In this document: piece after piece, positions 1 to 64,000 of the stretch
How the letters are laid out: every line of letters starts with the position of its first letter
How positions within the stretch are numbered: the first letter of the stretch is position 1
Assembly (NCBI GenBank): GCA_005116745.1
Contig: SWDS01000006.1
Span: forward strand, 473,708-537,707
DNA length: 64,000 nt
Direction of reading: 5' to 3'
DNA from: Nitrospira sp.
GTDB lineage: Bacteria > Nitrospirota > Nitrospiria > Nitrospirales > Nitrospiraceae
Made by a program: the position numbers and the translations under genes
Notes under the pieces: model-generated
Database searches by the model: none
Told to the model about the DNA's origin: nothing
Seen by the model: the letters and a program-made list of their open reading frames with translations, nothing else

Positions 1-600
1 GTGGAGTCGTTCAGCAACGCACTTTAATAGCTGGTCACCGACATTGTGACCCATGGTATCGTTCACAGGTTTGAAATGATCCAGGTCGAGTAACATGAGA
101 CCGAGAGGCTGTTGAAGCCGTTTACTACGCGCCATGGCTTGGATCAGGCGATCACGAAACAATGTGCGGTTCACAAGGCCCGTCAGCTGATCATATTGGG
201 CCAGGTAGGTCAGCCGCTCTTCAGCCCGTTTTCGCTCAATGGCATAGCGGATTGAGCGAGCCAATAGCTCCGACGGCCCTTGTCCCTTGACGAGGTAATC
301 CTGTGCTCCATTCCGGAGAGCCTGTAGCGCGAGCGTTTGATCATTGAGCCCACTGAGCACAATGATGGCAATCGTCGGATTCGCGGCTTGCATTTGACGC
401 ACGGTTGAGAGCCCATAACCGTCCGGGAGTGATAGGTCGAGAAGGACGGCGTCAAAACGTATGCGCGCGAGGCGGGTGACAGCGTCGCTCAGGCGGGTCA
501 CATGGATGATCTCGAATTCTTCCATGCCCCATTCCGATAGAATATCTTGAGTCAGGCGTGCATCAACGTCGTTGTCTTCGACTAATAGGATCTTGATCAT
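1..600 (-). CDS. Response regulator (REC) fused to GGDEF diguanylate cyclase, truncated by the window edge
   Basis: Not in the ORF track; translated by hand from ATG at 600: MIKILLVEDNDVDARL...FDAVLLDLSLPDG...GAQDYLVKG...IERKRAEERLTYLAQYDQLTGLVNRTLFRDRL...LMLLDLDHFKPVNDTMGHNVGDQLL. GGAG lies upstream of the ATG. Confidence 0.93.
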   Translation of the reverse strand, partial: MIKILLVEDNDVDARLTQDILSEWGMEEFEIIHVTRLSDAVTRLARIRFDAVLLDLSLPDGYGLSTVRQMQAANPTIAIIVLSGLNDQTLALQALRNGAQDYLVKGQGPSELLARSIRYAIERKRAEERLTYLAQYDQLTGLVNRTLFRDRLIQAMARSKRLQQPLGLMLLDLDHFKPVNDTMGHNVGDQLLKCVAERLH

Positions 601-1049
601 CGCGCTCCAGGCCTGAGCTTTTTCCTAACCTCCTCCCAACCACTGTTTCACGCACGTACTAAGTATAGCTTAAGATACTGAATCAACAAGCAAATCCAGG
701 AAGTGTTGACATGCTCGAGCCCTCGTCAGAGTGCCTGCGCCGCCACGGTCTGGTCGGTATCTCGGATGTGCGATGCGTACGAAGGCAATAGAGGGTGGAA
801 TACCATAAGAGGCATGCTTCGACTTGGAGAACATAATTTCGTCTGCAGGTGTAGCTCTTTGGCTGTTTGCGCGGGACGGAATTGTGGCGGGCTGGTTGGT
901 CAATGAGACACTAAGACACTCTCTGGCGAGAACTTGGAAGACCGGCGGATTTTTATCGGGTCAAGACCCAGAACTAGTCTGGGCACTCCCAATACGTTAC
1001 ATCGCTCTTAGGCAAAAGAGAGCAGAAGGACTCTGCTCGATGGGCTCAA

Positions 1050-1391
1050 TCACGAGCCGCGAGAAAGGATGCGAGGATTGCTCGGATACGTGCCGATTGG
1101 GCCCTGCTCTGGGCCGATCCCAGCTTCACAGGCATATCCTGCTTCGAAGGGCCATAGTAACGAACGGCCAACAGCGCTGCCACGAATGTGAATATATCGC
1201 AATGTGACACCCATACGAGCGGCGTCGTCCTTTACCTTCTCAGTGCATTCACCGGGTGAATAACCTCGACGCGAAATCAAGAGCGGCTCACCCGATGTGC
1301 TGAGAACAGAGAATTCGCTTGCACATCCTGTGACTGAGAGCAGCACACACAGAATACCGCCAAGTCGACCGAGCACTCTCCCTTGACCCAT
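1050..1391 (-). CDS. Hypothetical lipoprotein
   Basis: From ATG 1391: MGQGRVLGRLGGILCVLLSVTG-C, a lipobox-like signal. The ORF track extends the start to 1487. Confidence 0.65.
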   Translation of the reverse strand: MGQGRVLGRLGGILCVLLSVTGCASEFSVLSTSGEPLLISRRGYSPGECTEKVKDDAARMGVTLRYIHIRGSAVGRSLLWPFEAGYACEAGIGPEQGPIGTYPSNPRILSRGS

Positions 1392-1547
1392 CGTAAATCG
1401 CCCCCATCCAGCAGGTTTGTCCACGGGCACACCGCTGACAACAGACCAAACCATACCACGAACAACCTTTCCCAATCGACTGAACAATAACGTGCGCTTG
1501 AACAGTTCAGCGGGGTAAAAGGGAAGAGCCGTTGAACACTGACCGAA

Positions 1548-1763
1548 TTAGACCGGCTTCTCTGCGATATACTCGATGTATTTCCAGAACTGCTTAGCGT
1601 CTTCCTCGTTCAACACCACCGGAGTGTTATTGGCTGTTCCTGTCATATAGATCTTGACCGACATCGCATCATGCCAGATCTGCAGCTCACAGTGAGAGAT
1701 CAGATCCAGGTTGAACGCATGGTTTCCGATTTGGACAAAGTGCATAACATTTCCTCTTTCCAA
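1548..1763 (-). CDS. Small hypothetical protein (71 aa)
   Basis: Protein-like composition (MHFVQIGNHAFNLDLISHCELQIWHD...); sigma54-like site about 65 bp upstream. Confidence 0.7.
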   Translation of the reverse strand: MERGNVMHFVQIGNHAFNLDLISHCELQIWHDAMSVKIYMTGTANNTPVVLNEEDAKQFWKYIEYIAEKPV

Positions 1764-1827
1764 TTGTCAGCCACGGGTTGAGCATACACCAGGTTCTCAC
1801 ACCTCAAAAGCAATGGAGAGTTTTGTT

Positions 1828-1842
1828 GCGGTAACTGTGCCT
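1828..1842 (-). promoter_or_regulatory. Putative sigma54 (-24/-12) promoter for the 71-aa gene
   Basis: Minus strand reads AGGCACAGTTACCGC: GG-N10-GC with GGCAC, but a weak -12 (CCGC). Confidence 0.4.
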
Positions 1843-1947
1843 CCGTGAGCCTGACAGAACTTGCCGCTCTCTCGGTAAAAACTTCCCTCTTGCTCTGGCG
1901 TGACCCCAATCGTGCAGCGATATGAGGCCATTTCTTGCATCTTTCTC

Positions 1948-1962
1948 TGGCACAGAAGTTGA
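1948..1962 (+). promoter_or_regulatory. Putative sigma54 promoter for the zorAB-like operon
   Basis: TGGCACAGAAGTTGA against consensus TGGCAC-N5-TTGC; about 64 bp upstream of ATG 2026. Confidence 0.5.
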
Positions 1963-2025
1963 GAGAAATAATCGGGTTTTGCTCCTGCTGAGAATGGTGC
2001 GTAGCGCACCAGTGAGGTTTGCTTG

Positions 2026-3237
2026 ATGGATGACATGGATTCGATCACCGCTCTTTGGGAATGGCTCACTCGCGATGTCACGGTTGTCGGTGGGCTTCAG
2101 AGTCCCGTGCTGAGCTGGATTGGTGCTGTGGGGATCTTGGTCCTGTTTCTTTGGCATAGCGCGATGTTCCTCAGAGGTTTGTTCCACATCCAAGGGACGC
2201 TTGCGCGCTTTCACTTGTCCGTCGCGCCTTTGGTATTGGCACGGCAACAGGTGTCCAAAGATTGGCTGGTTATTCCGGCGTTGGCAAAAAAGCGAGCGCG
2301 TCTCGATGTCTCGTCAGAAACGCGACGCGATCTTGACGATCTGCATACATTGGATCAGGCGGTACGGTCAGAACAGGATTTTGCCAGAGACTGGTTTTCA
2401 TACCGCAAGACCCTCGCGGTAGAGCAGTCCGCCTGGTTTCTTGAGCCGACCGTCCATAGTCAGCGTTCCGCCAGTGAGTTTTTCTCGTTCGAATCTCTCT
2501 GCGCAGCCCATCTCAATGTCCGCTTTTACCGGCAGCTGCCCGCTTTCATGACGGGCATGGGGTTGATGTTCACCTTCCTCGCCATCTTGATCGGCCTCAG
2601 CAAGCTCCATGCGAACGGATCGGAGATCGATGGCATCCAAGGACTGATCAACGGCCTCTCAGGAAAGTTTGTGACATCCATCGTCGGCTTGGCCTGCGCC
2701 AATGCATTCACCCTCCTCGAACATTCTTTCTGGCATCGGTTGGACAACCGACACGGGGAGTGCATCTCCCTCCTGGACGAAATGTTTCCGCAGAGGGCTA
2801 CGGACCAACATTCCCAGGGGGGCCCATCGCCGAACGGATCTCCGGTGGCCATCGCCACTCCCATCCGAGGCGACACCGCACATCAGCTTGTCGAGGCCGT
2901 GCAGCAGCGCCTCGGGTCCACCGTCGCAGCGCTGAACTCAGCCGCAGAATCCCTCACGGCGCTGCAATCCAATCATCCACCGATGAAGTTTGATGATTTG
3001 CCAGCGGAGATTGGTCACGAGGTCCAGCGGGCGTTACGACCCATAATGAATCCCATACTGGACGCTATTCAAGACCTCAACCGTTCGATGAAGGAGCATG
3101 CTTCCCCAGTGCGGCTGTCTCAAGCCGAGATCGAAGCGATGTTTCAGGATCTCAGGAATACCACCGCCGCAACGACAGAACCTGCACGTCCGATCCATAA
3201 AGATCGCAATGCAGGAAAACCATCTCGTCTCACCTGA
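2026..3237 (+). CDS. zorA: ZorA-like MotA/TolQ/ExbB-family ion-channel subunit with cytoplasmic tail
   Basis: Three TM segments (IGAVGILVLFLW; LPAFMTGMGLMFTFLAILIGL; GLSGKFVTSIVGLACA), a ZorA-type 'ASEFFSFESL...N.RFYRQLP' segment before TM2, and a helical C-terminal tail of about 170 aa. Confidence 0.75.
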   Translation: MDDMDSITALWEWLTRDVTVVGGLQSPVLSWIGAVGILVLFLWHSAMFLRGLFHIQGTLARFHLSVAPLVLARQQVSKDWLVIPALAKKRARLDVSSETRRDLDDLHTLDQAVRSEQDFARDWFSYRKTLAVEQSAWFLEPTVHSQRSASEFFSFESLCAAHLNVRFYRQLPAFMTGMGLMFTFLAILIGLSKLHANGSEIDGIQGLINGLSGKFVTSIVGLACANAFTLLEHSFWHRLDNRHGECISLLDEMFPQRATDQHSQGGPSPNGSPVAIATPIRGDTAHQLVEAVQQRLGSTVAALNSAAESLTALQSNHPPMKFDDLPAEIGHEVQRALRPIMNPILDAIQDLNRSMKEHASPVRLSQAEIEAMFQDLRNTTAATTEPARPIHKDRNAGKPSRLT

Positions 3238-3252
3238 AACAGCACGGAGGAA

Positions 3253-3894
3253 ATGAAAGGGATGAAGTCGAGCTTTACACTGGACTCGCGTGACAACTCA
3301 GCGGTGGTGACGAGTGGGGTTGCCGATCTTATGACCTCGCTCGCCGTCATCTTCATTCTCTTGCTCGTGGCCTATATGACTCGCGTCGAGGATGGACATA
3401 CCAATTTGGCCAAGAGCCGTGGTACTCCAACGGACAGCACACCGAGAATCGATCCACCTCATCCAGCCCTGGAAACTAAAATGCCAAGCACCCACACGAT
3501 TACGGTGCCGGATACGGCGATTACCTTTGAGTTTGGGAAAAGCACGTTGCTCCAGACGGCCGAGATCTTCTTGTCCGAGACCATGCCACACTACGCCTCA
3601 CTCGTCTGCACGCCTGGAGAGCAAGAAGTAGAAGCCTTTGTGATCGAGGGATACACCGATGATCTGGGTGACGACATACGTAATCTGAGACTCAGTCAGG
3701 AACGCTCTTTTGCGGTGCTGGCCAAAAGCTTGGAAGTGATCCGCGAGAAGCTTCCGTGGGCCTATGAGTGCTTCTTGCAGAAAGCCACCGCGAATGGGCG
3801 TGGGAGGCAGGATCTTTTACGGAATGAGATAGGGCAACCAGCCCGCGAAAAAAGCCGCCGTGTCATGTTCAAAATCCACATGCGCCCCACGTAG
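3253..3894 (+). CDS. zorB: ZorB-like MotB/OmpA-family protein
   Basis: N-terminal TM with conserved Asp (VADLMTSLAVIFILLL); OmpA-C peptidoglycan-binding motifs (ITFEFGKS, IEGYTD, NLRLSQERS, SRRVMFKI); GGAGGA RBS; directly follows the ZorA-like gene. Confidence 0.78.
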   Translation: MKGMKSSFTLDSRDNSAVVTSGVADLMTSLAVIFILLLVAYMTRVEDGHTNLAKSRGTPTDSTPRIDPPHPALETKMPSTHTITVPDTAITFEFGKSTLLQTAEIFLSETMPHYASLVCTPGEQEVEAFVIEGYTDDLGDDIRNLRLSQERSFAVLAKSLEVIREKLPWAYECFLQKATANGRGRQDLLRNEIGQPAREKSRRVMFKIHMRPT

Positions 3895-4014
3895 CGTGTG
3901 AGCCTACACAGCGTGGACCTCTTTTCTGCCATCGCTGGCTTGGGTGGAGTAAGACCTCAGCGCCATTCGGCTCTCGCCTGTCTCCGACTGTTAAGGATAG
4001 ATGGGCGAGAAGCC

Positions 4015-4812
4015 TCATCCATAAATGCGGCGGGTCAGTTCAATAAACTGCTCGATGGAAAGGATTTCCGCACGGAGAGAAGGCGAGAGTGCAAGCGCTT
4101 CCAACGCAGCTGCCACTAGCTTCTGATCGTACCCCTGATCTTTCAGTGAATTGATGAGCGTCTTGCGGCGGTGGGCGAAGGCGGCTTTCACCAGTGCTGC
4201 AAATTTGGCCTCTTCTTCCTGGTTCAGTGCTCTCTGATGCTTGGTCTTGAGCAGAACCACTGCAGAGCCGACTTGCGGTCGTGGTCGGAAGCACTGGGCA
4301 GAGACTCGAAATGCTTTCGTGATCTCTGCCGCATATTGTGCCATGACGGAGAGGACTCCGTAGTCCGAACTTCCGGGTTTGGCCACGAGTCGATCAGCTA
4401 CTTCATTCTGCAGCATCAGCACCATACGGGGGAATCGATCGCGTCGATCGAGAAGCCGGAAGAGGAGGGGAGTGGATAAATAATAGGGAAGATTGGCGAC
4501 GACGATGGTGCCGCTCGGAAGCTGCTCGACCGGATAGGTCATCGCATCGTCGAGGACAAGCATGAGATTGGAAAACTGGGGCTGTTGTTCAGTTAAGAAC
4601 GCATGGAGCCGAGGATCGACTTCGATCGCCGTCACGTGGCCACTCGCACGACACAGCGCTTCGGTGAGGATGCCGCGGCCTGGCCCGATTTCCAACGCGG
4701 CATGAGTTGGGGTGAGCTCAGCCAGTGCGATGATTTTACGAACAATGTTGGGGTCGATGAGAAAGTTCTGCCCAAGGCGTTTGATCGCGGCAGGGGGAAG
4801 AGAGGAGTTCAC
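4015..4812 (-). CDS. rsmA: 16S rRNA m6,2A dimethyltransferase RsmA/KsgA
   Basis: KRLGQNFLID, LEIGPGRG, VVANLPYY, LMLQNEVA.R, FRPRPQVGSAV, AFAHRRKTL. Probable GTG start at 4812 (ORF track gives 4881). Confidence 0.97.
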   Translation of the reverse strand: MNSSLPPAAIKRLGQNFLIDPNIVRKIIALAELTPTHAALEIGPGRGILTEALCRASGHVTAIEVDPRLHAFLTEQQPQFSNLMLVLDDAMTYPVEQLPSGTIVVANLPYYLSTPLLFRLLDRRDRFPRMVLMLQNEVADRLVAKPGSSDYGVLSVMAQYAAEITKAFRVSAQCFRPRPQVGSAVVLLKTKHQRALNQEEEAKFAALVKAAFAHRRKTLINSLKDQGYDQKLVAAALEALALSPSLRAEILSIEQFIELTRRIYG

Positions 4813-4814
4813 AC

Positions 4815-5132
4815 TCAACTCCGAGTTGGTGGAGCCTGGGCCAATTGCTTGGCCAATATACCCAGAGGCGTGCGATAGCACTCCACAAGATCCGTGAACT
4901 CTTCAACCAAATCATGAGTAAACGATGGCCCTGGTTGGACGCTCGCGAAGAGTTGTCCTTCCCGATCGCCTACGGAATTGGTGAGAAACGCGACTGTGCG
5001 GGCTTTCCATTTTTCTATTCGTTCCGTTCCAGCGACGGTGTTCAGGTCTTGAAGAGTCTGTTTCTCAAGCGTCTCCAATTCGTCCATCTGACGTCGAACT
5101 ACGGCAAGGCCCTTCGAAATATCAAGCGACAC
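4815..5132 (-). CDS. Hypothetical protein (105 aa)
   Basis: Fills the gap between pdxA and rsmA on the same strand and overlaps the pdxA end. Confidence 0.7.
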   Translation of the reverse strand: MSLDISKGLAVVRRQMDELETLEKQTLQDLNTVAGTERIEKWKARTVAFLTNSVGDREGQLFASVQPGPSFTHDLVEEFTDLVECYRTPLGILAKQLAQAPPTRS

Positions 5133-6204
5133 GTTTAGTCCGTCCCTTCTTGGTCGAAGTTGTCACCATTCTATTCTGAGCGATCATGGCAGCCAGTTTG
5201 ATGGCCTCAATCAGGCTTCCGGGATCAGCGACGCCTTTCCCGACGATATCAAATGCGGTTCCATGATCCACTGAGGTGCGGATGATCGGCAAGCCCACGG
5301 TGAGATTGACACAGGTGCCGAAGGCGACCAGCTTCAGGGGAATGAGACCCTGATCGTGATAGAGGGCGACGACGCCGTCAAATGCCCCTTTCGCAGCTTT
5401 CCCAAACAGCGTATCAGCCGGCAAGGGATCACTTGCCAGAATGCCCTGTTGTTGGGTGGCGCGTGTTGCCGGGAGGATAATTCGCGCTTCTTCATCACCG
5501 AATAAGCCATGTTCACCGGCATGCGGATTGAGGGCAGCCACTCCTATCCTGGGGCGCTTGATGCCAAACAGTGTCGTCAGCGCCAATTGGGCCAAGCGGA
5601 TCGCCTTTTCAGTCTTGGCTTGCGTCAGCAGTGCCGGGAGATCTCTGATCGCGACATGTGTTGTGACGAACATGATGCGTAACGGTCCGCCCACGATCAT
5701 CATGCCTGATTCGTTCGCGTGGGTGAGATCAGCCAATAACTCGGTATGGCCTGGGTACCGGCAGCCAGCCATATTGATGGCTTCTTTGTTGATGGGCGCT
5801 GTCACCATGCCTTCAATACAGCCGATCTGAGCCAGTTCGACAGCCTTTTTGATAAAGGCGACTGAAGCGGCGCCAGTCTCCGCAGCGGCAATTCCTCGTT
5901 TGAATGTTCGCAGCGGTGTCTCCAGTGGGTCGAGTACCGCTACCGTTCCTCTACGCGGCGCCATCGATTCATGATTACGAACTTGGACTACGTTCAGTTT
6001 AAGCTTCAGTGACTTGATCGTTCGCTCCATGACGGGAAGGGATCCGATCACAACCGACCGACAGACGTTACGCAAGTGAGTACCAGACAGAGCTTTGGCG
6101 ATGACCTCCGGACCGATGCCGGACGGGTCTCCCATCGTGATTCCCAGCAAGGGGAGTTGAGGGGATGAAGAACGTGTGCGAGGTGATCGCGGTTCAGTTG
6201 ACAT
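5122..6204 (-). CDS. pdxA: 4-hydroxythreonine-4-phosphate dehydrogenase PdxA
   Basis: ITMGDPSGIGPE, TAPINKEA, GHTELLA, NPHAGE.G.FG.EE, YHDQGLIP.K, RTSVDHGTAFDI. Start probably ATG 6204. Confidence 0.97.
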   Translation of the reverse strand: MSTEPRSPRTRSSSPQLPLLGITMGDPSGIGPEVIAKALSGTHLRNVCRSVVIGSLPVMERTIKSLKLKLNVVQVRNHESMAPRRGTVAVLDPLETPLRTFKRGIAAAETGAASVAFIKKAVELAQIGCIEGMVTAPINKEAINMAGCRYPGHTELLADLTHANESGMMIVGGPLRIMFVTTHVAIRDLPALLTQAKTEKAIRLAQLALTTLFGIKRPRIGVAALNPHAGEHGLFGDEEARIILPATRATQQQGILASDPLPADTLFGKAAKGAFDGVVALYHDQGLIPLKLVAFGTCVNLTVGLPIIRTSVDHGTAFDIVGKGVADPGSLIEAIKLAAMIAQNRMVTTSTKKGRTKRVA

Positions 6205-7198
6205 AGAGATGTACCGTATAACCGATATAGAACACCGCTCCGGCGGCGAGCAGCCACGGTCGCCACCGTCCACCGATCAGAATCTGCAGGAGGCAGAATC
6301 CCACGGCCAGCACGGCTAGGATCATGGTGGTCAATGCCGATGATGCAATGACCCACTCGGTTCCGATCAACCCCAGCGCAACCGGGAAGGTGCCTTGAAA
6401 GACCATGGCACCCGTAACATTGGCCACGGCGAGCCGGTCTTTCTTGCGATAGAGCCAGAGAAAACTATTGGACATCTCCGGTAGCTCGGTAGCGAGTGGC
6501 GCGATCAGCAGCGCCAAGATCAACGGCGACATGGCGAACAAGCCGGCCATCGATTCTGCAGCCATGACAAATAAATGGGCGCCCATGATCAATCCACCTA
6601 AACCCAAGAGGGATTGAAATCCGATCATGGCATAGGACGGCGTGGCTGCGTGCTTGTCGAAAATCAACGGCTCCAGCTCACCACCCCCTTCTTCCTCACC
6701 AGCGGGTGCGAATTTGAGCTTCATGTAGTAGATATACAAGCAGATCAATACACCGGCCGCGATGAGGTGAATCAGTTTGGACGGCACGAAGGCGCATCCC
6801 AAGGCGATAAAATACCCGATCATAAAAAACGTGAGGTCTGTTAGTACTTCATGATAGTTGAGCTGGAATCGGGCGGTCCGCTTGCCGGCTCGTGCATAGA
6901 GCAGCAGCAGCACAGCCAGGATGGGTAGCACCAGTGTGCTGAGCATGAACGGCGCGCCTAAGATGGCACCTAAGCCAACCTCAGCTTCTTCAGGGCTATC
7001 ACCGAAGAAAATCGCAATGATCGGGATCGAGGTCTCAGGCAGGGTTGTGCCGATGGCGGCAAAGACACTACCAACGGCACCCTCGGAGATACCACGCCGC
7101 TTGCCAAACCATTCAATGGCGTTCGTAAAGAGTGCACACCCACCAAGCGTGACCGCGACGGAAACGAGAAAGAGGAGCACGTAGTACAGCACGGTCAT
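6194..7198 (-). CDS. Ca2+/cation antiporter family (CaCA, YrbG-like) membrane protein
   Basis: Two alpha-repeats (AIGTTLPETS; APLATELPE) and about 10 TM helices; start overlaps the larC stop (ATGA). Confidence 0.88.
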   Translation of the reverse strand: MTVLYYVLLFLVSVAVTLGGCALFTNAIEWFGKRRGISEGAVGSVFAAIGTTLPETSIPIIAIFFGDSPEEAEVGLGAILGAPFMLSTLVLPILAVLLLLYARAGKRTARFQLNYHEVLTDLTFFMIGYFIALGCAFVPSKLIHLIAAGVLICLYIYYMKLKFAPAGEEEGGGELEPLIFDKHAATPSYAMIGFQSLLGLGGLIMGAHLFVMAAESMAGLFAMSPLILALLIAPLATELPEMSNSFLWLYRKKDRLAVANVTGAMVFQGTFPVALGLIGTEWVIASSALTTMILAVLAVGFCLLQILIGGRWRPWLLAAGAVFYIGYTVHLYVN

Positions 7199-8412
7199 GC
7201 TCGGCCTCGCGAAGCTGTGATTCTCGTTTTCTTGCGTCCCTGTCGATAGGCCATCAGCGCATCCTCCATTACTGTCTTGAGCGGCTGGCCGGTTCGTTGC
7301 GCGATGGCTTTGCAGTCCTCATATTCGGGGGCTGCTTTTTCCCATCCGGCGCCGACCTCGGCTACTTTCATACGAATGACTCCGCCTGGCGTCGTGACGG
7401 GGACGAATCGCCTGGTGAGGACCTGTCGGCGTACTTCATGAAGTCGCACTCCGAGCGTGGTCGTTTCCTGGAAGAGGACCTCAATCACGGCATCCGTCCG
7501 GTCTTCAGTAGCTAGGCAGCTCAGCAGAATTCCTGGCCGACTTTTCTTCATGACGACGGGAACCAGCACGACATCAACAGCACCGACCTGAAAGAGCTGC
7601 TCCATGATGTATTCGTAGGTCTGTGGACTGAGGTCGTCAAGATTCGTCTCAATCTGTATCATCGGCTCGGTCGGATTGGCCGCCGACGTGGACTCTTCCT
7701 CCACAAACAGGCGCAAGGCATTCGGCCATCCGTCTGGATCCTGGTCGCCGGCTCCGTAGCCCACGGCCGTACTCTTCATGGTCGGCATCGGGCCGAATTC
7801 AGACGCCAATGTTCGAAGCAGCGCAACCCCGGTGGGGGTGGCAAGCTCACAACGCGGACCGTCGGCGTAGATCGGAATTCCCTTCGCCAGCGCCGCCACC
7901 GCAGGCCCTGGAACCGGTAAGAGTCCGTGTGAGGTTTGAATCGACCCGGCTCCAACATTGATCGGAGAGGCGGTGATTTGGGTGGCGTTCAAGAGATAGC
8001 ACCCCAGCACGCCACCGACAACATCGATAAACGAATCCATCACTCCGACTTCATGAAAGTGAACATCTTTTGGATCGACACCATGCGCCACTCCTTCGGC
8101 CTCAGTCAGTCGATCAAAGACCGACTGGCTCCGTTCCTTGACCGGGCCTGGCAACGTGCTGTCGACAAGGATTTTTCGAATGCGAGAGAGGGTCAGCGGC
8201 CGTTGAAATCCCTGTTGAACGATCACATCGACTTTGATTGCCGGGAGCACGCCACGATGTACCTCGCGCTTCCGCAATGTGTAGCCGGTAAGCTTGAGTC
8301 CTTTGAGGCCCTTGACCAAGTCAGTCCATGGTAACCCTGCGCTCACTAATGCGCCCAGGACCATATCTCCACTGACTCCGGAGAAACAATCGAAATGCAA
8401 ATGACGGCCCAT
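7195..8412 (-). CDS. larC: Nickel pincer cofactor biosynthesis protein LarC (Ni insertase)
   Basis: FDCFSGVSGDM.LGAL, VHFHEVG..DS..DVVG, PVPGPAV, ELATPTG, IETNLDD, KKSRPG, ETTTLGVR, PEYEDC. Confidence 0.95.
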   Translation of the reverse strand: MGRHLHFDCFSGVSGDMVLGALVSAGLPWTDLVKGLKGLKLTGYTLRKREVHRGVLPAIKVDVIVQQGFQRPLTLSRIRKILVDSTLPGPVKERSQSVFDRLTEAEGVAHGVDPKDVHFHEVGVMDSFIDVVGGVLGCYLLNATQITASPINVGAGSIQTSHGLLPVPGPAVAALAKGIPIYADGPRCELATPTGVALLRTLASEFGPMPTMKSTAVGYGAGDQDPDGWPNALRLFVEEESTSAANPTEPMIQIETNLDDLSPQTYEYIMEQLFQVGAVDVVLVPVVMKKSRPGILLSCLATEDRTDAVIEVLFQETTTLGVRLHEVRRQVLTRRFVPVTTPGGVIRMKVAEVGAGWEKAAPEYEDCKAIAQRTGQPLKTVMEDALMAYRQGRKKTRITASRGRA

Positions 8413-8633
8413 TCAGTTCCTTACATGCGATGCGCAAAATGACCGGACATCTTACCGAAGGCGTGGACGAACGGCAATCGCTGGTTCATTCTCGACGCTT
8501 CGTTGACAGCCTAGGGGTGCTATGGTATCCCCCTAAGAGTGCGGTTGAGTTGCATCGTGCCGAACACGACGCCCGCCACTCATGAAAGCATGGTTCAGGG
8601 TTTTTGTTGAAATTGTCACATACGCTCCATTAC

Positions 8634-9134
8634 ATGAGACGTCTGCTCGGGTTGCTCACCCTGTGTGCTTCTCTGATGGCCGTATTCCCGGCAGAGAGCC
8701 TCTCGAAAGAGAAGCCGCCCCGCGTTCCCAGGCCTGAGCCTCAGCTCAAAATTGTCGGCCTTAACATTGCCCCGACGCCGTATGCGCTGGGCAACGGGCC
8801 TCTTCAGTTTTCCGTTACAGTCCAGCTTCCGAAAGAAGTGGATGGATCCACGATTTTGGAGGTGACCTCGCTCATTAGTTCTCCGTCGAAGAGCTCGCTT
8901 CGATTTCTCACGTATCGACAGCCCATCCAAGTCTCTCTAGCCGTGGATGGGGAGACAGGACGATCGAAGGTGTCTGTCGAACTTGCGTGGGATGGCCAGG
9001 ATCACCGAAAGCAACTCGCCGGGGTGGGCATCTATTCGTATGAAGTGCGGACAAAGTTGTTGGCCAATGGAGAAAAAGGGTTACGTACCGTGATGGTTGC
9101 CTGGCCAAAGCGAGGCTTACTGGAAGTGAAATAG
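8634..9134 (+). CDS. Exported protein with a FlgD-like Ig segment
   Basis: Signal peptide MRRLLGLLTLCASLMAVFPAESLS; 'LAWDGQDHRKQLAGVGIYSYEV' resembles the FlgD Ig motif. Confidence 0.75.
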   Translation: MRRLLGLLTLCASLMAVFPAESLSKEKPPRVPRPEPQLKIVGLNIAPTPYALGNGPLQFSVTVQLPKEVDGSTILEVTSLISSPSKSSLRFLTYRQPIQVSLAVDGETGRSKVSVELAWDGQDHRKQLAGVGIYSYEVRTKLLANGEKGLRTVMVAWPKRGLLEVK

Positions 9135-9157
9135 AGGCGCATTCATTTCTCCCGCGC

Positions 9158-9919
9158 CTATTTCTCTACTCCCAACATATTGATCCGATGTGCGAGGCAG
9201 GCCGCGCCGAATCCGTTGTCGATATTCATCACGCCTACACCCGCAGCGCAGGAATTGAGCATCGTCAGCAGCGCAGCGACTCCCCCGAAGCTCGCACCAT
9301 AGCCTCGGCTGGTTGGCACGGCAATGACCGGGCAGTGGACCAACCCTCCCACCACGCTCGGCAGGACACCGTCCATACCAGCTGCGACGATCACGACCTT
9401 CGCATCGAACAGCCGATCTCTCTTTCCGAGCAGTCGATGGATACCCGCAACCCCGACATCGTACAGTCGCTCGACGTGGCTACCCATCACTTCAGCCGTC
9501 ACACGAGCTTCTTCCGCCACGGGCACGTCCGCCGTTCCTGCGGTCACTACGAGTATATGCCCATGTTGTTTCTGCTTGGAAGCGTGAATCGCCACCAGAC
9601 GTGCATCAGGATAGTACTGTGCTCGCCGATCCAGGCGGCGAATGGCTCGCCCAACCGATGGGTTGGCACGAGTGGCAAGAAACGGGCCTTGTTTCTTGAT
9701 AAGCGCCCGAGCGATGGCGATAATCTGCGCGATGGTTTTCCCTTCACACAAGACGACCTCGGGGAACCCTTGTCGTAATGACCGATGATGATCGACTGAG
9801 GCAAAGCCCAGATCCTCAAAAGGTAGTGACTGCAGGCGCTGAAGTGCCTGTTCCACCGTGGCATCGCCTTGACGGACTTGCTGCAACAGCCGTTCGAGTC
9901 CTTCCGGATTCATGTCCAC
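9158..9919 (-). CDS. larB: Nickel pincer cofactor biosynthesis protein LarB
   Basis: DHHRSLRQGFPEVV.CEGKT, TAGTAD.PVAEEA, DVGVAGIHRL, AGMDGVLPSV, VPTSRGYG, NIDNGFGAA. Confidence 0.95.
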   Translation of the reverse strand: MDMNPEGLERLLQQVRQGDATVEQALQRLQSLPFEDLGFASVDHHRSLRQGFPEVVLCEGKTIAQIIAIARALIKKQGPFLATRANPSVGRAIRRLDRRAQYYPDARLVAIHASKQKQHGHILVVTAGTADVPVAEEARVTAEVMGSHVERLYDVGVAGIHRLLGKRDRLFDAKVVIVAAGMDGVLPSVVGGLVHCPVIAVPTSRGYGASFGGVAALLTMLNSCAAGVGVMNIDNGFGAACLAHRINMLGVEK

Positions 9920-10932
9920 TCCTTCTCTGATTTTGCATCCCGTTCCATCAAATCAGTCACGGCCTTCCTACAAGACTTATCGTCATACAGGACGGAATGA
10001 ATTTCTTGTATGATCGGCATATCGACCCGATGGCGCTGGGCCAATGTTAATGCGGCACGTGCCGTCCGAACGCCTTCAGCGACAGCCTGCATGCCTGCCA
10101 AAATTGTCTCCAACTTTTCTCCCTGGCCGAGGCGAACGCCTACCGAATGGTTTCGGCTGAGTGTGCCCGTACAGGTCAGGACCAGATCGCCGACCCCGGA
10201 CAGTCCATAAAATGTGCGCGGATCGGCTCCCATGGCCATGCCCAGCCTGACGGTTTCAGCCAGGCCTCGAGTAATGAGCGCCGCGCGGGCATTGAGTCCG
10301 AGGTTCAGGCCATCGATCACACCGGCAGCCAGTGCCATGACATTTTTCAGGGCTCCGCCGAGTTGGACGCCGATGACGTCTGTATCGGCGTACACACGAA
10401 ATACAGGCGTCATCAAGGCACCCTGAAACTGCCGCACGAGCTGTTCATCGGAGCCAGCCAAGCACAGGGCCGTGGGTTTCCTCATGCTGAATTCGGAAGC
10501 GAAACTGGGTCCAGACAGCACCATGAGGGAGCGGTGCATGGACGGCGATAACTCGTCCTCCATAACCTGGGTCATCAATTTGGCCGTGGTTTCTTCTATG
10601 CCTTTGGTTGCGCACACGAACGGTAGGGGCTTTGAGATGTAGGGTGCCAACTGATGCAACACGGATCGGGTTCTGTGTGAAGGAACGGCAAGCAGAATCC
10701 CATCACAGCCATGTACGGCGTCAACCAGTGAGGAAGTGGCCATCAAATTTGATGGAAGAGGGACACCCTTCAGGAAGACAGGATTTTCATGAGAGGTGTT
10801 GATGGCGTTGACGACGTCGTGTTCATAGGCCCAGAGGCAAACCTCCAGACCCTTTTCGGCCAGATGTTTCGCCAAGGCTGTGCCCCAGGCGCCAGCTCCA
10901 ATAACACCGAGCTTATTGATCGTGGTTGGCAT
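9910..10932 (-). CDS. gpsA: NAD(P)H-dependent glycerol-3-phosphate dehydrogenase
   Basis: GAGAWGTALA, ATKGIE, LSGPSFA, GGALKNV, GVGDLVLTC...SRN, AEGV.T. Confidence 0.97.
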   Translation of the reverse strand: MPTTINKLGVIGAGAWGTALAKHLAEKGLEVCLWAYEHDVVNAINTSHENPVFLKGVPLPSNLMATSSLVDAVHGCDGILLAVPSHRTRSVLHQLAPYISKPLPFVCATKGIEETTAKLMTQVMEDELSPSMHRSLMVLSGPSFASEFSMRKPTALCLAGSDEQLVRQFQGALMTPVFRVYADTDVIGVQLGGALKNVMALAAGVIDGLNLGLNARAALITRGLAETVRLGMAMGADPRTFYGLSGVGDLVLTCTGTLSRNHSVGVRLGQGEKLETILAGMQAVAEGVRTARAALTLAQRHRVDMPIIQEIHSVLYDDKSCRKAVTDLMERDAKSEKEWT

Positions 10933-11079
10933 AAGCGATTCTGCCTCATGACGAAATCATCATCCACTCATTGAGGAGGGCGAATTATAGGAAGGCCCTC
11001 GAGAGCCTGTCAATGAATGGAGTACGCGCATACGACGTGTCACTCATGACCTATTCCCCAACGAAGATGCGACTGTGGG

Positions 11080-11095
11080 TGGCATGTAGTTTGCT
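11080..11095 (+). promoter_or_regulatory. Sigma54 promoter
   Basis: TGGCATGTAGTTTGCT, a near-perfect TGGCAC-N5-TTGCW match about 87 bp upstream of the beta-barrel gene. Confidence 0.7.
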
Positions 11096-11181
11096 GAACC
11101 TTCTTGTGAGCGTCCAAGAAAGGACTTTGCGATCATCCAGTCCACGACAGAGTTGGAGATGGGCAATCCGGAGTGGTTCTC

Positions 11182-11952
11182 ATGAAACAACGATGTCCTG
11201 CGTGGGTTTACACATGGATCTTCACTGCGACGTTGTTGCACGCGTCGCTGACATCGGTTCTGACCATACCGAATGCCTATTCAGAAATGTACGTTGGAGG
11301 TCAAATCGGTACCACATTGTTCGGCGACAACAACAAGCTCACCAGAGTCGACCTGACCGATCTTGGTGGTCCTCCAGGATCCACGCTCACTCCTCCCGGA
11401 TCGATGTCAGGTCGTGATTTGGCCAGCTCCCCAGTACTAGGCGGGAAAATCGGGTATTACTTTCCGCAAGTGCCATGGCTTGGTCTAGAGCTGGAAGGCT
11501 ACTATACGACTCCTCACATTGAGCAACAATCGACAAGACTCAGCTTTATTCCTGGATCGATCTTGAATGGCGTCGGTCAGATAGCTGGTGGAGATACAAT
11601 AAGTGGTTTTTCAGGGGATCTTTTTCGAGTCATTACGGTTGCTCCATTTAATCTCATGTTGCGGTATCACAAGACAAGGTTTCAACCCTATGTTGGGATT
11701 GGTCCTGGAGTATTTATGGCCCGGGTCAAAACCATAGTATCGGGATTTGAAGGGACGCAGAGTTCAACCAGGGTAGGTCTGAACGTCAAGCTCGGTGGCG
11801 AATACTTTTTCACACGACACATCTCTGGATTCGGAGAAGTCAGATATAACTACACGACTTTCAATTTTGACGCCAACGACGCAGGAGCCTTTGGATTTAC
11901 AGCTATTTATAATCCGGTCATTTTTTCCTTCGGAGTCAATTACCACTTCTAG
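11182..11952 (+). CDS. Outer-membrane beta-barrel protein (OmpW/OmpA-TM like)
   Basis: Signal peptide, alternating beta-strand pattern (YVGGQIG, QPYVGIGPG, GFGEVRYNY) and terminal FGVNYHF; GGAG RBS before ATG 11182. Confidence 0.88.
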   Translation: MKQRCPAWVYTWIFTATLLHASLTSVLTIPNAYSEMYVGGQIGTTLFGDNNKLTRVDLTDLGGPPGSTLTPPGSMSGRDLASSPVLGGKIGYYFPQVPWLGLELEGYYTTPHIEQQSTRLSFIPGSILNGVGQIAGGDTISGFSGDLFRVITVAPFNLMLRYHKTRFQPYVGIGPGVFMARVKTIVSGFEGTQSSTRVGLNVKLGGEYFFTRHISGFGEVRYNYTTFNFDANDAGAFGFTAIYNPVIFSFGVNYHF

Positions 11953-12000
11953 CGTGTCAGCTCTCCCTCTGGCATCTTTAGGACATTTCCATGTATGTAG

Positions 12001-12384
12001 GTGGCGTACAGGGAATACTCAAGGATGCAAGTCTGTCCTGCCTGCAGCCGGTCACAACCGGAGATCAACCGTTTCTGTATCCAATGCGGTCGGCAACTCG
12101 CCGACCGATCGGATAGTCGGTCCGCTACTCAACCCCCTAGCACTTCGGCACCAGACCAACTCAATCTCGCGGTACTCTACGGAATGGTCGTTGTGCTGAT
12201 CCTGGCCGTCTTGTTCCCTCCATGGGAGACACCGCCGACGCAGACCCCGGAGTTTCTCGGTCTGCATTTCATCCTCTCTCCTCCAACTCCGGACGGTGTC
12301 GTAAGCCGCATGCTTCTAACCATTGAGCTCGTTACAGTCGCGATTGCCGGCATGTATGGCGCGTTTCTGTTCAGAACAAAGTGA
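12001..12384 (+). CDS. Zinc-ribbon membrane protein
   Basis: CPAC...FCIQCG zinc ribbon plus two TM segments. The start may be the internal ATG of MQVCP. Confidence 0.75.
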   Translation: MAYREYSRMQVCPACSRSQPEINRFCIQCGRQLADRSDSRSATQPPSTSAPDQLNLAVLYGMVVVLILAVLFPPWETPPTQTPEFLGLHFILSPPTPDGVVSRMLLTIELVTVAIAGMYGAFLFRTK

Positions 12385-12454
12385 TTGGGCAATAGTCATT
12401 CGTCATTGATCAGAATAAATTCGTGTCCGTTCATCGATTGACCAATGACGTTTC

Positions 12455-13255
12455 TCAGTCCAATGCGAGCGTGAGACACTTGGCGGACCCACCGGATTTC
12501 ATGAACTCATCGAGCTGAACCGGGTGGGTTTCATATCCTCGCATACGGAGCCAGGTTTGAGTGGTGGGACACCCCGTAGGAAGAACGACATGTTTCCCGA
12601 CACAAACGGCATTGCAGGCGAACTGTAGGGCTTCATCTTCTGGAACGGCAAGACGCAGCTTGTCAGGAATCCGTTCTGCAATCGCTGCCTGGCCATAGCG
12701 ATCAAAGGCAGCAGGGAAATAGAGGAGCTCGCCGCCGCTCAAAGAACAGAGGCAGGTATCCAGATGATAGAAGCGGCTGTCGACAAGTTCGAGGGGAATG
12801 ATTTCTCGGTGAAAGCGCTCACTAAGGATTGGGAAGACGCGGATATCCGATCGTTGTCGATAGCCACCGAACCAGTATTCTGAAAAACCCAGGAGATCGC
12901 CTGCTCCCTCAAAATACAGCTCGTGGTCTACTGTGACCACGTCATAGCCCTGCTTACGGAACCAATCTTCAAAATGAGCTTCTTCAGGCTGACGCTCAGG
13001 GTACCGGAAGCGACTCACGACGGCGGTTCGTCCCGCCACGATGCCGGCATTGGCCGTAAATACGAGGTCGGGCAACCCAGGCATGGGAGTCATGTGTTCA
13101 AGCACGACGCCCACGTCTTTTCCGAGGACGCGCATCAATTCATGCCACTGTCGCACCGCCCGTCCGTGATCGACGCGATTGGTACGCCGCATCCAGGGAT
13201 TGATCTCATACTCAATCCCAAAAAAATCCGGAGGACAGACGAGAAGGCGGCTCAT
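12455..13255 (-). CDS. Amidinotransferase-fold arginine dihydrolase (ArgZ/AgrE N-terminal domain homologue)
   Basis: CPPDFF.IEY.INPWM, PDLVFTANAG, SRF...ERQ.EE, FEGAGD, FYHLDTC, FACNAV, EF.KSGGSAKCLTL: the motifs of the cyanobacterial ArgZ N-domain, including the catalytic His and Cys. Confidence 0.88.
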   Translation of the reverse strand: MSRLLVCPPDFFGIEYEINPWMRRTNRVDHGRAVRQWHELMRVLGKDVGVVLEHMTPMPGLPDLVFTANAGIVAGRTAVVSRFRYPERQPEEAHFEDWFRKQGYDVVTVDHELYFEGAGDLLGFSEYWFGGYRQRSDIRVFPILSERFHREIIPLELVDSRFYHLDTCLCSLSGGELLYFPAAFDRYGQAAIAERIPDKLRLAVPEDEALQFACNAVCVGKHVVLPTGCPTTQTWLRMRGYETHPVQLDEFMKSGGSAKCLTLALD

Positions 13256-14496
13256 GTGGACTTCCCCAACAGCCTGGCAAGTTCCGACAGAAACGATGCC
13301 GCATCCATGACGAGGCCGACCGCCTGAAAGCTCCCTCGGTCGGCCAGCTTGGTCGGGACCGACGGGTTTACGTCGACACAGACAGTGGGAACGGTTGCCG
13401 GCAGAAGATTGCCCGTCGCCACGGAGTGGAGTGTCGAGGCGACAAGGAGAGCCAGCCCAACGCCAGGGATCAAGGCGCGCATCGCGCGTTGTGCCAGAAC
13501 GGAATCCGTGATCACTCCGGGCAATGGCCCATCGTCACGAATCGTTCCGGACATGACCACCGAGACGCCTTGGCGGACACAGGCTGCCATGATTCCTTGC
13601 TTGATCATTCCCGACGTGACCGCCGTCTCAATACTTCCAATCGTCCGAATGCGGTTGATGGTCCGCAAATGATGTTCATGGCCATGTGGGACTGCGCGCC
13701 CTGCTGTGAGTCCGTAGCCGAGTGATGTGCCGAACAGATCAGCTTCCATGTCATGTGCAGCCAGCGCATTCCCACAAAACAGGATATGAATAAACCCCTG
13801 TTCGATCAGCCAGGTCAGCGCCTCTCGCCCACCGGCATGAATGATGGCTGGTCCACCGGCCAGCAAGACGTGTGAGTCGCTCTGCCGCTCTCTGTGTCGC
13901 TCTCTCATTTGACGCATTCGAGTCGCGACGTCGGCGATGATATGAGCATGGGGCCGTTCAGCCGAGACCTGAGACTCCATGAACCCAAAGACGTCTCGTT
14001 CGCGTGGCCGCTGGAGGGGAATGACACGCACCCCCTCTCGACCGATCACGATGTGATCCCCACGACGAACTTCGTTCATCGGCACGGCCTGGGCGGCGGA
14101 GCCAGCCTCATTGACCACGATCGCGAGATCCATTTCGATTCGATCCACGTCTAGCCATCGACCGTTGAGCCGGATCTGGGTGGGGAGGTGTGTCGTGGCA
14201 TAGAAGTCATCGGGTAACACCCCGTCGGCAGGCGCACAGTCGGTGCGGCAGTCGGCCTCACGTTCGATCGAGGCGCCGTGTGGCTGAATCGCCTTCAAAA
14301 TGTCGTCTAGAAGCGTTCTTGAAGCAGTTTGGATCCGGATACGGGCATGAGACGCTTCTTCCCTTGTCTTGCCGATGTGCACGTCCTCCAGGTCGAAGGT
14401 TCCTCCCATCATCAGGATGAGATCGAGCACCTTAGCGAGTACGAGAGAGTCGATGATGTGTCCTTGAAGACACACGCGTTCTTGGTAGTGGTTCAC
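13252..14496 (-). CDS. TIGR00300 / LOR-SDH-conserved-region protein (AgrE C-terminal, ornithine cyclodeaminase-like)
   Basis: LQGHIIDS, APADGVLPDDFY.TT, MDLAIV, F.FM.S.VS.ER, GGPAIIH.G, GNALAAHD.E, G.IRDDGPLP, LHSVATGN, VCVD.NP..P.KL.DRGS; ATGA overlap with the downstream gene. Confidence 0.9.
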   Translation of the reverse strand: MNHYQERVCLQGHIIDSLVLAKVLDLILMMGGTFDLEDVHIGKTREEASHARIRIQTASRTLLDDILKAIQPHGASIEREADCRTDCAPADGVLPDDFYATTHLPTQIRLNGRWLDVDRIEMDLAIVVNEAGSAAQAVPMNEVRRGDHIVIGREGVRVIPLQRPRERDVFGFMESQVSAERPHAHIIADVATRMRQMRERHRERQSDSHVLLAGGPAIIHAGGREALTWLIEQGFIHILFCGNALAAHDMEADLFGTSLGYGLTAGRAVPHGHEHHLRTINRIRTIGSIETAVTSGMIKQGIMAACVRQGVSVVMSGTIRDDGPLPGVITDSVLAQRAMRALIPGVGLALLVASTLHSVATGNLLPATVPTVCVDVNPSVPTKLADRGSFQAVGLVMDAASFLSELARLLGKST

Positions 14497-14563
14497 AGCC
14501 GCCCTCAGTGGATGTGACCATATAGTACCACCCGCTATGCCAGGGGAAAGAAAATGAGAGGAA

Positions 14564-15610
14564 CTAAGCGTTCGCGGGGGATATTTTCATCAGTTCTCGG
14601 AGTACGCTCGTGGCATAGGCGCCGGGAGGGAGGCTGAAAGAGAGGGTAAGGACATCACCGCTGAGTGACCATTCAAGTTCAGTGAGGGGGATGCGGAGCG
14701 CTCTGCGTTCGCCACGGAATCCACAAGCTTTCGCGGCGGCGACGAGACTCTCTTTACTTGTGCCTGCTTCGGCAATGACAGCTTCTTCGATTCCACCAGG
14801 CTCGCCACTCGCCCAGGACACGCGTGAGCCGAAGAGGATGCCGGTCGGACTGATCTCAAAACGATCTGCGCGAGGCTGTTCGCTTTCAGCATTCTCAACT
14901 TGAAAACAGGCGCCATTCTCCAGTTTTGTCGCCCAATCACCGACGAATAGGCGATCGATCTGATCGATGCGCCGGGCGAGGATGCGATTGAATAAAAACG
15001 ACTGATAGGTGTTGAGGTACCAGATGCGCTGGGACCGATTCATCCTTTCTCGCCGCCGCGCATCGTGGAGGAGTGCGGCGCCAACTTCGTAGTTATCGCC
15101 CTTCTTCCCTTGTCGCTGAGGGCCAAAGTAGTTGGGCACGCCGCGTGCGCTGAGTTGTTGAAGAACAGCCTGCACGGTTTCAGCCGCGTGATCCGCGACA
15201 TTGCGGATGACTAAACGGAAGTGATTGCCAGAGTGATGACCGGTTCGTAAGCGATTACGATGGCGCCCGAGGATCTGAAGGCTTAGAACCATGTCATCGA
15301 TCTTCAGGGCCGACACCTGTTCCATCGTGACTCCTTGCAGCGACACCATCTGAGTGGTGACGGCTCGTGAATCTTTTAATCCGGCGACCCCGATGGCTTG
15401 AGCTCTCACACCCAATGTAGAGGAAAGTTGGCGAACAAGATCCGGCGTGGAGAGGCCTCGCTTAGTGATCGTGATGTACAGATGTTCACCTTCCCCGCAA
15501 GGAAGGTAGAGCGGCCGTTCCTCGACCTGAAAGTCTTCGGGCACGGCGCGGATTTGTCCACCGATTCCAGGCACGTTGCTAGTGAGGAAGGGCTCGATTG
15601 GTTGCGTCAC
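14564..15610 (-). CDS. truD: tRNA pseudouridine(13) synthase TruD
   Basis: PEDFQVEE, GEGEHLY, AGLKDSRAVTTQ, GN.F, PNYFGPQR.G, LPPGAYAT..LREL. Confidence 0.96.
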   Translation of the reverse strand: MTQPIEPFLTSNVPGIGGQIRAVPEDFQVEERPLYLPCGEGEHLYITITKRGLSTPDLVRQLSSTLGVRAQAIGVAGLKDSRAVTTQMVSLQGVTMEQVSALKIDDMVLSLQILGRHRNRLRTGHHSGNHFRLVIRNVADHAAETVQAVLQQLSARGVPNYFGPQRQGKKGDNYEVGAALLHDARRRERMNRSQRIWYLNTYQSFLFNRILARRIDQIDRLFVGDWATKLENGACFQVENAESEQPRADRFEISPTGILFGSRVSWASGEPGGIEEAVIAEAGTSKESLVAAAKACGFRGERRALRIPLTELEWSLSGDVLTLSFSLPPGAYATSVLRELMKISPANA

Positions 15611-15734
15611 AGGTATTCCTTCGTTGGGCTGACGATGAATAGCCCAAATGTGTTGTCGAATCTGGTGAAACGTAAGCCCATGGTATACTTTTCTGGTCCA
15701 TGTGGAAACGATCAGATAAGAGACAGGTTATGGA

Positions 15735-16592
15735 ATGAGCCGGCGGCGGGCGGTGTCATGGCCTGATCGCGCGCGAGCCTCTATTGGCTACTGTCTCGGC
15801 TATCCCCTCTACCAACTATTCAGTCTCATCCCCGACTGGGAATTTGGCCTTGCAGAGCATGAGGTGACGCGGTACACGCAGGCGCATAGTGTTCTGGCTG
15901 GTCGTGCCGTCCATATCACCGACCTGCATATTGACCGATATTGCCCACGTCACGATCGCATCGTCGACACCGTGAGGGAGCTTCATCCTGATTGGATTTT
16001 CATCACCGGGGACTTGCTCAACGTTCCCGAAGGACTTCCTCATCTCTTTCGCTTTCTCGAACAGCTTCGCGTCATAGCCCCTATCTACATGACGTTGGGC
16101 AATCATGACCACTATAGCGGTGTACCGGTGGCACAATATGCCGAACTGGCCGATCGGCACAAGATCACGCTGCTGGTGAATCAAAGCGCCATCGTGTCAA
16201 CAGGAAAGGGAGAACTCGCGATTGTTGGCGTCGATGACCCATCGCTTCATCGCGCGGATCTTCGATGTGTCCCGCCTCGCGCCGCGTCACGCTGTACCGT
16301 GCTGCTCGCCCATGCCCCCAACATCCTCGACTATGTGGAAGATCATCATGCCATTGACCTAATCCTCTGCGGACACAGCCATGGCGGGCAATGGCGGGTG
16401 CCGGGCATACCCACCTTCTGGCTTCCTCCTGGCTGTAATGGCCGCGTGGCAGGCTGGCACGAATCAGGCCCACATAGGCTCTACGTCAACCGGGGGTTGG
16501 GTTGGTCCTTCCTCCCATTCCGCTTCAACTGTCGGCCTGAGATCGCCGTGATTGACTGGATGCAGGAATGGGCCGAGCCGCAAACCGCATGA
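15735..16592 (+). CDS. Metallophosphoesterase (YkuE/YaeI-like)
   Basis: TDLH, TGD, GNHD, LAHAP, GHSHGGQ, VNRGLG, RFNCRPEI. Confidence 0.92.
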   Translation: MSRRRAVSWPDRARASIGYCLGYPLYQLFSLIPDWEFGLAEHEVTRYTQAHSVLAGRAVHITDLHIDRYCPRHDRIVDTVRELHPDWIFITGDLLNVPEGLPHLFRFLEQLRVIAPIYMTLGNHDHYSGVPVAQYAELADRHKITLLVNQSAIVSTGKGELAIVGVDDPSLHRADLRCVPPRAASRCTVLLAHAPNILDYVEDHHAIDLILCGHSHGGQWRVPGIPTFWLPPGCNGRVAGWHESGPHRLYVNRGLGWSFLPFRFNCRPEIAVIDWMQEWAEPQTA

Positions 16593-16595
16593 TTG

Positions 16596-17231
16596 TTACT
16601 CTCGCATCCGTTCCAATGCTTCTCTGGCTCGACTTCGTACCGTTTGATCCCAATCTTGTTCTGCAACCACCTTCAGTCGTTCACGCGCTTCCGTTGCCCT
16701 GAGTCGTCCGAGCCCCAAGGCGGCGCAGGAGCGGACGTACGCATGGTCATCCTCAAGGGCCTTCACAAGCAGTGGCACGACAGACAGATCCTCCAACGCT
16801 CCCAGATGACTGGCTGCCATGCCCCTGATGCGATGCTGCTTGTCGCCCAACGCCCGTTCCAGGGTCGTGGCAAACAGTTCCCTGAGAGCAGGGACGGCAG
16901 ATTGGATCCCAGTAGCGCGATATTGATTGGTTTCCAGTAAGGCAAATGCGAGGTCGAGTCGTTTGTCTTGGCCCGTTTCTCGCTCAAACAGCGTCAGGAG
17001 CCTGCTGCGTTCTCGAGACCTCGTGCGTCGGCGTGCCACCGCCTTGATCAATATGAACAGCAGGCCGGCAGCCACGAGCCCAATTGCGGCGATCGGCACA
17101 GCTTGATCGACGATGTAGTCTTGCGTCTCAACCGCTAACCGTTTCCAGGTCCATACTGCAACGATGATGAGAATGATCAGTACGACAAATAGGAGGGGGA
17201 TCATCTGCCCCTGTTGAGGTTGTTTCGTCAT
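16596..17231 (-). CDS. Membrane-anchored HEAT/PBS-lyase repeat protein
   Basis: Two N-terminal TM helices, then HEAT repeats (RIRGMAASHLG, LEDDHAYVRSCAALGLG, VRSRAREAL). Confidence 0.8.
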   Translation of the reverse strand: MTKQPQQGQMIPLLFVVLIILIIVAVWTWKRLAVETQDYIVDQAVPIAAIGLVAAGLLFILIKAVARRRTRSRERSRLLTLFERETGQDKRLDLAFALLETNQYRATGIQSAVPALRELFATTLERALGDKQHRIRGMAASHLGALEDLSVVPLLVKALEDDHAYVRSCAALGLGRLRATEARERLKVVAEQDWDQTVRSRAREALERMRE

Positions 17232-17358
17232 GGGGGAGAAATCATACGAGCGGAGTTGATTGGTCGTCAACGAATCAACTGCTGTCCAACGCGCTATCTT
17301 GACCGGGGTTTCTTGTTACGACTATTCTGCCTCACGGAGAGCACTCAATGACGTACCT

Positions 17359-18114
17359 ATGCGCCTAACTATTCTCGGTTCTGGAACCAACGTGCATCCC
17401 ACGCGTGCCGCAGCTGGGTATCTGGTACGGACGGATCAATCGATCATCTTGGATTTTGGCCCTCGCACGTTGATGAACCTGATCAAAACCGGTGTGAATC
17501 GGCACCAGATCACGCATATTCTGTTTTCCCATTTTCATGCCGATCACTTTTCTGATTTCATCACCTTCTTTTTCGATGCGATCATCTATGCCAAATACGG
17601 AGGAGGGCATCGCCCAGGGATGACGCTGATTGGCCCGAAAGGCACGATCCGTCTTCTCCGGTCGATCATGCGCAGTTTCCCGAGTTTTGACTCAGCTCCA
17701 TTCCGCGTGACCTTGCGCGAGGTATCCAGTAAGCCGTTCATGATCGGAGAAACTCGTATCGTTCCCAAACCAGTGGTCCACGTACCAGACCTCTCGTCCG
17801 TCGGTTATCGGATCGAGTACCGTGGGAAGGTGATCGTGTATTCTGGAGATACGCAATATTGTGACGCGCTTATTCGACTGTGCACAGATGCCGACTTGGC
17901 CGTGCTCGATTGTTCATTTCCAGCAAACAAGCCTGGCCCCGCCCATCTGCACGCTGGACAGTGTGGTCAGGTGGCGAAGAAGGCCGGGGTGGGACAACTT
18001 GTCCTCTCGCACTTCTATCCGATTACGGATCGATACGACGTGAGAGGCCAAGCGGCTGAGCAGTATGGTGGCAAGATTTGGAAGGGGAAGGATCTGTTGA
18101 CGATTCGAGTCTAG
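17359..18114 (+). CDS. MBL-fold metallohydrolase (RNase Z-like)
   Basis: MRLTILGSG, LDFGP, SHFHADHFSD, YSGDT, DCSF, HL, LSHFY. Start at ATG 17359. Confidence 0.9.
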   Translation: MRLTILGSGTNVHPTRAAAGYLVRTDQSIILDFGPRTLMNLIKTGVNRHQITHILFSHFHADHFSDFITFFFDAIIYAKYGGGHRPGMTLIGPKGTIRLLRSIMRSFPSFDSAPFRVTLREVSSKPFMIGETRIVPKPVVHVPDLSSVGYRIEYRGKVIVYSGDTQYCDALIRLCTDADLAVLDCSFPANKPGPAHLHAGQCGQVAKKAGVGQLVLSHFYPITDRYDVRGQAAEQYGGKIWKGKDLLTIRV

Positions 18115-18119
18115 CCTAT

Positions 18120-18242
18120 CAGGATGTTGAAAAAGTCCGCGAGCTTTGTTCTCGCATCGCTCAGAGGCTCAACGTACGGTACTGAGTACGCTTCGCCTCT
18201 TCGCTCGCTGCGACCGCGCTGGCGGCCATTTTGAATACCCTG
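18120..18242. repeat. 123-bp palindromic miniature repeat (MITE/REP-like, Nitrospira-type)
   Basis: 25-nt terminal inverted repeats match at 19/25 (CAGGATGTTGAAAAAGTCCGCGAGC against the reverse complement of 18218-18242). Inner stems AGAGGC/GCCTCT and CGTAC/GTACG. Lies between convergent genes. Confidence 0.8.
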
Positions 18243-18265
18243 CTCGATGCGGCAAGGAGTGTCCG

Positions 18266-19123
18266 TTATAGCCCTTCTTCGCGTGGAGCACCGCCTAGGA
18301 TCTCGATGAACTTGGTGAGGCGAGCGGTCTTTTCCTCTTCCCCCGACTTGGAATAGATCGCCAACAGGTTTTTGATCATGCGGGACAGAATCGCTTGAAC
18401 CGGGCTTTTTTGCAGATACTTCTCATCAAACCCGTATCCGGCTTCGGTCAGAAATCGAGCGCAGTTTTTTTCGGTGAGCAAGGCTCCACCGTTGAAGCAG
18501 TCAATGAAAATCTTGTACCGATCGGACTCGTATTTCACTAAGAAATGCCCCGGCATGCCAACGCCAAACAGTGGGAGTGCCAAACGCTGTCCGATCAAGA
18601 GATAGACGGCTGACAAGCTGATGGGGATACCAACTCGCCGATCCATGACGCAGTTGATGTAACTGTTCTCAATTTCATAGTAGTTTTTAGTATTTCCCTT
18701 AAACCCTTGTTCGGTGAACAGGTAGCGGTTAAGGGCGTTGACAGCCTCTTCGCCGGAGGCTCGATAGCCAATCCGCGCTCGAACTTCGTCTGCCATGGTA
18801 TCGAGCTGTTCACGATAGCGAGCGACATCGAGTGCAGGATAGGTATAGCGAGCGATCAGGAAGGCGCCGGATTCGAGACGCATCGCGTCGTCCGTGAGGG
18901 TTGTCAGGCTCGCTAGTTCATCCTCCAGCTTGCTTCCTCGGATTTCCTCTAGGACAGACGCGATCCGATCGGCCATTTCCGGTTGCTCAATTTCCGCCTC
19001 CTGAAGAAGCGGGACGGCCGATGGGCCGATATCGATGAGTCTTCCGCTGATAGTACGGACAATTCGGTCGTCCTCATCGGACAGGAGGCGTATCAGCGCA
19101 CGAATTTGATTCTCCGGCATCAT
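18266..19123 (-). CDS. SirB1/transglutaminase-like core protein with N-terminal HEAT-like extension
   Basis: LF...GFKGN..NYY...NS.I..VMDRRVGIPISLS..Y, GMPGHFL, IDCFNGG, ILSRMIKNL. Confidence 0.88.
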   Translation of the reverse strand: MMPENQIRALIRLLSDEDDRIVRTISGRLIDIGPSAVPLLQEAEIEQPEMADRIASVLEEIRGSKLEDELASLTTLTDDAMRLESGAFLIARYTYPALDVARYREQLDTMADEVRARIGYRASGEEAVNALNRYLFTEQGFKGNTKNYYEIENSYINCVMDRRVGIPISLSAVYLLIGQRLALPLFGVGMPGHFLVKYESDRYKIFIDCFNGGALLTEKNCARFLTEAGYGFDEKYLQKSPVQAILSRMIKNLLAIYSKSGEEEKTARLTKFIEILGGAPREEGL

Positions 19124-19226
19124 CTCCTACGACTCTCCGTCGCTCACAGGCTGACGTGTGGGGGCATTGAGGTTATGATCTGACGGATTTCGTCGTCAGT
19201 CAAGCGATCCATGGTTCAGGGTGAGG

Positions 19227-20006
19227 TTACCCCATGGCACGACGGAATGCCTTGGCCCCGCCGTACAGACAGAGAGCATCGAACACCAGCATGACCAAGA
19301 CCACCATTCCGACATGCGGCAACGCTTCAGTCCAGCCAGACAGAATTAACGGCCGCACAGCATCGATCGCCCAGGTCATCGGGTTGAATTGCGCCAGAAA
19401 GCTCATCCATCCCGGCATCGCCGTCAACGGCACCAACGCGGAACTGAGGAAAATCATCGGCAGCGACAGAAATCCCAAGACGGAAAAGAAATCACCGTGA
19501 CTTTTCACGGAGAAGGCCATCGCCATGGAGATGGCCGTCAGGCCGATCCCGAACATCATGCCGATCAGTACGATCATCGCCACACCAAGAATACCTGTCG
19601 CGGGTTGGACACCAAAGAGGTACGATACGCCGAGAATCACGAGGACCTGCATCGACGTGATTGCCATGACGAAGATAAACCGGCTGATGATGACAGAGGT
19701 TCGATGGATCGGCGTGGACATTAACCGCTCGAGGAACCCGTTTTCCTTGTCGAACAGCAGATCGACCCCGCCGGCCAAGCCGTTGTTCAAGACCGTCATG
19801 ACGACGACGCCGGCGGCGAGGAAACTGATGTAGTTGGGAGCCTGCATGACCTGTGTGTCTGCGGCCCGTTCAAACAGGTTGCCGAAGAAGATGAGCCAGA
19901 ACAGCATCGGCTGTACCAAGGTGAACAGCATGCTGAATTTTTCCCGGCTCAATCGCCGAACCCACCGCATCGTTAACGCGCTGATTTCTTGCCAATAGTG
20001 CGCCAC
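19227..20006 (-). CDS. ABC-2 type transporter permease
   Basis: LVQPMLFW..FFG, DKENGFLERLMSTP, FNPMTWAIDAVR; six TM helices. Confidence 0.92.
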   Translation of the reverse strand: MAHYWQEISALTMRWVRRLSREKFSMLFTLVQPMLFWLIFFGNLFERAADTQVMQAPNYISFLAAGVVVMTVLNNGLAGGVDLLFDKENGFLERLMSTPIHRTSVIISRFIFVMAITSMQVLVILGVSYLFGVQPATGILGVAMIVLIGMMFGIGLTAISMAMAFSVKSHGDFFSVLGFLSLPMIFLSSALVPLTAMPGWMSFLAQFNPMTWAIDAVRPLILSGWTEALPHVGMVVLVMLVFDALCLYGGAKAFRRAMG

Positions 20007-20015
20007 AGGACTCCT

Positions 20016-20987
20016 TTACGCCGTCTCGGATTCCGGGATAGATTCGGTGATGGCCCGTCCCGTATGTGCGATGAACACATCGTCCAAGCGCGGACGGTTA
20101 TATTGAATAAACTCGATGTTACAACCTAGTCGATTGGCTGATTCGAGAATGGTGGGCAATGCTTTTTCTGGGGATTCTACTCTGATATCCAAGCCCTTGG
20201 TGGTTGCCCGCACGGCCTTGATCGCAGGCCGATCTTTGAGCTCGGACTCTAACGAATGAATCCGGTCGGTTTCTTTCAAGGTCAGGGACACAATGTCCCC
20301 ACCGAGGGCAATTTTGAGCTCGACTGGTGAGCCTAGCGTTTTGATCTTGCCCCCGTCGATAATCGCAAGTCGATCGCAGAGTTGATCGGCCTCATCCAGA
20401 TAGTTGGTCGTCATCACAATCGTCATCCCGCGGGCTTTGAGCATTCGAACGTACTCCCAAATCCGGAGACGGCTTTGTACGTCGAGGCCAAGTGTGGGCT
20501 CGTCGAGAAACAAGACTTTGGGGTCAGGCAGCAATCCGCAGGCGATATCGAGCTTGCGTTTCATCCCACCGGAATAGGTCTTGGCCGGCCGGTCCGCATG
20601 GGCCTCCAGTTCGACCAGTGTGAGCAGTTCGGCGATGCGTTTGGCCGCTTCTTCTTTCGTCAGATGATAGAGCGCGCCCAGCAATTGTAAGTGTTCACGT
20701 CCGGTGAGGAACCGGTCGATCGCGCGTTCTTGGGGCACGTACCCGATGAGGGTCCGAACCTTGTCCGCATCCCGCACCGTATCGTACCCCATGACCGTCG
20801 CCGCGCCCGATGTCGGGTGCAGCAATGTGATGAGGGTGCGAAGCGTGGTGCTCTTGCCTGCGCCGTTCGGTCCCAGCAGGCCAAAAATCTCTCCTGCGTA
20901 GACCTGGAACGAGAGGTCATCGACAGCCTTATAGCTGTCATAGGTTTTGCTCAGATGGCTGACGTCGATTGCGATGGTCCGATCCAT
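20016..20987 (-). CDS. ABC transporter ATP-binding protein (DrrA-like)
   Basis: GPNGAGKST, YSGGMKRKL, LFLDEPT, C-terminal RPRLDDVF...TG. Confidence 0.95.
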   Translation of the reverse strand: MDRTIAIDVSHLSKTYDSYKAVDDLSFQVYAGEIFGLLGPNGAGKSTTLRTLITLLHPTSGAATVMGYDTVRDADKVRTLIGYVPQERAIDRFLTGREHLQLLGALYHLTKEEAAKRIAELLTLVELEAHADRPAKTYSGGMKRKLDIACGLLPDPKVLFLDEPTLGLDVQSRLRIWEYVRMLKARGMTIVMTTNYLDEADQLCDRLAIIDGGKIKTLGSPVELKIALGGDIVSLTLKETDRIHSLESELKDRPAIKAVRATTKGLDIRVESPEKALPTILESANRLGCNIEFIQYNRPRLDDVFIAHTGRAITESIPESETA

Positions 20988-21677
20988 TTAGTCCAAGCCC
21001 TTTATGCCGTGAGGTTCGTGGAGCATGAATTGAACCAGATCGTTCAATCGACGAGCTCGTTGGTGGAGCCCATCCGCTTCCAGTAAAAATTGTTTTTCCA
21101 AGGGGGTACAGTCCAAATAGGTTGAGAGAGTATTGACCAAAACTTCATCACTGACTTCTTCGCGAAAAAACCCTTGCCACGCTGCACTATCTTCTCTCGC
21201 CTGAAGGTACCGTCCAAGCACATCGACCAGCGCTTGCCGAACGCCTTTGGCCAGCCCCTCGGTGGAGCACATGGGCGTGACCTGAATCGTCGCTTCGCGA
21301 TAGGGCTTGTCGAAGTGTTCTTCGGAAATCTCGCACCGTTCGAGCCCTTGTAGCAAGATGTTGGAGCGCCCGTCCGGCAAGGGTTGTACGCTCACGATCC
21401 GTCCGATGCATAGCGCGGGATAGATGGCCGGATTCCCATAGTAGTCCGGCTCCCACCCTTCTTTCAGCAGCGCCATGGCAATACATTGACCGCCCATTGT
21501 CACATCAGCGATCATCTGGCGATAGCGTGGTTCAAAAATATGGAGCGGCAGATACGTCCTGGGGAAAAAGACCACGTTTGGTAACGGAAACACCGGAAGG
21601 CGATCGGGAATTGGAAACGGTTCGACATGTTTGGACGAACTCCAATCAGACGGCCCCCGCTCATGATCAGCCTGCAT
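20988..21677 (-). CDS. Lon peptidase N-terminal (substrate-binding) domain protein
   Basis: LPVFPLPNVVFFP...LPLHIFEPRYRQM, DGRSNILLQG, LEKQFLLE; no ATPase or protease domain. Confidence 0.9.
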   Translation of the reverse strand: MQADHERGPSDWSSSKHVEPFPIPDRLPVFPLPNVVFFPRTYLPLHIFEPRYRQMIADVTMGGQCIAMALLKEGWEPDYYGNPAIYPALCIGRIVSVQPLPDGRSNILLQGLERCEISEEHFDKPYREATIQVTPMCSTEGLAKGVRQALVDVLGRYLQAREDSAAWQGFFREEVSDEVLVNTLSTYLDCTPLEKQFLLEADGLHQRARRLNDLVQFMLHEPHGIKGLD

Positions 21678-21803
21678 GGCTCACGATAGCTGACACGTGT
21701 GAAAATTGTCAACGCCGTTTGCTCGGCGTCGAGCCAAGAGCAAATTCGAAACATCGCTCTGAGACAGTCGATTGGTTCATAGGTCGGATGCGTGATATAA
21801 ACG

Positions 21804-22991
21804 ATGCACCGGGAGGGCTCAGGTTACGTGATCCATTTACAATTGGCTGACGAGACAAGGCAGCGCGTGACAGACTGGGGACGGATCCTCATGGTAGTCC
21901 CTGTCTTGCTGAGCCTGACTTTGCCGACGGCGCTCGCCGCAAGTCCGGCTTCCGCACCCTTTCAACCGGCGACTGCCGGCTATCGGTACGAGTTTCCCAG
22001 AGACCATGGATCGCATGCTCGCTATCGAACCGAGTGGTGGTACTACACAGGCCATCTGCGGTCGAAAAACGGACGAGCATTTGGCTTTGAATTGACCTTC
22101 TTCCGTCGAGGGGTGCCGCCTGACGACATCAAAACTCTGCCGTCCAAATGGTCGATCAGCCACCTCTATCTGGCCCACTTTGCCGTGACCGATATCAACG
22201 GGAAGAAATTTCATTTCTCGGAAAAGTTCAGCCGGGATGGGTTGGGGAAGGCCGGTGCCGACGAGTCGCGGCTTCGCGTCTGGATCGATGATTGGCGCGC
22301 GGAGGCTGCCACGGACTCGACCGGCTCTCATACCGTGGTCGCCCACGACGAAACCCATTCGCTCGCCCTCACACTCCAACCGGCCAAGCCGCTCGTCACC
22401 CACGGCGCAGCAGGTATTAGCCGAAAAGGGAAAGATGTCAGTCAAGCCTCTCACTACTATTCGTTTACCAGACTCGTGACAACGGGTAGCCTGACGATCG
22501 ACGGCGAACAGTTCGAAGTGACGGGTCTCACCTGGATGGATCATGAATTCGGGTCGGCCGAACTCGGGACCGATCAAGTCGGATGGGACTGGTTCAGCAT
22601 CCAGTTGGAAGACGACACCGAGCTCATGCTGTATCGGATGCGGCGGAAAGACGGCTCGTCCGATCTGGCGTCTAGCGGGACCACCGTGTCGCCGGATGGA
22701 CGCACTCGACATCTGGAGGTGACAGACTTTCAGATCGAATCGACCGGCACTTGGACCAGCCCTGAGAGCAAGGCCACGTATCCCAGCCGATGGAAGCTGA
22801 CATTCCCGTCACTCGACCTTGTGCTGGATGTCACGCCGCTGCTCGCAGATCAGGAATTACGCACCTCGCGCAGCACCAAGGTTTCCTATTGGGAAGGGGC
22901 GGTGGCTGTGACGGGGACTAAACAAGGCAAACCCATCAAGGGCCAAGGCTACGTCGAGCTGACCGGCTATGTCGAACGCCTCAAGCTGTAG
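21804..22991 (+). CDS. AttH/CrtC-like lipocalin-fold protein
   Basis: FPRDHGSH...TEWWYYTG, SHYYSFTR, WMDHEF, GWDWFS.QL, YP..W, YWEGAV, GQGYVELTGY. Start uncertain. Confidence 0.9.
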   Translation: MHREGSGYVIHLQLADETRQRVTDWGRILMVVPVLLSLTLPTALAASPASAPFQPATAGYRYEFPRDHGSHARYRTEWWYYTGHLRSKNGRAFGFELTFFRRGVPPDDIKTLPSKWSISHLYLAHFAVTDINGKKFHFSEKFSRDGLGKAGADESRLRVWIDDWRAEAATDSTGSHTVVAHDETHSLALTLQPAKPLVTHGAAGISRKGKDVSQASHYYSFTRLVTTGSLTIDGEQFEVTGLTWMDHEFGSAELGTDQVGWDWFSIQLEDDTELMLYRMRRKDGSSDLASSGTTVSPDGRTRHLEVTDFQIESTGTWTSPESKATYPSRWKLTFPSLDLVLDVTPLLADQELRTSRSTKVSYWEGAVAVTGTKQGKPIKGQGYVELTGYVERLKL

Positions 22992-23013
22992 GGAGAAAGG
23001 CCGCATAGTCGAG

Positions 23014-23796
23014 TCACAAGACACCCGCGATCAGCCCACAGCCGACCACAATCAACAGAGCCGAGACCATCAACTGGACCGATCGGAGCGTGACCTTCTT
23101 GAGCATCTTTGCCCCGACGTATGCCCCGGCAAAGGCAGAGATGCTGGCACCGATAACCAACGGCCACTCAACGGCATCACCATGAGCCGAGACGCTGACA
23201 CCGTAGATGACCATGCGAGAGAGATCGACCATGACAGCCAGCACCACTCCAGTAGCCACAAACGCCTCTTTCTCTAGACCCGCCTTAATCAGGAACATGC
23301 TGCGGAAAGCGCCTTGATGCCCCGACAATCCGCCGAAGAACCCGCTGATAACGCCGCCGAACGGAAGCCATTTGCGACCGAGCGCAGTCTTCGAGAATGT
23401 CGGGGAGAGTTCCAAGATAACAAATAACACGATGAGTGCACCGATGATTAACTTGAGCACTGAGACCTGCCGATTGCTCCCGAATGCGTGGTATTCGTAG
23501 ATCGGGTTGACTTTCCCCAGATACGTCAGCAATGCAGCTCTCACAAAGGCTGCCGCAATTGCGGGCAACCCGAACTTCAGCAGAACCGAAGCGTCCGCTT
23601 TTCTGCCGAGCAGTCCAATCTTGAAGAGGTTGTTCGCCAAATGGACCATGACCGTCATCGCAATCGCCAATTCTAGGGGAAAGAAGAGGGCCACCACCGG
23701 CATCAGCAGCGTGCCGAGCCCAAATCCTGAAAACAGCGTGAGAGCGGAAGCAAGTAATGCTGCGATGCAGACGCTGAGCAGTTCTACAGTGATCAC
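23014..23796 (-). CDS. TSUP (TauE/SafE) family transporter
   Basis: SGFGLGTLL.P, GGVISGFFGGLSGHQG.FR; about 8 TM helices. Confidence 0.9.
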   Translation of the reverse strand: MITVELLSVCIAALLASALTLFSGFGLGTLLMPVVALFFPLELAIAMTVMVHLANNLFKIGLLGRKADASVLLKFGLPAIAAAFVRAALLTYLGKVNPIYEYHAFGSNRQVSVLKLIIGALIVLFVILELSPTFSKTALGRKWLPFGGVISGFFGGLSGHQGAFRSMFLIKAGLEKEAFVATGVVLAVMVDLSRMVIYGVSVSAHGDAVEWPLVIGASISAFAGAYVGAKMLKKVTLRSVQLMVSALLIVVGCGLIAGVL

Positions 23797-24094
23797 CGAG
23801 AGAGGGTGAAATGAGCACTCTGGCAGATAGTAGATGGGTTTGAGTCTGAGAGGCTAGTATAACGTCACGCTCCAATGGGCCCTGGCCGGTGTCCAGGGGT
23901 GAAGAATATTATTCGAAAGAGCACAGCGCCTGTCTGCTCTAGGACCGTCGAGCATCAAATTGTAACAAGTCAATACTCATGCCTGAGACGCACGAGGATA
24001 TTTCGGATTGTCGACTATTGTGCTTGTCCCCTTATAGTTGTTTTCATAGGTGACTGTAATCTACTAGGGAGGGGCAACCACAGCTTGAGCCCTG

Positions 24095-24124
24095 AGCTCC
24101 CCCGTCTGTGAAGACGGGGGAGCT
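24095..24124 (-). terminator. Perfect 13-bp hairpin downstream of the secreted-protein gene
   Basis: AGCTCCCCCGTCT-GTGA-AGACGGGGGAGCT; no clear U-tract. Confidence 0.55.
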
Positions 24125-24177
24125 ACCTACAGCTAGAGCTATCCCATTCCGGGTCTGTGTTAGATCAAATGTAATAT

Positions 24178-24753
24178 CTAACACACACCGTTATTGCATA
24201 TTTGGATAGCCCGTATCAGCGGCGTGCCACTAGGGCCGGTCTTTATAAGTTGAGCTTCAACATAGTAAACATTGTTAGCGAAATCAAAATCAGGTTTGTC
24301 ACAGTTGAAAAGTATAGCACGCCTCTGGGCTGTGGTTTGGGGATCAAAATCGTTACTATTAAGTTCTTCCAGGAGAGTAATTACTCCAGTGGAAATATTT
24401 AATTGCTGGAGACGCACAATAACCTGTGCGTCTGGTCCGTTATCGGCTAAGCGAACTGCTAGAGTCTTGGTATTCCTGTCCCCTCCAAAAACTCCGTCCA
24501 TTGCCACAACATTGTAGCGAATATCTACCGTACCCTTAGAAACCCCACTACGGACCGCCGCCGTGTTGGAGCTGAGAGCAACGATACTTAGGTCGGCTTG
24601 GTCCACGGTTCCATCGGAGCCCACCATCGTCCAACACTTCGCCACCACCTGCGCATATGCACTTGCGGCATAGCAGAGCAGGGCTAGGCCTATGGCGATA
24701 ACAGGTAGAAGGGTTTTCATTTTCCAGACGCGCACCAATTTTTGGATCAGCAT
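24178..24753 (-). CDS. Secreted beta-rich hypothetical protein
   Basis: Strong SD (GGGAGGT) before ATG 24753, signal peptide ending AYA-Q, four Cys in the mature part; AT-richer than flanks by eye. Confidence 0.82.
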   Translation of the reverse strand: MLIQKLVRVWKMKTLLPVIAIGLALLCYAASAYAQVVAKCWTMVGSDGTVDQADLSIVALSSNTAAVRSGVSKGTVDIRYNVVAMDGVFGGDRNTKTLAVRLADNGPDAQVIVRLQQLNISTGVITLLEELNSNDFDPQTTAQRRAILFNCDKPDFDFANNVYYVEAQLIKTGPSGTPLIRAIQICNNGVC

Positions 24754-24796
24754 TGCGTTACCTCCCTATGTTTAATTAATCCAAGTCTTACTCAAG

Positions 24797-24812
24797 GCAG
24801 GATATATGCCGG
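24797..24812 (-). promoter_or_regulatory. Putative sigma54 promoter
   Basis: Minus strand CCGGCATATATCCTGC (GG-N10-GC), 44 bp upstream of ATG 24753. Confidence 0.5.
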
Positions 24813-25089
24813 AAATACGCAAGCCGAGCCGCCCAGACTTTTCCGCAACTTACGAGAATGCTAGAGTTGGCTTGAGGGGATTGAGAAAAGAACTGTATCT
24901 GAAAAGATTCGGGATTGAATCAAAAACGATTCACATGTGATGAGGGTGAAAGTACTTCCTCGTGGAAGGGCTAAGAGTCATTTGAAGAGGAAGAAATAGG
25001 TATGAGAGTGTAGTTCTAAAAAATGGCCCACTTCATTCGGAGGCTACCAACGCAATGCCCCTCGGACTCCTGTTTTGCCAATGTGGATG

Positions 25090-25128
25090 CACGCTGAGTA
25101 TTATGCCATCGATGTGACGACTATCTAG
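25090..25128 (+). pseudogene. higB: 3' remnant of a higB toxin gene
   Basis: Reads HAEYYAIDVTTI-stop, matching the typical HigB C-terminus (THAEYD.ID..TI), just upstream of higA; no toxin-like sequence precedes it. Confidence 0.65.
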
Positions 25129-25144
25129 AATGCGAGGAGGCGAC

Positions 25145-25504
25145 ATGATCATTGCTCCGATCAAAACAGCCCGAGACTATGACCGGACGTTAACTCGTAT
25201 TGAACAACTGATGGAGGCGAAGCCAGGCACGAAAGCTGGTGACGAGCTGGACGTACTCACGACGCTCGTCGAGGCGTACGAAGCGAAACATCACGCGATT
25301 TATCCTCCCGACCCGATCGAGGCGATCACATTTCGGATGGATCAACTCGGCATGACGCGGAAAGATTTAGAGACGGTACTGGGTGGGCGAGGACGTGTGT
25401 CGGAAATCCTGACGAAGAAGCGAAATCTCTCGCTTGAGATGATTCGTCGACTCCACCGCAAGTTGCGCATCCCCCTGGAAAGCCTTATCGGCACGGCGGC
25501 CTAA
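25145..25504 (+). CDS. higA: HigA-type HTH antitoxin / transcriptional regulator
   Basis: PIKT..DY...L.RIEQL...GT..GDELDVL.TLVEAYE..H....PDPIEAI.FRMDQ.G....DL...G.RGRVSEIL..KR.LSLEMIRRLH; GAGGAGG RBS. Confidence 0.92.
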   Translation: MIIAPIKTARDYDRTLTRIEQLMEAKPGTKAGDELDVLTTLVEAYEAKHHAIYPPDPIEAITFRMDQLGMTRKDLETVLGGRGRVSEILTKKRNLSLEMIRRLHRKLRIPLESLIGTAA

Positions 25505-25587
25505 CCACTCCTTCACCTCGCCAACGGTGGCGTTCAGCCCTTCCCGGCTTGACGCCCGTCAGATCCCTGTGGTTAGGTCCCACCACC

Positions 25588-26622
25588 ATGCGACTGCTTC
25601 ACACTGCCCGTACGCTGGCCTTGATCACGCTCCTGATTTCCGTTCTCGGCTGCCAAAAGGAAAGCGAGTCGGTCGTGTCGATCGCGCTCCATCCGACCAA
25701 CGCGAATATCCTCTACGTCGCTACCAACGACGCGGTCTATAAGTCACGCGATGGTGGCTCGACCTGGGAGCGATTCCCAAGTTTCAGCGCACGTAGGGTG
25801 ACGACGCTGGCGCTTGATCCGCTCCTGCCTGCCACGATCTATGCCGGCACCATGGGGGACGCGGTTTATAAGAGTCCGGATGGCGGGCAACATTGGCTGC
25901 CGCATAATGTTGGTCTGAAAGAGCACGTCTCGTTTGTGAATCAGTTTGTGTTCCATCCCATGCTGAGCGAGAAGATCTATATTGCGACGACTGTCGGTGT
26001 GTTCTTCACAAAAGATGCAGGCCGGGAATGGGAAGAACGGATGAACGGGATGAAGGAAGTTCACATTGTGACGGCCATCGCTATGAATCCCAAAGCCCCT
26101 ACCACCCTGTACGGCGGAACAACGGGCGGGATGTATCGCTCAGAGGATGGAGCGATGTCCTGGAAAAGGATCAACAACGGGTTGATTCCCGAGAGCGAGC
26201 TGATGGCGTCCATGGCGTTGGGCGTGAATGCCATTGAAATCGATCAGACGAATCCTACTATCGTTTACGCGGGGACGACGAAAGGGCTGTTTCGCACGGT
26301 CAATAAAGGTGAACAATGGGAGCGGATTGGACAACCCCTCCCGGATCCCTTTATCAGCAGCATTCTGCTCCATCCCACAGAACCGTCACAGCTCTATGTT
26401 GGTGGGCCGAAAGGAGTCTGGAAAAGTTCGGATAGCGGAAAGACGTGGCAGGCGATCAACCAGGGCATGACAACCCTGAACATTCGCGCCCTGGCCATGA
26501 ACCCGAAGAATCCGCAATTGCTCTACGCCGGCACGAACGGTAGTGGGCTCTATCGTTCCACTGATGCCGGCGCGACGTGGGCGGCGGTGCCGCTCACTGC
26601 CGCGCCGGTTTCGAGTCAATAA
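25588..26622 (+). CDS. BNR/YCF48-like beta-propeller lipoprotein
   Basis: Lipobox VLG-C; repeated SxDGGxxW boxes (SRDGGSTW, SPDGGQHW, TKDAGREW, SEDGAMSW, SSDSGKTW, STDAGATW). Confidence 0.9.
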   Translation: MRLLHTARTLALITLLISVLGCQKESESVVSIALHPTNANILYVATNDAVYKSRDGGSTWERFPSFSARRVTTLALDPLLPATIYAGTMGDAVYKSPDGGQHWLPHNVGLKEHVSFVNQFVFHPMLSEKIYIATTVGVFFTKDAGREWEERMNGMKEVHIVTAIAMNPKAPTTLYGGTTGGMYRSEDGAMSWKRINNGLIPESELMASMALGVNAIEIDQTNPTIVYAGTTKGLFRTVNKGEQWERIGQPLPDPFISSILLHPTEPSQLYVGGPKGVWKSSDSGKTWQAINQGMTTLNIRALAMNPKNPQLLYAGTNGSGLYRSTDAGATWAAVPLTAAPVSSQ

Positions 26623-27095
26623 CTGCTTTTTGCGCCTGCTTCTCCATGCTGGTAACGGCCGCTATAGGAGACCATGCGGTCTGAGAGCGTTTTCCACTCG
26701 TCTGCGGTCATCAGGTCCTTCATCTTGAACCGAAGGCTCAGTACCCTGGCCGAGCTTTGCGCCCGCTGAATGTTTGCCTCGTTCACGATTTTTGAAAATT
26801 CGTCAGGTGTCGCGGTATAGCTGGTATTCAGAGTGTAGAGCTGCCGATGATAGGCCCGCTCCTGCGCACGGCCCTCCTTGAGCTCCTTGATGATCTCACC
26901 GACGTAGGCATTCACACCCTTCGCCTTCTCGGGATCTTGCACGGTCCGATTGATCAATCCCTCCATATCTTGCTGGCCCTTCTGCCAATAGGCGTCACTC
27001 TTGCCGCCTCCCGGCATGCCGTGGTGGTGAGACGAGCACCCAACCAGCACCATCAGGGTGAGCGCACTGAGTAAGCCGCCAAACATTCGTTTCAT
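26616..27095 (-). CDS. Helical lipoprotein, Spy/CpxP/ZraP-like
   Basis: Lipobox LVG-C followed by SHHHGM; helical body; LMTADEW resembles the LTXXQ motif. Confidence 0.7.
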   Translation of the reverse strand: MKRMFGGLLSALTLMVLVGCSSHHHGMPGGGKSDAYWQKGQQDMEGLINRTVQDPEKAKGVNAYVGEIIKELKEGRAQERAYHRQLYTLNTSYTATPDEFSKIVNEANIQRAQSSARVLSLRFKMKDLMTADEWKTLSDRMVSYSGRYQHGEAGAKSSY

Positions 27096-27097
27096 GC

Positions 27098-27502
27098 ATG
27101 CCTCCTATTGAGAGTTGTTCCTTGCCTTCTTCATACCGTATTATCCACATGATTACTATGGCCGATCCCACACCTACCTTGTCCGATCCCAGTCAGATTC
27201 TGAAGGAGGAGTTCCGCCGGCATCTAGAGATGTTCTATGCCCATCTTCAATTGGCTCCACCCTACGAGAGCGTAGAAAAAGCGATTCGGATGCTGACCAC
27301 CATCGTGCATGCCCTGCCGAAGGAAGAGCAAGTTCGAATCGTCTCCGATCCGACCCTACACTGGCAGCAGTTTGCACAGGCGTTTCATGCATCAGGGCTT
27401 GCGAAGAAGCATCGGGGAATCATTGCCGGCCTGGCCCGTAACCGCTTAGCCTTGAGCTTGCCGGCCGAATACGATCACTTCTTGAATTTATTTCTTACCT
27501 GA
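27098..27502 (+). CDS. Hypothetical protein
   Basis: Protein-like helical sequence. The start is probably an internal ATG (MADPTP). Confidence 0.7.
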   Translation: MPPIESCSLPSSYRIIHMITMADPTPTLSDPSQILKEEFRRHLEMFYAHLQLAPPYESVEKAIRMLTTIVHALPKEEQVRIVSDPTLHWQQFAQAFHASGLAKKHRGIIAGLARNRLALSLPAEYDHFLNLFLT

Positions 27503-27522
27503 GAAAAAGCGCAACGGGCGAA

Positions 27523-28176
27523 CTAGGAAGAGGAGGAGATGGGAAGTGCGACGGCATCTCGCAATTCGGCATAGACTTTCATGAGGCGGCTGTCTTCAAG
27601 CCGATACGCAAGGGCCATCGTGACGAGTCCAAAGGCCAGCACAAGGGCGGCGAGAGCAATGACCGTGACACCCGTGAGGGTTCCCCCCAGTGAAGCGAAT
27701 CCTCCGTCCAGGGCATATTGCACCACGAAGGTCAGGGACCCGATCAAGACGACCGCAAACCATAGGAGCGTCATGATGGTTGACGACCACGGCATCCGCT
27801 TCACGCACAGCGTGTTCAGCGACTGATCCTGTGGCGAAAGATGAATCAGCCCTTTCACCGGCCAGGCGGTCCTGAACCGCCTGGAGAACAATCGATACTG
27901 GGGGCGGATTGCAATTTGGGAGAGCTGTGGATAAAACCAGGCCACTCCATGCGGAAGCATCAGCACCCCTTCGGGCGTGAACCGATCGTCTAGGGTTGTG
28001 AGCGCGGCTCCAGGCCACTGGTCCGGATTGCTTGCGACACGGCACCCGTACCGAATGGCGTCCGGGGTCAGCCGAATAAAATACAGCCAATCACCGACGA
28101 TCAGTCCGATAAATAAGAGCCCTGCGAAGAGGCCCGCCAGTATCATACATGTAGCTATCACATAGGAACGAGCCAT
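27523..28176 (-). CDS. Hypothetical membrane protein
   Basis: One N-terminal TM helix, a soluble loop and two C-terminal TM helices. Confidence 0.75.
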   Translation of the reverse strand: MARSYVIATCMILAGLFAGLLFIGLIVGDWLYFIRLTPDAIRYGCRVASNPDQWPGAALTTLDDRFTPEGVLMLPHGVAWFYPQLSQIAIRPQYRLFSRRFRTAWPVKGLIHLSPQDQSLNTLCVKRMPWSSTIMTLLWFAVVLIGSLTFVVQYALDGGFASLGGTLTGVTVIALAALVLAFGLVTMALAYRLEDSRLMKVYAELRDAVALPISSSS

Positions 28177-28262
28177 GAATCAAGGCGGGTAAGCCCCACA
28201 TGACCGATAGTACCCATATGTCATTGGGACAGCATTTCTTCCTCAGATCTCGCAAGAATCTG

Positions 28263-28292
28263 TTGACTCGCTGAAGAGAGATTGGCTACAGT
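28263..28292 (+). promoter_or_regulatory. Sigma70-like promoter upstream of the methyltransferase
   Basis: TTGACT-N18-TACAGT. Confidence 0.55.
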
Positions 28293-28422
28293 ACCGGCGA
28301 CGCCGTTCCGGGCGGGCCGTGTACCGTGTAGATTTCCCGCCTCAATTTCCCCCCCCCGCGTCGCCATGGCGGTTTGCCGCCTCTGACAGAGTGAGGATTG
28401 CAGAGAGCGAATTGTGTGAAGT

Positions 28423-29139
28423 TTGGAGGAGAGCATGGATCCCATCAAGATTGAACGTGTCTACACCTCCTACGCGGGGTTCTACGACAAAGTGTTTGGG
28501 AAAGTGTTCCATGAAGGGCGTGAATCAGTCGTTCGGAATCTCAATGTACAACCCGATGAACAGATTCTCGAAGTCGGTGTGGGGACTGGACTTGCGCTTC
28601 CCATGTACCCTCGCCATTGCCGCATTATTGGGATCGACGTATCCGAAGGAATGTTGGCTAGGGCACGGGAGAAGGCGGAAACTCACTCCCTCGACCACGT
28701 CCAGCTTCACCGCATGGATGCAGGCGCGATGGAATTCGAGGATGATAGCTTCGATACGGTTGTGGCGGCCTATGTCGTCACGGCGGTGCCAGACTATCGA
28801 ACGGTGGTCAGTGAGATGATTCGGGTTTGCCGTCCCGGTGGCCGTATTATCATGCTCAACCACTTCAGCAATGGCAACAAGGTGATCAATGCGATGGAGC
28901 GAGTGATCTCGCCGTTGACCAAGCACCTGGGGTGGCGGACCGATCTGTCGCTTAGTACCGTGTTGGAAGGGACGTCGCTCCGCATCGCTCGCAATCAACG
29001 GGTGAATCCATTACGGCTTTGGGCCTTGGTGGAGTGCATCAACGGCAAGGGCCAGCGGACTAACGGGAATGGCACGGCACGCCCTGCCTCAGGGTATGTG
29101 AACGGCAACGGACGTTACTCCCCCGAGCACGTACACTAA
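28423..29139 (+). CDS. Class I SAM methyltransferase, phosphatidylethanolamine N-methyltransferase PmtA-like
   Basis: Y..YAGFYDKVFG, ILEVGVGTGL, GID.SEGML, MDA..MEF.D.SFD.VVA.YVV..VPD, CRPGG.I..LNHF; GGAGGAG RBS. Confidence 0.88.
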   Translation: MEESMDPIKIERVYTSYAGFYDKVFGKVFHEGRESVVRNLNVQPDEQILEVGVGTGLALPMYPRHCRIIGIDVSEGMLARAREKAETHSLDHVQLHRMDAGAMEFEDDSFDTVVAAYVVTAVPDYRTVVSEMIRVCRPGGRIIMLNHFSNGNKVINAMERVISPLTKHLGWRTDLSLSTVLEGTSLRIARNQRVNPLRLWALVECINGKGQRTNGNGTARPASGYVNGNGRYSPEHVH

Positions 29140-29162
29140 TCAGCGTTCCCCCTCATCGCTGC

Positions 29163-29981
29163 TTATCGACTGTGTCGTGTCTGGAGTTCCCGAATCAACC
29201 ATCCCTCCCATTCACGACCGGGGATGATCGTTGTACCGACGAGACAGTCACCGACGAACTGTTGAGTGATTTGATCAGCCAGCACTTCGAGGATCCGGCT
29301 CATCCGCCGATCCTGAATCCCCATCACCCGTAGCATCAGACCAAAGCCTTGCCCCTCCAGTGGACCATAGCCCAGGACGTGGACCCTATGCTCCTCGCTG
29401 GCGGTAGAGTCGCCTGCTGGAATCAGATCGCCTTCCCACTGCACCGCCGGATGAATCGCGACTGTCCGCGTCGCGTCACGCCATGTGCACGGCAGACCGG
29501 CTCGATCCAGTTGGTGTAACAGCCACTCCACCGTGGGGCCTTCGGTCGCTCGGCCTTGGAATATCCATCGAGCGAACTCGGCCGCCTGATCGGCCGTCAC
29601 GAATGGCGTGGCGATTTCATCCAGAGCGGCCTCATCGCACACCACGTAGAGCTCTCCCTGGGGATCGAACCAGAAGCGCATTTTCCCCGCAGTGAACTCC
29701 GTCTGGATCACGCCAAGGGATGAACAATCAGTCCCATCTTGTTCGAAGACGGAGAAATCCGTGACGCCGGTCATCGTGAGCTTGGCGACTCGGACGTATC
29801 CGCGAACCTCATAACGGATCGTGAGCGAGATGGTCGTACCGGCCGGTACTTCCCGTGTAGAGCCTTCGTCGAACAGACGGCGTTTGGAAATCTGCAGGTC
29901 GGTCACATATCCTGAGCGAAAACCGCCTGTATGCCCGATGAACCACCGAAGGTCTTCCACGTTCTTAATGGAGTGCTTCAT
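29163..29981 (-). CDS. Hypothetical two-domain protein
   Basis: Long ORF with protein-like composition; start probably ATG 29981 (MKHSIKN). Confidence 0.75.
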   Translation of the reverse strand: MKHSIKNVEDLRWFIGHTGGFRSGYVTDLQISKRRLFDEGSTREVPAGTTISLTIRYEVRGYVRVAKLTMTGVTDFSVFEQDGTDCSSLGVIQTEFTAGKMRFWFDPQGELYVVCDEAALDEIATPFVTADQAAEFARWIFQGRATEGPTVEWLLHQLDRAGLPCTWRDATRTVAIHPAVQWEGDLIPAGDSTASEEHRVHVLGYGPLEGQGFGLMLRVMGIQDRRMSRILEVLADQITQQFVGDCLVGTTIIPGREWEGWLIRELQTRHSR

Positions 29982-29991
29982 ATGACAAATA

Positions 29992-30876
29992 CTAGTTCTG
30001 GTATGGAGACGTCTGCGACGCGTGTGCGCTCGTCCAGCACGATACCACAGCAGGACGCCGAGCACGCAACAAGGTTCTGACCTCGTAGGAGCCGTACCGT
30101 ATGAGGCCGACCTTCTCGCACCAGGCGGCAGCGATTGCCGCTTCGTCCCGGCCTTGGTTGACCATGACGAATAAACCGTGAGAGGTGAGATTGCGGACTA
30201 CCCGAGAAAACAATGTGTGTGGCGTTAACACTGAGAGCGGCATCCGCCAGGCCAGCACAGGGTCCGGCGTCACGAAGGGATACCACGCTGTGATGACGTC
30301 AGCCGGATGATCATAGCCGGCATAGTCGCCGACGACGAATTGTGTGTTCGGCAGGTCTTGGATATAGCCATGGGCATAGTCGAGGCGACTATACCCATTG
30401 GTGTAGATCCGGTACCCTTCCACTTCAACGCCGACCAGTTCCGATGGCTGAAAGAACGCATGCAAGGCGGCCGCATACCAGAAGTTACTCGACCCTATAT
30501 CCTGAACGGCTCCACCTACTGAATAGGATAAGCCGAGCGCCGACCAGGTTCGTTCCAGCACCTCAAGATAGTCGTATTGCTTCAGGGCCGTCGACTGTTC
30601 TGCCTGCTGTTCGAATCCTACACAGAAGCGTCGTTGGAGCGAGGCGATACGTGCTTGCTGAATGCCGCTCAGTTGAGAAAGCCGCCTGACCGGTCGTTCA
30701 CGATACGCTCCTCGTGACCAGGCGAATCGTTCCCCAAGGTGGTACCAGAATGCGTGATAGTGTGAGCGTACCCTCTGCTGAAACGAACAACGAGGAAGAG
30801 TATCCAGAGTAATTTGTGGGCAGGTCAGAGGGATATCGCACATCGTGGGGTCTACATCGGCAGCTGGAAGAGCCAT
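29992..30876 (-). CDS. Putative class I SAM-dependent methyltransferase-fold protein
   Basis: Motif I-like VQDIGSS, acidic motif II GVEVE, and ADVITAWYPF. Start uncertain. Confidence 0.6.
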   Translation of the reverse strand: MALPAADVDPTMCDIPLTCPQITLDTLPRCSFQQRVRSHYHAFWYHLGERFAWSRGAYRERPVRRLSQLSGIQQARIASLQRRFCVGFEQQAEQSTALKQYDYLEVLERTWSALGLSYSVGGAVQDIGSSNFWYAAALHAFFQPSELVGVEVEGYRIYTNGYSRLDYAHGYIQDLPNTQFVVGDYAGYDHPADVITAWYPFVTPDPVLAWRMPLSVLTPHTLFSRVVRNLTSHGLFVMVNQGRDEAAIAAAWCEKVGLIRYGSYEVRTLLRARRPAVVSCWTSAHASQTSPYQN

Positions 30877-30942
30877 GATATGTACTTGTCGGTCGGTCGA
30901 CGGAAGGGCTAAAGTCGGAAATGGGGGAGGAGAGGTAAATCG

Positions 30943-31465
30943 TCAGGCCCGAGCGAGGTGCTTTTGGTACACCATCAAGTCATTTGGAGAAAAACAACAA
31001 CATGTCTCTTCATAGACCGACGAAAGGCCGGCCATAGTGGTACGGACTGAGTCGATCGCCACGTTGGCAGCAAACTCGATGGGATAGCCGTAGATGCCGG
31101 TGCTGATGCTGAGAAAGACGATGGTCTGAGTTCTATTTTCGGTTGCGATCTCAAGACTGCGGCGATAACAGGAAGCGAGCTGTGCGGGTTTGCCATTGTT
31201 CCCACCCGTCCAGACCGGTCCGACGGCATGGATCACGTATCGAGCAGACAAACGATAGCCTCTCGTCAACGTCGCATCGCCTGTTGGACAGTCGCCAAGC
31301 ACACGACATTCCTGTGCCAATTCTGGCCCCGCTGCGCGATGGATTGTTCCGCACACCCCACGGACGGGGAGTAGAGAAGCATTGGCCGCATTTACAATAG
31401 CGTCAACGTTGAGTGTAGTAATGTCGGCGCAGATGACGAAAAGGACGTAGTAGTGGAGTCTTCAT
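30943..31465 (-). pseudogene. Macrodomain (YmdB-type O-acetyl-ADP-ribose deacetylase), frameshifted near the 5' end
   Basis: Frame reads ICADITTLNVDAIVNAAN...IHRAAGPEL...VIHAVGPVW...LASCY..SL...SISTGIYGYP. ATG 31465 is in a different frame that stops after 20 codons, and the macro frame has TGA upstream with no ATG. GGGVDG has decayed to VRGVCG. Confidence 0.7.
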
Positions 31466-31495
31466 TTGAGGCCCAAGTAATCAAAGCCTGCGGTC

Positions 31496-31708
31496 TTATA
31501 GCAGGGCTCTGAACTCATCAACACTCAGACCGGCGTCACGAACGATTCCACCCATGGTGATCGCATTGACGGGATTGTGGCGAGGGATGGTGAGGATGCG
31601 TTGTCCATTGCTCATCACGATATGCTTTCCTTGACGGGCGACACGAAAGCTGGCCTTTTCCAGGGCTCGCACGGCAGCGAGGTGATTGACTCCGGGAATC
31701 TTTGGCAA
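31496..31708 (-). CDS. hicA: HicA-family toxin (mRNA interferase)
   Basis: ALEKASF...RQGKHIVM......TIPRH......TMGGIVRDAGLS..EF; TTG start. Confidence 0.88.
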   Translation of the reverse strand: MPKIPGVNHLAAVRALEKASFRVARQGKHIVMSNGQRILTIPRHNPVNAITMGGIVRDAGLSVDEFRALL

Positions 31709-31710
31709 CG

Positions 31711-31908
31711 CTACACCGCGACTTCGATCTCGCGCACGTCTTGACCTCGGATTTCATCCTCAACGACGGACAAGTATTCGCGGATAGCATCCTGGATATT
31801 CTGAATAGCCTCCTGTTCCGATGCACCTTGGGACCAGCATCCAGGCAGGCCGGGAACAGAAACTGCGAAACCTTCCTCAGATTTGTGCAGGGCGATGCGG
31901 TATTTCAT
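31711..31908 (-). CDS. hicB: Short HicB-family antitoxin
   Basis: MKYRI.LHKSEEGFAVSVPGLPGCWSQG.SEQEA.QNI.DAI..YL; GAGGTG RBS. Confidence 0.9.
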   Translation of the reverse strand: MKYRIALHKSEEGFAVSVPGLPGCWSQGASEQEAIQNIQDAIREYLSVVEDEIRGQDVREIEVAV

Positions 31909-31973
31909 GCTCACCTCTTTCTGAGAATCTACCGTGGCCATTTGTGCAAAAAGCCTACACTTTGAGCCTAGCC

Positions 31974-32010
31974 GAAGATAGTGTATGTATCCCTCAGGCG
32001 AAAGTCCAGG
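31974..32010 (-). promoter_or_regulatory. 37-bp promoter module, copy 1 (upstream of hicB)
   Basis: Minus strand TGGACT-N17-TACACT; 29/37 identical to 34108-34144. Confidence 0.65.
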
Positions 32011-32099
32011 CTAGAGCCTTTTTGTTTCACTTGCCTCAGGTCAAACAGACGTCCAAAGATTGTCTGTTCCCAATATATTTACTTCGAAGGCCATCCCGC

Positions 32100-34055
32100 C
32101 TACGGATGATTGACCGCCACGATGACGGCAGACGGTGCGAGATTACGGATCTCCACGAACGCGGTGCCGTCGGAGTGGCGCCTGATGGGGAGCTGTGAGC
32201 CGACCGGATGGGCGATCCCAGCCGATGTTCCAGCCCCAGCCTCCATGCTATTCGCAACGACAGTAAACGCCATGTCAGGCTGGTTGAGATCTGCGTCTAC
32301 CATCACATCACCACCACGTATTTGAGTCCCATGGGCGTTGACAATGCACAAGGCCTCTTCATCACTGAGAATTCTTGACCATGCGACAAGTTCTCCAGCC
32401 TCTCGAAACAAGAATGGCCCGTCGAATAGCGAGATCGGTCGTAAATATTGCCGTCCTACGCGCAGCACCGGAAAGCGTTGGCGAATGGCAGCAAGGGCTG
32501 CAAGCCGGCGGTAGGCGTGAAAGTTTGGATCGAAGCAGTGGGCGCCCGCCGTTCCGAACGGTCCGAATCCCGGCAGGGTTCGGTCCAGTCCATTGGCTGC
32601 TGTCAAGCCTACAAGCCCGGAAGCCCGAGGATGCTCCGGGCCGAACATGGCTTCGCGCAGGTACCGATCGGCATGGTCACCACCCTTCCAGCCTGGAAGG
32701 AAACGCTGTTCCGACTCCTCAGGCCCGGCGAAGGATTGCTCCGTCCCATAATAAATGCAGGGAATACCCAGCGTAAACAGCTGTAACGCCACGCCGGCGA
32801 CAACCTGTTCTTCCGAGGCTGCTTCGCTGGAGAAGCGGATCTTGTGACCGAACACATGGTCGTGATCGTCCAGGATGGAGACATGCCGCTGACCGATATT
32901 CCGATGCGATCCCATCTCCGCTGTGCCGGCATCGAAGCCATCGAAGTATGTCTGCGGAGGTGCCAGCCCCTTCGCCACATTCTGAAGCGTCATCCGCATC
33001 CCGCCGATATCGAGAGCTGCATCAAGATTGCGTCCAAGCACATCAAGGTAGCGATCTTGCGCAAAGTCACCCCCCGCGATTTCCCCTACGAGCAAAAAGT
33101 TAGTTTTGCCAAGATTCGCAGAGAACTCCTTGATGGCACCGCAGAAATTTCGCCCCTCCTCGTAGGACACATGTTTCAACGTATCAATGCGGAAACCATC
33201 GCAATCCGTCAGGGCAATCCAGTAGCGATAACAAGCCGCCAGATGATCAAGGACCCCCGGCGCACTGAGCGAGAAATCCCGTAGCGTGAAAAAGTCCGTT
33301 CGCTTGTGCTCCGCATTCGGATCGTCCAGGCTGCCGCCCCCGAGATTTCCAACGCCTGCCCGAGTATAGGAATCGATGGCCTGCATCTCAGCCGGCCAGA
33401 CTCCGGCCTCATGGTCATCCACATGGTTGCCGATTTCTTCCCCGCTCCGGCCCAGCCATGAACCGAATGGGTAGCGATCCGGAAACGGTTTGTAGACAGG
33501 TTCCTTGACCCCTCCTGGATAGACCCAATTGAACCCGGAATGGTTGAAAATAATGTCCAGGATGATCCGCATGCCACGAGCGTGCGCCGCCTCGACGAGG
33601 GCGACCAGATCGTTTCTCGTGCCGAATCGAGGATCGACATCTAAGAAATGTTGAATGCCGTAACCATGAAACGTATTAAGGTGACCGCGCTGCTTAAATA
33701 TGGGGCTCAGCCAGAGTGCCGTGACACCCAGGTCCTGCAGATACCCAAGCTTGGATTCCACACCTTTCAGCGTTCCCCCTTGCCACCGATGCGCGCCGGA
33801 TTCGGCCCAGCGATCCCATCGCCACGGTTGTCGGTGGTGCCCGAGAGGTCGAAATGTCGTGCGACGGGTACGATCAAGGAGAGGCCTGGATGCCTCCTGC
33901 CCATCGCTGAATCGATCGACGAGGAGAAAGTAGAGGACTTCGTCGCGCCAGTCTCCTGGCGACGAGTGAAACTTTACGCGTCGTGGCAAGGCGATGTCTG
34001 TGAGGTTCCGAGGTACTGGCTGACTAAGGAGAGTTTGAGCAGCGGGAGTAGGCAT
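32100..34055 (-). CDS. GH13 alpha-amylase-family glycosidase
   Basis: LYFLLVDRFSDG, GG.LKG...KLGYLQDLG..A.WLSP, YGI..F..VDPRFGT, LDIIFNH, GFRIDTLKH, GEI, LDDHD, GIPCIYYGTEQ; no signal peptide. Confidence 0.95.
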   Translation of the reverse strand: MPTPAAQTLLSQPVPRNLTDIALPRRVKFHSSPGDWRDEVLYFLLVDRFSDGQEASRPLLDRTRRTTFRPLGHHRQPWRWDRWAESGAHRWQGGTLKGVESKLGYLQDLGVTALWLSPIFKQRGHLNTFHGYGIQHFLDVDPRFGTRNDLVALVEAAHARGMRIILDIIFNHSGFNWVYPGGVKEPVYKPFPDRYPFGSWLGRSGEEIGNHVDDHEAGVWPAEMQAIDSYTRAGVGNLGGGSLDDPNAEHKRTDFFTLRDFSLSAPGVLDHLAACYRYWIALTDCDGFRIDTLKHVSYEEGRNFCGAIKEFSANLGKTNFLLVGEIAGGDFAQDRYLDVLGRNLDAALDIGGMRMTLQNVAKGLAPPQTYFDGFDAGTAEMGSHRNIGQRHVSILDDHDHVFGHKIRFSSEAASEEQVVAGVALQLFTLGIPCIYYGTEQSFAGPEESEQRFLPGWKGGDHADRYLREAMFGPEHPRASGLVGLTAANGLDRTLPGFGPFGTAGAHCFDPNFHAYRRLAALAAIRQRFPVLRVGRQYLRPISLFDGPFLFREAGELVAWSRILSDEEALCIVNAHGTQIRGGDVMVDADLNQPDMAFTVVANSMEAGAGTSAGIAHPVGSQLPIRRHSDGTAFVEIRNLAPSAVIVAVNHP

Positions 34056-34107
34056 GTAAGACCGCTCATGTGTTCGGGTGAGAGATTCTTTGCTTGCTGC
34101 GTCCGTA

Positions 34108-34144
34108 GAGGACAGTGTATGTATCCAGTTAGCAAAAGTCCAGG
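34108..34144 (-). promoter_or_regulatory. 37-bp promoter module, copy 2 (upstream of GH13)
   Basis: Minus strand TGGACT-N17-TACACT; direct repeat of 31974-32010. Confidence 0.65.
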
Positions 34145-34183
34145 TTCTGACGCTCGGTCACGATCATTCATCCGGACGCGTAC

Positions 34184-34870
34184 ATGACAAAGGCCATCTG
34201 TCTCCAACACGTTCCCTTTGAAGGTCCGGGAGCTTTTGCAACGGCTCTTGCCAAGCGTGGCGTGAGCCTTGAATATTCTCTCGTCCCGAAGGAAGGCGTG
34301 CCTCACGATACGGGGGATCTCCTGATTGTGATGGGCGGGCCGATGTCAGTGAATGATTCTGACGCATGGATTGCCGAAGAGGCCGCCTTCATCAGATCTG
34401 CGCTTCTGTCCAACAAGCCGGTGATCGGCGTGTGTCTAGGGAGCCAGTTCATGGCAAAGGCGCTCGGTGCGACGGTGAGATCAGGCAAGGCATTGGAGAT
34501 CGGTATGACACCGGTTCGTCTCACTGATGATGGAAAACAAGATCCAGTGTTTGGCGCTGCGCCTGAGGCATTCGAGGTTTTTGAATGGCACGGGGAAATC
34601 TTCGACTTACCCCGTGATTGTGTCTCGTTGGCTGGATCCGAGATTGCGCCACTGCAGGCGTTTCGCTATGGAGATCGTGCCTACGGCCTTCTCTTTCATT
34701 TAGAGATGGAAGAGACGGGAATCGACTCATTGTGCCGAGAATGTGCCCCGGATTTGATGAAAGCGCATCGTGCTGCACAGGAGGTCAAAGCCACCGCGTT
34801 GCCGCGGCTCCCACAACTTCATGAAATGGCTGATCGACTCATCGGCCATCTTCTTAACCCTACACGTTGA
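34184..34870 (+). CDS. Type 1 glutamine amidotransferase (GMP-synthase GAT-like)
   Basis: QHVPFEGPG, MGGPMSV, GVCLG.Q, WHGE.F.LP, LFHLE. Confidence 0.92.
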   Translation: MTKAICLQHVPFEGPGAFATALAKRGVSLEYSLVPKEGVPHDTGDLLIVMGGPMSVNDSDAWIAEEAAFIRSALLSNKPVIGVCLGSQFMAKALGATVRSGKALEIGMTPVRLTDDGKQDPVFGAAPEAFEVFEWHGEIFDLPRDCVSLAGSEIAPLQAFRYGDRAYGLLFHLEMEETGIDSLCRECAPDLMKAHRAAQEVKATALPRLPQLHEMADRLIGHLLNPTR

Positions 34871-34998
34871 TTGCCAGCGTTGCTCTGAAGTAACCTAACG
34901 CATTCAGTTTGAACGTGTAACAGTGAGAAGGTTCTTTCCGCATGTTCTAACTTTGTCACGTTCCAATATGTGAATTCATCTCGAAAGGAGCCAAAGGA

Positions 34999-36174
34999 AT
35001 GGCCGGTTTTCCGATCGAAGTTGCCACACGCATCAAGACGCTGCCTCCCTATTTGTTTGCCGCGATCGATAAGATGAAGCAGGAGGCCATTGGCCGGGGA
35101 GTCGATATCATCAATCTCGGGATTGGTGATCCAGATTTGCCGACTCCGACTCCGATTATCGACAGTTTGGCGAAAGCAGCGAAGGACCCCAAGCACCACC
35201 AGTACCCCTCCTATGAAGGTATGTTGTCTTTCAGGAAAGCCGTGGCTGGTTGGTACAAACGCCGTTTCAATGTGACGCTTGATCCAGCGAACGAGGTCCT
35301 CGCGCTGATCGGTTCGAAAGAAGGGATCGGGCACATTCATCTTGCCTTTGTCGATCCCGGCGATATCGTGTTGGTTCCCAGCCCCGGCTATCCGGTGTAT
35401 CCCGTCGGTACCGGATTTTCAGGCGGTGTGTCGCATCTCATGCCGCTGACAAAAGCCAATGGATTCCTGCCGGATCTGAATGCGATCCCAAAGGATGTGG
35501 CTAGGAAAGCCAAGCTGATGTGGCTGAACTCTCCGAATAATCCGACGTCCGTGATTATGACGAAGGACTACTTTAAGCGGGCCATCGAGTTCGCAGGGGA
35601 TAATCAGATCATCATCTGCCACGACGCGGCCTACTCGGAAATCTACTACGATGGTGCGCGCCCATCGAGTTTTATGGAAGTAGATGGTGCCAAGGACGTC
35701 GGCGTGGAGTTCCACTCGCTCTCGAAGACGTACAACATGACCGGCTGGCGTCTGGGATTTGTCGTCGGTAACAAGGATGTTTTGGCAGGCCTCGGCAAGG
35801 TGAAGAGCAACCTCGACTCAGGCTGTTTTGAGGCGGTTCAAGAGGCCGGCATTACCGCGTTGGGCTTGGACGACTCTGTCACCGACGGCATCCGAAGGAT
35901 CTACCAGGAGCGCCGCGATACGCTCATTCCTGGACTCAAGCAGCTGGGACTGGAAGTGGATGCGCCACCCGCCGCTTTCTATATCTGGGTGACGGTGCCG
36001 AAGGGCTACACCTCTACGTCCTTCACCGCCCATCTGCTGGAAAAAGCAGGGATCGTGACGACGCCGGGCAACGGCTTTGGCGCACCGGGCGAAGGCTATA
36101 TCCGCATGACGGTCTGCACGACCAAAGAGCGGTTAGCGGAAGCAGTCGAGCGGATCAAAAAAGTGGGATTCTAA
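34999..36174 (+). CDS. dapL: LL-diaminopimelate aminotransferase
   Basis: R...LPPYLFA.ID, LGIGDPD.PTP, GSKEGI, PGYPVY, NSPNNPT, HDAAYSE, SLSKTYNMTGWR, TPGNGFG..GEGY.R. Confidence 0.85.
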   Translation: MAGFPIEVATRIKTLPPYLFAAIDKMKQEAIGRGVDIINLGIGDPDLPTPTPIIDSLAKAAKDPKHHQYPSYEGMLSFRKAVAGWYKRRFNVTLDPANEVLALIGSKEGIGHIHLAFVDPGDIVLVPSPGYPVYPVGTGFSGGVSHLMPLTKANGFLPDLNAIPKDVARKAKLMWLNSPNNPTSVIMTKDYFKRAIEFAGDNQIIICHDAAYSEIYYDGARPSSFMEVDGAKDVGVEFHSLSKTYNMTGWRLGFVVGNKDVLAGLGKVKSNLDSGCFEAVQEAGITALGLDDSVTDGIRRIYQERRDTLIPGLKQLGLEVDAPPAAFYIWVTVPKGYTSTSFTAHLLEKAGIVTTPGNGFGAPGEGYIRMTVCTTKERLAEAVERIKKVGF

Positions 36175-36182
36175 TTCTAACT

Positions 36183-36261
36183 AGTAAGAGGGTGAAGGGT
36201 AAGGGGTGAGGCGAAAAGATACGGAGTTCGGCCCCTTACTCCTTACCCCTCACTCTTAACT
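36183..36261. repeat. Inverted repeat built of degenerate 7-mers
   Basis: Left arm has GGGTGAA/GGGTAAG/GGGTGAG units; right arm has the complementary CCTTACT/CCTTACC/CCTCACT units; 17/20 match over the core. Confidence 0.7.
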
Positions 36262-36265
36262 CGCT

Positions 36266-36817
36266 ATGGAGATGGTCTTCATCGGATTTGGATCGAACAT
36301 CGGCGATCGAGTCGATTTTTGCGATCGAGCAGTGACGTTGCTCAGCCTCCTCCCACATTCTCGACTTCACGGCGTCTCACTGCTGTATGAAACAGAACCG
36401 GTACGCGACCAGATCGATTCCGGAGAGGGATGGTTCCTCAACGGGGTGGTGCAGCTTGAAACGAACATTACTCCCCGCAGCCTCCTCTCGACACTCCAGG
36501 AAATTGAACGGGCACTTGATCGAGATGAAGACAATCGGTCTGGTCCTCGCACGATCGACTTAGACATTCTCTTTTATGGGGCGCATGTGCTCACGGAGCC
36601 AGGACTGACCATTCCGCATCCTCGTCTCCATCAACGCCGATTCGTCCTGATGCCGATGAATGAACTGGATCCACTCTGGGTCCATCCGACGCTCAACCAA
36701 TCGGTGGCACAGTTACTGACGGCGGCCAAGGACCAGTCTCAAGTGCGTCTCCTGTTCCCTCAGCCTTCAACCAGATACGGGTCACGTCCTGCCTGTAGTT
36801 CGCCACCCAACTCATGA
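36266..36817 (+). CDS. folK: 2-amino-4-hydroxy-6-hydroxymethyldihydropteridine diphosphokinase
   Basis: FIGFGSNIGDR, YETEP, FLNGVV, GPRTIDLDIL, IPHPRL..RRFVL.P. Confidence 0.96.
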   Translation: MEMVFIGFGSNIGDRVDFCDRAVTLLSLLPHSRLHGVSLLYETEPVRDQIDSGEGWFLNGVVQLETNITPRSLLSTLQEIERALDRDEDNRSGPRTIDLDILFYGAHVLTEPGLTIPHPRLHQRRFVLMPMNELDPLWVHPTLNQSVAQLLTAAKDQSQVRLLFPQPSTRYGSRPACSSPPNS

Positions 36818-37677
36818 AGATTATTCGTTCACTGACCCCCATGGCAGCCTGGAGCGAACAACACAGGCGAGAAGGTGTGAGGGTTGGTCTGGTTCCAACC
36901 ATGGGTGCATTGCATGATGGCCATCGGGCACTGATTCGGGCAGCGCGGTTGCGATGCGACGCGCTTGTCGTCAGTATCTTTGTGAATCCTACTCAATTTG
37001 GGCCACAGGAAGACCTCGCCAAGTATCCACGTCCCATCGCGCATGACCACGCGATGTGCCGAAAAGAAGGGGTCGATGTCTGTTTTGAACCGACTGCGGA
37101 AGGGATGTACCCGAAGGGATTTCAAACCGTGGTCACACTTCCCACAATCGCACGACGGTGGGAGGGGGAGATCCGTCCTCATCATTTTTCCGGCGTTGCG
37201 ACCGTCGTGACAAAGCTTTTTGGAATTGTCCGCCCTCAGGTTGCGCTCTTTGGGCAGAAAGATTTCCAGCAATCGGCGCTGGTCCGTCAGTTGGTGAAAG
37301 ATTTGAATCTCGGTGTGGAGATGGTTGTCTGTCCTACCGTCCGTGAAAGAGACGGGCTTGCGATGAGCTCACGCAATGTCTATCTGTCGCAAGAGGAACG
37401 AGTGCGCGCCATCACGCTGTACAAGAGCCTGCGAGCCGGTGCCGAGGTGATTCGGAGAGGCGTCACCGATGGAAAGGCCGTACAGTCAGCGATGGCTCAT
37501 GTTCTCAAGAAAGAACCGGCCATCACGATCGACTATCTGGCACTGTGCGATCCATCTACTCTGGAGCCTCTGTCCATTGTCACGTCGCGAGTTGTGCTGC
37601 TTGGCGCGGTGCGGATAGGATCCGTTCGGCTTATCGATAATCTTCTGGTCACCCTGCCGCGGCGGTCTTCCAAATAG
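36814..37677 (+). CDS. panC: Pantoate-beta-alanine ligase
   Basis: VPTMGALHDGH, SIFVNPTQF, RP.HFSGV.TVV.KLF, FGQKDFQQ, RERDGLAMSSRN, RLIDN. Confidence 0.97.
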   Translation: MKIIRSLTPMAAWSEQHRREGVRVGLVPTMGALHDGHRALIRAARLRCDALVVSIFVNPTQFGPQEDLAKYPRPIAHDHAMCRKEGVDVCFEPTAEGMYPKGFQTVVTLPTIARRWEGEIRPHHFSGVATVVTKLFGIVRPQVALFGQKDFQQSALVRQLVKDLNLGVEMVVCPTVRERDGLAMSSRNVYLSQEERVRAITLYKSLRAGAEVIRRGVTDGKAVQSAMAHVLKKEPAITIDYLALCDPSTLEPLSIVTSRVVLLGAVRIGSVRLIDNLLVTLPRRSSK

Positions 37678-37689
37678 AGCGAGGCGTCT

Positions 37690-38202
37690 TTAGGCGAGAA
37701 GATTGGGATGGAGGCTTTGTCCAACCAGTAAGCTGAGGATGACCTGACTGAGACGGTTCTTGTCATCCGCCACCATTTCGAGAAATCGGATGCCCATCGA
37801 TTCTGGTCGCGAAGAACACACCATGGCCGTCCCAATCTTAATCGGTTCTTCATTGGAAGCCGGTTTGATGACCAGCTCGATAAACGAGCCCTGAGGCAAG
37901 GTTGCCGTCGTCTCGAGCGTGCACCCTCCCATGGATATATCCGTCACGCGATTGTCCATCCGCCTGGCGTTCTCTGCGAGGAGGTTGGCCCTGAACGACA
38001 CGGGCAATCGTTTGTATTGCCGGCGATCCGAGACCGAGGGCTGGGCTGGACGCTGAGCCCGATAGACACGAAAGCGTGCGGTGCAGAGTTGGCACCGGAA
38101 TGAGAACATCCTGAAGCGATTCAAAATTCGCTCGACGGTTCCCTCGTCATAGACGACTCGGACGTAGGGGGTTCCGCAACTTGGGCAGTGTGGATCTCTC
38201 AT
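37690..38202 (-). CDS. Zinc-ribbon + PilZ domain protein (c-di-GMP receptor)
   Basis: CPSCG...CQLC; PilZ motifs DRRQYKR and DISMGG. Confidence 0.9.
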   Translation of the reverse strand: MRDPHCPSCGTPYVRVVYDEGTVERILNRFRMFSFRCQLCTARFRVYRAQRPAQPSVSDRRQYKRLPVSFRANLLAENARRMDNRVTDISMGGCTLETTATLPQGSFIELVIKPASNEEPIKIGTAMVCSSRPESMGIRFLEMVADDKNRLSQVILSLLVGQSLHPNLLA

Positions 38203-38630
38203 GAGCTCTGGGGCACACCGGCGGCATCATGTACCAATAGTCGCTCCGCCGGTCGTTGCTTCTGTTGGACCTCCACAATCGGTTGGATATTCGCTGGTGA
38301 ATAGGTGGGGGGCTTCACCCATTTTCCATCCGCCCGCTTGTAGCCGCCGATTTTGCTCAGATTCGACCGGTGGACTTCCTGAAACACCGGTTCCATATCG
38401 ATCCCGTAGGAAACTGCTGTTCCATAGGTCACATACAGAAGATCTGCCATTTCTTTGGCCACCTCAGCAAGATTTCCAGAGGCCATGGCTTCCTTCAATT
38501 CGTCGAACTCTTCCTGAATGAGTCGAACGCGAAGGTGTTTCGTCTCTTCACTCACATCCATCGGCGTTGTTTGTGTCACAATCTCGAACCTAGTGTGAAA
38601 TGCTTCAACCATGGCTTGTTCGTCGGTCAT
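38199..38630 (-). CDS. MazG-like / all-alpha NTP pyrophosphohydrolase
   Basis: LIQEEFDEL, KEMADLLYV.YG, F.EVHRSN.SK, DGKWVKP. Confidence 0.9.
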   Translation of the reverse strand: MTDEQAMVEAFHTRFEIVTQTTPMDVSEETKHLRVRLIQEEFDELKEAMASGNLAEVAKEMADLLYVTYGTAVSYGIDMEPVFQEVHRSNLSKIGGYKRADGKWVKPPTYSPANIQPIVEVQQKQRPAERLLVHDAAGVPQSS

Positions 38631-38639
38631 GCTGCTCCT

Positions 38640-40010
38640 TCATTCAATATCAAACGGCAAGGTCTTACGCGGAACCACTTCCATCGACTCCAGCACCGGG
38701 ATATCCCGATCCGACGAGACGCCCAATTCTTTGAAACGCCGAGCTGCGGGAAGAATGCGTGTTTCCAGAGAACCGACGGCTCGGTTATACGCCGATACGC
38801 TTTTCCCAAGAGCCTGGCCCACGTCGTTCATATGTTCAGCCAGCACCGCCATGCGTTCATACAGTTCTTTTCCTAACCGACCAGCTTCTTCTGCATGGGC
38901 GGTCATTCGTTCTTGGCGCCAGCCGTAGGCGACTGCACGGAGTAACGCAATGAGTGTTGCTGGAGTCGCCAACACGATTCCGTTTGCGAATCCCTCTTCA
39001 ATGAGCCGGGGGTTCTGGTCCAGCGCCGCACCGAGGAATTGCTCACCTGGGAGAAACAGCACGACAAATTCCGGTGCACGGTCGAACTGCGTCCAGTACG
39101 CTTTCAGCGACAACTCATCCATACGGCTCTTCACTTGAGCTGCGTGGCGACGCAAGGCTTCCAGCTGTTGGGTCTCGCTCTGGGCTTCATGGGCATCAAG
39201 GTACGCAGACAGCACGGTCTTCGCATCCACGATAATTTGGCGTCCGCCAGGCAACTGTACGACCATATCCGGTCGGAAGCGCCCATCGTCGCCCGTGACA
39301 GACGGTTGTTCGATAAAATCACAGTGGTCGACCATGCCTGCCAATTCGGCGACTCGTTTCAGCGTCAATTCGCCCCATTGGCCTCGCACGGTCGGAGCCC
39401 GCAAGGCCTTGACTAAGTTTCCAGTCTCCAGCTGCAACCGTTGCTGCGATTCCGCTAGCGACTTCAAATGTTGATCCAATCCACCGTAGGCCGACTGCCG
39501 AGATTGCTCCAATAAGCGCAACTGTTCATCGTAGCGTTGCAGGGATTCTTGAAGTGGGCGGACCAGCGCATCGACAGCCTGCTGCCGTTGCGCCAAGTCA
39601 CCCTCTGCTTTGACGTGAAGGCTTTCAAACGACACGGCGGCGAGCTTCAAGAATGCCTCGTTATTTTGCTTCAACGCTTCGCCGGATAGAGCTTGGAACG
39701 ACCCCATGAGTTCTTGACGTGTGTGATCAATGAGGACTTTCTGGTCTGTGAGCTGGCGAGCGGCGTTCTCCATTCTGGTTTCCGCAGTGACCCGTGCGTG
39801 TTGAGCGTCGGACAACTCGTGGCGGAGAGAAGCAATCGCGTCTCGTTCTTGGTCTATCTGCCGTCGCAGCTCATCCACCATTGCTTCAGCCCGTTGAGCT
39901 TGAGGTCGGAGACGACTGGTGATCCACAGCCCGGCAAACACCCCGCCTAGGAGCAGTCCTGCTCCGAAACCGATAGAGAGGGGGATGATGTCAATGAGCG
40001 ATTGATCCAT
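38640..40010 (-). CDS. rmuC: DNA recombination protein RmuC
   Basis: RGQWGE..L.R..E.AG, RPDM.V.LP....I.VDAK, PEFVVLFLPGE, TP.TL.ALL, ...ARRFKELGV. Confidence 0.95.
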   Translation of the reverse strand: MDQSLIDIIPLSIGFGAGLLLGGVFAGLWITSRLRPQAQRAEAMVDELRRQIDQERDAIASLRHELSDAQHARVTAETRMENAARQLTDQKVLIDHTRQELMGSFQALSGEALKQNNEAFLKLAAVSFESLHVKAEGDLAQRQQAVDALVRPLQESLQRYDEQLRLLEQSRQSAYGGLDQHLKSLAESQQRLQLETGNLVKALRAPTVRGQWGELTLKRVAELAGMVDHCDFIEQPSVTGDDGRFRPDMVVQLPGGRQIIVDAKTVLSAYLDAHEAQSETQQLEALRRHAAQVKSRMDELSLKAYWTQFDRAPEFVVLFLPGEQFLGAALDQNPRLIEEGFANGIVLATPATLIALLRAVAYGWRQERMTAHAEEAGRLGKELYERMAVLAEHMNDVGQALGKSVSAYNRAVGSLETRILPAARRFKELGVSSDRDIPVLESMEVVPRKTLPFDIE

Positions 40011-40141
40011 GTCACCAGTCCCACTGCAATGAACTGCTACATATAGCGTGAAGACTCACAATTTGAGCGAAGACTACGCAAGGAATTGAAAAACGTCAAG
40101 GAGCAGAAGGCCTGGATCGATCAGCTCTAGTCAATGGCAAG

Positions 40142-42763
40142 TTATGGAAATGGCTCTATACGAATGGTCCCTAATCCGGCATCAATTGAGACCTGCATCC
40201 CATCAGCCAGTCGTGTCATAGCGTCTGCGACATTGACGATAGTTGGGAGTCCATATTCGCGCGCAATAATGGCTCCGTGAGACAGCGTACCGCCCATTTC
40301 CGCGATCAGGCCTCCAGCAAGACCGAAGAGAGGAGCCAAGCCTGGATCGATAACGGAGACTACCAGAATCTCCCCCGCTCTCACCTTGCCCCAATCTGCC
40401 GTTGAACGGATCGTGCGAACGAGACCTGCCACGGTTCCCACGCTAATCGGCATGCCCGACAGGATGCCGATCTGTTCAGATTTATCAGAGGTTATGGTCC
40501 GTTCGCTTGCCGTTTCCCAGTCGCAGATCGTGTCAGGAACTTCAAGTTGTGCGTTGTGTTCGTGCTCAGTTCGCAGTGCTCGAATCTCAGTTTTCCAGTC
40601 ACGTGTGCTTCCAGCCAACAGGTCAGCTCGATCGCTGATCGTCAAGAAAAAGATATCGTCACGGTGGTTGAGCTGGCCCCGCTCGACCAGCAGTTCTCCG
40701 AGGCGCAACAAGAGGGTGCGAATCGCGATTGAGTAATACATCAGGTGGTGCCGGTTCGCTTCACGCAGAGCAAAGAACCGGCCCAATCTACGGTACCACC
40801 ACAAGAACAGGGCCCATCTGTCCAGACGCCAGCCAATTTGCCGTTTGATCTGATCCAGCGCAGTGGTTCTGGTCTCGTCTTGGCGTGAGCGAATGGTTTC
40901 CTGAGAAGGAGCGGTGGAGATGAGTTGGGATCGCAAGATAGCGAGGATCGATTCCGGGTTATCGGCGAGACGCGGAGACATCACATCCGATTCGCCAACC
41001 GCGCGATGGCCATAATCTTCAAGGTATCTATCAAAGGTGCGCAGAAACCTGGTGCTGGCGAGAGCTATCCGAAACGTCGATGGGTTCCATGGTTCAGATA
41101 TCAGAAATGCGTTCACCACTGCTTCATCTCTGGCGATGTCCGTAAGCTCAGCGAGCCGGAGAATCTGCTGGGCGCTGATGACGGTCCCTTGTCCTTGGAG
41201 GGCAGCATTCAGTAGACCTCTCCAGTCTGGACCAAGCCAGTGAGGTAAGTGCTGGCTGAAAATCTGTAGGCATTGCCCGACTCCCCCGGCAATACCGAAC
41301 GTGACTTCACGGCCCTCTAGCCAGAGACCAAGCTTGTCGAGCTCGATCACTAGTTTCTCTACCGAGAGGTGCAGAATGTGATCACGACGATACGTTGCGG
41401 CCAGCGCCTTCATTTCCTCAAACAGACGCGGACCAGATCGTTCCACCCGTCGCATCTCTGCCCACACCATCCAACCCGCGCGGACAAAGGCTGACCCACT
41501 GAGTGGTTGGACCTGTGGCACGGTCTGTAGTGGCTCACCGCCCATCTGTTCGGTATTCATGGAGGGGTCTCCACGAAGCTGAGCGACGAGGATATGGAAA
41601 AGCGTGACGTTTAGATAAGGGCGCCCTTTGAGCACACGGACTGACGTGAGCCCGTCGGGGATACGGCATCCAAGTCTTCGATAGTGCGAGAGGATGTAGG
41701 CGTCCATGAACCGCTCAAGAAAGGAGAGGCTCAGCAGGCTCGGCAGTTCAGGCAGCGTCTCTTTGAAATTCGCGCGCGACCACTCGCAGTCATCATTGGT
41801 GAGATCGGAGGAAGGGCGAATGGCGGTAATCGGTCTGGCCTGCACGATCCACAATTGTCGGGTATCAAACGCCCATTCGAGATCCATTGGCTGTCCGAAG
41901 GACCGTTCGATGTGTTTGGCTGTCTCGGCGAGGGAAAAGAGCTGAACATCAGTGAGTGACGATTGGAGTGTGGCCGCTCCACTGAGGGGATCAGTGCGCA
42001 GTCCATCACTCGAAACCAATAGCCGCTCGAACTTACGGGCAAGTATGCGCCGACGAACCCGAATCGGTTGTCCTTCGTCGGTCACTTCTACGACATACTG
42101 GTCCGGCTTGACCGTGCCGTCGACCAGTGGTGCTGCGAGTCCTGGTACGGCGTTAATCGTCACCTGATTCGATCGTCCAGTCACGGGATGTATGGAATAG
42201 GCGACTCCGGCCGATTGCGCTTCGACCATCGGTTGGACCACCACCGCCATTCTTGGCGCCGTGTGGGTGCTTTGCCGAACCTGGTAGCTCACCACTCGTT
42301 CTTCCCAGAGCGAGGCCCAGAGGTCTTTGATCGCAGCATCAATATCGAAGAGAGCCACGCCAAGGTGTGTGCGATAGAGCCCAGCGAAGCTGGTATGCGC
42401 CATATCCTCATTCGTGGCTGATGACCGGACGGCCCAGCGAGTGTTTGGCGGCTGATGAAGACCTTGGAGCGCAGTCAGACAGTGAGCGGCAAGTTGGGAA
42501 GTCTCTATCCGTCCAATGCGAATCTGGCAGTCGGCCAGCGCCGACGCTCGCTCGTTTCCTGATAATGCATAGGCTTTCTGCCACTCCTCATGCTCAATAA
42601 ACCCTGACGCATGCAGGCTCTGTGTATAGGCCTCTGTTGTGATGCAAAATCCTTGAGGAGCAGAGAAGTCGGCTGTAATGAGGCGAGCGAGTCCAATGGC
42701 CTTGCCTCCCACAAGATTGAGATCGGTACACTGAGACAAGGGAAGGACGATGGGACGGGTCAT
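40142..42763 (-). CDS. PEP-utilizing/PPDK-like phosphotransferase with rifampin phosphotransferase architecture
   Basis: N-terminal ATP-grasp (VGGKA, AVRSSA..ED....SFAG, VVQPMV, DLEWA, QARPIT), a long central domain, and a C-terminal His-swivel (GGTLSHGAIIAREYGLP). Confidence 0.9.
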   Translation of the reverse strand: MTRPIVLPLSQCTDLNLVGGKAIGLARLITADFSAPQGFCITTEAYTQSLHASGFIEHEEWQKAYALSGNERASALADCQIRIGRIETSQLAAHCLTALQGLHQPPNTRWAVRSSATNEDMAHTSFAGLYRTHLGVALFDIDAAIKDLWASLWEERVVSYQVRQSTHTAPRMAVVVQPMVEAQSAGVAYSIHPVTGRSNQVTINAVPGLAAPLVDGTVKPDQYVVEVTDEGQPIRVRRRILARKFERLLVSSDGLRTDPLSGAATLQSSLTDVQLFSLAETAKHIERSFGQPMDLEWAFDTRQLWIVQARPITAIRPSSDLTNDDCEWSRANFKETLPELPSLLSLSFLERFMDAYILSHYRRLGCRIPDGLTSVRVLKGRPYLNVTLFHILVAQLRGDPSMNTEQMGGEPLQTVPQVQPLSGSAFVRAGWMVWAEMRRVERSGPRLFEEMKALAATYRRDHILHLSVEKLVIELDKLGLWLEGREVTFGIAGGVGQCLQIFSQHLPHWLGPDWRGLLNAALQGQGTVISAQQILRLAELTDIARDEAVVNAFLISEPWNPSTFRIALASTRFLRTFDRYLEDYGHRAVGESDVMSPRLADNPESILAILRSQLISTAPSQETIRSRQDETRTTALDQIKRQIGWRLDRWALFLWWYRRLGRFFALREANRHHLMYYSIAIRTLLLRLGELLVERGQLNHRDDIFFLTISDRADLLAGSTRDWKTEIRALRTEHEHNAQLEVPDTICDWETASERTITSDKSEQIGILSGMPISVGTVAGLVRTIRSTADWGKVRAGEILVVSVIDPGLAPLFGLAGGLIAEMGGTLSHGAIIAREYGLPTIVNVADAMTRLADGMQVSIDAGLGTIRIEPFP

Positions 42764-42778
42764 AGCCCGGCATAGTAG

Positions 42779-44116
42779 CTAGAGCAGGAGGAGAAGGTAA
42801 AGGTCGTTCACGTTGGTTCCTGTCGGGCCGGTATGGATATGACATCCAAGAGCTTTCAAAGCAGGGTAGGTATTATGCCGATCTAAGGAGGCGCGGAGAT
42901 CAATGCCGAGTTTCTTTGCTCGTGCGACGGTGCATCCAGTGACAATCGCCCCGGCTGCATCGGTGGGGCCGTCGGTTCCATCGGTGCCTAGGGCTACGAT
43001 CCATGTATTGGGGAGACCGGCGATCTCCAATGCCGCAGAAGCGGCGAACTCCTGGGCACGCCCACCCTTCCCACGGCCCGTGACTGTCACGGTGGTCTCG
43101 CCTCCCGCCACCACGCAACAGGGGCGTTTCAAGATGCCATGCCCTTCGGTAATCGCCTTGGCGAGGTCCGTCAACTGCTTCACTGCCACGCGCGCTTCTC
43201 CCGTGATGGGGTGGGAGACGAACTTCGTGTGGAGGTCCGCCTGTTGTGCGGCGCGCGCGACGGCTTCCAGCATGATCCGGTTGTTCCCGATGATGTGATG
43301 CTGCACGCTGCGCAATCGTCGTGACCCAGGCTTCAGAGTTTCTGTAGCATCTCCTTTTCGCCCTCGGTCCAAGTAGCGGCGTACGGCCTCGGGTACGGCA
43401 CGCCAGCTTCGATATCGCTGCAACACGCCCACTGCGTCCGCGAATGTCGAGAGGTCGCCCGCTGTCGGTCCCGAGCCGATGGAACCGAGATCATCGCCGA
43501 TGACGTCTGAAAGCAGGAGGGTCACAATCTTCGCCCGTGTTGACGCGGCTAGCCCGCCTCCTTTGATCAATGACAAATGTTTTCTCACGACGTTCATTTC
43601 GTTGATGGTTGCACCGCTGTGAAGCAGCAGGCGCGTCGTGCGCTGCTTATCAGGCAGCGTCACACCAGCGACTGGAGCCGGGAGCAGGCTCGATGCACCT
43701 CCGGACAGGAGCACGATCAGCAGATCTCGAGGCGTCAGACATTGTGTCAGACGCAGAAGCCGTTGAGTTGCGTGCAGACCCGCACGATCGGGAATTGGAT
43801 GGCTGGCTTCGAGGATAGTGATCCGTTTGGTCGCGAGGGTGTGACCTGTTTTGACGATGACAAGTCCATCGTCCAGCCTTGGCCCCAGTGCAGTCTCTAA
43901 TGCTTGTGCCATTCTTGCCGAAGCCTTGCCGGCACCGACCACGACAATACGGTCAATGTGTGAAAGGTTGTAGGTGCGACGGCCCACACGCAGGGAGTGG
44001 CGAGTAAGCGCGACGTGTTTGAGCAGGGCGTGGTAGGGATCGGCAGTACTCAGTCCTGCGGCGATCAGCCTGTGAAGAAGTGGCCGTGCCGGAGAGGAGG
44101 AGAGGCGAAGTCGCAT
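42779..44116 (-). CDS. Glycerate kinase type 2 (DUF4147/MOFRL)
   Basis: VGAGKA, ASHPIPD, LSGGASSL, N.VRKHLS..KGG, SDVIGD....IGSGPT, GGETTV, G.GGR.QE, TDGTDG, TGPTGTNVND. Start probably ATG 44116. Confidence 0.93.
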   Translation of the reverse strand: MRLRLSSSPARPLLHRLIAAGLSTADPYHALLKHVALTRHSLRVGRRTYNLSHIDRIVVVGAGKASARMAQALETALGPRLDDGLVIVKTGHTLATKRITILEASHPIPDRAGLHATQRLLRLTQCLTPRDLLIVLLSGGASSLLPAPVAGVTLPDKQRTTRLLLHSGATINEMNVVRKHLSLIKGGGLAASTRAKIVTLLLSDVIGDDLGSIGSGPTAGDLSTFADAVGVLQRYRSWRAVPEAVRRYLDRGRKGDATETLKPGSRRLRSVQHHIIGNNRIMLEAVARAAQQADLHTKFVSHPITGEARVAVKQLTDLAKAITEGHGILKRPCCVVAGGETTVTVTGRGKGGRAQEFAASAALEIAGLPNTWIVALGTDGTDGPTDAAGAIVTGCTVARAKKLGIDLRASLDRHNTYPALKALGCHIHTGPTGTNVNDLYLLLLL

Positions 44117-44126
44117 AGCAAGAGCG

Positions 44127-45176
44127 TTACGGGGTCTTTTCTTGTTTGAAGCAGCGGCTAGGACAGGTCTGCCGAGGCACACGAATTTGATAGGTGCCAT
44201 GAGGGAGCAGATCTTTCTTAAACTCGGGATTTAGCATCTTGAGCTCAAGCAGGTAGGTGCCAAACTCTTCGGCGATTGAGGTCAACGCGCGCTGGGATTC
44301 CTTGACATTGACTGTGATGGTTTCGGTCTCAAGCGGTATATAGAGGTCCTTCTTGGTCAATCCAAGATACTTCTCCGGCTGGGAGTAGATTTCCTTCGCG
44401 GCGATGATACGAGGGACATACCGCATCGTCTCGCGTGGGCCATGCATCTTCCAATAGTCGGCAATGTTTTGCTCTTTGAGCAGCTTGCGGACTCGTTCCT
44501 CGCCGGCATTGTAGGAGGCCATGGCCATGAACCAATCATTCTCCTGAAAGTCTTTGAGGTACTTGAGGTATTTCACGGCTGCTTCGGTCGACATTTCGAG
44601 ATTGCGACGTTCATCTCGGACGGCGTCGCTCTTCAGGCGGTATCGGCGCCCTGTGGATGGGATGAACTGCCAGGGACCTGATGCTTTTGCTTTCGAGTAG
44701 GCGGCGGAAATGCATTTACTCTCGACCAGCAACATGTACTTGAGGTCGTCCGGCAACCCGGCATCAGCCAACTGTTTTTCTGCAGGAGGGAAGCACCGTC
44801 CAGTCCGTTTGGCAAGAATGATGCTTTCCCCTTGATCTTCCAAAAACTGATAGAACTCGTACTCGATCCGCTCTCTCACTTGCCAGTTATCCAAGGGAAC
44901 CGACACGCCTGCAAATGTGATCTTATCGGGCAGCTTAAATGAACTTAGAAAGTACCGTTCTCCCTCGCGTTTGATTTCCGGCAAAATAACCAGACGGTCT
45001 TCTGGTTCGGGTTGTGAATCCAACAGATCCGGCAAGAGCAAATCCTTCTCCACGTCTGATTTGTGGCCACCATGATCTGCTGTTTCTGATGTGGCAAGAG
45101 CTGGAGGACACATTGACAGGATTATGAAGCCGATTCCAACTATAGAAAGCAAGGACTGCATACCACGGATGATCAT
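44127..45176 (-). CDS. Lytic transglycosylase (MltD-like SLT)
   Basis: LPDDLKYM.LVES, S.A.ASG.WQF...TG..Y.L, DERR, A.KYLK.L, W.MA.ASYNAGE, ET.RYVP. Confidence 0.92.
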   Translation of the reverse strand: MIIRGMQSLLSIVGIGFIILSMCPPALATSETADHGGHKSDVEKDLLLPDLLDSQPEPEDRLVILPEIKREGERYFLSSFKLPDKITFAGVSVPLDNWQVRERIEYEFYQFLEDQGESIILAKRTGRCFPPAEKQLADAGLPDDLKYMLLVESKCISAAYSKAKASGPWQFIPSTGRRYRLKSDAVRDERRNLEMSTEAAVKYLKYLKDFQENDWFMAMASYNAGEERVRKLLKEQNIADYWKMHGPRETMRYVPRIIAAKEIYSQPEKYLGLTKKDLYIPLETETITVNVKESQRALTSIAEEFGTYLLELKMLNPEFKKDLLPHGTYQIRVPRQTCPSRCFKQEKTP

Positions 45177-45293
45177 TCTCGAACTCCTCTAGTGCATCCA
45201 GATACAAGCCGTCACAAAATGCAAAACTATGGTAACAGCTCACTTCATCACCAGCAAGCAAAGGGGCCTGTCCGTGTTACACTCTTCCCCCAT

Positions 45294-45980
45294 ATGCGAG
45301 CCTTGACCGTTCTGAACAAGACTATCACTGATTGCACGGCCTGTCCTCGGTTGGTCACTTATCGGAAGGGGATTGCACGGCAGAAACGGAAGCAATATCG
45401 TGATTGGACCTACTGGGGGCGGCCGGTTCCTGGCTTCGGAGATCACCAAGCTCGGCTCTATGTGCTTGGACTGGCTCCTGCGGCACATGGGGGGAATCGG
45501 ACAGGCCGTGTCTTCACCGGTGATCGGAGTGGGGACTGGTTGTATGACGCCCTGTATCGGTATGGATTTGCCAACCAGGCCTTGTCGACACACCAAGAAG
45601 ATGGCCTATCATTGACGGATTGTTACATTGGTGCAACCGTGCGGTGCGCACCGCCGGAGAACAAACCTGCGCCCGATGAGTTTCAACGCTGCAGCCAATT
45701 TTTACAGGATGAAGTTCGTCTCCTGAAAAATCATCGTGTGGTGATTGCGCTAGGAAAGATCGCCTTCGACCACTACCTCAAGACCTGTCGGGCACAAGGG
45801 CACGCTATGCCAGCGCCAGTCCAAAAATTTGGCCATGGAGTCGTCTATCGCTTACCCTGGGGCGTGATACTGCTGGGTTCCTATCACCCCAGCCAGCAAA
45901 ATACGTTTACCGGGAAATTGACTCGCTCGATGTTTCACTCGGTGTTTCAGAGGGCGAGAAAAGAAATCGACTCGGCGTAG
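45294..45980 (+). CDS. Uracil-DNA glycosylase family 5 (UdgB-like)
   Basis: CTACPRL, PVPGFGD, GLAPAAHGGNRTGR.FTGD.SG, VRCAPP.NKP, SYHPSQQN. Start probably ATG 45294. Confidence 0.92.
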   Translation: MRALTVLNKTITDCTACPRLVTYRKGIARQKRKQYRDWTYWGRPVPGFGDHQARLYVLGLAPAAHGGNRTGRVFTGDRSGDWLYDALYRYGFANQALSTHQEDGLSLTDCYIGATVRCAPPENKPAPDEFQRCSQFLQDEVRLLKNHRVVIALGKIAFDHYLKTCRAQGHAMPAPVQKFGHGVVYRLPWGVILLGSYHPSQQNTFTGKLTRSMFHSVFQRARKEIDSA

Positions 45981-45999
45981 TGTAGGCGTGTATTAACAG

Positions 46000-46570
46000 G
46001 GCGGTTTCAAGTTCCAAGTGCAACGGGTGAATGGGAGCGGAGTTCCGCATAAACTTCCAGGGGCGTCGCAAAATTAAGACATTTTCGCGGGCGCGTGTTC
46101 AGCCGATGGGCAATGGCGTTCAACTCGCGCTGCGTGTAGCCCGACAAGTCCGTGCCCTTCGGCAAGTACTGGCGCAGCAACCCGTTGGTATTCTCGTTGG
46201 TGCCGCGTTGCCAGGGACTATGCGGATCGGCAAAAAAGATCTGAAGCGCACGCCGCTGAGCCAACTGCTCATGCTCGGCCATCTCTTTGCCCCGATCGTA
46301 CGTCAGGGTTTTGCGCAGTGCGGCGGGTACGTGCCGGAGTGTCTTCGTGAAGCCCTGGCGGGCACTCGTCGCATCCGTCCCCTCCATCCGAGCTAGGATG
46401 ACCAGGCGCGTCGTCCGCTCGACCAGCGTACCGATGGCCGACGTATTGCGAGCCCCCTTGAGGAGGTCGCCTTCCCAGTGGCCGGGCACCGTGCGGGTCG
46501 CCACCTCGGCTGGACGTGCGTCAAACCTTAGCCCAGTTGGGCCGGTCGTGTTGCACTTGGAGTTAGAACC
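46000..46570 (-). mobile_element. Internally deleted IS30-family element
   Basis: IR at 46000-46024 (GGCGGTTTCAAGTTCCAAGTGCAAC) and a related opposite IR at 46550-46570 (GGTTCTAACTCCAAGTGCAAC on the minus strand); only the 3' part of the transposase lies between them. Confidence 0.8.
46007..46528 (-). pseudogene. IS30 transposase, C-terminal DDE fragment
   Basis: RPAEV..R.VPGHWEGD, LVER.TR, TLTYDRG.EM, FADP.SPWQRGTNENTNGLLRQYLPKG, LN.RPRKCL. The N-terminal HTH is missing; the ORF-track TTG start at 46651 lies outside the element. Confidence 0.9.
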
Positions 46571-46602
46571 TAAGCAGGTATTTATCGTCAGTTTGAAAGA
46601 AG

Positions 46603-46645
46603 AGTGGGGGGTGAGCGTCCGCCGAATGCGGAGCTCACCCCCACT
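46603..46645 (-). terminator. Intrinsic terminator of tal
   Basis: Stem AGTGGGGGTGAGC...GCTCACCCCC(C)ACT followed by CTTCTTTC on the minus strand, immediately after the tal stop. Confidence 0.75.
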
Positions 46646-46654
46646 AGACAACTA

Positions 46655-47302
46655 CTACTGCTGCCCCTTCGCCTTCCAGTCGTCCAAAAACTTCTTCAGC
46701 CCAGCATCGGTCAGTGGATGTTTGAAGAGCATTTGAAACACACTGTAGGGCATTGTGCAGATGTGACCGCCTGCTAATGCCGCCTCGACGACGTGCTGCG
46801 GATGGCGCACGCTTGCCACTAATACCAAGGTCTTGTAGTCATAGTTTTTATAGATCGTTAAGATTTGTCGAATGAGCTCCATGCCGTTTGTGCTGATATC
46901 GTCGAGCCGTCCGATAAAAGGCGAGACGCACCAGGCGCCAGCTTTGGCCGCCAGCAGTGCCTGTGTCGGTGAAAAACAGAGGGTCACGTTCACTTTGATT
47001 CCCTCGGCCGCCAGGCGCTTCGTGGCTTTGAGGCCTTCTGGAATCAGCGGGCACTTGACCACGATGTTCTTGTGGATCTTGGCGAGCTCTTTACCTTCCT
47101 TCACCATGGCGTCAGCTTCCACACTCACAACCTCAGCGCTGATCGGTCCATCCACAATCTTGCAGACTTCTTCCAGCATTTCCCTGAAACTTCGGCCCTC
47201 CTTGACGACCAGGGAAGGATTCGTGGTCACGCCATCGAGTAATCCGAGGCTTGCCGCTTCATGGATTTCCTTGACGTTGGCTGTATCGAGATAGATTTTC
47301 AT
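46655..47302 (-). CDS. tal: Transaldolase (TalC/FSA family)
   Basis: [56 protein letters not shown]. Confidence 0.96.
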
Positions 47303-47471
47303 AATGGTCCCTTTCCTAGCGAAGAGATCGTGAGGTGATACTCTCTATTATCGGTCATTCTATGGAGAACTCAACGTCACTGCAAGAAGTTGATACGAAA
47401 GTTTGACAGGCTTTCGGGCGGGGGATAGAATTTTGCGGCTCACAGTACCCATTGGCCTTAGAGGAGCTATC

Positions 47472-47786
47472 ATGATGCAACGATTTGTCTGGTTGCTGCT
47501 TTTCTCCCTGATCATTCCAGGCTGTTCAGGGAAGAACCCCTATCTTGAGGCATCGCTGAAACCGGCCGAGCTTCAAGGAAAAGATAAAGGCTGGTTCGAA
47601 AAGAACTGGGGTTCTCCAGACGGCAAGGCCTCCAGGTTTTTTGGTGGAGAGACCTGGACCTACTATCGTATCGCTGGCGGAAAATCAGGACCTCCATTCT
47701 TTAATTTCTCTCCCAATCAATGTCAGATCACCCTCAAGTTTGACAAAGAGGAGAAACTTTCTGACTACACCTACTCTGGCTGCTAG
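47472..47786 (+). CDS. Small lipoprotein (SmpA/BamE-like fold possible)
   Basis: Lipobox IPG-C; G.P...W.YY pattern; GAGGAG RBS. Confidence 0.75.
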   Translation: MMQRFVWLLLFSLIIPGCSGKNPYLEASLKPAELQGKDKGWFEKNWGSPDGKASRFFGGETWTYYRIAGGKSGPPFFNFSPNQCQITLKFDKEEKLSDYTYSGC

Positions 47787-47858
47787 CCAACTTATTGTTG
47801 AAACTACTGGCGTATTTCTTCCACGATAACAAGTTCAGGTAGCGTCTAAATACATCTG

Positions 47859-48131
47859 TTAGACGGGGTGCTCACTCCGAAACCTCGCCGCACACTCCGG
47901 GCCGCAAAAACAGTACTCACGGGTACCGATTGTCTCGATCACGGCGATTCGCTTTGGGACGAATATGTGGCACACTGGATCCTCGACCATCTGATCTTGT
48001 TCTTCATCTTGGACTGGTACAGGCGATTTCTTCTGGCCATCCTCAATCGGCTTGTTGAATCCACGAAATATTTGTCGGAGCAGGAAGTAGAGGGCTGTGA
48101 AAAGCAAAATAGCTAGGATTAATCTATACAT
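47859..48131 (-). CDS. YHS/TRASH-domain small membrane protein
   Basis: TM helix, then DPVC..FV...YCFCGPEC...F. Confidence 0.8.
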   Translation of the reverse strand: MYRLILAILLFTALYFLLRQIFRGFNKPIEDGQKKSPVPVQDEEQDQMVEDPVCHIFVPKRIAVIETIGTREYCFCGPECAARFRSEHPV

Positions 48132-48332
48132 AGTGGGATATCCAATTGTGGACCACAATCCTATGCGAGTAGGGTAGGCCTGTCAAGAATAGACCTGTTG
48201 CAGATCGTAAATCAGACCGATGAATAATGCGCAAATGGCCTACGATACTAGGTCTCATTGGGACTCTTGTCAGTGCCATCCAGTACTTCAGGAGTATTGG
48301 TTTCTCAATTCTATGGTGCTACAGTGCCGACC

Positions 48333-48485
48333 ATGAAGACATGCGATAAATGCCATGGTGCGATGTTACCGGAACGGGCGGTGGATTTGGACGCCGGGCT
48401 TGCGATCACTGTGTTTGCCTGTTTGAACTGTGGTCGTCGGAAAGCAGCGGACCAGGAACCTCGACCGATTACGGCTCGTCACTAA
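48333..48485 (+). CDS. Small Zn-ribbon protein (50 aa)
   Basis: MKTCDKC.G.M...CLNCG; CxxC-x22-CxxC. Confidence 0.6.
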   Translation: MKTCDKCHGAMLPERAVDLDAGLAITVFACLNCGRRKAADQEPRPITARH

Positions 48486-48855
48486 TCCCTTCCTGTCAGA
48501 CTCCAAACCACTACCTACTGACGAGTGGGAAGGTTGTGAGGTCAGATTTGATCTCAGCGCCTTCTAGCTTACTGTGGGGAATGGGCTGCTCTGGAGGTAG
48601 CCATCGGTGGCTACTCTTTGAACAGCAGTGGCTAGGCAGAAGCGAGCCATGAATTCTGGCGTCATGGCCCATTCCTTCTTCCCTCAGAATCGGTAACGGA
48701 TTCAAAGTCGTCAGCTAGAAGCACTCCCTACTTCAGTGAGCCACAGCATACCCGAATATCCTGGGGGAGGGTGTTGCATGGCTGCATCTCACCCGTGCAT
48801 TCATTGAAGGCGTAGGCATCAAGTGGATCGATGCCGAAGCGCAGTTGGAAGATGC

Positions 48856-49659
48856 TCAACGAAGGTTCAAAACATCCATCATATCGTATAAACCAGGCGG
48901 TTGGCGGACGACCCACCTGGCGGCTCGCAGGGCTCCGATGGCGAACGTATCCCGGCTACTGGCCCGATGGGTGACCTCGATTCGTTCCCCCATGCCACCA
49001 AACAGAATCGTATGGTCGCCGACGATATCACCGGCGCGAATAGTTTGTATCCCGATTTCTGTTTTCGTTCGTTCTCCGATCAGTCCCTTGCGGGCATAGA
49101 CTCCGACTTGGTCCAAGTTTCGGCTCACCGAACGGGCGAGGACTTCAGCAATCTTGAGGGCCGTGCCGCTCGGCGCGTCCTTTTTCAGCCGGTGGTGGGC
49201 TTCAATCACTTCGATGTCGTACTCGTCCCCAAGCGTTCTGGCCATTTCGCCGATGACTTTGCAGATTAGGTTGATCCCAACACTCATGTTCGGAGAAAAG
49301 ACACAGGGAATTTGCTGGGCCAGCAACCTCAGCTCATCGAGTTGAACAGCCGAAAATCCTGTGGTTCCGATAACCATGGCCCGTCGATGGCGAGCAACGA
49401 TCCGCATATGTTCCAGTGTCGCCGAGGGCGATGAAAAATCGATCACAGCCTCCCCTCGCTCCATCAGGATGGAGAGATCATCCGTGATGGGAATGCCGGC
49501 ACGACCTGAGGCTGCAGTCTCGCCCGCATCTTCACCCAACGCCGGATGCCCTGTCCCCTCTAAGGCCCCTGCCAATGTCAAAGCCGTTGAATCTCGGATT
49601 AGTGACACTAGTCGGCAACCCATTCGGCCGGCTGCACCCGCTACAATGATCTTGATCAT
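48856..49659 (-). CDS. dapB: 4-hydroxy-tetrahydrodipicolinate reductase
   Basis: GAAGRMG, IDFS.P, IGTTG, SPNMSVG.N, E.HHR.K.DAPSGTA, RAGDIVGDH, HRA.SR..FA.GA. Confidence 0.97.
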   Translation of the reverse strand: MIKIIVAGAAGRMGCRLVSLIRDSTALTLAGALEGTGHPALGEDAGETAASGRAGIPITDDLSILMERGEAVIDFSSPSATLEHMRIVARHRRAMVIGTTGFSAVQLDELRLLAQQIPCVFSPNMSVGINLICKVIGEMARTLGDEYDIEVIEAHHRLKKDAPSGTALKIAEVLARSVSRNLDQVGVYARKGLIGERTKTEIGIQTIRAGDIVGDHTILFGGMGERIEVTHRASSRDTFAIGALRAARWVVRQPPGLYDMMDVLNLR

Positions 49660-49687
49660 CTTGTCGTATACCTAGATCTTGATTAAG

Positions 49688-50566
49688 TTAGACCAACGCC
49701 GCATCCTTGAGGACGCGAATCAATTTCTCTCGTGTGTCCTGTGCCATTGGGCAGAGTGGTAAGCGCAATTCTGGGTCAATCTTTCTCATGAGTCCTAACG
49801 CTTCTTTGACCGGAATGGGATTGGTCTCATAGAACAACGCGGCAAAGAGGGGAGAGAGCTTAAAGTGAATCCGTCGCGCTTCATCAATTCGTCCCTCGGC
49901 AAAGGCCTTCACAAGAGCGGCCATTTCCATCGGTACGATATTGGCGGTTACGGTAATCACGCCCTTTCCGCCGACTGCCATCATCGGTAACGTGAGGGAG
50001 TCGTCGCCGGCTAGCACGGTTAGGCGGTCACCGCACATCTGCACGATATCTGAGGCCTGTTGGACCGAGCCACTCCCTTCCTTGACTCCAACGATTGTCT
50101 GAATGGCTGAGAGTCTGGTGATCGTTGAGGGGAGCATGTTGACCCCAGTACGACCGGGGATATTGTACAGGATTATGGGGAGGTCCACGGCCTCTGTAAT
50201 CGCCTTGTAGTGTCGATAGAGTCCTTCCTGGGTCGGCTTATTGTAGTAGGGAGTAATAAGCAACGCGCCGTCAGCTCCGGCCTGCTTTGCATGTTTTGTG
50301 AGGGTGATGGCTTCTTCTGTGCTATTCGAACCCGTTCCGGCAATCACGGGTACCCGACGACGGACCACCTCAACCGTCAACTCAATCACCCGAGTATGCT
50401 CGCTATGAGAAAGGGTAGCCGATTCACCAGTGGTTCCACAGGGGACAATGCCGTTGGTGCCATTGGCGATCTGCCATTCGATCAACTCGGCCAAGGCGCG
50501 CTCGTCGACCTTGCCCTGTCGAAATGGCGTCACAATTGCGACAAGAGATCCAGTAAACATACTCAC
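49688..50566 (-). CDS. dapA: 4-hydroxy-tetrahydrodipicolinate synthase
   Basis: A.VTPF, CGTTGES.TL, GTGSNST, TPYYNKP, YNIPGRT, GVKE, NPIPVK. Confidence 0.97.
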   Translation of the reverse strand: MSMFTGSLVAIVTPFRQGKVDERALAELIEWQIANGTNGIVPCGTTGESATLSHSEHTRVIELTVEVVRRRVPVIAGTGSNSTEEAITLTKHAKQAGADGALLITPYYNKPTQEGLYRHYKAITEAVDLPIILYNIPGRTGVNMLPSTITRLSAIQTIVGVKEGSGSVQQASDIVQMCGDRLTVLAGDDSLTLPMMAVGGKGVITVTANIVPMEMAALVKAFAEGRIDEARRIHFKLSPLFAALFYETNPIPVKEALGLMRKIDPELRLPLCPMAQDTREKLIRVLKDAALV

Positions 50567-51834
50567 TCCGTTTCGTTGAGGAAGGACGGAATTCTCTCGC
50601 CGCGTACGAGGTCGTCGTATGTTTCTCGCTCGCGAATCACGTGAAACTCTCCACCCTTGACGAGCACTTCCGGTACGCGGGGTCGAGAGTTATAATTCGA
50701 CGCCATCACAAAGCCATACGCTCCCGCACTCATGACTGCCAACAACTCACCAGGCTTGGTGCTAGGCAGCGATCGATCCTTGGCCAGAAAATCACCCGAT
50801 TCACAGACCGGCCCAACAATGTCCACTGTCTGTCTGGTCCGATGGAGGGCGTCTTCATTCACTGGACGAATTTCGTGGTAGGCGCCGTACAGGCTGGGCC
50901 GAAGTAAATCGTTCATGGCGGCGTCGACGATCACGAAGTGCTTCGTCTCACCGGCCTTCTCGTACAATGCCTTGGTCACCAGGATGCCAGCGTTGCCCAC
51001 GATGACGCGTCCGGGTTCCATGACCAGTGTCAACCCCAAATCTTTGACAAGCGGCGAAATCGCATTTGCCAGGTCTTGGGGCGAAGGGGGCTTCTCCTCG
51101 GAATAGGTAATACCGAGTCCGCCTCCGATGTTCAGGTAGCGGATGGTGATGCCCTGGCTTTTCAGTGTATGGATGAGCGTCACGACCTTCTTCAGCGAAT
51201 CGACGAACGGCGTCACCTCCGTCAACTGCGAGCCGATGTGGGCGTGGACACCGACGACGTCAATATGGTCCAGAGAGGACGCCATCTTGTATTCTTCCAG
51301 CGCGCGATCCGACGCGATGCCAAATTTGCTCTTCTTCATCCCCGTCGAGATGTAGGGGTGGGTTTTGGGATCCACGTCCGGATTAATCCGCAACGCGATG
51401 CGCGCCTTTTTCCCGACCGACGCCGCGACCTCGTTGATTGCATGAATCTCAGCCGACGACTCAACATTGAACATGAGAACATCGGCCTTCAGCGCGTCGC
51501 GGATTTCATCCGGCGATTTACCGACGCCGGCAAACACGATTTTGGAAGCAGGCACCCCGGCTTTGAGGGCTCGGAACAGCTCGCCGCCCGACACGATGTC
51601 CGCGCCGCTGCCTTCCTTGGCCATCAGGCGAAGGATGGCCAGATTGGAATTGGCCTTCATCGCAAACGCGATGACGTGCGGGATATTCTTGAAGGCACTG
51701 TCATAGGCGTGGAAATGCCGGACGAGTGTCTCATGGCTATAGATATAGCAGGGAGTGCCGAGTTCATTCGCCATGCGGCTGACGGGTACCTGTTCACAAT
51801 ACAATTCACCGTGGTGGTACTCAAAACTATTCAT
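50563..51834 (-). CDS. lysA: Diaminopimelate decarboxylase
   Basis: GTPCYIY, AMKANSN, D.VSGGE, KSKFG, H.HIGSQ, GGGLG, EPGR, GPVCESGD, GAYG..M.SNYNSRPR. Confidence 0.97.
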   Translation of the reverse strand: MNSFEYHHGELYCEQVPVSRMANELGTPCYIYSHETLVRHFHAYDSAFKNIPHVIAFAMKANSNLAILRLMAKEGSGADIVSGGELFRALKAGVPASKIVFAGVGKSPDEIRDALKADVLMFNVESSAEIHAINEVAASVGKKARIALRINPDVDPKTHPYISTGMKKSKFGIASDRALEEYKMASSLDHIDVVGVHAHIGSQLTEVTPFVDSLKKVVTLIHTLKSQGITIRYLNIGGGLGITYSEEKPPSPQDLANAISPLVKDLGLTLVMEPGRVIVGNAGILVTKALYEKAGETKHFVIVDAAMNDLLRPSLYGAYHEIRPVNEDALHRTRQTVDIVGPVCESGDFLAKDRSLPSTKPGELLAVMSAGAYGFVMASNYNSRPRVPEVLVKGGEFHVIRERETYDDLVRGERIPSFLNETE

Positions 51835-51880
51835 CGCTTAGTTCCTAGTGTTAATCCGATAGTCTCAGGCCCAACACCGC

Positions 51881-52108
51881 TTATCGTATTCCGATCGGCT
51901 GCGATGGAGGGAGGTCCGTCTCATGGCCTCCCAGGGTAGGGTCCGGTTCAGCCGACTCTGTTGCCTGCCGCTCTGCCTCGATGGCATGTTGCCGTTTCTG
52001 TTTGGCGATCGTAGGCGCAACTCCGATGAGTTCCGGGGCGACCGGTGTTCCCACCACCCCGCAAGAAATCAGAAGCCCTGCCGATGCGATTACGAGGAAT
52101 GCTCTCAT
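51881..52108 (-). CDS. Small lipoprotein (LptM/YifL-like position, upstream of lysA)
   Basis: Lipobox LIS-C, then GVVGTPVAP; conserved argH-lipoprotein-lysA position; overlaps the argH stop. Confidence 0.7.
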   Translation of the reverse strand: MRAFLVIASAGLLISCGVVGTPVAPELIGVAPTIAKQKRQHAIEAERQATESAEPDPTLGGHETDLPPSQPIGIR

Positions 52109-53517
52109 GACAGTAATCGCTCAAGCTCTTTGATCCGCTGCTCAACTCGCCCTCGGGCGGTCCCGCCGATTTGTCCCTTATGATCGATTGCCGCGACGGT
52201 CGTCAGCCAAGCAAATACCGTCTTATCGATCCGTTCACAAAATGCTTGTAACTCTTTCAGCGAAAAATCCGTGATGTCACGTCCACCATCAAGCGCCGCC
52301 CGTACGATCCGTCCGGTGATCCCGTGGGCTTCGCGAAAAGGCACGCCTCTCATGACCAAGTAGTCAGCCAGTTCTGTCGCGAGTAGGCCACCCCCTTGCA
52401 ACGCTCGCGTGAGGGCCTCTCCGTTGACTGTCAGTCGGCGCATCAATTCCGTCATCACTTGGAGCGAGGCCGCTACGGTATCAAGGGCGTCAAAGAGCGC
52501 CGGTTTGTCTTCTTGCAAATCTCGATTGTAACTTAACGGCAGAGCCTTGAGCAGGGTCAGCAGATTGACGAGGTGGCCGTAGACGCGTCCGGTCTTTCCT
52601 CGGACCAACTCAGGGATGTCTGGGTTCTTCTTCTGCGGCATCATGCTGCTTCCTGTGCAGAAGGCGTCCGGCAGATCAACGAACTGAAATTCCTGTGAGG
52701 CCCACACAATCAATTCTTCGCTGAGCCGAGACAAATGCATCATCACAATCGAGAGGGCGGAGGCCACTTCGATCATGAAATCACGGTCAGAAACCGCATC
52801 CATGCTGTTCAGGGTGACGGCAGGAAAGCCCAGCAGTTCAGCGGTGTATCGCCGGTTTACCGGATAGTTCGTGCCCGCCAAGGCGCCGGACCCCAGCGGC
52901 ATGACATTGAGCCGGCCTCTTGCATCGCGGAGTCGGCCCTTGTCTCGTTCGAGCATCTCCACGTAGGCCAATAGGTGGTGCGCAAAGAGGACCGGCTGGG
53001 CACGTTGTAAGTGAGTATACCCGGGCATCATGAGGGTGCGGTTCGCAGCGGCCTGCGCCACCAGCACGCGTTGAAAGTCAGTTAATTGTCCGTGCAGCTC
53101 ATCCAGCTGTGTGCGCAGGTACAGTCGAATATCCAATGCTACCTGGTCATTCCGGCTGCGCCCCGTGTGAAGCTTGCCTCCCAATGGGCCGATCATTTCG
53201 GTCAACCGTCGCTCAATCGCCATGTGAATATCTTCGTCGTGAGGGGAGAAAGCGAATTGGCCGCGGTCCAGCTCCTGCTTCACTGATTCCAGCCCGCGCA
53301 CGATGGCACGCGTTTCTGTCCGTGTGAGGACCCGGGCCTTCTCGAGTGTCTTGCAATGGGCGATGCTCCCGGTGATGTCTTCGCCATAGAGCCGACTATC
53401 GATGGTCACCGACCTGGTAAACGCTTCGACCAATTGGTCGGTCTTCTCTCGAAACCGACCGTCCCAGGCCTTTCCAGCACCGCCGACTGACGTCTGAGCA
53501 TTCCTGCGCTTGGCCAT
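52105..53517 (-). CDS. argH: Argininosuccinate lyase
   Basis: W.GRF, EDIH..IE, LHTGRSRNDQV, PGYTHLQRAQP, GSSMMPQKKNPD, YNRDLQEDK. Confidence 0.98.
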   Translation of the reverse strand: MAKRRNAQTSVGGAGKAWDGRFREKTDQLVEAFTRSVTIDSRLYGEDITGSIAHCKTLEKARVLTRTETRAIVRGLESVKQELDRGQFAFSPHDEDIHMAIERRLTEMIGPLGGKLHTGRSRNDQVALDIRLYLRTQLDELHGQLTDFQRVLVAQAAANRTLMMPGYTHLQRAQPVLFAHHLLAYVEMLERDKGRLRDARGRLNVMPLGSGALAGTNYPVNRRYTAELLGFPAVTLNSMDAVSDRDFMIEVASALSIVMMHLSRLSEELIVWASQEFQFVDLPDAFCTGSSMMPQKKNPDIPELVRGKTGRVYGHLVNLLTLLKALPLSYNRDLQEDKPALFDALDTVAASLQVMTELMRRLTVNGEALTRALQGGGLLATELADYLVMRGVPFREAHGITGRIVRAALDGGRDITDFSLKELQAFCERIDKTVFAWLTTVAAIDHKGQIGGTARGRVEQRIKELERLLS

Positions 53518-54731
53518 CAGGACGAGGCTTTCTTTCTCTGTGCGCGAATCTTCAGCCGCAAGGCATTCAGCCGGATGAAGCCTTCTGCGTCCTTCTGGTT
53601 ATACACCTCATCTTCCTCGAAGGTGGCGATGTCGAGTCGATAGAGTGACTGTTTCGATTTACGTCCTGCTAGGGTGCAGCTTCCCTTATAGAGTTTGACC
53701 CGTGCGATGCCGCTGACGTCTTTTTGTGCCTCATCGATAGCGGTCTGTATCATTTCGCGCTCAGGGCTGAACCAATATCCGTTGTAGATCAGATCCGCAA
53801 ATCGTGGGATCAAACTGTCGCGGAAGTGAAGGACCTCGCGGTCCATCGTCAGGGATTCAAGTCCGCGATGAGCCACGTGTAGAATCGTCCCTCCCGGCGT
53901 TTCATACACACCGCGAGACTTCATCCCAACGTAGCGGTTTTCCACCAAATCGACCCGGCCGATCCCGTGTGCGCCACCTAGTTTATTGAGATGGGCAAGT
54001 AAGGTCGCAGGACTCATTTTCTTGCCATCGACTGCGACGGGATTGCCGGCTTGATACGCGATCTCCACTTCCAATGGCTTGTTCGGGGCCTTCTCCGGCG
54101 AAACAGTCAGCTGGAATATTTCATCCGGTGGTGATTTCCAGGGGTCCTCCAGAATGCCGCCTTCATAACTAATATGAAACAGATTTGGGTCTGTGCTGTA
54201 GGGTTTGGCTTTGGTCGCGGTCACCGGAATGCCGTGGCGATCGGCATACTCGATCAATTCACGCCGGGATCGCATGGTCCATTCCCGCCAAGGCGCAATA
54301 ATCTTGAGATTCGGCGCGAGGGCCATGTAGGTCAACTCGAAGCGCACCTGGTCGTTGCCCTTCCCTGTGGAGCCGTGCGACACCGCTTCGGCGCCCTCTT
54401 TGAGCGCAATTTCAGCCTGACGACGAGCGATCAGCGGGCGAGCGATCGACGTCCCCAGGAGGTAACAACCTTCGTACATCGCATTTCCTCGCAACATCGG
54501 GAACACATAGTCCTTGACGAAGGTCTCACGGAGATCCTCGACATAGACCTTCTTGACGCCGAGCGCCTGTGCCTTGACCTTGACGGCCTTGAGGTCTTCG
54601 CCCTGGCCGAGGTCGGCGCAGAACGCGATGATCTCGGCCTGATAGGTTTCTTGCAGCCACTTGAGGATGACGGATGTATCCAGTCCGCCGGAATAGGCCA
54701 GGACGATTTTCTTGATCGATGTTGGCTTCAT
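53517..54731 (-). CDS. argG: Argininosuccinate synthase
   Basis: [51 protein letters not shown]. True start is ATG 54731; the ORF track over-extends to 55286. Confidence 0.98.
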
Positions 54732-54739
54732 GGTGGATC

Positions 54740-55717
54740 CTACTCGGTATGTGTCTTCTGGTTGAGCAGTTGGGTCAAGATTGCCTTCTGCATATGCAGG
54801 CGATTTTCTGCTTGATCGATGACGACGGACTGTGGGCCGTCCAGTACATCCGCCGTAATCTCTTCTCCGCGATGAGCCGGCAAGCAATGCATGACGATGG
54901 CGTCGGGTTTCGCCCGTTGCAGCAATCGCTTGTTCAGCTGATAGGGGGCGAGCGTCCGCAATCGTCGAGCCTGCTCCCGCTCGCGGCCCATGCTGATCCA
55001 TACGTCGGTATACACCACATCGGCTTCTTTCACGGCAACGAGAGGATTCTCCAGCACCTCGATGGACGCACCGGTGGTGTGCCCTTCCATTCTCGCACGA
55101 TCGATCACCCGCTGATCCGGCTGATAGCCGGACGGGCATCCGATCACGACGCGCATGCCGACCTTCGCCCCTGCTTCGATGAGCGAGTTGGCCACGTTGT
55201 TTCCATCGCCGATGTAGGCCAGGCTGAGTCCCTTGAGCCGGCCCTTGATCTCTTGAATCGTCATCAAGTCGGACAACGCCTGACAAGGATGGCTATGGTC
55301 GGTCAGCCCGTTAATCACCGGCATCGTGGCTTCTGTCGCCCACTCTTCAACAATCGCATGGTCATAGGTACGGATCACGATCCCGTCTAGGTAACGAGAC
55401 AAGACGCGTGCTGTGTCTGAGACCGTCTCCCCGCGGGAGAGTTGAATGTCGCTCATGGGAAGGATCATCGCATGGCCGCCGAGCTGGTTCATCCCCGCCT
55501 CGAACGACACGCGCGTCCTCGTCGACGGTTTTTGAAACAGCAATCCTAATGTCTTCCCGGGCAGGAGCCGATGTGGAGCGCCGTGACGCTGCTTTGTCTT
55601 CAAAGACGTCGCCAAACGCAATAAGTCGAGGACCTGCTGTCGTGACAGCGTCGCGACGTCGAGCAAGTCCTTGGCATAGCGCGTGCGGCGTATTCTTTGT
55701 CGGGCTGAGAGCGCCAT
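54740..55717 (-). CDS. argF: Ornithine carbamoyltransferase
   Basis: [47 protein letters not shown]. Confidence 0.98.
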
Positions 55718-56934
55718 CAGTGGTGTGAATCTTTTCCCGCCGATTGGCGTTGATTGAACAGGATATCGAGGAGGTCAATGAGCTTATCCACCTCGGGCTG
55801 TGTGATCACCAAGGCCGGTACAAAACGCAGTACCCGCTCGGTTGCCGCATTGATGAGCACGCCACGGGCGAGTGCATCGGCCACCACCGTTCGGGCATCG
55901 ACTTCCAACTCCATACCTTGCAAGAGACCAAGCCCGCGCACGTCTTTTACGATTCGATGGCGGTCTTTGCAGTCGGCCAACCCTTTAGCCAAGTATTCGC
56001 CCATGCGCTTGGCTTGATCCAGTATTTTTCCTTCGAGCAGGACCCGGCAGACGGCCAGCGCCGCAGCACAGGCCAAGGGGTTCCCACCGAATGTCGATGC
56101 ATGAGAGCCAGGCGTAAAGGCTACGGCCACCGATTCTTTCGCCAGACAGGCGCCGATCGGCACTCCTCCGGCGAGACCCTTTGCAAGAGTCATGATATCG
56201 GGTTTCACACCGAGTTGCTCATGGGCGAAGAAGGTGCCGGTTCGACCCATGCCTGTTTGAATTTCATCAAAAATGAGCAAGATGTCTTGCTGTGTACAGA
56301 GCTCACGCAGGCTCCTCAGATAATCCCGGTCGGCCACATGCACGCCGCCTTCCGCCTGAATCGGTTCCAGCATGATCGCCGCAGTCTTCTCATTGACCAT
56401 GGACTCGATCGCGCTGAAATCATTGAACGGGGCATAGGCAAACCCGGGCATCAGCGGTTCGAAACCCTTCTGGACCTTCTCCTGTCCCGTGGCCGTGAGC
56501 ATGCCCAGCGTGCGGCCATGGAACGAATTCTTCATCGTGATGACTTCATAACGATCAGGCCCATGTCGCTCATGCCCGTACCGTCGAGCCAGCTTAATCG
56601 CCGCTTCATTGGCTTCGGCTCCGCTGTTGCAGAAAAACACGCGGTCGGCGAACGAATGGTCCACCAGCAGGCGCGCCAGCTTCACTTGTGGTTCGGTGTA
56701 ATACAGGTTGGACGTATGGATCAGTTGGGCGGCCTGGCGTTGGATGGCTTGAACCAGGTCAGGATGACCATGCCCCAATATATTGACGGCAATCCCGCCG
56801 ACGAAATCGAGGTACTCTCGCCCCTCCAAATCGTAGACCTTTGCCCCTCGCCCTCGTACAATCGAGACCGGCTGGCGCGTGTAGGTCTGCATCAGGTATT
56901 TGGCGGCATCATCTTTCAGTTCTTCGGTCGGCAT
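55717..56934 (-). CDS. argD: Acetylornithine aminotransferase
   Basis: YLDF.GGIAVN..GH, FFCNSGAEANEAA.K, FHGRT, EPIQAEGG, DEIQTGMGRTG, AKGLAGG.P.GA, HASTFGGNP. Start probably ATG 56934. Confidence 0.95.
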   Translation of the reverse strand: MPTEELKDDAAKYLMQTYTRQPVSIVRGRGAKVYDLEGREYLDFVGGIAVNILGHGHPDLVQAIQRQAAQLIHTSNLYYTEPQVKLARLLVDHSFADRVFFCNSGAEANEAAIKLARRYGHERHGPDRYEVITMKNSFHGRTLGMLTATGQEKVQKGFEPLMPGFAYAPFNDFSAIESMVNEKTAAIMLEPIQAEGGVHVADRDYLRSLRELCTQQDILLIFDEIQTGMGRTGTFFAHEQLGVKPDIMTLAKGLAGGVPIGACLAKESVAVAFTPGSHASTFGGNPLACAAALAVCRVLLEGKILDQAKRMGEYLAKGLADCKDRHRIVKDVRGLGLLQGMELEVDARTVVADALARGVLINAATERVLRFVPALVITQPEVDKLIDLLDILFNQRQSAGKDSHH

Positions 56935-57087
56935 GACGACGTATCCCCTTAAGAAAGAAGAAAAAGCTAGCACAGGGGCAATGGGAAGAGCAATAAGCGG
57001 AGCAGCGGGAAATTACTGTCAGAAGTCGCGTGCACGACATTCTCCAATCAGCTATTACGCGATAGGTGGTATCCTCCTGTTCCGAGT

Positions 57088-57759
57088 GTGGTAAGCTGCG
57101 TCGCCATGATGATGTGCAGTCAGTGCAGCCAACAGAACTCCGACGAGGCCCATTTCTGTCATCAGTGTGGAGCCAAGCTGGCTGAGGCCACGACTGCCGC
57201 AGAGACCGCTACTGACAGGTCCACTGCTCAGCCGATTCAAAACGAGGACACGCTCTGGCGCCAATTCCTCGGTCCCAACGCCGACCACTACCTGACCGTG
57301 TTTAAGAAATTTTCGTCGAATGGTCAGCCCAAGTTTGCGCTTTCGTGGAACTGGCCGGCCTTTCTCTATATCTCCTTTCTGTGGTTTTTGTACCGTAAGA
57401 TGTATCTGCACGCGTTCGTCTACGCGGTCGGCCCGATGGTCTCGACCTACCTCACAGGAGATTTTTCAGCAGGCATCGTGTGGAGCGTCATGGCGGGAGC
57501 GACTGCGAACTATCTGTATTTTTGGCATTGCCATGAGCACATCGGTGAAATCAAGAAAGCCGGCCGGATGAATGTTGCCGCGCAAGAAACCGCACTGAAG
57601 GAATCAGGCGGGGTGCAGCCCTATGTCATCTGGGTCGGTGTGGTTTTCTACATTATCTTCCTGGCGACGTTGACGAAGATGGTGCAAGAAGGCCCACCTG
57701 ATGTGGAGCAATCACCCGGTCGACCGGCCAAACAGGCGGTCTTGCAGTCACAGGCTTGA
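57088..57759 (+). CDS. Zinc-ribbon DUF2628-like membrane protein
   Basis: CSQC...FCHQCG ribbon; SWNWPAF...LWFLYRKMY DUF2628-type motif. Confidence 0.85.
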   Translation: MVSCVAMMMCSQCSQQNSDEAHFCHQCGAKLAEATTAAETATDRSTAQPIQNEDTLWRQFLGPNADHYLTVFKKFSSNGQPKFALSWNWPAFLYISFLWFLYRKMYLHAFVYAVGPMVSTYLTGDFSAGIVWSVMAGATANYLYFWHCHEHIGEIKKAGRMNVAAQETALKESGGVQPYVIWVGVVFYIIFLATLTKMVQEGPPDVEQSPGRPAKQAVLQSQA

Positions 57760-57827
57760 CTTGGCGCGACAACTCAGTATGCTTTGATCCCTGATGAGAT
57801 GTTCAGGTTGATAATAAAGGATCTACG

Positions 57828-58433
57828 ATGGCTCGATTAGTCTTGCTTCGGCATGGGGAGTCGCAATGGAACTTGGAAAATCGCTTCACGGGGTGGGTTG
57901 ATGTCCCACTTTCCCCCAAAGGGATTGAGGAAGCGAAACAAGCTGGTGAAAAGCTCCGTGGGTTTAGCTTTGACCGGGCGTTCACATCGGTGCTCACTCG
58001 CGCGAATGAGACCTTGAGACTTGTCTTGGAGGCCATTGGCCAAACGACCATCCCGATCGAGAAGGACAAGGCCTTGAACGAGCGGATGTACGGAGATCTT
58101 CAAGGGCTGAATAAGGCCGAAACCGCCAAGCAGTACGGTGATGCGCAAGTAAAAATCTGGCGACGGAGCTATGATGTGAGACCGCCTGGCGGAGAAAGCC
58201 TCAAGGATACGGCTGAGCGCGCGTTGCCCTATTATGAGAAGATGATCAAGCCCTGTGTATTGAAGGGGGAAACTATCATCATTGCGGCGCATGGCAACAG
58301 CCTTCGTGCGTTGGTGATGGAACTCGAGCAATTGTCGAAGGAAGAGGTGTTGGAGCTCAACATTCCGACCGGCATGCCGCTTCTCTACGAATTGGATGAC
58401 AGCGGCAAGGTATTGTCACACCGGTATTTGTGA
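57828..58433 (+). CDS. gpmA: 2,3-bisphosphoglycerate-dependent phosphoglycerate mutase
   Basis: [51 protein letters not shown]. Confidence 0.97.
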
Positions 58434-58442
58434 GCGTGTAGT

Positions 58443-58925
58443 TTATCCCACCTCTTCGAGCAACTTGCCGTATTCCGAAGCTGGCGCATAGTCGATCAGC
58501 AATACGAGCAGCTTTGCTTGATCCTCCGGCGAAATGATGCCTTGATCCTCCATCAGTGACGCCGTCTCCGCGCAAACACCCATGGGATTCATCCCTTCCT
58601 GATCGATCAGGCGTGCATAGTGTGTTTGCCGGTCGTTCAGTTCCGGTTGATACTCGTCCCAGGTTCCAGCTCCGCACCACCCTGATTCCCACCATGCCTT
58701 CCGGACAGACTCCAACAGGGCCTCTGTAATGGCGGCCCTGTACTTGGCGGGGATATGCGCATCCACCGCAGCCAGGATCCAATACAGATTTAACGACAAG
58801 ATTTCGCGAGCGATCTGGCCGGAGGTCGATTCCGATGCCTCGACTCCGTATTCCTCAAGCTGAGACACGGTGAGAGGTTGCGGCATAGCGTTGAATAAGG
58901 CAGCTGCGGCTTGAGTAGGAGTCAT
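58443..58925 (-). CDS. Hypothetical protein
   Basis: 160-aa helical ORF convergent with gpmA. Confidence 0.75.
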   Translation of the reverse strand: MTPTQAAAALFNAMPQPLTVSQLEEYGVEASESTSGQIAREILSLNLYWILAAVDAHIPAKYRAAITEALLESVRKAWWESGWCGAGTWDEYQPELNDRQTHYARLIDQEGMNPMGVCAETASLMEDQGIISPEDQAKLLVLLIDYAPASEYGKLLEEVG

Positions 58926-59084
58926 CTCAATTTTCCTGTTGGCGTGTAGAATACTGCAGGGTGCGTCATGCCCTCAAGTGGTGGCTTAGATGGGAAACAT
59001 TGCGGTGATTCACATATCCTTCAGAACATACAAGAGAGGGCGGGACTCTAAACAGGTAGGGGCAGCTTTGTAGGAAACCGACCG

Positions 59085-59117
59085 AACCATGTCGGCCTAT
59101 GAGAGGCCGACATGGTT
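59085..59117. terminator. Perfect 14-bp hairpin downstream of the OmpA-domain gene
   Basis: AACCATGTCGGCCT-ATGAG-AGGCCGACATGGTT, 12 bp past the stop at 59130. Confidence 0.7.
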
Positions 59118-59129
59118 GTCTGTTGAGTA

Positions 59130-60542
59130 TCAGCGATTCGAAACTTTTTTGACCATTCCACTGTATTGGGATGTGTCACGAGTGTTGCGTGTAACCTGCT
59201 CGTCTGTTTCACCTGTGGAGGCGATTGGCTGAGGTGATTGGGTCACGACAATCTCAACCCGCCGGTTCTTGCTCCGGCCTTCTTCCGTATCGTTGGTCGC
59301 GATGGGCCGTGCGTCCGCATACCCGACAGCTCTAACGCGGTCGACCCCTAACCCTCCCTTAACCAACGCCTTGCCGGCATTTTCGGCGCGCGCCTGAGAA
59401 AGCTCAGCGTTATCCTTAAACGGCCGCCGAGGATTGTACTTGACCGGTATGCTGTCGGTATGTCCGGCGACTTCGACGCTCTCGGGACGGAACTTACGCA
59501 AGGCCACGCCGATTCGCTTGACTAAGGAGTTTCCCGCCGCCGTCATGGTCACTCGTCCTATGCCAAACAGTTCACCCGACGACAATGCGAGCGTGAGTTT
59601 GTCGCCGCGCTGCTCTAACACCACGGTGCCTCGTTTGAGTTCGTCCTGGAGGGCGCTCGCCAGCTTCTCGCTGACCCGAGAGAGGTCAGTCGTGGCACGC
59701 GCCGTCGTGATGGTTGGCTGAGGCAGTGCATTCTTGGCGTAGGAAGGCAGTTTGACCGGTTTCGGCAAGCTCTTACCTAGGCTCGTGAGTAGGCGTTTCG
59801 CCTGCACGAGCTGAGAGTCGCGAGCGGCGAGTTCCATATCCATGTTGGCCTTGGCCAGCTGGAATTCCTGCTCTTTCGCCACCAATTGCAGGTCAAGGTC
59901 GGCAATCCGTTGCATCGCGGTATCAAGCTGGTCATTGTTGGTGGCAAATTGCCGCTCAATGTCGAAGACTTGTTGTCTGGCCAACTCCAGGCTGCTTCGT
60001 GTCCGGTTCAGCTCCTGCGACATATACTGGTGGGTGTCCCGTTGGGTACAGAGCCCTGCGAGTTCCTGCTCCTTTTGGGTCAGCTGCGCTTCCAAGGCTT
60101 CCGCGCGAGTCTTTTCGACGGTCACCTGATTCGCTGCCGCAGTCGTCTTCTCTCGCAGAAGGGACAACTCTTTCTCTTTAGCCGTGAGCTGTTCGAGGAG
60201 TTGCTCCAGCCGGACTGTTTCCTTCTCTGCTTCAGAAGATTGGCTCTGGGGTGTGTCGATCGTAATCGACGTCATAGGCGTAATTGACGGAGCCAGTGAC
60301 GTCTCGTCGCCGTCGACTTTGTGAACATACGAGCCCGCCTCGTAGTCCTGTTGAGCGTGCCGAGCATCGGTCGGGGTCAAGAATCCGACGAGCATGGCCA
60401 GAAGAGAACGTTGACCATTGTCCGATTGAACCGCAGTCGGCTGGCTGTCGGCAATGGACTGAGTGGCCGCAGCCTGACTCGATTCCTGTCCATTGACCAT
60501 GAAGGTGAAGAGAAACGCGAAAGCGACCAGCTTCATAATCAT
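59130..60542 (-). CDS. Exported coiled-coil protein with C-terminal MotB/OmpA domain
   Basis: Signal peptide, long heptad region, then GELF, VAGHTD..P, N..LSQARA, GY....PIA.N....GR.KNRRVEI. Confidence 0.9.
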   Translation of the reverse strand: MIMKLVAFAFLFTFMVNGQESSQAAATQSIADSQPTAVQSDNGQRSLLAMLVGFLTPTDARHAQQDYEAGSYVHKVDGDETSLAPSITPMTSITIDTPQSQSSEAEKETVRLEQLLEQLTAKEKELSLLREKTTAAANQVTVEKTRAEALEAQLTQKEQELAGLCTQRDTHQYMSQELNRTRSSLELARQQVFDIERQFATNNDQLDTAMQRIADLDLQLVAKEQEFQLAKANMDMELAARDSQLVQAKRLLTSLGKSLPKPVKLPSYAKNALPQPTITTARATTDLSRVSEKLASALQDELKRGTVVLEQRGDKLTLALSSGELFGIGRVTMTAAGNSLVKRIGVALRKFRPESVEVAGHTDSIPVKYNPRRPFKDNAELSQARAENAGKALVKGGLGVDRVRAVGYADARPIATNDTEEGRSKNRRVEIVVTQSPQPIASTGETDEQVTRNTRDTSQYSGMVKKVSNR

Positions 60543-61220
60543 ATCTCACCTCACTCAATGATGAAGTTGCAGCGACTCCGCTGTCTGGAGTCAAGTTTTG
60601 AAGTCGACCATGGAGGCAACAGCCGTTCCCGTTCACACCGTGAAAAATCCGTCACGAAACAGGGGAACGACATCAGCCAAAAACCATGAAACTGCCCCTG
60701 GTCGCTCTTATCGATCGATAAGTAGAACCAACAGGCCCTACTCTACCCTATACGCCGTCTAGCAGCGCTTTGCAACTGAGGATTTTGACTAAATGTCGTG
60801 CCCAGCAAGGCCTGCAGGGCATCTCGTTGAGAGCCGTGATAGGGACAAAAAGTAATAGGTGTTCCAGGCTGTCAGCCCACCACATCTAGTGGTCCTGGGT
60901 ATAACGGATGCCAGGATCACGCATGAGCTCGAACTCTCCGCCGCGTCGATCACCCGTATCTCCCGAAGCCGCGAGAGTGCTCCACGTGAAGGTCTACTGA
61001 GCGCAAGACATGACTCAGTCAAGCAGCCACGGCACTCAGTCCGATGGTCTACCCTTAAATATCAGCATCTGCGTGTTCGGCTATCTGCTCTGATATCCCC
61101 ACCGCGATGAATCTATTCGGATACTCACGGCGAATCGAGATAGATACACCCAGTGAGGCGTTAGTTCTCCAGGCAACAGCATAATGTTGGAAATTCAAGT
61201 CGTTATAAGTAGATTCACCA

Positions 61221-61236
61221 TGGCCCGCTCTTTGCT
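61221..61236 (+). promoter_or_regulatory. Sigma54 promoter
   Basis: TGGCCCGCTCTTTGCT (GG-N10-GC with TTGC). Confidence 0.65.
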
Positions 61237-61307
61237 TATCGAGCAGTGTGGAAGATATGGGGGACCCGCTGAATGAATCGAGGGGCTAGGGAACGAGGGA
61301 GGACCAT

Positions 61308-61550
61308 ATGATCACAGCCAAGAGCCAGTTGCTCCAGCTGACATTGTCGGCCATCACGTTCGTCTTTGTTATCGGTGCCCTCTCGACCATCTGGCCTGCC
61401 ATCATTGCCCTCTTTCTCGGTGCACTCTGGCTGCTCCAATCGTTCAGCGTCGAGCCGGAGATGGCGGTGCTGTCATGGACCGAGGTCGGTCATGTGCCGG
61501 TCGTCGTCGCCTCGCTTCGGCGACCAAGTCTTCCGGCGATGCTCTCGTGA
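61308..61550 (+). CDS. Small membrane protein (80 aa)
   Basis: Strong RBS GGGAGG; about 35-residue hydrophobic hairpin; sigma54 site upstream. Confidence 0.7.
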   Translation: MITAKSQLLQLTLSAITFVFVIGALSTIWPAIIALFLGALWLLQSFSVEPEMAVLSWTEVGHVPVVVASLRRPSLPAMLS

Positions 61551-61837
61551 CGAGTTCGAGCGGTGTTTTCGTCTGTCGAGGGCATTCCACCAGGAGGGGA
61601 TGAGCTCCTGGGTGCCCATGAGTGCCGACGCGGAAGCTCGACTCGTATGAGAGGGTCGAGGTGGGCAAGGCAAGCGTACGTATCAGTAGCCAGATGTGTT
61701 GGTTGCGTGAACCTCGCTATTCACGGTGATCGTGCAGTGTGAACCGATTCGTCACAGGTCGAGAGGATTGAAGCGGGTTAGATCAATGGTCATGCCTGAA
61801 CATCCCGCTAGAAATTGCAAGAGCATGTTTTAAAGTG

Positions 61838-62224
61838 CTACCGCCCATTTCCATCGAGGCTGCGGATCAGCACGGCACGGCCCTGGCGGTCGAGCCAGGA
61901 TTGAATGCGGTCGCCCACATGGGCTGGTCGGTCGATCTTGGTATTTTCATCATGCGGAATACGGATGTCCTGTCCCTGGGCGTCCTGAATTAGGTACGCG
62001 CCGCCCTCCACCGCTTGCACGTGACCGATAACCGAGATGGAGGATGGTGTTCCGGTGCATAGGGCCACACGTTGTTGTTCACCCAATGTTCCCGATACGA
62101 TTCCCATTCCGAGATCTTCCTGCGACGAACGTCCTTGCATGGTCGAGTGGGCGCAGCCCGTTACCAGGACCAGCAGGGTCGGTAGCCACACGGCACGTCG
62201 GCAAGCTGTGAGTATCCGTTTCAT
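61838..62224 (-). CDS. Small lipoprotein with OB-fold-like C-terminus
   Basis: Lipobox VTG-C; 'GHVQAVEGGAYLIQD.QG..IRI...ENTKI......GDRI'; GGAGGT RBS. Confidence 0.75.
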   Translation of the reverse strand: MKRILTACRRAVWLPTLLVLVTGCAHSTMQGRSSQEDLGMGIVSGTLGEQQRVALCTGTPSSISVIGHVQAVEGGAYLIQDAQGQDIRIPHDENTKIDRPAHVGDRIQSWLDRQGRAVLIRSLDGNGR

Positions 62225-62623
62225 AGGTAAGACCTCCACATTTGGTAAAGCGGGGGACTGGAGCCAGATAGGCGTGACACGCACCGCTCCAACACTATTT
62301 CATAGAGAGGCGGAATGCTCAATATTAATGCGAGAGCTCTCACTTGGAGCCGACTCAATATGAAACAGAAAAGGAGTGGTGTCTAAAGATGTGTCATGTG
62401 AGCCGTGCGCCACACAGCATGCATGGCAGTAGGCCCGATGCGCGTTCTCTTCCAAGAGAAGAAACGAATCAGTCCCCTCGCGGTGCAGGGATTCTGGCTG
62501 CCAGAACAGGAAGTCTCATGGTCACCGTGGATCAGGAGCCCATGACACACAGACCTGGACGACGATCATGTGATCGACAGGCGAGGGTGGTGGTCTTGAG
62601 AAAGATCGTGGAGCGATGAGCGA

Positions 62624-63421
62624 CTACACGAGTTGACACTCTTCTCTCGGGGCAGAGACCCTCGACCCATCGGTGAATTCCGGCAAGATTCTGACAAGGT
62701 GAAACGCGTAGGTCTGCACCAGGGACCATAATCCGTGTAATCTTTGGGGCCCCGCAAAGGGGTTCATGAGGACATATTTGGCGATGCCTGAAAGGGGAGG
62801 ACGCCCTGTGCGTACGTTCATGGCGCCGAAGTCCGGTAAGGGCAGGGCTGGGGTATCGACGACGACTCGCGCCACAACCCATGGAAGCCCATTCTCGACG
62901 GCTGCCCGTGCGATGCCATAACTTTCCATGTCCACAGCAATCGCGTCATGGAGCGCTGCGATCTCGGCCTTGGCCATGGCACAATGGATTGGTTCATCAG
63001 CCACGGTCACCAATCTTCCTTCATGCCACCGTGGGGTCTGTTTGAGGGCTTGGCCGAGACGTGGCGCTGCGGTCGCATCGTTGTCTCGAAGCGTCTCGAG
63101 GGTAGACCATTGCTGCTTCGCCTTCCCAATCGCACGCACATCTCCTGTCACCACCCAATCCGACACCTCGAGACCCTGAACCAACGCGCCACAGGTTCCG
63201 GCAGAGAGCACGTAATCTGGGTTGAATTGCCGGATCGCGTCGGCGGTCACCCGATAGGCTTGTTCGGGACCAACGCCGGTGGTTACCGCAATGATCTTCG
63301 TTTTATTGAATAGAGTCCCTTCAAACGGATTTTGTGGCCCGGGCACAGGCGTGGCCTGAAGCTCCTTGACAACCGGTCGTAATTCATCGTCACCTTCGAT
63401 GAGTAATAGAAGAGATTTCAT
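62624..63421 (-). CDS. Nucleoside phosphorylase-fold protein (MTA/SAH nucleosidase or HpnG-like)
   Basis: TTGVGP, VLSAGTCGAL, G.LVT, AVDMESYGIA..A....LPW...RVV.D; GGAGG RBS. Confidence 0.85.
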   Translation of the reverse strand: MKSLLLLIEGDDELRPVVKELQATPVPGPQNPFEGTLFNKTKIIAVTTGVGPEQAYRVTADAIRQFNPDYVLSAGTCGALVQGLEVSDWVVTGDVRAIGKAKQQWSTLETLRDNDATAAPRLGQALKQTPRWHEGRLVTVADEPIHCAMAKAEIAALHDAIAVDMESYGIARAAVENGLPWVVARVVVDTPALPLPDFGAMNVRTGRPPLSGIAKYVLMNPFAGPQRLHGLWSLVQTYAFHLVRILPEFTDGSRVSAPREECQLV

Positions 63422-63490
63422 AAATGCCTCCTTTGAGCGCGGGTTGTTCTATGGCTGAGTCTCGAACGTATCTCACGTTGAAAATACATG

Positions 63491-63505
63491 TCACATGTCG
63501 TGCCA
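63491..63505 (-). promoter_or_regulatory. Putative sigma54 promoter
   Basis: Minus strand TGGCACGACATGTGA: perfect -24 (TGGCACG), deviant -12; 70 bp upstream of ATG 63421. Confidence 0.55.
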
Positions 63506-64000
63506 GACAGGACAGACCTCTACACCTCTGCGGGAAAATTGATCATTACACATGGTATGACCAGATTTGGGTCGTCACCTGAGACAGCGCGAGACAAGAA
63601 GGTGTTTCACCATGAGGCAGTGATGAAACAGACGATAGCATCCAATGTTGCAAGGTTCTGATCTTCGTTCCGACTCTTCTCAAAATCAATTTTGAGATAG
63701 GTTCTCGTTCACTCTCAGGTTGAGGGTCCGGCTCCTAAGCCATGCATCAGACGTCGCAGCACCATAGTGTGTACCGCGAGCCGCAGGCGGGTCGTGTATC
63801 GCATGGCACGAGCACCGTAACATCTTCCAGAAACAGAAAATAGCCCAAAGTGAACACTGTGCAAGTGAGTCCGTAAGCCATAGACCCTCAGTGATGAAAC
63901 TTAGGATGTCGGGGATCAGGCGAATTCAAACTGACTCACTACCGGAGGGTGTGTCGAGTTGACGAACGACTGCCCCCGAGGCGATGCAACTGGATGTTTT

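Follow-up and report, generated by a model that had tools for sequence, protein, structure and literature searches.

The window analysed here, a stretch of 64,000 nucleotides of Nitrospira sp. DNA, carries close to its left end a two-gene operon on the plus strand (2026-3237 followed by 3253-3894, by ORF analysis of the sequence), which encodes a ZorA-like protein (A) and a ZorB/MotB-type protein (B). The first-pass annotation had described this operon and quoted motifs from protein A, and both are present in the sequence; its account of divergent genes upstream and a converging rsmA downstream also holds, with minus-strand genes on both sides of the operon. The features of the locus are as follows:

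Start near 594-597, continuing past the left end of the window, minus strand: REC-GGDEF gene, upstream of A
1050-1391, minus strand: gene for a 113-aa lipoprotein, upstream of A
1548-1745, minus strand: 65-aa ORF, upstream of A
1861..1878, plus strand: imperfect inverted repeat TTGCCG-N6-CGGTAA, about 70 nt 5' of the -24 element
1948-1962, plus strand: sigma-54-type -24/-12 element TGGCACAGAAGTTGA, an invariant island in the intergenic alignment, 78 nt 5' of the A ATG
2014..2017, plus strand: ribosome-binding site GAGG for A (from the sequence), 8 nt 5' of the ATG
2026..3237, plus strand: gene A, ZorA-like motor subunit, 403 aa (ORF 2023/2026-3237, ATG at 2026)
3253..3894, plus strand: gene B, ZorB/MotB-type subunit, 213 aa
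3887..3930, plus strand: hairpin over the B stop codon, then the U-rich tract CUCUUUUCU; candidate operon terminator (folding)
4015-4881, minus strand: RsmA gene, convergent with B

Gene B has an alternative ATG at 3262 that would give a protein of 210 aa, the form found in most database homologues, and the GTGAGGT around the ribosome-binding site of A is kept in the upstream alignment of relatives. The hairpin and U-rich tract behind B are a weak candidate for the operon terminator, with a fold z-score of only -1.77 and no counterpart in the consensus promoter/terminator scan. An Rfam search upstream of and inside the operon returned no riboswitch or known RNA at E<=1.

The two proteins divide into the following parts, given with the basis of each assignment and the dN/dS ratio where one was calculated:

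2104..2175, plus strand: A, first transmembrane helix, residues 27-50 (hydropathy; AF2 helix 28-82, pLDDT 87-93)
2326..2517, plus strand: A, membrane-proximal cytoplasmic domain, residues 101-164 (AF2 secondary structure; dN/dS 0.11)
2413-2460, plus strand: A, beta-hairpin, residues 130-145, a mark of Zorya-type A subunits (AF2)
2518..2793, plus strand: A, pore-forming TM2-TM3 core, residues 165-256 (HMM alignment to 8qyk_A; dN/dS 0.02)
2794..2877, plus strand: A, Pro/Gly-rich variable linker, residues 257-284 (pLDDT about 31-43; dN/dS 0.53)
2878..3171, plus strand: A, short helical tail, residues 285-382 (AF2; dN/dS 0.20-0.28)
3316..3390, plus strand: B, transmembrane helix, residues 22-46 (hydropathy, alignment; dN/dS 0.09)
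3391..3495, plus strand: B, Pro-rich variable periplasmic linker, residues 47-81, predicted disordered (dN/dS 0.44)
3496..3891, plus strand: B, OmpA-like peptidoglycan-binding domain, residues 82-213 (dN/dS 0.09)

Hydropathy reveals two hydrophobic segments in protein A (residues 27-50 and 171-192), to which a polar pore helix at residues 213-232 is added by its alignment with TM3 of ZorA. The cytoplasmic domain at residues 101-164 aligns with residues 68-140 of EcZorA (HMM alignment) and contains the beta-hairpin that has been described for Zorya-type A subunits (PMC11946911, PMC12505986). Within the core, Pro172, Thr183 (nt 2572-2574) and Ser218 (nt 2677-2679) correspond by HMM alignment to the functionally tested Pro136, Thr147 and Ser184 of EcZorA and are invariant or nearly so across the family alignments. 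The conserved transmembrane Asp and OmpA domain that had been claimed for the second protein are both in place: Asp25 of B (nt 3325-3327), within GVADLMTSLAV, is invariant and aligns around Asp26 of EcZorB, whilst the C-terminal domain scores as OmpA-like in Pfam (E=2e-7), carries the motif GYTDDLGDDIRNLRLSQERS and is predicted to adopt an OmpA-like fold. Asn144, Leu147 and Arg151 of this domain align with Asn152, Leu155 and Arg159 of EcZorB and are invariant or nearly so, and Cys119 and Cys173 are likewise invariant. The linker of B is modelled with pLDDT < 50 at residues 48-74. Protein A ends, as the first-pass annotation had noted, in a tail broken by a Pro/Gly-rich stretch. The region behind the motor amounts to ~147 aa: it opens with the linker at 257-284, which is poorly kept in the homologue alignment, and ~100 aa of it are predicted to be helical, forming three helices (residues 285-316, 325-357 and 366-382) with conserved leucines 296, 303 and 310 at heptad spacing. 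This tail is modelled at low confidence, as is to be expected when a monomer model is made of an oligomeric bundle.

Sequence profiles and the predicted fold both place protein A closer to ZorA than to MotA, ExbB or TolQ. In PADLOC it is matched by ZorA models only (best ZorA1, 63.5 bits, 3e-18, over the motor) and B is matched over its full length by ZorB1 (112 bits, 7e-33). A profile of the A family searched against the PDB returned ZorA chains exclusively (8vvn_C 4e-17, 8qyk_A 5e-16, 8qyd_A 1e-14), with zero MotA, ExbB or TolQ chains at E<=1. Foldseek matched the A model to ZorA with TM-scores of 0.62-0.74 (0.65-0.74 for the matches with E about 3e-8), to TolQ/ExbB as the second-best fold with E of at least 1.5e-3 and TM-scores of 0.35-0.48, and to MotA/PomA with E of at least 0.05 and TM-scores of about 0.3 (all normalised to the target chain). 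The comparison of HMM and structure fit on which, according to the first-pass annotation, a Zorya-type assignment should stand or fall thus favours ZorA/ZorB. One further ZorB-model match in the window, considered as a possible second stator-like gene, belongs to a 470-aa coiled-coil OmpA protein with a signal peptide and without a transmembrane Asp, and was rejected.

The best match of the pair in both sequence and fold is ZorAB from type I Zorya (EcZorI 8qyd; Shewanella ANA-3 8vvn), with which A shares the three transmembrane helices, the membrane-proximal cytoplasmic domain with its beta-hairpin, the Thr/Ser ion filter, the kink Pro and a helical tail with heptad-spaced leucines, and B the essential transmembrane Asp, the OmpA-like domain and three of the four peptidoglycan-binding residues tested. 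There are nonetheless clear departures: the tail has ~147 aa here and 507 aa in EcZorA, Glu86 and Glu89 of the EcZorA Ca2+-site are replaced by Ser125 and Lys128 (by HMM alignment only), and in B a disordered stretch of about 30 aa links the transmembrane helix to a peptidoglycan-binding domain of about 135 aa, where EcZorB has a domain of about 200 aa fused straight to the transmembrane helix. Scores against the NCBIfam models (equivalogs and subfamilies) fall far under the cut-offs, at best 42.9 bits versus 100 for ZorA and 24.2 bits versus 400 for ZorB, and the pair further differs from type I Zorya in having no zorC or zorD, in its maintenance within one phylum, in its housekeeping contexts and in its sigma-54-type promoter. 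Given the short tail, the disordered linker of B, the sub-cut-off NCBIfam scores and the lack of effectors or a third conserved gene, the pair is ZorAB-like but not a canonical Zorya system.

An alternative is that the likeness to ZorAB is superficial and the pair is an ordinary stator of a known machine, either an alternative flagellar stator of the MotAB/PomAB kind or a Ton/Tol energiser. The 5:2 architecture is common to all of these motors, and in one source a homologue is annotated as MotA/TolQ/ExbB proton channel protein. TolQR and ExbBD share with the pair a 5:2 proton-driven motor and a three-TM A subunit of the same topology and are also housekeeping, chromosomally fixed envelope machines; however, their B subunits (TolR and ExbD) are without OmpA domains and they act through TolA or TonB, neither of which is nearby here. 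In MotAB/PomAB, as in the pair, a flexible periplasmic linker joins the Asp-bearing transmembrane helix of the B subunit to an OmpA-like domain that anchors it in peptidoglycan; the motor of the pair probably also engages the cell wall only once activated, and sigma-54, whose type of promoter precedes gene A, controls flagellar genes in many bacteria. MotA, on the other hand, has four transmembrane helices and a FliG-binding cytoplasmic domain, whereas A has three helices and the ZorA-type cytoplasmic domain with its hairpin, and the poor MotA/PomA fold match is joined by the lack of any MotA_ExbB match in a Pfam scan. Together with the ZorA-only PDB result and with the finding that flagellar, TonB and TolA genes adjoin the pair in none of its contexts, this makes an ordinary stator very improbable.

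The operon has a promoter-like element that the first-pass annotation had overlooked: a conserved sigma-54-type sequence upstream of the pair, with the consensus CTGGCAC-N5-TTGAG. At least nine of its ten positions match in 77 of 85 related loci, compared to 1.5% of 11,401 background windows; in most cases it begins 48 to 81 nt ahead of the start codon, and it is present also in loci of unrelated context. TGGCAC and the spacing are exact, but the -12 part reads TTGA, with the GC of the canonical TTGC replaced by GA; canonical sites (TTGCT) are found in these genomes too, one of them ahead of an ammonium transporter gene. The inverted repeat at 1861..1878 has the consensus CTTGCCG-N6-CGGCAAG in relatives. 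In 52 of 85 loci the 400 nt before A contain the pattern TGCC-N6-12-GGCA, whose position is about -137 to -177 in most loci inspected, and GGCAA half-sites are visible in most loci without the full pattern; the repeat may be the place where an enhancer-binding activator binds. No further copies beyond chance, which might have marked co-regulated partners, were found in the window, and a protein with a GAFTGA motif is absent from the window and, among the loci, occurs only in L084. As the sigma-54-type element accompanies the operon in 77 of 85 loci, expression is probably activator-dependent, and the combination of an own promoter of this type, from which we infer dependence on sigma-54, with an upstream inverted repeat makes it probable that an AAA+ enhancer-binding protein of its own activates the operon. 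There may be some resemblance to sigma-54-dependent envelope-stress operons such as psp, in that a membrane and proton-motive-force-related operon would lie behind a -24/-12 promoter and an upstream inverted repeat and would require an enhancer-binding activator; the differences are that the pair has no homology to Psp proteins and that its -12 element is non-canonical.

In the first-pass annotation the pair had been read as an effector-less Zorya-type motor in a housekeeping neighbourhood, and the wider survey bears this out. Among the 54 other ORFs of the window no match to models of the effectors of type I (zorC and zorD), type II (zorE) or type III (zorF and zorG), nor of ZorA, was obtained at E<=1e-5, and no third gene next to the pair is conserved in the 85 related loci. 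B lies directly 3' of A in 83 of 83 loci with both frames intact in all of them, whilst the neighbours vary over at least six contexts, all housekeeping. The proposed link to the REC-GGDEF gene and c-di-GMP did not survive this comparison: this gene, the 113-aa lipoprotein gene and the 65-aa ORF are all restricted to the lineage of the window and absent from the other contexts, and a partnership was rejected. The position of the cassette shifts between Nitrospira lineages through rare relocations, and an RsmA-anchored metagenome scan mainly showed it at other sites in other lineages; such chromosomal relocation is compatible with an autonomous cassette whatever its function, defence included.

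Homologues in the protein collection number 512 for A and 730 for B. Relatives were found in 229 species-level genomes, the best 80 of which are all labelled Nitrospira or Nitrospirota, and the pair defines a clade of roughly 400-aa proteins whose named members all come from Nitrospirota. Both genes are under strong purifying selection, with whole-gene dN/dS values of 0.20 for A and 0.15 for B. The divergence of A tracks that of neighbour genes (Spearman 0.72-0.91), its GC3 matches that of neighbouring genes and its base composition is native. As no relative was found among IMG/VR viral contigs, a phage origin was rejected. The patchy, mobile, defence-island distribution typical of Zorya is thus not that of the pair, which we take to be probably a long-standing, selectively maintained component of Nitrospira and related Nitrospirota and not a mobile defence-island gene. 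On the other side, some defence systems are also lineage-fixed.

The same data speak to the idea that the pair is a decaying, functionless remnant of type I Zorya that has lost zorCD and most of its tail. The effectors are indeed missing and the tail is shorter than that of the nearest long ZorA1-type relatives (about 320-480 aa), but the intact frames in 83 of 83 loci, the dN/dS values of 0.02-0.28 over the structured parts, the conserved promoter element and a tail of uniform length (for most full-length members of the clade, about 145-165 aa) leave this reading close to refuted. Transcripts point in the same direction: A and B are both represented, at low depth, among the contigs of a biofilter metatranscriptome, although such contigs can include DNA carry-over.

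A more serious competitor is a functional anti-phage system with its components encoded apart, in which the ZorAB-like motor would sense perturbation of the envelope by phage and either recruit a nuclease from a distant locus or, unaided, abort infection through loss of the proton-motive force. The closest characterised relatives are the ZorAB proteins of Zorya, the nearest long relatives match PADLOC ZorA1 end to end, the residues on which E. coli Zorya defence relies are kept (ion path, transmembrane Asp and peptidoglycan binding), and the cassette has changed its place on the chromosome; low, inducible expression would also suit a costly abortive system. Set against this are the lack of an effector in 64 kb or beside the pair in 85 loci, the exclusively housekeeping contexts, the viral contigs without relatives, and purifying selection and neighbour-tracking divergence where defence genes typically show a patchy pattern. 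Moreover, long tails have been reported for every Zorya type and truncations of the ZorA tail abolish defence in E. coli (PMC11946911), whereas the tail here spans ~147 aa. We consider a split defence system unlikely, although clearly less so than an ordinary stator or a remnant.

The short tail, the lack of effector genes, the conserved sigma-54-type promoter and the spread across Nitrospira together indicate that this is probably not a classical Zorya defence. Our preferred explanation, held with moderate confidence, is that A and B form an inducible, effector-less motor of the ZorAB type, for which a role as an envelope or stress device is likelier than one in defence. The two proteins would constitute a self-contained, proton-driven rotary motor of the 5:2 type, with five A subunits around two B subunits by homology to the solved ZorA5B2 complexes, and the operon would probably be switched on by its activator upon a signal. 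The OmpA-like domain of B, on its flexible Pro-rich linker, would anchor the complex to peptidoglycan; protons would then reach Asp25 of B through the Thr183/Ser218 filter of A, driving A to rotate around B. Such rotation would turn a short three-helix cytoplasmic tail with ~100 structured residues and not the 70-nm tail of Zorya. The wall-engaged motor may either use this tail to transmit its rotation to a partner whose gene lies elsewhere or let protons through in a controlled fashion, and its likeliest role would be that of an inducible device for envelope status or stress.

To our knowledge, the only role ascribed to ZorAB so far is that of the phage sensor in a defence system, in which a long tail recruits nucleases. 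Literature searches for ZorA-like, ZorAB-like and Zorya-like proteins, and for Zorya together with Nitrospira, returned no description of orphan ZorAB pairs, and stand-alone pairs are not mentioned in the two Zorya structure papers. Tentatively, the short-tailed ZorAB of Nitrospirota could be a lineage-fixed, sigma-54-induced, nuclease-free envelope device that may represent the ancestral housekeeping state of Zorya, which would then have arisen by tail lengthening and effector acquisition; we regard this as plausible but short of probable. If true, this branch of 5:2 motors has other cellular uses, and this in ecologically important nitrifiers, and the pair would offer a minimal system for studying the signal that engages a ZorAB-type motor and the role of a rotating tail free of nucleases. 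As a practical caution, ZorA/ZorB profile matches alone do not mark a defence system.

As regards existing family assignments, matches to PF28082 (ZorA-like_t1) are precomputed for nearly all of the listed A homologues, some of them weak and all scored on the homologues rather than on the window protein; the name of this family says nothing of effector-less operons.

Genes A and B, encoding a ZorA-like motor subunit and its ZorB/MotB-type partner, lie on the same strand with divergent genes upstream and RsmA converging on them downstream, just as the first-pass annotation had read the sequence. The features of this region are the following:

start near 594–597, minus strand: REC-GGDEF gene, continuing past the left end of the window
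1050–1391, minus strand: gene for a 113-aa lipoprotein with lipobox
upstream of A, minus strand: 65-aa ORF
1861–1878: conserved inverted repeat, consensus CTTGCCG-N6-CGGCAAG, ~70 nt upstream of the next element
1948–1962, plus strand: CTGGCAC-N5-TTGAG, 78 nt before the ATG of A
8 nt before the ATG of A, plus strand: GAGG
2026–3237, plus strand: gene A, 403 aa from ATG, with a TTG at 2023
3253–3894, plus strand: gene B, 213 aa, or 210 aa if read from the ATG at 3262 as in most homologues
4015–4881, minus strand: RsmA (Pfam RrnaAD, 6e-59)
11080–11094, plus strand: TGGCATGTAGTTTGCT, a canonical sigma-54-type element ~80 nt before the ORF at 11173–11952 (plus strand)

Beyond RsmA follow PdxA, a Na/Ca exchanger and LarC, and the remainder of the 64 kb holds ordinary metabolism genes. 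At the stop codon of B lies an overlapping hairpin with a U-rich tract, weak evidence for a terminator. RsmA itself matches the PADLOC model mad2 (3.7e-19), and mad3, mad8, RTasRmuC (an RmuC protein), AriA and JetC are matched by further window ORFs. Here the models seem to have cross-hit methyltransferase, ATPase and RmuC domains of housekeeping proteins rather than defence systems.

Protein A gave no match to our local Pfam copy, and in PADLOC it matched ZorA models only (best ZorA1 PDLC00598, 3e-18, 63.5 bits), with the match confined to the motor part (profile positions 30–222 of 663). Searching the PDB with a profile of the A family returned exclusively ZorA chains (8vvn_C, 4e-17; 8qyk_A, 5e-16; 8qyd_A, 1e-14; 8vvi_F, 7e-7), with no MotA, ExbB or TolQ chain at E≤1. 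The AlphaFold2 model (mean pLDDT 65.6; TM helices and cytoplasmic domain mostly 80–93) agrees: Foldseek E-values were ~3e-8 to 1e-6 against ZorA, ≥1.5e-3 against TolQ/ExbB and ≥0.05 against MotA/PomA, the corresponding TM-scores, normalised to the target chain, being 0.62–0.74, 0.35–0.48 and ~0.3. Protein A thus fits ZorA best, and a conventional Mot/Ton/Tol role, a poor fit to these data, is very improbable. In the model, TM1 is followed by helices with a β-hairpin (residues 130–145), TM2, TM3 and a helical C-terminus, the layout described for ZorA including its hairpin (PMC11946911), which has been termed unique to Zorya-type proteins (PMC12505986). All NCBIfam ZorA/ZorB scores of A and B are far under the model cut-offs. 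ZorA-like proteins as such are already recognised, since the Pfam family ZorA-like_t1 takes in A-type proteins.

Protein B matches ZorB1 PDLC00609 end to end (PADLOC, 7e-33, 112 bits) and Pfam OmpA (2e-7), whilst ZorB chains come first among PDB sequences, albeit with weak matches (E ~0.003). Its predicted model comprises a TM helix, a disordered stretch (48–74) and a generic OmpA-like domain; B thus has a flexible linker, whereas EcZorB, from the E. coli type I Zorya motor, has none (PMC11946911). Cys119 and Cys173 are invariant. Elsewhere in the window (59130–60542, minus strand), a 470-aa protein combines a signal peptide and a long coiled coil with an OmpA domain at its C-terminus (Pfam, 6.6e-16); it cross-hits the PADLOC ZorB models (ZorB3, 2.9e-19) while lacking a MotB-type TM Asp, illustrating that these models catch any OmpA protein.

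Functional residues of E. coli ZorA/ZorB (roles from PMC11946911) and their counterparts, from HMM alignment to E. coli ZorA, with conservation from alignments of up to 68 sequences
EcZorA Thr147, Ser184 (ion filter): A Thr183, invariant or nearly so; A Ser218, invariant
EcZorA Pro136 (kink): A Pro172, invariant
EcZorA Glu86, Glu89 (Ca2+ site): A Ser125, Lys128, not kept, as judged by alignment only
EcZorB Asp26 (essential Asp): B Asp25, invariant
EcZorB Asn152, Leu155, Arg159 (peptidoglycan binding): B Asn144, Leu147, Arg151, invariant

The OmpA domain and TM Asp previously ascribed to B are accordingly both present, and A and B very probably form a motor of the ZorAB kind, which would be proton-driven, peptidoglycan-anchored and of 5:2 stoichiometry.

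The clearest difference from Zorya lies in the tail. The post-motor part of A measures ~147 residues, compared with 507 aa in EcZorA. Defence is lost when the EcZorA tail is truncated, and all Zorya subtypes are reported to have long tails (PMC11946911). It begins with the Pro/Gly-rich linker noted earlier, a variable stretch at residues 257–284, followed by three predicted helices (285–316, 325–357, 366–382); Leu296, Leu303 and Leu310 are conserved. The best 150 representatives from a library of 1.84 billion proteins fall into three tail-length groups: 0–60 aa (effectively tail-less), ~145–165 aa (the clade of A) and ~320–480 aa. The ZorA1 model matches those long forms that were tested, and for two the match spans the full length. 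A ZorA1-type motor with essentially no tail is found in many 250–310-aa proteins (P0172, P0174, P0192, P0210, P0216, P0220 and others in the representative search); those tested did not match the local Pfam copy, the two scanned (P0172, P0192) scored 65–87 bits on PDLC00598, and they may represent a wider, undescribed group of ZorA-like motors. Distant members of the clade of A (P0121–P0143) carry a basic/aromatic motif, R-x-x-W-R/x-hydrophobic-P (e.g. SRAGWRFPRM), in the C-terminal 30 columns of the protein alignment. The window's lineage lacks this short motif, which might serve to bind a partner or the membrane.

Homologues of A number 512 in a 90%-clustered collection; the best 120 show 59–98% identity, and all those carrying an organism name are Nitrospira. 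A profile search delineated a distinct group of ~25 full-length clusters of ~400 aa (32–47% identity to A over the full length), separated by a score gap from the long ZorA proteins; the named members of its distant part are all Nitrospirota, Nitrospiraceae or Nitrospira, labels that also cover nearly all of the best 80 (40–93% identity) of 229 loci encoding a relative (one genome per GTDB species). No relative was found in 2.9 million viral contigs. B directly follows A in 83 of 83 loci, and the order GGDEF-lipoprotein-A-B-RsmA-PdxA-exchanger-LarC is retained in most loci at ≥55% identity. More distant lineages show at least five other contexts (neighbours: HflX, FtsX-type permease, MscS, GspE, FtsK, BipA, peroxiredoxin, Amt/cytochromes, DsbA), with no third gene conserved across them: only the A-B pair is constant. 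None of the other 54 window ORFs matched a ZorA/C/D/E/F/G model.

An RsmA-anchored scan revealed lineages with RsmA, lipoprotein and GGDEF genes and a different gene in the A-B slot. Neither A nor B has left remnants there, so the cassette has relocated as a whole on at least one occasion. In four such Nitrospira-like metagenome loci (L094, L098, L099, L100) the slot between RsmA and the lipoprotein holds an opposite-strand gene for an apparently secreted protein of ~164–236 aa, with a GGCAT-N5-CTGC motif inside the slot on the same strand as that gene, and here too the 113-aa lipoprotein gene adjoins the REC-GGDEF gene. Within the syntenic set, identity of A tracks that of its neighbours (Spearman 0.72–0.91, n=55–61), and GC and GC3 are native. 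Selection is purifying throughout: dN/dS is 0.20 for A (TM2-TM3 0.02, cytoplasmic domain 0.11, tail helices 0.20–0.28) and 0.15 for B (TM helix and peptidoglycan-binding domain 0.09 each), with linkers at about 0.5. A dead remnant fits such data poorly and has a negligible probability. A split or self-sufficient defence system is the main rival: kinship with Zorya itself is its strongest support, but the short tail, the fixation in a housekeeping setting and the lack of a neighbouring effector speak against it, and we consider it rather unlikely. The most likely reading is a signal-induced motor that needs no effector in cis and would act on a partner through its short rotating tail or else conduct protons in a regulated way. 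A role other than defence we rate at about even chances.

The intergenic alignment upstream of A (64% identity overall) contains CTGGCAC-N5-TTGAG as an invariant block, present in essentially all loci, mostly at −48 to −81. In 77 of 85 loci it agrees with the consensus at 9 or more of 10 positions, and in 53 the agreement is perfect; the corresponding shares of 11,401 background windows from the same loci are 1.5% and 0.03%. Since it is kept where the upstream gene is unrelated, the element is part of the cassette. Compiled sigma-54 promoters have the consensus TGGCAC-N5-TTGC, from which it departs only at the −12 C. In the same genomes, canonical TGGCAY-N5-TTGCT sites precede an outer-membrane β-barrel gene (window 11080) and an ammonium transporter gene (locus L084). 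The ORF at 11173 occupies the position where related loci encode the β-barrel protein (PF13505 in L002), and TGGCATGTAGTTTGCT recurs in loci L010, L011, L013 and L064, with close variants in L031 and L032. From its sequence, transcription of A-B is probably sigma-54-dependent, and the inverted repeat, in the usual location for an enhancer-binding activator, is a candidate activator site; a signal could thus switch on motor production via a dedicated activator. No gene for such an activator lies near A-B in the window or related loci, except in L084, where a dCache-HAMP histidine kinase and a REC-Sigma54_activat response regulator (1–1696, plus strand) are encoded ~6 kb upstream of the A homologue, with a 1585-aa multicopper-oxidase-like protein in between, all on the same strand. 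Our literature search found no paper on effector-less ZorAB pairs, on the Nitrospirota clade of A or on its promoter. The conserved sigma-54-type promoter element is new here.

In four biofilter metatranscriptomes, contigs cover A and B at a depth of ~1–6, below that of flanking genes; being 90–99% alike, they derive from related strains. This fits low basal, inducible expression, although the evidence is weak, as expression is poorly measured by the depth of contigs and DNA may be present. The lipoprotein gene, whose product has no Pfam family, showed the highest contig depth of the region (~13–46). In two runs, contigs pass straight from 3889 to 3996, omitting 106 nt of the B-RsmA intergenic region; this gap is probably due to an indel between strains of related Nitrospira and not to processing of the RNA.

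Follow-up and report, generated by a model that had tools for sequence, protein, structure and literature searches.

In Lactiplantibacillus plantarum, the nickel-pincer cofactor comes from a LarB/LarE/LarC pathway in which LarB turns NaAD, by carboxylation and hydrolysis, into pyridinium-3,5-biscarboxylic acid mononucleotide; the LarC1 and LarC2 parts of its LarC are joined by a frameshift. About 15% of genomes have larB, larE and larC but no larA, many of them cyanobacteria such as Synechocystis 6803, whose lar genes yield a functional cofactor (PMC11796402). Cyanobacteria with this gene content carry ArgZ (Sll1336, 6juy) or AgrE (Alr4995, 6lrf-6lrh), fusion proteins of ~700 aa that take arginine to proline, CO2 and three NH3 (PMC8262935), and the C-terminal domain of ArgZ/AgrE belongs to the TIGR00300-type cyclodeaminase family. 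An ornithine cyclodeaminase with a non-covalent nickel-pincer adenine dinucleotide (NPAD) has been described (Desguin 2025, Int J Biol Macromol 330:147799, as cited in PMC13524815, 2026). Since a nickel-pincer ornithine cyclodeaminase was thus, going by that citation, already published in 2025, the Nitrospira system described here is a further example and not a new candidate.

We analysed a window of 64 kb, the whole stretch of DNA at hand, from a Nitrospira of biofilter and drinking-water communities. Judged from its sequence, two enzymes of the locus probably take arginine to proline in two steps, and near them lie two of the three genes known for making the nickel-pincer cofactor. The first-pass annotation had placed larC and larB near a TIGR00300 gene on one strand, and all three are found there, on the minus strand, among the following features:

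6194-7198, minus strand: CaCA-family cation antiporter (Na_Ca_ex; PF01699, 93 bits; TIGR00367 below its cut-off)
7195-8412, minus strand: larC, 405 aa, a full-length single ORF with LarC1 and LarC2 domains (nickel-inserting cyclometallase)
8604-9134, plus strand: ORF between larC and larB, ~166 aa from an internal Met, with a hydrophobic N-terminus
9158-9919, minus strand: larB, 253 aa (NF033503)
9910-10932, minus strand: gpsA, housekeeping glycerol-3-phosphate dehydrogenase (NF000942, 432 bits)
10984-11013, minus strand: promoter-like site ~50 bases upstream of gpsA (TTGACA, 18-base spacer, TATAAT; 12/12 matches), a consensus match of a kind no more frequent in the region than the shuffled expectation
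11173-11952, plus strand: outer-membrane beta-barrel gene (PF13505, 53 bits)
12001-12384, plus strand: a further opposite-strand gene
12455-13255, minus strand: ArgZ/AgrE-type arginine dihydrolase, 266 aa, guanidino-group-modifying fold
13252-14496, minus strand: TIGR00300-type ornithine cyclodeaminase, 414 aa, 466.1 bits

The four minus-strand pathway genes do not form one operon, because plus-strand genes lie among them at 8604-9134, 11173-11952 and 12001-12384. The ATG of the dihydrolase overlaps the cyclodeaminase stop codon (ATGA, four bases shared), which suggests translational coupling. The dihydrolase, which the first-pass annotation had called upstream, is so in the pathway, but in the operon it follows the cyclodeaminase. 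Across the beta-barrel gene stands a second unit, in which gpsA and larB, in the same orientation, have 10 bases in common where the one ends and the other starts; gpsA is probably its first gene. In the third, the larC stop codon overlaps the antiporter start by four bases, with pdxA and then rsmA downstream. The lar genes sit inside housekeeping operons, 3-5 kb from the cyclodeaminase-dihydrolase pair. A presumed nickel-pincer client with larB, larC and a dihydrolase is indeed present, as had been proposed, but the locus is three transcription units split by opposite-strand genes, so that 'coherent module' is a loose description. The ORF at 8604-9134 gave no match in Pfam and NCBIfam scans and lies outside the arginine pathway, and no riboswitch or other RNA element was found near the genes. 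As a speculation on the side, the antiporter that overlaps larC might have a part in nickel handling or transport.

The predicted cyclodeaminase matches TIGR00300 over residues 7-408 of 414, its score of 466.1 bits exceeding the equivalog cut-off of 410.8, and the current NCBIfam name of that model states a nickel-pincer-dependent ornithine cyclodeaminase, the label to which the first-pass annotation had referred. It consists of an N-terminal LOR/SDH-N domain (PF04455 Saccharop_dh_N, 6-103) and an ArgZ-like C-terminal Rossmann-type domain (PF21571 ArgZ-like_C_1st, 105-187; PF21570 ArgZ-like_C_2nd, 189-406). Its relatives in the PDB are 3c2q of Methanococcus maripaludis (E 2e-92; 314 bits over residues 87-408) and AgrE/ArgZ (E 1e-90). 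An AF2 model (pLDDT 86) has AgrE, ArgZ and 3c2q as its best Foldseek matches, with a TM-score of ~0.78 to AgrE/ArgZ. The His-containing motifs singled out earlier, IIHAGG, NALAAHD and HGHEHH, are all present in the translation, and four His and one Asp are nearly invariant across 80 homologous loci (H220 80/80, H248 79/80, D249 80/80, H273 79/80, H276 78/80), as is R320-D-D-G-P324 (78-80 of 80). In an alignment of 17 diverse representatives, the His/Asp and RDDGP motifs are invariant.

The protein resembles the NPAD-dependent TIGR00300 enzyme (Desguin 2025, through its citation; M. maripaludis 3c2q) in family membership above cut-off, in three-domain build and in its conserved His/Asp motifs, and its genome also holds larB and larC. 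It differs in coming from a bacterial nitrifier instead of an archaeon, in being known here by sequence, in its pairing with a separate, translationally coupled arginine dihydrolase, and in the distance of the lar genes. With the classical NAD+-dependent ornithine cyclodeaminase (mu-crystallin family, Pseudomonas putida) it would share the overall reaction and probably a hidden-redox logic (PMC3497308), but fold and family are unrelated: the Pfam scan gave no match of our protein to the OCD/mu-crystallin family. We presume from its family membership that the Nitrospira cyclodeaminase is an NPAD client. The first-pass annotation had named the mononucleotide NPN as cofactor. Nickel-pincer dependence of the family stands, but the cofactor reported for it, according to the citing paper, is the dinucleotide NPAD, in which respect the end product for this client also departs from the L. 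plantarum pathway.

One piece of structural evidence points elsewhere. In its crystal structure 6lrg, AgrE, the closest solved relative, holds ornithine and NAD+, a ternary complex that shows the pocket to accept plain NAD, and the remoter structural neighbours of our model, the nearest non-family fold, are NAD-dependent deoxyhypusine synthases. The cyclodeaminase might then use ordinary NAD+/NADH, and larB and larC would be nearby through lineage-specific synteny while serving another client elsewhere in the genome, e.g. a LarA-type racemase or an NphT-type aldo-keto reductase; such clients exist, as in the Clostridium butyricum locus of larB-larC-larE, ECF transporter and aldo-keto reductase (PMC13524815). 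We consider this improbable. NPAD being an adenine dinucleotide as well, NAD is what one would predict to find in an unfilled NPAD site of the crystallised protein, on the assumption that its production host lacked lar genes. An ordinary NAD+ enzyme would also be at odds with the equivalog name of a family to which the protein belongs by score, with the NPAD-dependent cyclodeaminase cited from Desguin 2025, and with the retention of larBEC without larA in cyanobacteria that have ArgZ/AgrE.

The position of the lar genes can be read in either direction. Every Nitrospira-type locus long enough keeps the order truD, cyclodeaminase, dihydrolase, gpsA-larB, larC; the gpsA-larB adjacency is common to Nitrospira loci, the order larC, antiporter, pdxA, small ORF, rsmA is kept in other Nitrospira, and the beta-barrel gene holds a conserved position in relatives. 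With random placement in a genome of ~4.2 Mb, we estimate the chance of larB falling <5 kb from the pair at ~0.2%, which speaks against the NAD+ reading. On the side of an NAD+ enzyme, the lar genes are in housekeeping operons and not with the cyclodeaminase, and larB or larC lies within 10 kb of a homologue in none of ~60 loci outside Nitrospira-type genomes; within that distance the arrangement is absent from deeper Nitrospirales and from ~50 loci of other phyla. Since lar proximity is confined to Nitrospira-type genomes, the link between this family and lar rests mainly on published work and not on general gene neighbourhood. Metatranscriptome contigs of related strains cover larC, larB, dihydrolase and cyclodeaminase and give almost no cover of the beta-barrel gene, although such contigs may derive in part from DNA, and expression is poorly measured by their depth.

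The two cofactor genes are intact, keep their key residues and are, by their substitution patterns, under purifying selection. LarB scores 288 bits on NF033503 (cut-off 175), is a clear homologue of the L. plantarum LarB structures 8soq/7mj0 (E 7e-69) and keeps the nucleophilic Cys of the LNSCA motif; across 10 Nitrospira genomes, its gene has a dN/dS of ~0.05-0.09 and no stop codons. LarC scores 186 bits on TIGR00299 LarC1 (cut-off 90), 147 on NF052512 LarC2 (cut-off 50) and 428 on PF01969, and is clearly homologous to the Moorella thermoacetica LarC of cryo-EM entry 12bi (E 2.5e-98); its dN/dS in the same number of genomes is 0.10-0.17. Its H110, H118, H120 and H162 correspond to H108, H116, H118 and H160, residues essential in the M. 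thermoacetica protein, while H70, H72 and H226 of the latter have no counterpart and H53 is only approximately kept. In contrast to the L. plantarum gene, Nitrospira larC is one continuous ORF, and there is no lar operon. NCBIfam and Pfam scans of ORFs in the 64 kb window found no larE, no nickel transporter and, as the first-pass annotation had stated, no larA-type gene. A tblastn search with C. butyricum LarE was likewise negative for the window, and over the window and 80 related loci that query and an SGGxDS motif scan brought up NAD synthetase only and no larE. A decayed larE in the 745-base larC-larB gap was considered and excluded: the gap holds the opposite-strand ORF, whose hydrophobic N-terminus is accompanied by no PP-loop motif, and gene calls in other Nitrospira also place an opposite-strand ORF (119-183 aa) in this gap. 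A plasmid collection yielded only one match, to a distant cyclodeaminase variant with 30% identity; the Acetoanaerobium replicon concerned, 2.6 Mb long, also has a LarE homologue 680 kb away from it, an anecdote and not a test of co-occurrence.

The partner enzyme is closest to the N-terminal domain of ArgZ (E 2e-69 to 6jv0/6juy, against ~1e-13 to solved DDAH structures). The alignment shows counterparts of the catalytic Cys-His-Glu of ArgZ and of its Asn (N71, E118, H168, C264), where the motifs VFTANAG, FEGAGD, FYHLDTC and AKCLTL line up with the ArgZ residues in 6juy/6jv0; the entry 6juz is the N71S mutant and reads VFTASAG. We take Asn71 to be needed for dihydrolase activity. We call the protein ArgZ-like by homology and not as a curated equivalog, because it falls below the cut-offs of both NCBIfam models concerned (NF052232 Arg_dihydro, 274 vs 450 bits; DDAH-Mtb, 243 vs 300). 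On the bifunctional ArgZ model (NF052231), the two Nitrospira proteins reach 272 and 372 bits, far short of the cut-off at 1025. Unlike the cyanobacterial fusion, the activities are here in two genes, with the order reversed (cyclodeaminase first).

The near-equal score of the Mycobacterium-type dimethylargininase model leaves room for a different physiology with the same cofactor: proline synthesis from ornithine, a role put forward for methanogens, might be the main task of the pair, or the DDAH-like enzyme might be no arginine dihydrolase and act on another guanidino compound, such as methylarginines or citrulline. Ornithine could be supplied by the full arginine biosynthesis cluster in the same window (argD, argF, argG, argH; argF intact at 54740-55717). 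The dihydrolase gene is directly downstream of the cyclodeaminase gene in all Nitrospirota loci with downstream sequence and in 19/61 loci outside Nitrospira-type genomes, where NAD synthetase is another usual neighbour (7/61, apparently one lineage); as the other 42/61 show no adjacent dihydrolase, the cyclodeaminase appears to work alone in many lineages. We nevertheless think such a physiology very unlikely here, given how much closer the dihydrolase is to ArgZ than to DDAH, its conserved Asn71, and the four-base gene overlap, which argues for consecutive action of the two enzymes, as in fused ArgZ/AgrE.

In the favoured arginine-to-proline route, the ArgZ-type dihydrolase would convert L-arginine to L-ornithine, CO2 and two NH3, as its homology and conserved catalytic residues suggest, and the TIGR00300 enzyme would convert ornithine to L-proline with release of the third NH3, as expected from its family and its homology to Anabaena AgrE and 3c2q. 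The cyclodeaminase is expected to hold NPAD non-covalently, going by the literature on the family as cited. By analogy with NAD-dependent cyclodeaminases and LarA, it would likely run a hidden redox cycle: the C-alpha hydride of ornithine would pass to the pyridinium ring, leaving an imine; the delta-amine would attack this imine, ammonia would depart, and the hydride would come back to give proline. LarB and LarC would make the pincer together with a predicted LarE encoded elsewhere in the genome. Cotranscription of gpsA-larB and of larC-antiporter-pdxA-rsmA with housekeeping genes, and not with the cyclodeaminase, suggests a constitutive supply of cofactor.

The earlier reading of the locus is thus supported, though it is not new. 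A reading made from sequence alone had recovered a real cofactor-client relationship that had been published only recently, and with the present locus it now also covers Nitrospira, a nitrifier of central importance in soils and in water treatment; the enzymology itself was known. In the open literature, we found nothing that links Nitrospira to the ArgZ/cyclodeaminase route or describes such an organic-nitrogen route in nitrifiers. A fuller picture, which we put forward tentatively and think rather unlikely as a whole, is that Nitrospira has its nickel-pincer genes beside a split ArgZ-type pathway and wired into housekeeping operons, so that the cofactor would always be available and a nickel-dependent route would free three ammonia from external or reserve arginine. 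If this is true, Nitrospira would have a nickel-dependent conversion of arginine to proline and three ammonia, which would bear on the nickel demand and organic-nitrogen use of nitrifiers, and comammox strains could nitrify the arginine-derived ammonia themselves, or it could pass to ammonia-oxidising partners.

ORF listing and profile searches placed larC, larB and the TIGR00300 gene where the first-pass annotation had them, all on the minus strand, and the His motifs it had quoted are present in the translation of the TIGR00300 protein.

Genes of the locus (window coordinates, strand, identity and supporting model)
5122-6273, minus: pdxA (TIGR00557)
6194-7198, minus: CaCA-family antiporter (PF01699)
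7195-8412, minus: larC (LarC1 model, LarC2 model and PF01969, each above cut-off)
8604-9134, plus: hypothetical protein, between larC and larB
9158-9919, minus: larB (NF033503, 288 bits vs. cut-off 175)
9910-10932, minus: gpsA (NF000942)
11173-11952, plus: outer-membrane beta-barrel, between gpsA-larB and the dihydrolase-cyclodeaminase genes
12001-12384, plus: small zinc-ribbon ORF, interrupting the minus-strand genes
12455-13255, minus: ArgZ-like guanidino-group hydrolase (the dihydrolase; nearest to the ArgZ/AgrE N-terminal domain)
13252-14496, minus: TIGR00300 protein (the cyclodeaminase; 466.1 bits vs. cut-off 410.8)
14564-15610, minus: truD (PF01142)

As had been noted before, there is no larA: NCBIfam or Pfam scans of the 64 kb found none; they also found no larE and no NphT-like aldo-keto reductase, and tblastn with Clostridium butyricum LarE as query found no larE in the window.

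The stop codon of the cyclodeaminase gene overlaps the start codon of the dihydrolase gene (ATGA), gpsA and larB overlap by 10 bases, and larC and the antiporter gene share 4 bases, with pdxA, a small ORF and rsmA following. A perfect sigma-70 consensus (TTGACA, 18-base spacer, TATAAT; 10984-11013, minus) lies just upstream of gpsA-larB, as a pattern match only, and promoter-like sites in the region are not more numerous than expected by chance. From the overlaps and the consensus upstream of gpsA, we therefore read the locus as three predicted transcription units rather than a single module. The first-pass observation of enzyme and lar genes is confirmed and its interpretation as a Ni-dependent system is supported; the genes fall into three predicted units with plus-strand genes between them. 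No Rfam elements were found near the locus. Metatranscriptome contigs of related strains (85–95% identity) cover larC, larB, gpsA and the dihydrolase and cyclodeaminase genes, in keeping with in situ transcription as far as contigs of this kind can show it. The beta-barrel gene (11173-11952) is almost uncovered by related-strain contigs while its neighbours are covered, suggesting a fast-evolving surface protein, although low expression may also account for it. The antiporter gene (6194-7198), which overlaps the end of larC (7195-8412), keeps this pairing in other Nitrospira; a connection with nickel, or with some other cation required to make the cofactor, is conceivable and as yet unsupported.

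The cyclodeaminase carries all three Pfam domains of its family, and its best homologues (82–92% identity) come from Nitrospira metagenome-assembled genomes; the exact sequence is on record only on one 1.9 kb contig. The C-terminal half of AgrE/ArgZ, the cyanobacterial fused arginine dihydrolase/ornithine cyclodeaminase, is homologous to it (E = 1e-90). Its AlphaFold model (pLDDT 86.4) matched AgrE best (TM-score ~0.78), followed by ArgZ, the Methanococcus maripaludis homologue (3c2q) and then NAD-dependent deoxyhypusine synthases; because of these last matches, the modelled fold is assigned as dinucleotide-binding and amine-oxidising. H220, H248, D249, H273, H276 and an RDDGP motif are near-invariant across 80 loci, and the same His residues are present in the alignment with AgrE.

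NCBIfam release 20 names TIGR00300 the nickel-pincer-dependent ornithine cyclodeaminase, as the first-pass annotation had indicated. Nickel-pincer dependence of this kind of enzyme is thus already known and curated; PMC13524815 credits Desguin (2025; Int J Biol Macromol 330:147799) with an ornithine cyclodeaminase that binds a nickel-pincer adenine dinucleotide non-covalently and was discovered with LarE as genomic anchor. About 15% of genomes have larB, larE and larC without larA, including those of many cyanobacteria; in one of these, Synechocystis 6803, the three genes yield functional cofactor (PMC11796402; mBio, 2024). ArgZ/AgrE occur in those larBEC-positive cyanobacteria lacking larA. 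AgrE and the M. maripaludis homologue were reportedly active as cyclodeaminases after expression in Anabaena (Burnat et al. in 2019), as might be expected if the host has to supply the lar genes. The main rival reading, that the cyclodeaminase uses plain NAD and the lar genes supply another client, is improbable; the chief support for such NAD use is PDB entry 6lrg, AgrE with ornithine and NAD+, which shows the dinucleotide position in AgrE.

The dihydrolase shares ~50% identity with the N-terminal domain of ArgZ (E = 2e-69), is only remotely similar to solved DDAH structures, and retains the residues aligned with ArgZ N71, E118, H168 and C264; we label it ArgZ-like because it scores below NCBIfam cut-offs. 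The alignment of LarB with L. plantarum LarB spans the whole protein, and the Cys in the LNSCA motif is conserved. LarC is one full-length ORF retaining four His residues, which correspond in Moorella thermoacetica LarC to H108, H116, H118 and H160, where replacing three of the four nearly abolishes activity. Both lar genes are intact in 10 of 10 Nitrospira genomes compared, with dN/dS of ~0.05–0.17 (dS saturated), similar to adjacent housekeeping genes; judged from these sequences, they are clearly maintained in Nitrospira.

Gene order is identical in a complete 4.2 Mb Nitrospira genome and other assemblies: truD, cyclodeaminase, dihydrolase, small ORF, outer-membrane protein, gpsA-larB, small ORF, larC, antiporter, pdxA, small ORF, rsmA. 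A scan with a 17-sequence profile, taking one genome per GTDB species, gave the 80 loci, of which 12 (plus three further Nitrospira-type loci) have larB and larC within 10 kb of the cyclodeaminase gene. These are every Nitrospira-type locus that is long enough, always in the same order; neither deeper Nitrospirales loci (L022–L031) nor ~50 loci of other phyla have larB or larC within 10 kb, and none of the 80 has larE. The dihydrolase gene directly follows in every Nitrospirota locus with downstream sequence (Nitrospinota-labelled L031 alone lacks it) and in 19 of 61 loci outside this set. Since dihydrolase adjacency recurs in these 19 loci and lar genes are confined to Nitrospira-type loci, the cyclodeaminase-dihydrolase pairing is a recurrent, independent association, and lar proximity is one arrangement that is specific to its lineage and has been inherited vertically. 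By our estimate, larB would fall by chance within 5 kb of the pair in a ~4.2 Mb genome with a probability of ~0.2%; this is suggestive, but it is a single event noticed post hoc.

At seven loci labelled Dormibacterota and Acidobacteriota (L050, L051, L059, L068 and three more; e.g. L051 ORF 3863-5593), a glutamine-dependent NAD synthetase gene (nadE) immediately precedes the cyclodeaminase homologue; NaAD is a substrate of both NadE and LarB, and the adjacency may be synteny of one lineage. On a Clostridium butyricum megaplasmid (NZ_CP128833.1; L086 5995-12604), larB, larC and larE are tightly clustered with genes for an ECF-type metal transporter and an aldo-keto reductase, resembling the arrangement reported for nickel-pincer enzymes of the NphT family (PMC13524815). 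The Acetoanaerobium noterae replicon NZ_CP154629.1 (2.6 Mb, filed as a plasmid) encodes a distant cyclodeaminase variant (30% identity) 680 kb from a LarE homologue (L087 12001-13023, L088 10001-10810), with no larB or larC within 10–12 kb of either.

Elsewhere in the window, a complete arginine biosynthesis run (argD, argF, argG, argH, then lysA, dapA, dapB; 48856-56973, minus) lies ~40 kb from the predicted arginine breakdown genes. An argF-argG fusion was rejected, the 589-aa argG ORF being an upstream in-frame extension across argF. The IS30-family transposase ORF beside the transaldolase gene (46007-46651, 214 aa) matches only model positions 115–267 of 267 and is probably a truncated insertion-sequence remnant. 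At 2023-3894, a MotA/ZorA-like membrane protein, whose Zorya ZorA matches are weak and far under cut-off, precedes an OmpA-like peptidoglycan-binding protein; the pair occupies the same place in other Nitrospira. The metallo-beta-lactamase-fold protein at 17260-18114 weakly resembles cyclic-nucleotide-degrading phosphodiesterases (126 bits vs. cut-off 400), and its homologues in other Nitrospira bear the Pfam label Anti-Pycsar_Apyc1.

Strains related to the window's source occur in drinking-water metagenomes, and 99% of sampled words of its sequence are found in a biofilter metagenome. In this organism, the locus most likely serves, by prediction from its genes, to convert arginine to ornithine and then to proline; three ammonia would be released, the second step would depend on the nickel-pincer adenine dinucleotide (NPAD), and larB and larC would provide two of the three known steps of cofactor synthesis. 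The novel features are the host organism, a gene arrangement that is both split and reversed, and lar genes embedded in housekeeping operons.

Follow-up and report, generated by a model that had tools for sequence, protein, structure and literature searches.

The closest described relatives of the locus analysed here are ArgZ (Sll1336) of Synechocystis and AgrE (Alr4995) of Anabaena, bifunctional arginine dihydrolase/ornithine cyclodeaminases that consist of a single fusion with the dihydrolase in N-terminal position. ArgZ was first described within the ornithine-ammonia cycle (PMC8262935; PDB titles), and AgrE yields proline, three NH4+ and CO2 per arginine (PMC8262935). For the catalytic residues of both proteins we relied on mutant chains and entry titles in the PDB: the N71S (6juz) and C264S (6jv1) chains mark catalytic residues, the former trapping a covalent intermediate according to the entry title, and C264S together with C264A (6lrh) marks the nucleophile cysteine. 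Ornithine cyclodeaminases (OCDs) of the TIGR00300 family are also described as stand-alone proteins, including the archaeal type (3c2q), MJ1480 (3mgj) and the NPAD-dependent OCD of Desguin 2025. Rv2323c of Mtb, annotated as DDAH (NF045659), is a stand-alone homolog of ~280 aa. Genetically, Mtb requires it to assimilate nitrogen from arginine and grow on it; the organism converts arginine to ornithine and proline with no arginase involved, and Rv2323c sits with rocD/rocE-type genes and no TIGR00300 OCD (PMC4569260). Urea and cyanate are examples of the small organic nitrogen compounds on which nitrifiers are known to draw. The ArgZ/AgrE-type pathway was not among the organic-nitrogen traits surveyed in 2023 across 70 nitrifier genomes (PMC10753782), and our literature search turned up no publication that connects Nitrospira with catabolism of arginine by ArgZ/AgrE-type enzymes.

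The window, that is, the whole 64-kb stretch of Nitrospira sp. DNA that was analysed, carries counterparts of both modules as two separate ORFs in different frames, with no covalent fusion. The gene for a TIGR00300-type ornithine cyclodeaminase (OCD; 13252..14496, minus strand, 414 aa, GTG start) is followed by that for a stand-alone arginine dihydrolase-like guanidino-modifying enzyme (ArgDH; 12455..13255, minus strand, 266 aa, ATG start). The plus strand reads TCAT at 13252-13255, hence ATGA on the minus strand, where the ArgDH ATG overlaps the OCD TGA, so that the two genes share 4 nt. An earlier note had described two coupled genes with this overlap, a TIGR00300-type protein followed by an amidinotransferase-fold protein with the motifs FEGAGD, FYHLDTC and GGSAKCL; direct reading of the sequence bears this out, the order being right for the minus strand, which the note had not named, and all three motifs being present in the 266-aa translation. 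A putative Shine-Dalgarno-like element, GGGGAAG (13260..13266, minus strand), lies 4-10 nt upstream of the ArgDH start, inside the coding end of OCD, and GGGGAGG, GGGGTGG or GGGAAG occupies the equivalent place upstream of ArgDH in Nitrospira loci. The 4-nt overlap (ATGA or GTGA) is kept in 29 of the 55 loci that contain both genes, the remaining loci having gaps of at most 183 nt. Metatranscriptome contigs from four runs cover OCD and ArgDH and cross 13252-13255, although they derive from relatives 90-95% identical and not from this strain, and may include DNA carry-over. A scan for promoters and terminators gave matches no more numerous than in shuffled sequence.

The assignment of OCD to its family is straightforward, with a TIGR00300 score of 466.1 bits against the curated cut-off of 410.8 and residues 7-408 aligned to profile positions 5-402 of 407. 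The protein comprises the three Pfam domains that it has in common with ArgZ/AgrE, namely PF04455 (residues 6-103, E 3e-30), PF21571 (residues 105-187, E 1e-31) and the Rossmann domain PF21570 (residues 189-406, E 6.5e-93). Its best PDB match is 3c2q (E 1.7e-92), and the same search matched it to AgrE 6lrf (residues 288-694, E 1.5e-90) and ArgZ 6juy (E 7.7e-88), in the range of 1e-88 to 1e-90 overall for the OCD part of these fusions. Like the stand-alone OCDs, the window protein is an unfused polypeptide of ~410 aa above the equivalog cut-off, with nickel-pincer biosynthesis genes nearby; it differs from them in that its gene is joined by translational coupling to one for an arginine dihydrolase-like protein, an arrangement implying that it is fed catabolically, with ornithine derived from arginine, and does not make proline from biosynthetic ornithine.

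ArgDH likewise matches the other module of the cyanobacterial enzymes over nearly its full length (residues 3-264), with E-values of 2e-69 to ArgZ 6jv0 and 2.7e-67 to AgrE 6lrf. Given E-values of 1e-69 to 1e-140 on long ORFs, chance matches are ruled out. Identity to the arginine dihydrolase domains of ArgZ/AgrE is 42-44%, as opposed to 20% to DDAH. C260, H164 and E116 of ArgDH align with the catalytic Cys264, His168 and Glu118 of ArgZ, and ArgZ Asn71 (FTAN motif) and Asp170 (HLD motif) correspond to N69 and D166, two columns that are at least 90% conserved among 51 diverse relatives; the residues marked by the N71S and C264S chains are thus both conserved. The AlphaFold model of ArgDH (pLDDT 82, pTM 0.83) was searched against the PDB with Foldseek, and the top 13 matches were all ArgZ/AgrE (TM 0.84-0.91, E down to 2.8e-30). 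On the NCBIfam arginine dihydrolase model NF052232, ArgDH scores 274 bits, under the 450 cut-off, and on NF052231 it scores 272 bits, under the cut-off of 1025 (the two scores of the pair on this model being 272 and 372). These cut-offs appear tuned to cyanobacterial fusions, and the sub-cut-off scores weaken the statement that ArgDH is an ArgZ orthologue, not the statement that it works like one. The deep branches of a neighbour-joining tree built from 220 ArgDH-like domains radiate like a star, and the node uniting ArgDH and ArgZ holds 153 of the 220 leaves, so that orthology to the ArgZ N-domain is neither proven nor disproven by it.

The 266-aa protein could alternatively be a one-step hydrolase, either a DDAH or an arginine-deiminase-like enzyme giving citrulline, with OCD fed ornithine from elsewhere, for example from arginine biosynthetic intermediates. 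DDAH (P. aeruginosa 1h70/3rhy; human DDAH-1) shares with ArgDH the superfamily fold, the Cys/His pair and two carboxylate-binding arginines, which residue mapping places at R88 and R135, and DDAH structures form the second-best fold class of the model (TM 0.77-0.81, about 0.8, E 1e-16). Pfam assigns ArgDH to PF19420 (DDAH_eukar) alone, at 45.6 bits with the gathering score at 23, its score of 243 bits on NF045659, the model of the Mtb 'dimethylargininase', nearly equals that on NF052232 and places it in a broad family with Rv2323c, and the names given in public records are 'N-dimethylarginine dimethylaminohydrolase' and 'arginine deiminase-related protein'. However, all three NCBIfam DDAH equivalogs score under their cut-offs (NF045659, 243 against 300; NF045660, 73 against 340; NF045658, 43 against 450), and the low identity to DDAH contrasts with that to ArgZ/AgrE. 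In the residue mapping, for which the PaDDAH reference sequence was validated against 3rhy_A, E65, D66 and K164 of PaDDAH are replaced in ArgDH by A68, N69 and D166, the states found in ArgZ and AgrE. Moreover, Rv2323c, the Mtb 'DDAH', itself acts as an arginine-utilisation gene, and the coupling, retained across phyla, to an enzyme that consumes ornithine agrees with a partner that produces it; we know of no link between DDAH and OCD. We consider a one-step hydrolase highly improbable, and reject DDAH and ADI alike on grounds of residues, identity and gene context.

The combination of ArgZ-type residues, 44% identity and a fold TM of 0.91 makes conversion of arginine via ornithine to proline, with release of three NH3 and CO2, the best reading of the locus. 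We regard it as likely that OCD and ArgDH form a co-transcribed, translationally coupled operon for a two-protein arginine-to-proline pathway, with OCD probably relying on a nickel-pincer cofactor. In the first step, ArgDH would use Cys260 as nucleophile, with His164 and Glu116, for two successive hydrolyses at the guanidino carbon, converting L-arginine to L-ornithine, 2 NH3 and CO2. OCD would then convert L-ornithine to L-proline and NH3, probably with the help of a nickel-pincer (adenine dinucleotide) cofactor that it holds non-covalently and that LarB, LarC and a LarE encoded elsewhere in the genome supply, for a net yield per arginine of three NH3 and one CO2. The expected chemistry would equal that of ArgZ/AgrE, whereas the architecture differs, the window having two polypeptides with OCD first, and the host is a chemolithoautotrophic nitrifier with larB and larC as neighbours and not a cyanobacterium. 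Here and below we infer substrates, products and cofactor, as well as any OCD-ArgDH complex or channelling and the physiological role. It is possible that the PF04455 domain brings the two proteins together in a channelling complex like that of ArgZ.

As for the cofactor, two genes of nickel-pincer biosynthesis sit 3-5 kb from the pair: larB (9158..9919, minus strand), encoding LarB, the first enzyme of the route (carboxylase/hydrolase; NF033503, 288 bits against a cut-off of 175), and larC (7195..8412, minus strand), encoding the nickel-inserting cyclometallase LarC with LarC1 and LarC2 domains (TIGR00299, 186 bits, cut-off 90; NF052512, 147 bits, cut-off 50). The earlier note overlooked both these genes and the nickel-pincer description of the OCD family. 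The alternative that OCD uses ordinary NAD+, larB/larC being close by coincidence and working for a different nickel-pincer enzyme encoded at another place in the genome, draws on AgrE having been crystallised in a ternary complex that contains ornithine and NAD+ (title of PDB entry 6lrg), which makes nickel-pincer dependence of the window OCD an extrapolation. It also accords with the gene arrangement, as larB overlaps the end of gpsA and larC a CaCA transporter gene, neither belonging to the OCD operon, and outside the genus Nitrospira the neighbourhood of the pair contains no lar genes. Furthermore, a PP-loop regular expression for LarE (SGGxDS) had no match in window ORFs of at least 100 aa or, across 80 loci, in ORFs lying up to ~7 kb from the pair, and NCBIfam scans identified neither LarE nor LarA among the 52 window ORFs. 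The lack of a LarA-like gene in the window cuts the other way, however, as does the retention of larB/larC near the pair in 14 Nitrospira-type loci, N. moscoviensis included, down to ~68% protein identity; larB keeps its relative position in these 14 loci and in the related loci L001 and L002 as well. In addition, TIGR00300 is now named 'ornithine cyclodeaminase, nickel-pincer nucleotide-dependent' by the NCBIfam curators, and the OCD family was reported in 2025 to use an NPAD cofactor (Desguin 2025, as cited in PMC13524815). We consider the NAD+ alternative unlikely; the window OCD probably uses a nickel-pincer cofactor, and the locus provides independent genomic support for the recent link between the TIGR00300 OCD family and such cofactors.

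The pairing itself is conserved across phyla. All 32 informative loci of the phylum Nitrospirota have OCD directly upstream of ArgDH on the same strand, and so do 21 of the 45 informative loci of other phyla, where pairs were found in Planctomycetota, Chloroflexota, Binatia, Gammaproteobacteria and Bacteroidota. About half of the ArgDH homologs outside Nitrospirota lack an OCD gene at distances up to 10 kb, and inspection of the loci without OCD for a hidden PF04455 domain identified one in a single case (L064). Outside Nitrospirota, OCD is the sole recurrent neighbour of ArgDH. The canonical nitrite oxidiser N. moscoviensis also has the pair, which is therefore not comammox-specific. Fusions of OCD and ArgDH constitute a small minority among the relatives. 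The view of the earlier note that the two halves of ArgZ/AgrE occur here as separate genes in the opposite order is thus borne out by homology, active-site residues, predicted fold and conserved pairing; its figure of three NH3 per arginine agrees with the published AgrE stoichiometry (PMC8262935). The word 'split', with its implication of descent from a fusion, needs correcting, as unfused pairs occur widely in different phyla and few of the relatives have a fusion.

The pathway most likely serves to salvage nitrogen from arginine and, in addition, to supply proline or keep arginine in balance in concert with argD, argF, argG and argH, all four of which lie within the window. The earlier note had suggested that the released ammonia could be a nitrogen or energy source comparable to urea and cyanate. 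The same enzymology might also serve purely internal ends, either proline supply or arginine balance, operating as an ornithine-ammonia cycle with ArgF, ArgG and ArgH, in which the ammonia would be re-assimilated and external arginine would not be accessed. The shared arg genes and the setting of the pair among the housekeeping genes truD, gpsA, pdxA and rsmA are compatible with this scenario, as is the original description of ArgZ within such a cycle. The pair is conserved in non-nitrifiers, for example Planctomycetota, the window as a whole has no arginine transporter or PutA gene, and neither it nor the 80 related loci have an amino-acid transporter, PutA or cyanophycinase beside the pair; nor did these 80 loci reveal recurrent neighbours indicative of a physiological role beyond lineage-specific synteny. 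On the other hand, transporters could be encoded elsewhere and uptake is compatible with the data, the stand-alone Mtb homolog supports growth on external arginine, and Nitrospira is already known to use urea and cyanate (PMC10753782). A purely internal role has a serious claim, which we place a little short of even. Regarding a stored source of arginine, our literature search yielded no usable evidence for cyanophycin in Nitrospira.

Both kinds of enzyme are already known, and the window pair is a new, currently misannotated member and not a new kind of system. As judged from sequence, the OCD-ArgDH pair of nitrite-oxidising Nitrospira very probably converts arginine to proline and three ammonia. 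In public records the genes are named 'TIGR00300 family protein', 'LKR/SDH-like', 'DDAH' or 'hypothetical', and as a result reconstructions of Nitrospira, many Planctomycetota and Chloroflexota probably miss the route from arginine to proline and 3 NH3. The practical gains are improved annotation and a testable hypothesis, and the unfused proteins allow both activities to be dissected separately. A farther-reaching proposal, which we regard as rather doubtful, is that Nitrospira, canonical nitrite oxidisers and comammox alike, exploit the nickel-pincer-dependent two-protein pathway to gain three ammonia from each arginine that dissolved or stored organic nitrogen provides. If this were true, arginine would join urea, cyanate and guanidine as a feed for nitrification, directly in comammox strains or by reciprocal feeding of ammonia oxidisers, and nickel supply would be a control point for the use of amino-acid nitrogen in nitrifiers.

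The two genes lie on the minus strand, with the ornithine cyclodeaminase gene (OCD; 13252..14496, 414 aa, GTG start) preceding the arginine dihydrolase-like gene (ArgDH; 12455..13255, 266 aa, ATG start). The plus-strand TCAT at 13252-13255 places the coding-strand ATG of ArgDH over the TGA of OCD, and a Shine-Dalgarno-like GGGGAAG (13260-13266, minus strand) is located within the end of the OCD coding region. All three motifs, FEGAGD, FYHLDTC and GGSAKCL, are present in the 266-aa ArgDH translation; thus, reading of the ORFs and the sequence bears out the coupled ORFs with an ATGA overlap and the motifs described in the earlier note. Given E-values of 1e-69 to 1e-140, the pair is not a chance pattern. 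OCD contains PF04455, PF21571 and PF21570 ('ArgZ-like C-terminal') and scores 466 bits (cut-off 410.8) on NCBIfam TIGR00300, named 'ornithine cyclodeaminase, nickel-pincer nucleotide-dependent' in release 20. It aligns over its full length with the C-terminal parts of the cyanobacterial dihydrolase-OCD fusions AgrE of Anabaena (6lrf residues 288-694, E 1.5e-90) and ArgZ of Synechocystis (6juy, E 7.7e-88), as well as with the archaeal stand-alone protein 3c2q (E 1.7e-92).

The alignment of ArgDH with the two fusions, which the earlier note had suggested, yielded a full-domain match at 44% identity, with residues 3-264 covering the N-terminal arginine dihydrolase domain of ArgZ (6jv0, E 2e-69) and the N-terminal domain of AgrE (6lrf, E 2.7e-67). 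Because all NCBIfam scores of ArgDH are below the cut-offs (274 bits against 450 for NF052232, 'arginine dihydrolase'; 243 against 300 for NF045659, 'dimethylargininase, Mtb type'), its function was probed through residues and fold. The ArgZ residues were taken from the PDB mutant chains N71S (6juz, an entry described as 'covalently bound to a reaction intermediate') and C264S (6jv1), and a P. aeruginosa dimethylarginine dimethylaminohydrolase (DDAH) reference identical to 3rhy_A was aligned with ArgZ, AgrE and ArgDH. Common to all four are the Cys nucleophile (C260 in ArgDH), the His (H164), the Glu of FEGxGD (E116) and the carboxylate-binding Arg pair (R88, R135). At the positions of DDAH E65-D66, ArgDH has A68-N69, the ArgZ/AgrE state (A70-N71), and H-L-K164 of DDAH is replaced by H-L-D166, again as in ArgZ/AgrE (D170). 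The 13 best PDB matches of the AlphaFold model of ArgDH (pLDDT 82) are ArgZ/AgrE structures (TM 0.84-0.91, 40-43% identity, E to 3e-30), with DDAHs ranking next (TM about 0.8, 20% identity, E about 1e-16). Homologs of ArgDH are named DDAH or 'arginine deiminase-related' in public records; given the ArgZ/AgrE-type residues and the fold ranking, these names look like superfamily-level labels. The nearest stand-alone relative studied genetically, Rv2323c of Mtb, likewise carries the DDAH annotation; Mtb needs it to assimilate nitrogen from arginine, and this organism forms both ornithine and proline from arginine with no arginase (PMC4569260).

The window belongs to a Nitrospira. The best homologs of the pair are proteins from Nitrospira MAGs (95% identity for ArgDH, 92% for OCD), and the window sequence is also present in a biofilter metagenome. 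A scan of GTDB species representatives, with OCD sought by tblastn, returned 80 loci. OCD was directly upstream on the same strand in all 32 loci of the phylum Nitrospirota with enough DNA, including those of N. moscoviensis NSP M-1, an N. defluvii-labelled MAG, a Thermodesulfovibrionia MAG and the MAGs named CG24E and ST-bin4, and in 21 of the 45 informative loci outside this phylum (Planctomycetota, Chloroflexota, Binatia, Gammaproteobacteria and Bacteroidota). Of 55 pairs, 29 retain the 4-nt start/stop overlap; in the others, the two genes are separated by no more than 183 nt. Clustering of all neighbouring ORFs identified OCD as the only gene travelling with the ArgDH-like gene outside Nitrospirota. 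This recurrent adjacency across phyla is strong comparative evidence that OCD and ArgDH serve one pathway, and it fits ornithine being the product of ArgDH and the substrate of OCD. The conversion of arginine through ornithine to proline proposed in the earlier note is well supported by homology, residues, fold and pairing, and we consider this enzymatic interpretation highly probable.

The pair had, however, been described as 'split', which reverses the direction. An exhaustive HMMER search over 1.84 billion representatives yielded 644 clusters with E below 1e-30; among the top 150, stand-alone proteins of about 265 aa predominate and full ArgDH-OCD fusions are few (homologous proteins P0139, P0222 and the truncated P0140). 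Hence, the unfused pair is the usual arrangement and the cyanobacterial fusion an exceptional one. A neighbour-joining tree of ArgDH-like domains is star-like at depth, and either form may have come first. PF04455, corresponding to the N-terminal domain of OCD (roughly 75 aa), is fused before ArgDH once (P0125, P0126, P0130, P0158) or twice (P0129, P0134), and in locus L064 it is encoded just upstream of the ArgDH-like gene (9750-9959), the rest of OCD being missing. These patterns suggest that PF04455 serves the dihydrolase as a module for interaction or regulation, and a PF04455-mediated physical OCD-ArgDH complex can be speculated upon from the same fusions. Other architectures include two tandem ArgDH-like domains (P0156, 667 aa) and an ArgDH-like domain with a C-terminal extension of about 420 aa dissimilar to OCD (P0154, 695 aa).

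Missed in the earlier note was the presence, 3-5 kb from the pair, of two genes for nickel-pincer cofactor biosynthesis, larB (9158-9919, minus strand; 288 bits, cut-off 175) and larC (7195-8412, minus strand; LarC1 and LarC2). The gene order, OCD-ArgDH, a small ORF, OMP, gpsA-larB, one ORF and larC-CaCA-pdxA, recurs in a complete Nitrospira genome (L001) and in 14 Nitrospira-type loci from GTDB, the most distant with an ArgDH about 68% identical; the arrangement of lar genes with the pair was not found in GTDB loci of deeper Nitrospirales or other phyla. According to the account in PMC13524815, Desguin 2025 (Int J Biol Macromol 330:147799) described an OCD with non-covalently bound nickel-pincer adenine dinucleotide, discovered via LarE neighbourhoods; the AgrE crystal structure, by contrast, contains NAD+ (6lrg title). 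Neither LarA nor LarE was found within the 64-kb window, so LarE must be encoded elsewhere if the cofactor is made. We infer that OCD is likely nickel-pincer-dependent.

Several neighbours deserve mention. The CaCA-family (Na+/Ca2+ exchanger-like) membrane protein gene (6194-7198, minus strand; NCBIfam score 64, far below the cut-off of 180) shares 4 nt with the end of larC, and the Ni_insertion to Na_Ca_ex pairing is kept in other Nitrospira (L001, a second locus, L002, and 13 GTDB loci); its product may transport cations, perhaps nickel, in connection with cofactor synthesis. The gene gpsA (glycerol-3-phosphate dehydrogenase; 9910-10932, minus strand) overlaps larB by 10 nt as listed and by 4 nt in L001 and stays next to it across Nitrospira, a surprising operon companion for a cofactor gene. 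Two conserved plus-strand genes within the syntenic block gave no family match. One (8604-9134) separates larB from larC and encodes a 176-aa protein whose N-terminus resembles a signal peptide; the other (12001-12384) is convergent with ArgDH and encodes a 127-aa zinc-ribbon and transmembrane protein.

By analogy with ArgZ, ArgDH would perform two guanidino hydrolyses via Cys260 thiouronium intermediates, converting arginine to ornithine, 2 NH3 and CO2, and OCD would cyclise ornithine to proline with release of a third NH3, shuttling hydride on a pincer or nicotinamide cofactor; the stoichiometry equals that published for AgrE (PMC8262935). Translational coupling would keep OCD and ArgDH at matched levels. 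Both genes are covered by contigs from four metatranscriptomes (estuary, biofilter and river); these mostly share 90-95% identity with the window and so derive from close relatives. The OCD/ArgDH junction lies within single contigs in runs X23 (13071-13610), X24 (13019-13461), X25 (13186-13330) and X26 (13148-13316), and another X25 contig (14066-14647) extends from OCD into the truD 3' end. This is consistent with co-transcription, assembled contigs being no measure of expression and possibly reflecting DNA carry-over.

Elsewhere in the window, a truncated IS30-family transposase ORF (46007-46651, minus strand; 214 aa, matching only model positions 115-267 of 267) is probably an IS remnant and adjoins a fructose-6-phosphate aldolase/transaldolase gene. 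At 2023-3894 (plus strand), a ZorA-like/MotA-ExbB-like protein (404 aa; weak matches of 29-43 bits, below cut-offs) precedes an OmpA-like protein that binds peptidoglycan (213 aa); both are kept in L001 and L002, where Pfam assigns the first to ZorA-like_t1, and they could represent a stator-type pair or the remains of a Zorya-like system.

An arginine and lysine biosynthesis cluster (48856-56973, minus strand), including lysA, dapA and dapB, also encodes argD (55717-56973), argF (54740-55717), argG (53517-55286 as listed, TTG start, 589 aa) and argH (52105-53517); the listed argG ORF is over-extended, with homology starting at residue 190 and the upstream part overlapping argF. Because these four genes share the window with the dihydrolase, all parts of a cyanobacterial-type ornithine-ammonia cycle are present, making it possible on paper. 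Near the pair, neither the window nor the related loci yielded a gene for a transporter, PutA or cyanophycin. The GTDB scan found the pair in N. moscoviensis, a canonical nitrite oxidiser, and in many non-nitrifiers; it is therefore not a comammox adaptation. Our literature search found no paper on an arginine-to-proline OCD/ArgDH pathway in Nitrospira, and a survey of organic-nitrogen genes in nitrifiers omits it (PMC10753782). Both kinds of enzyme have been characterised elsewhere; what is new is the occurrence of the pair, currently misannotated, in an organism where the pathway had not been discussed, to which the nickel-pincer cofactor context is added. The conservative reading is that the pair provides nitrogen salvage and proline supply, with a putative feeding of nitrification by arginine being possible.
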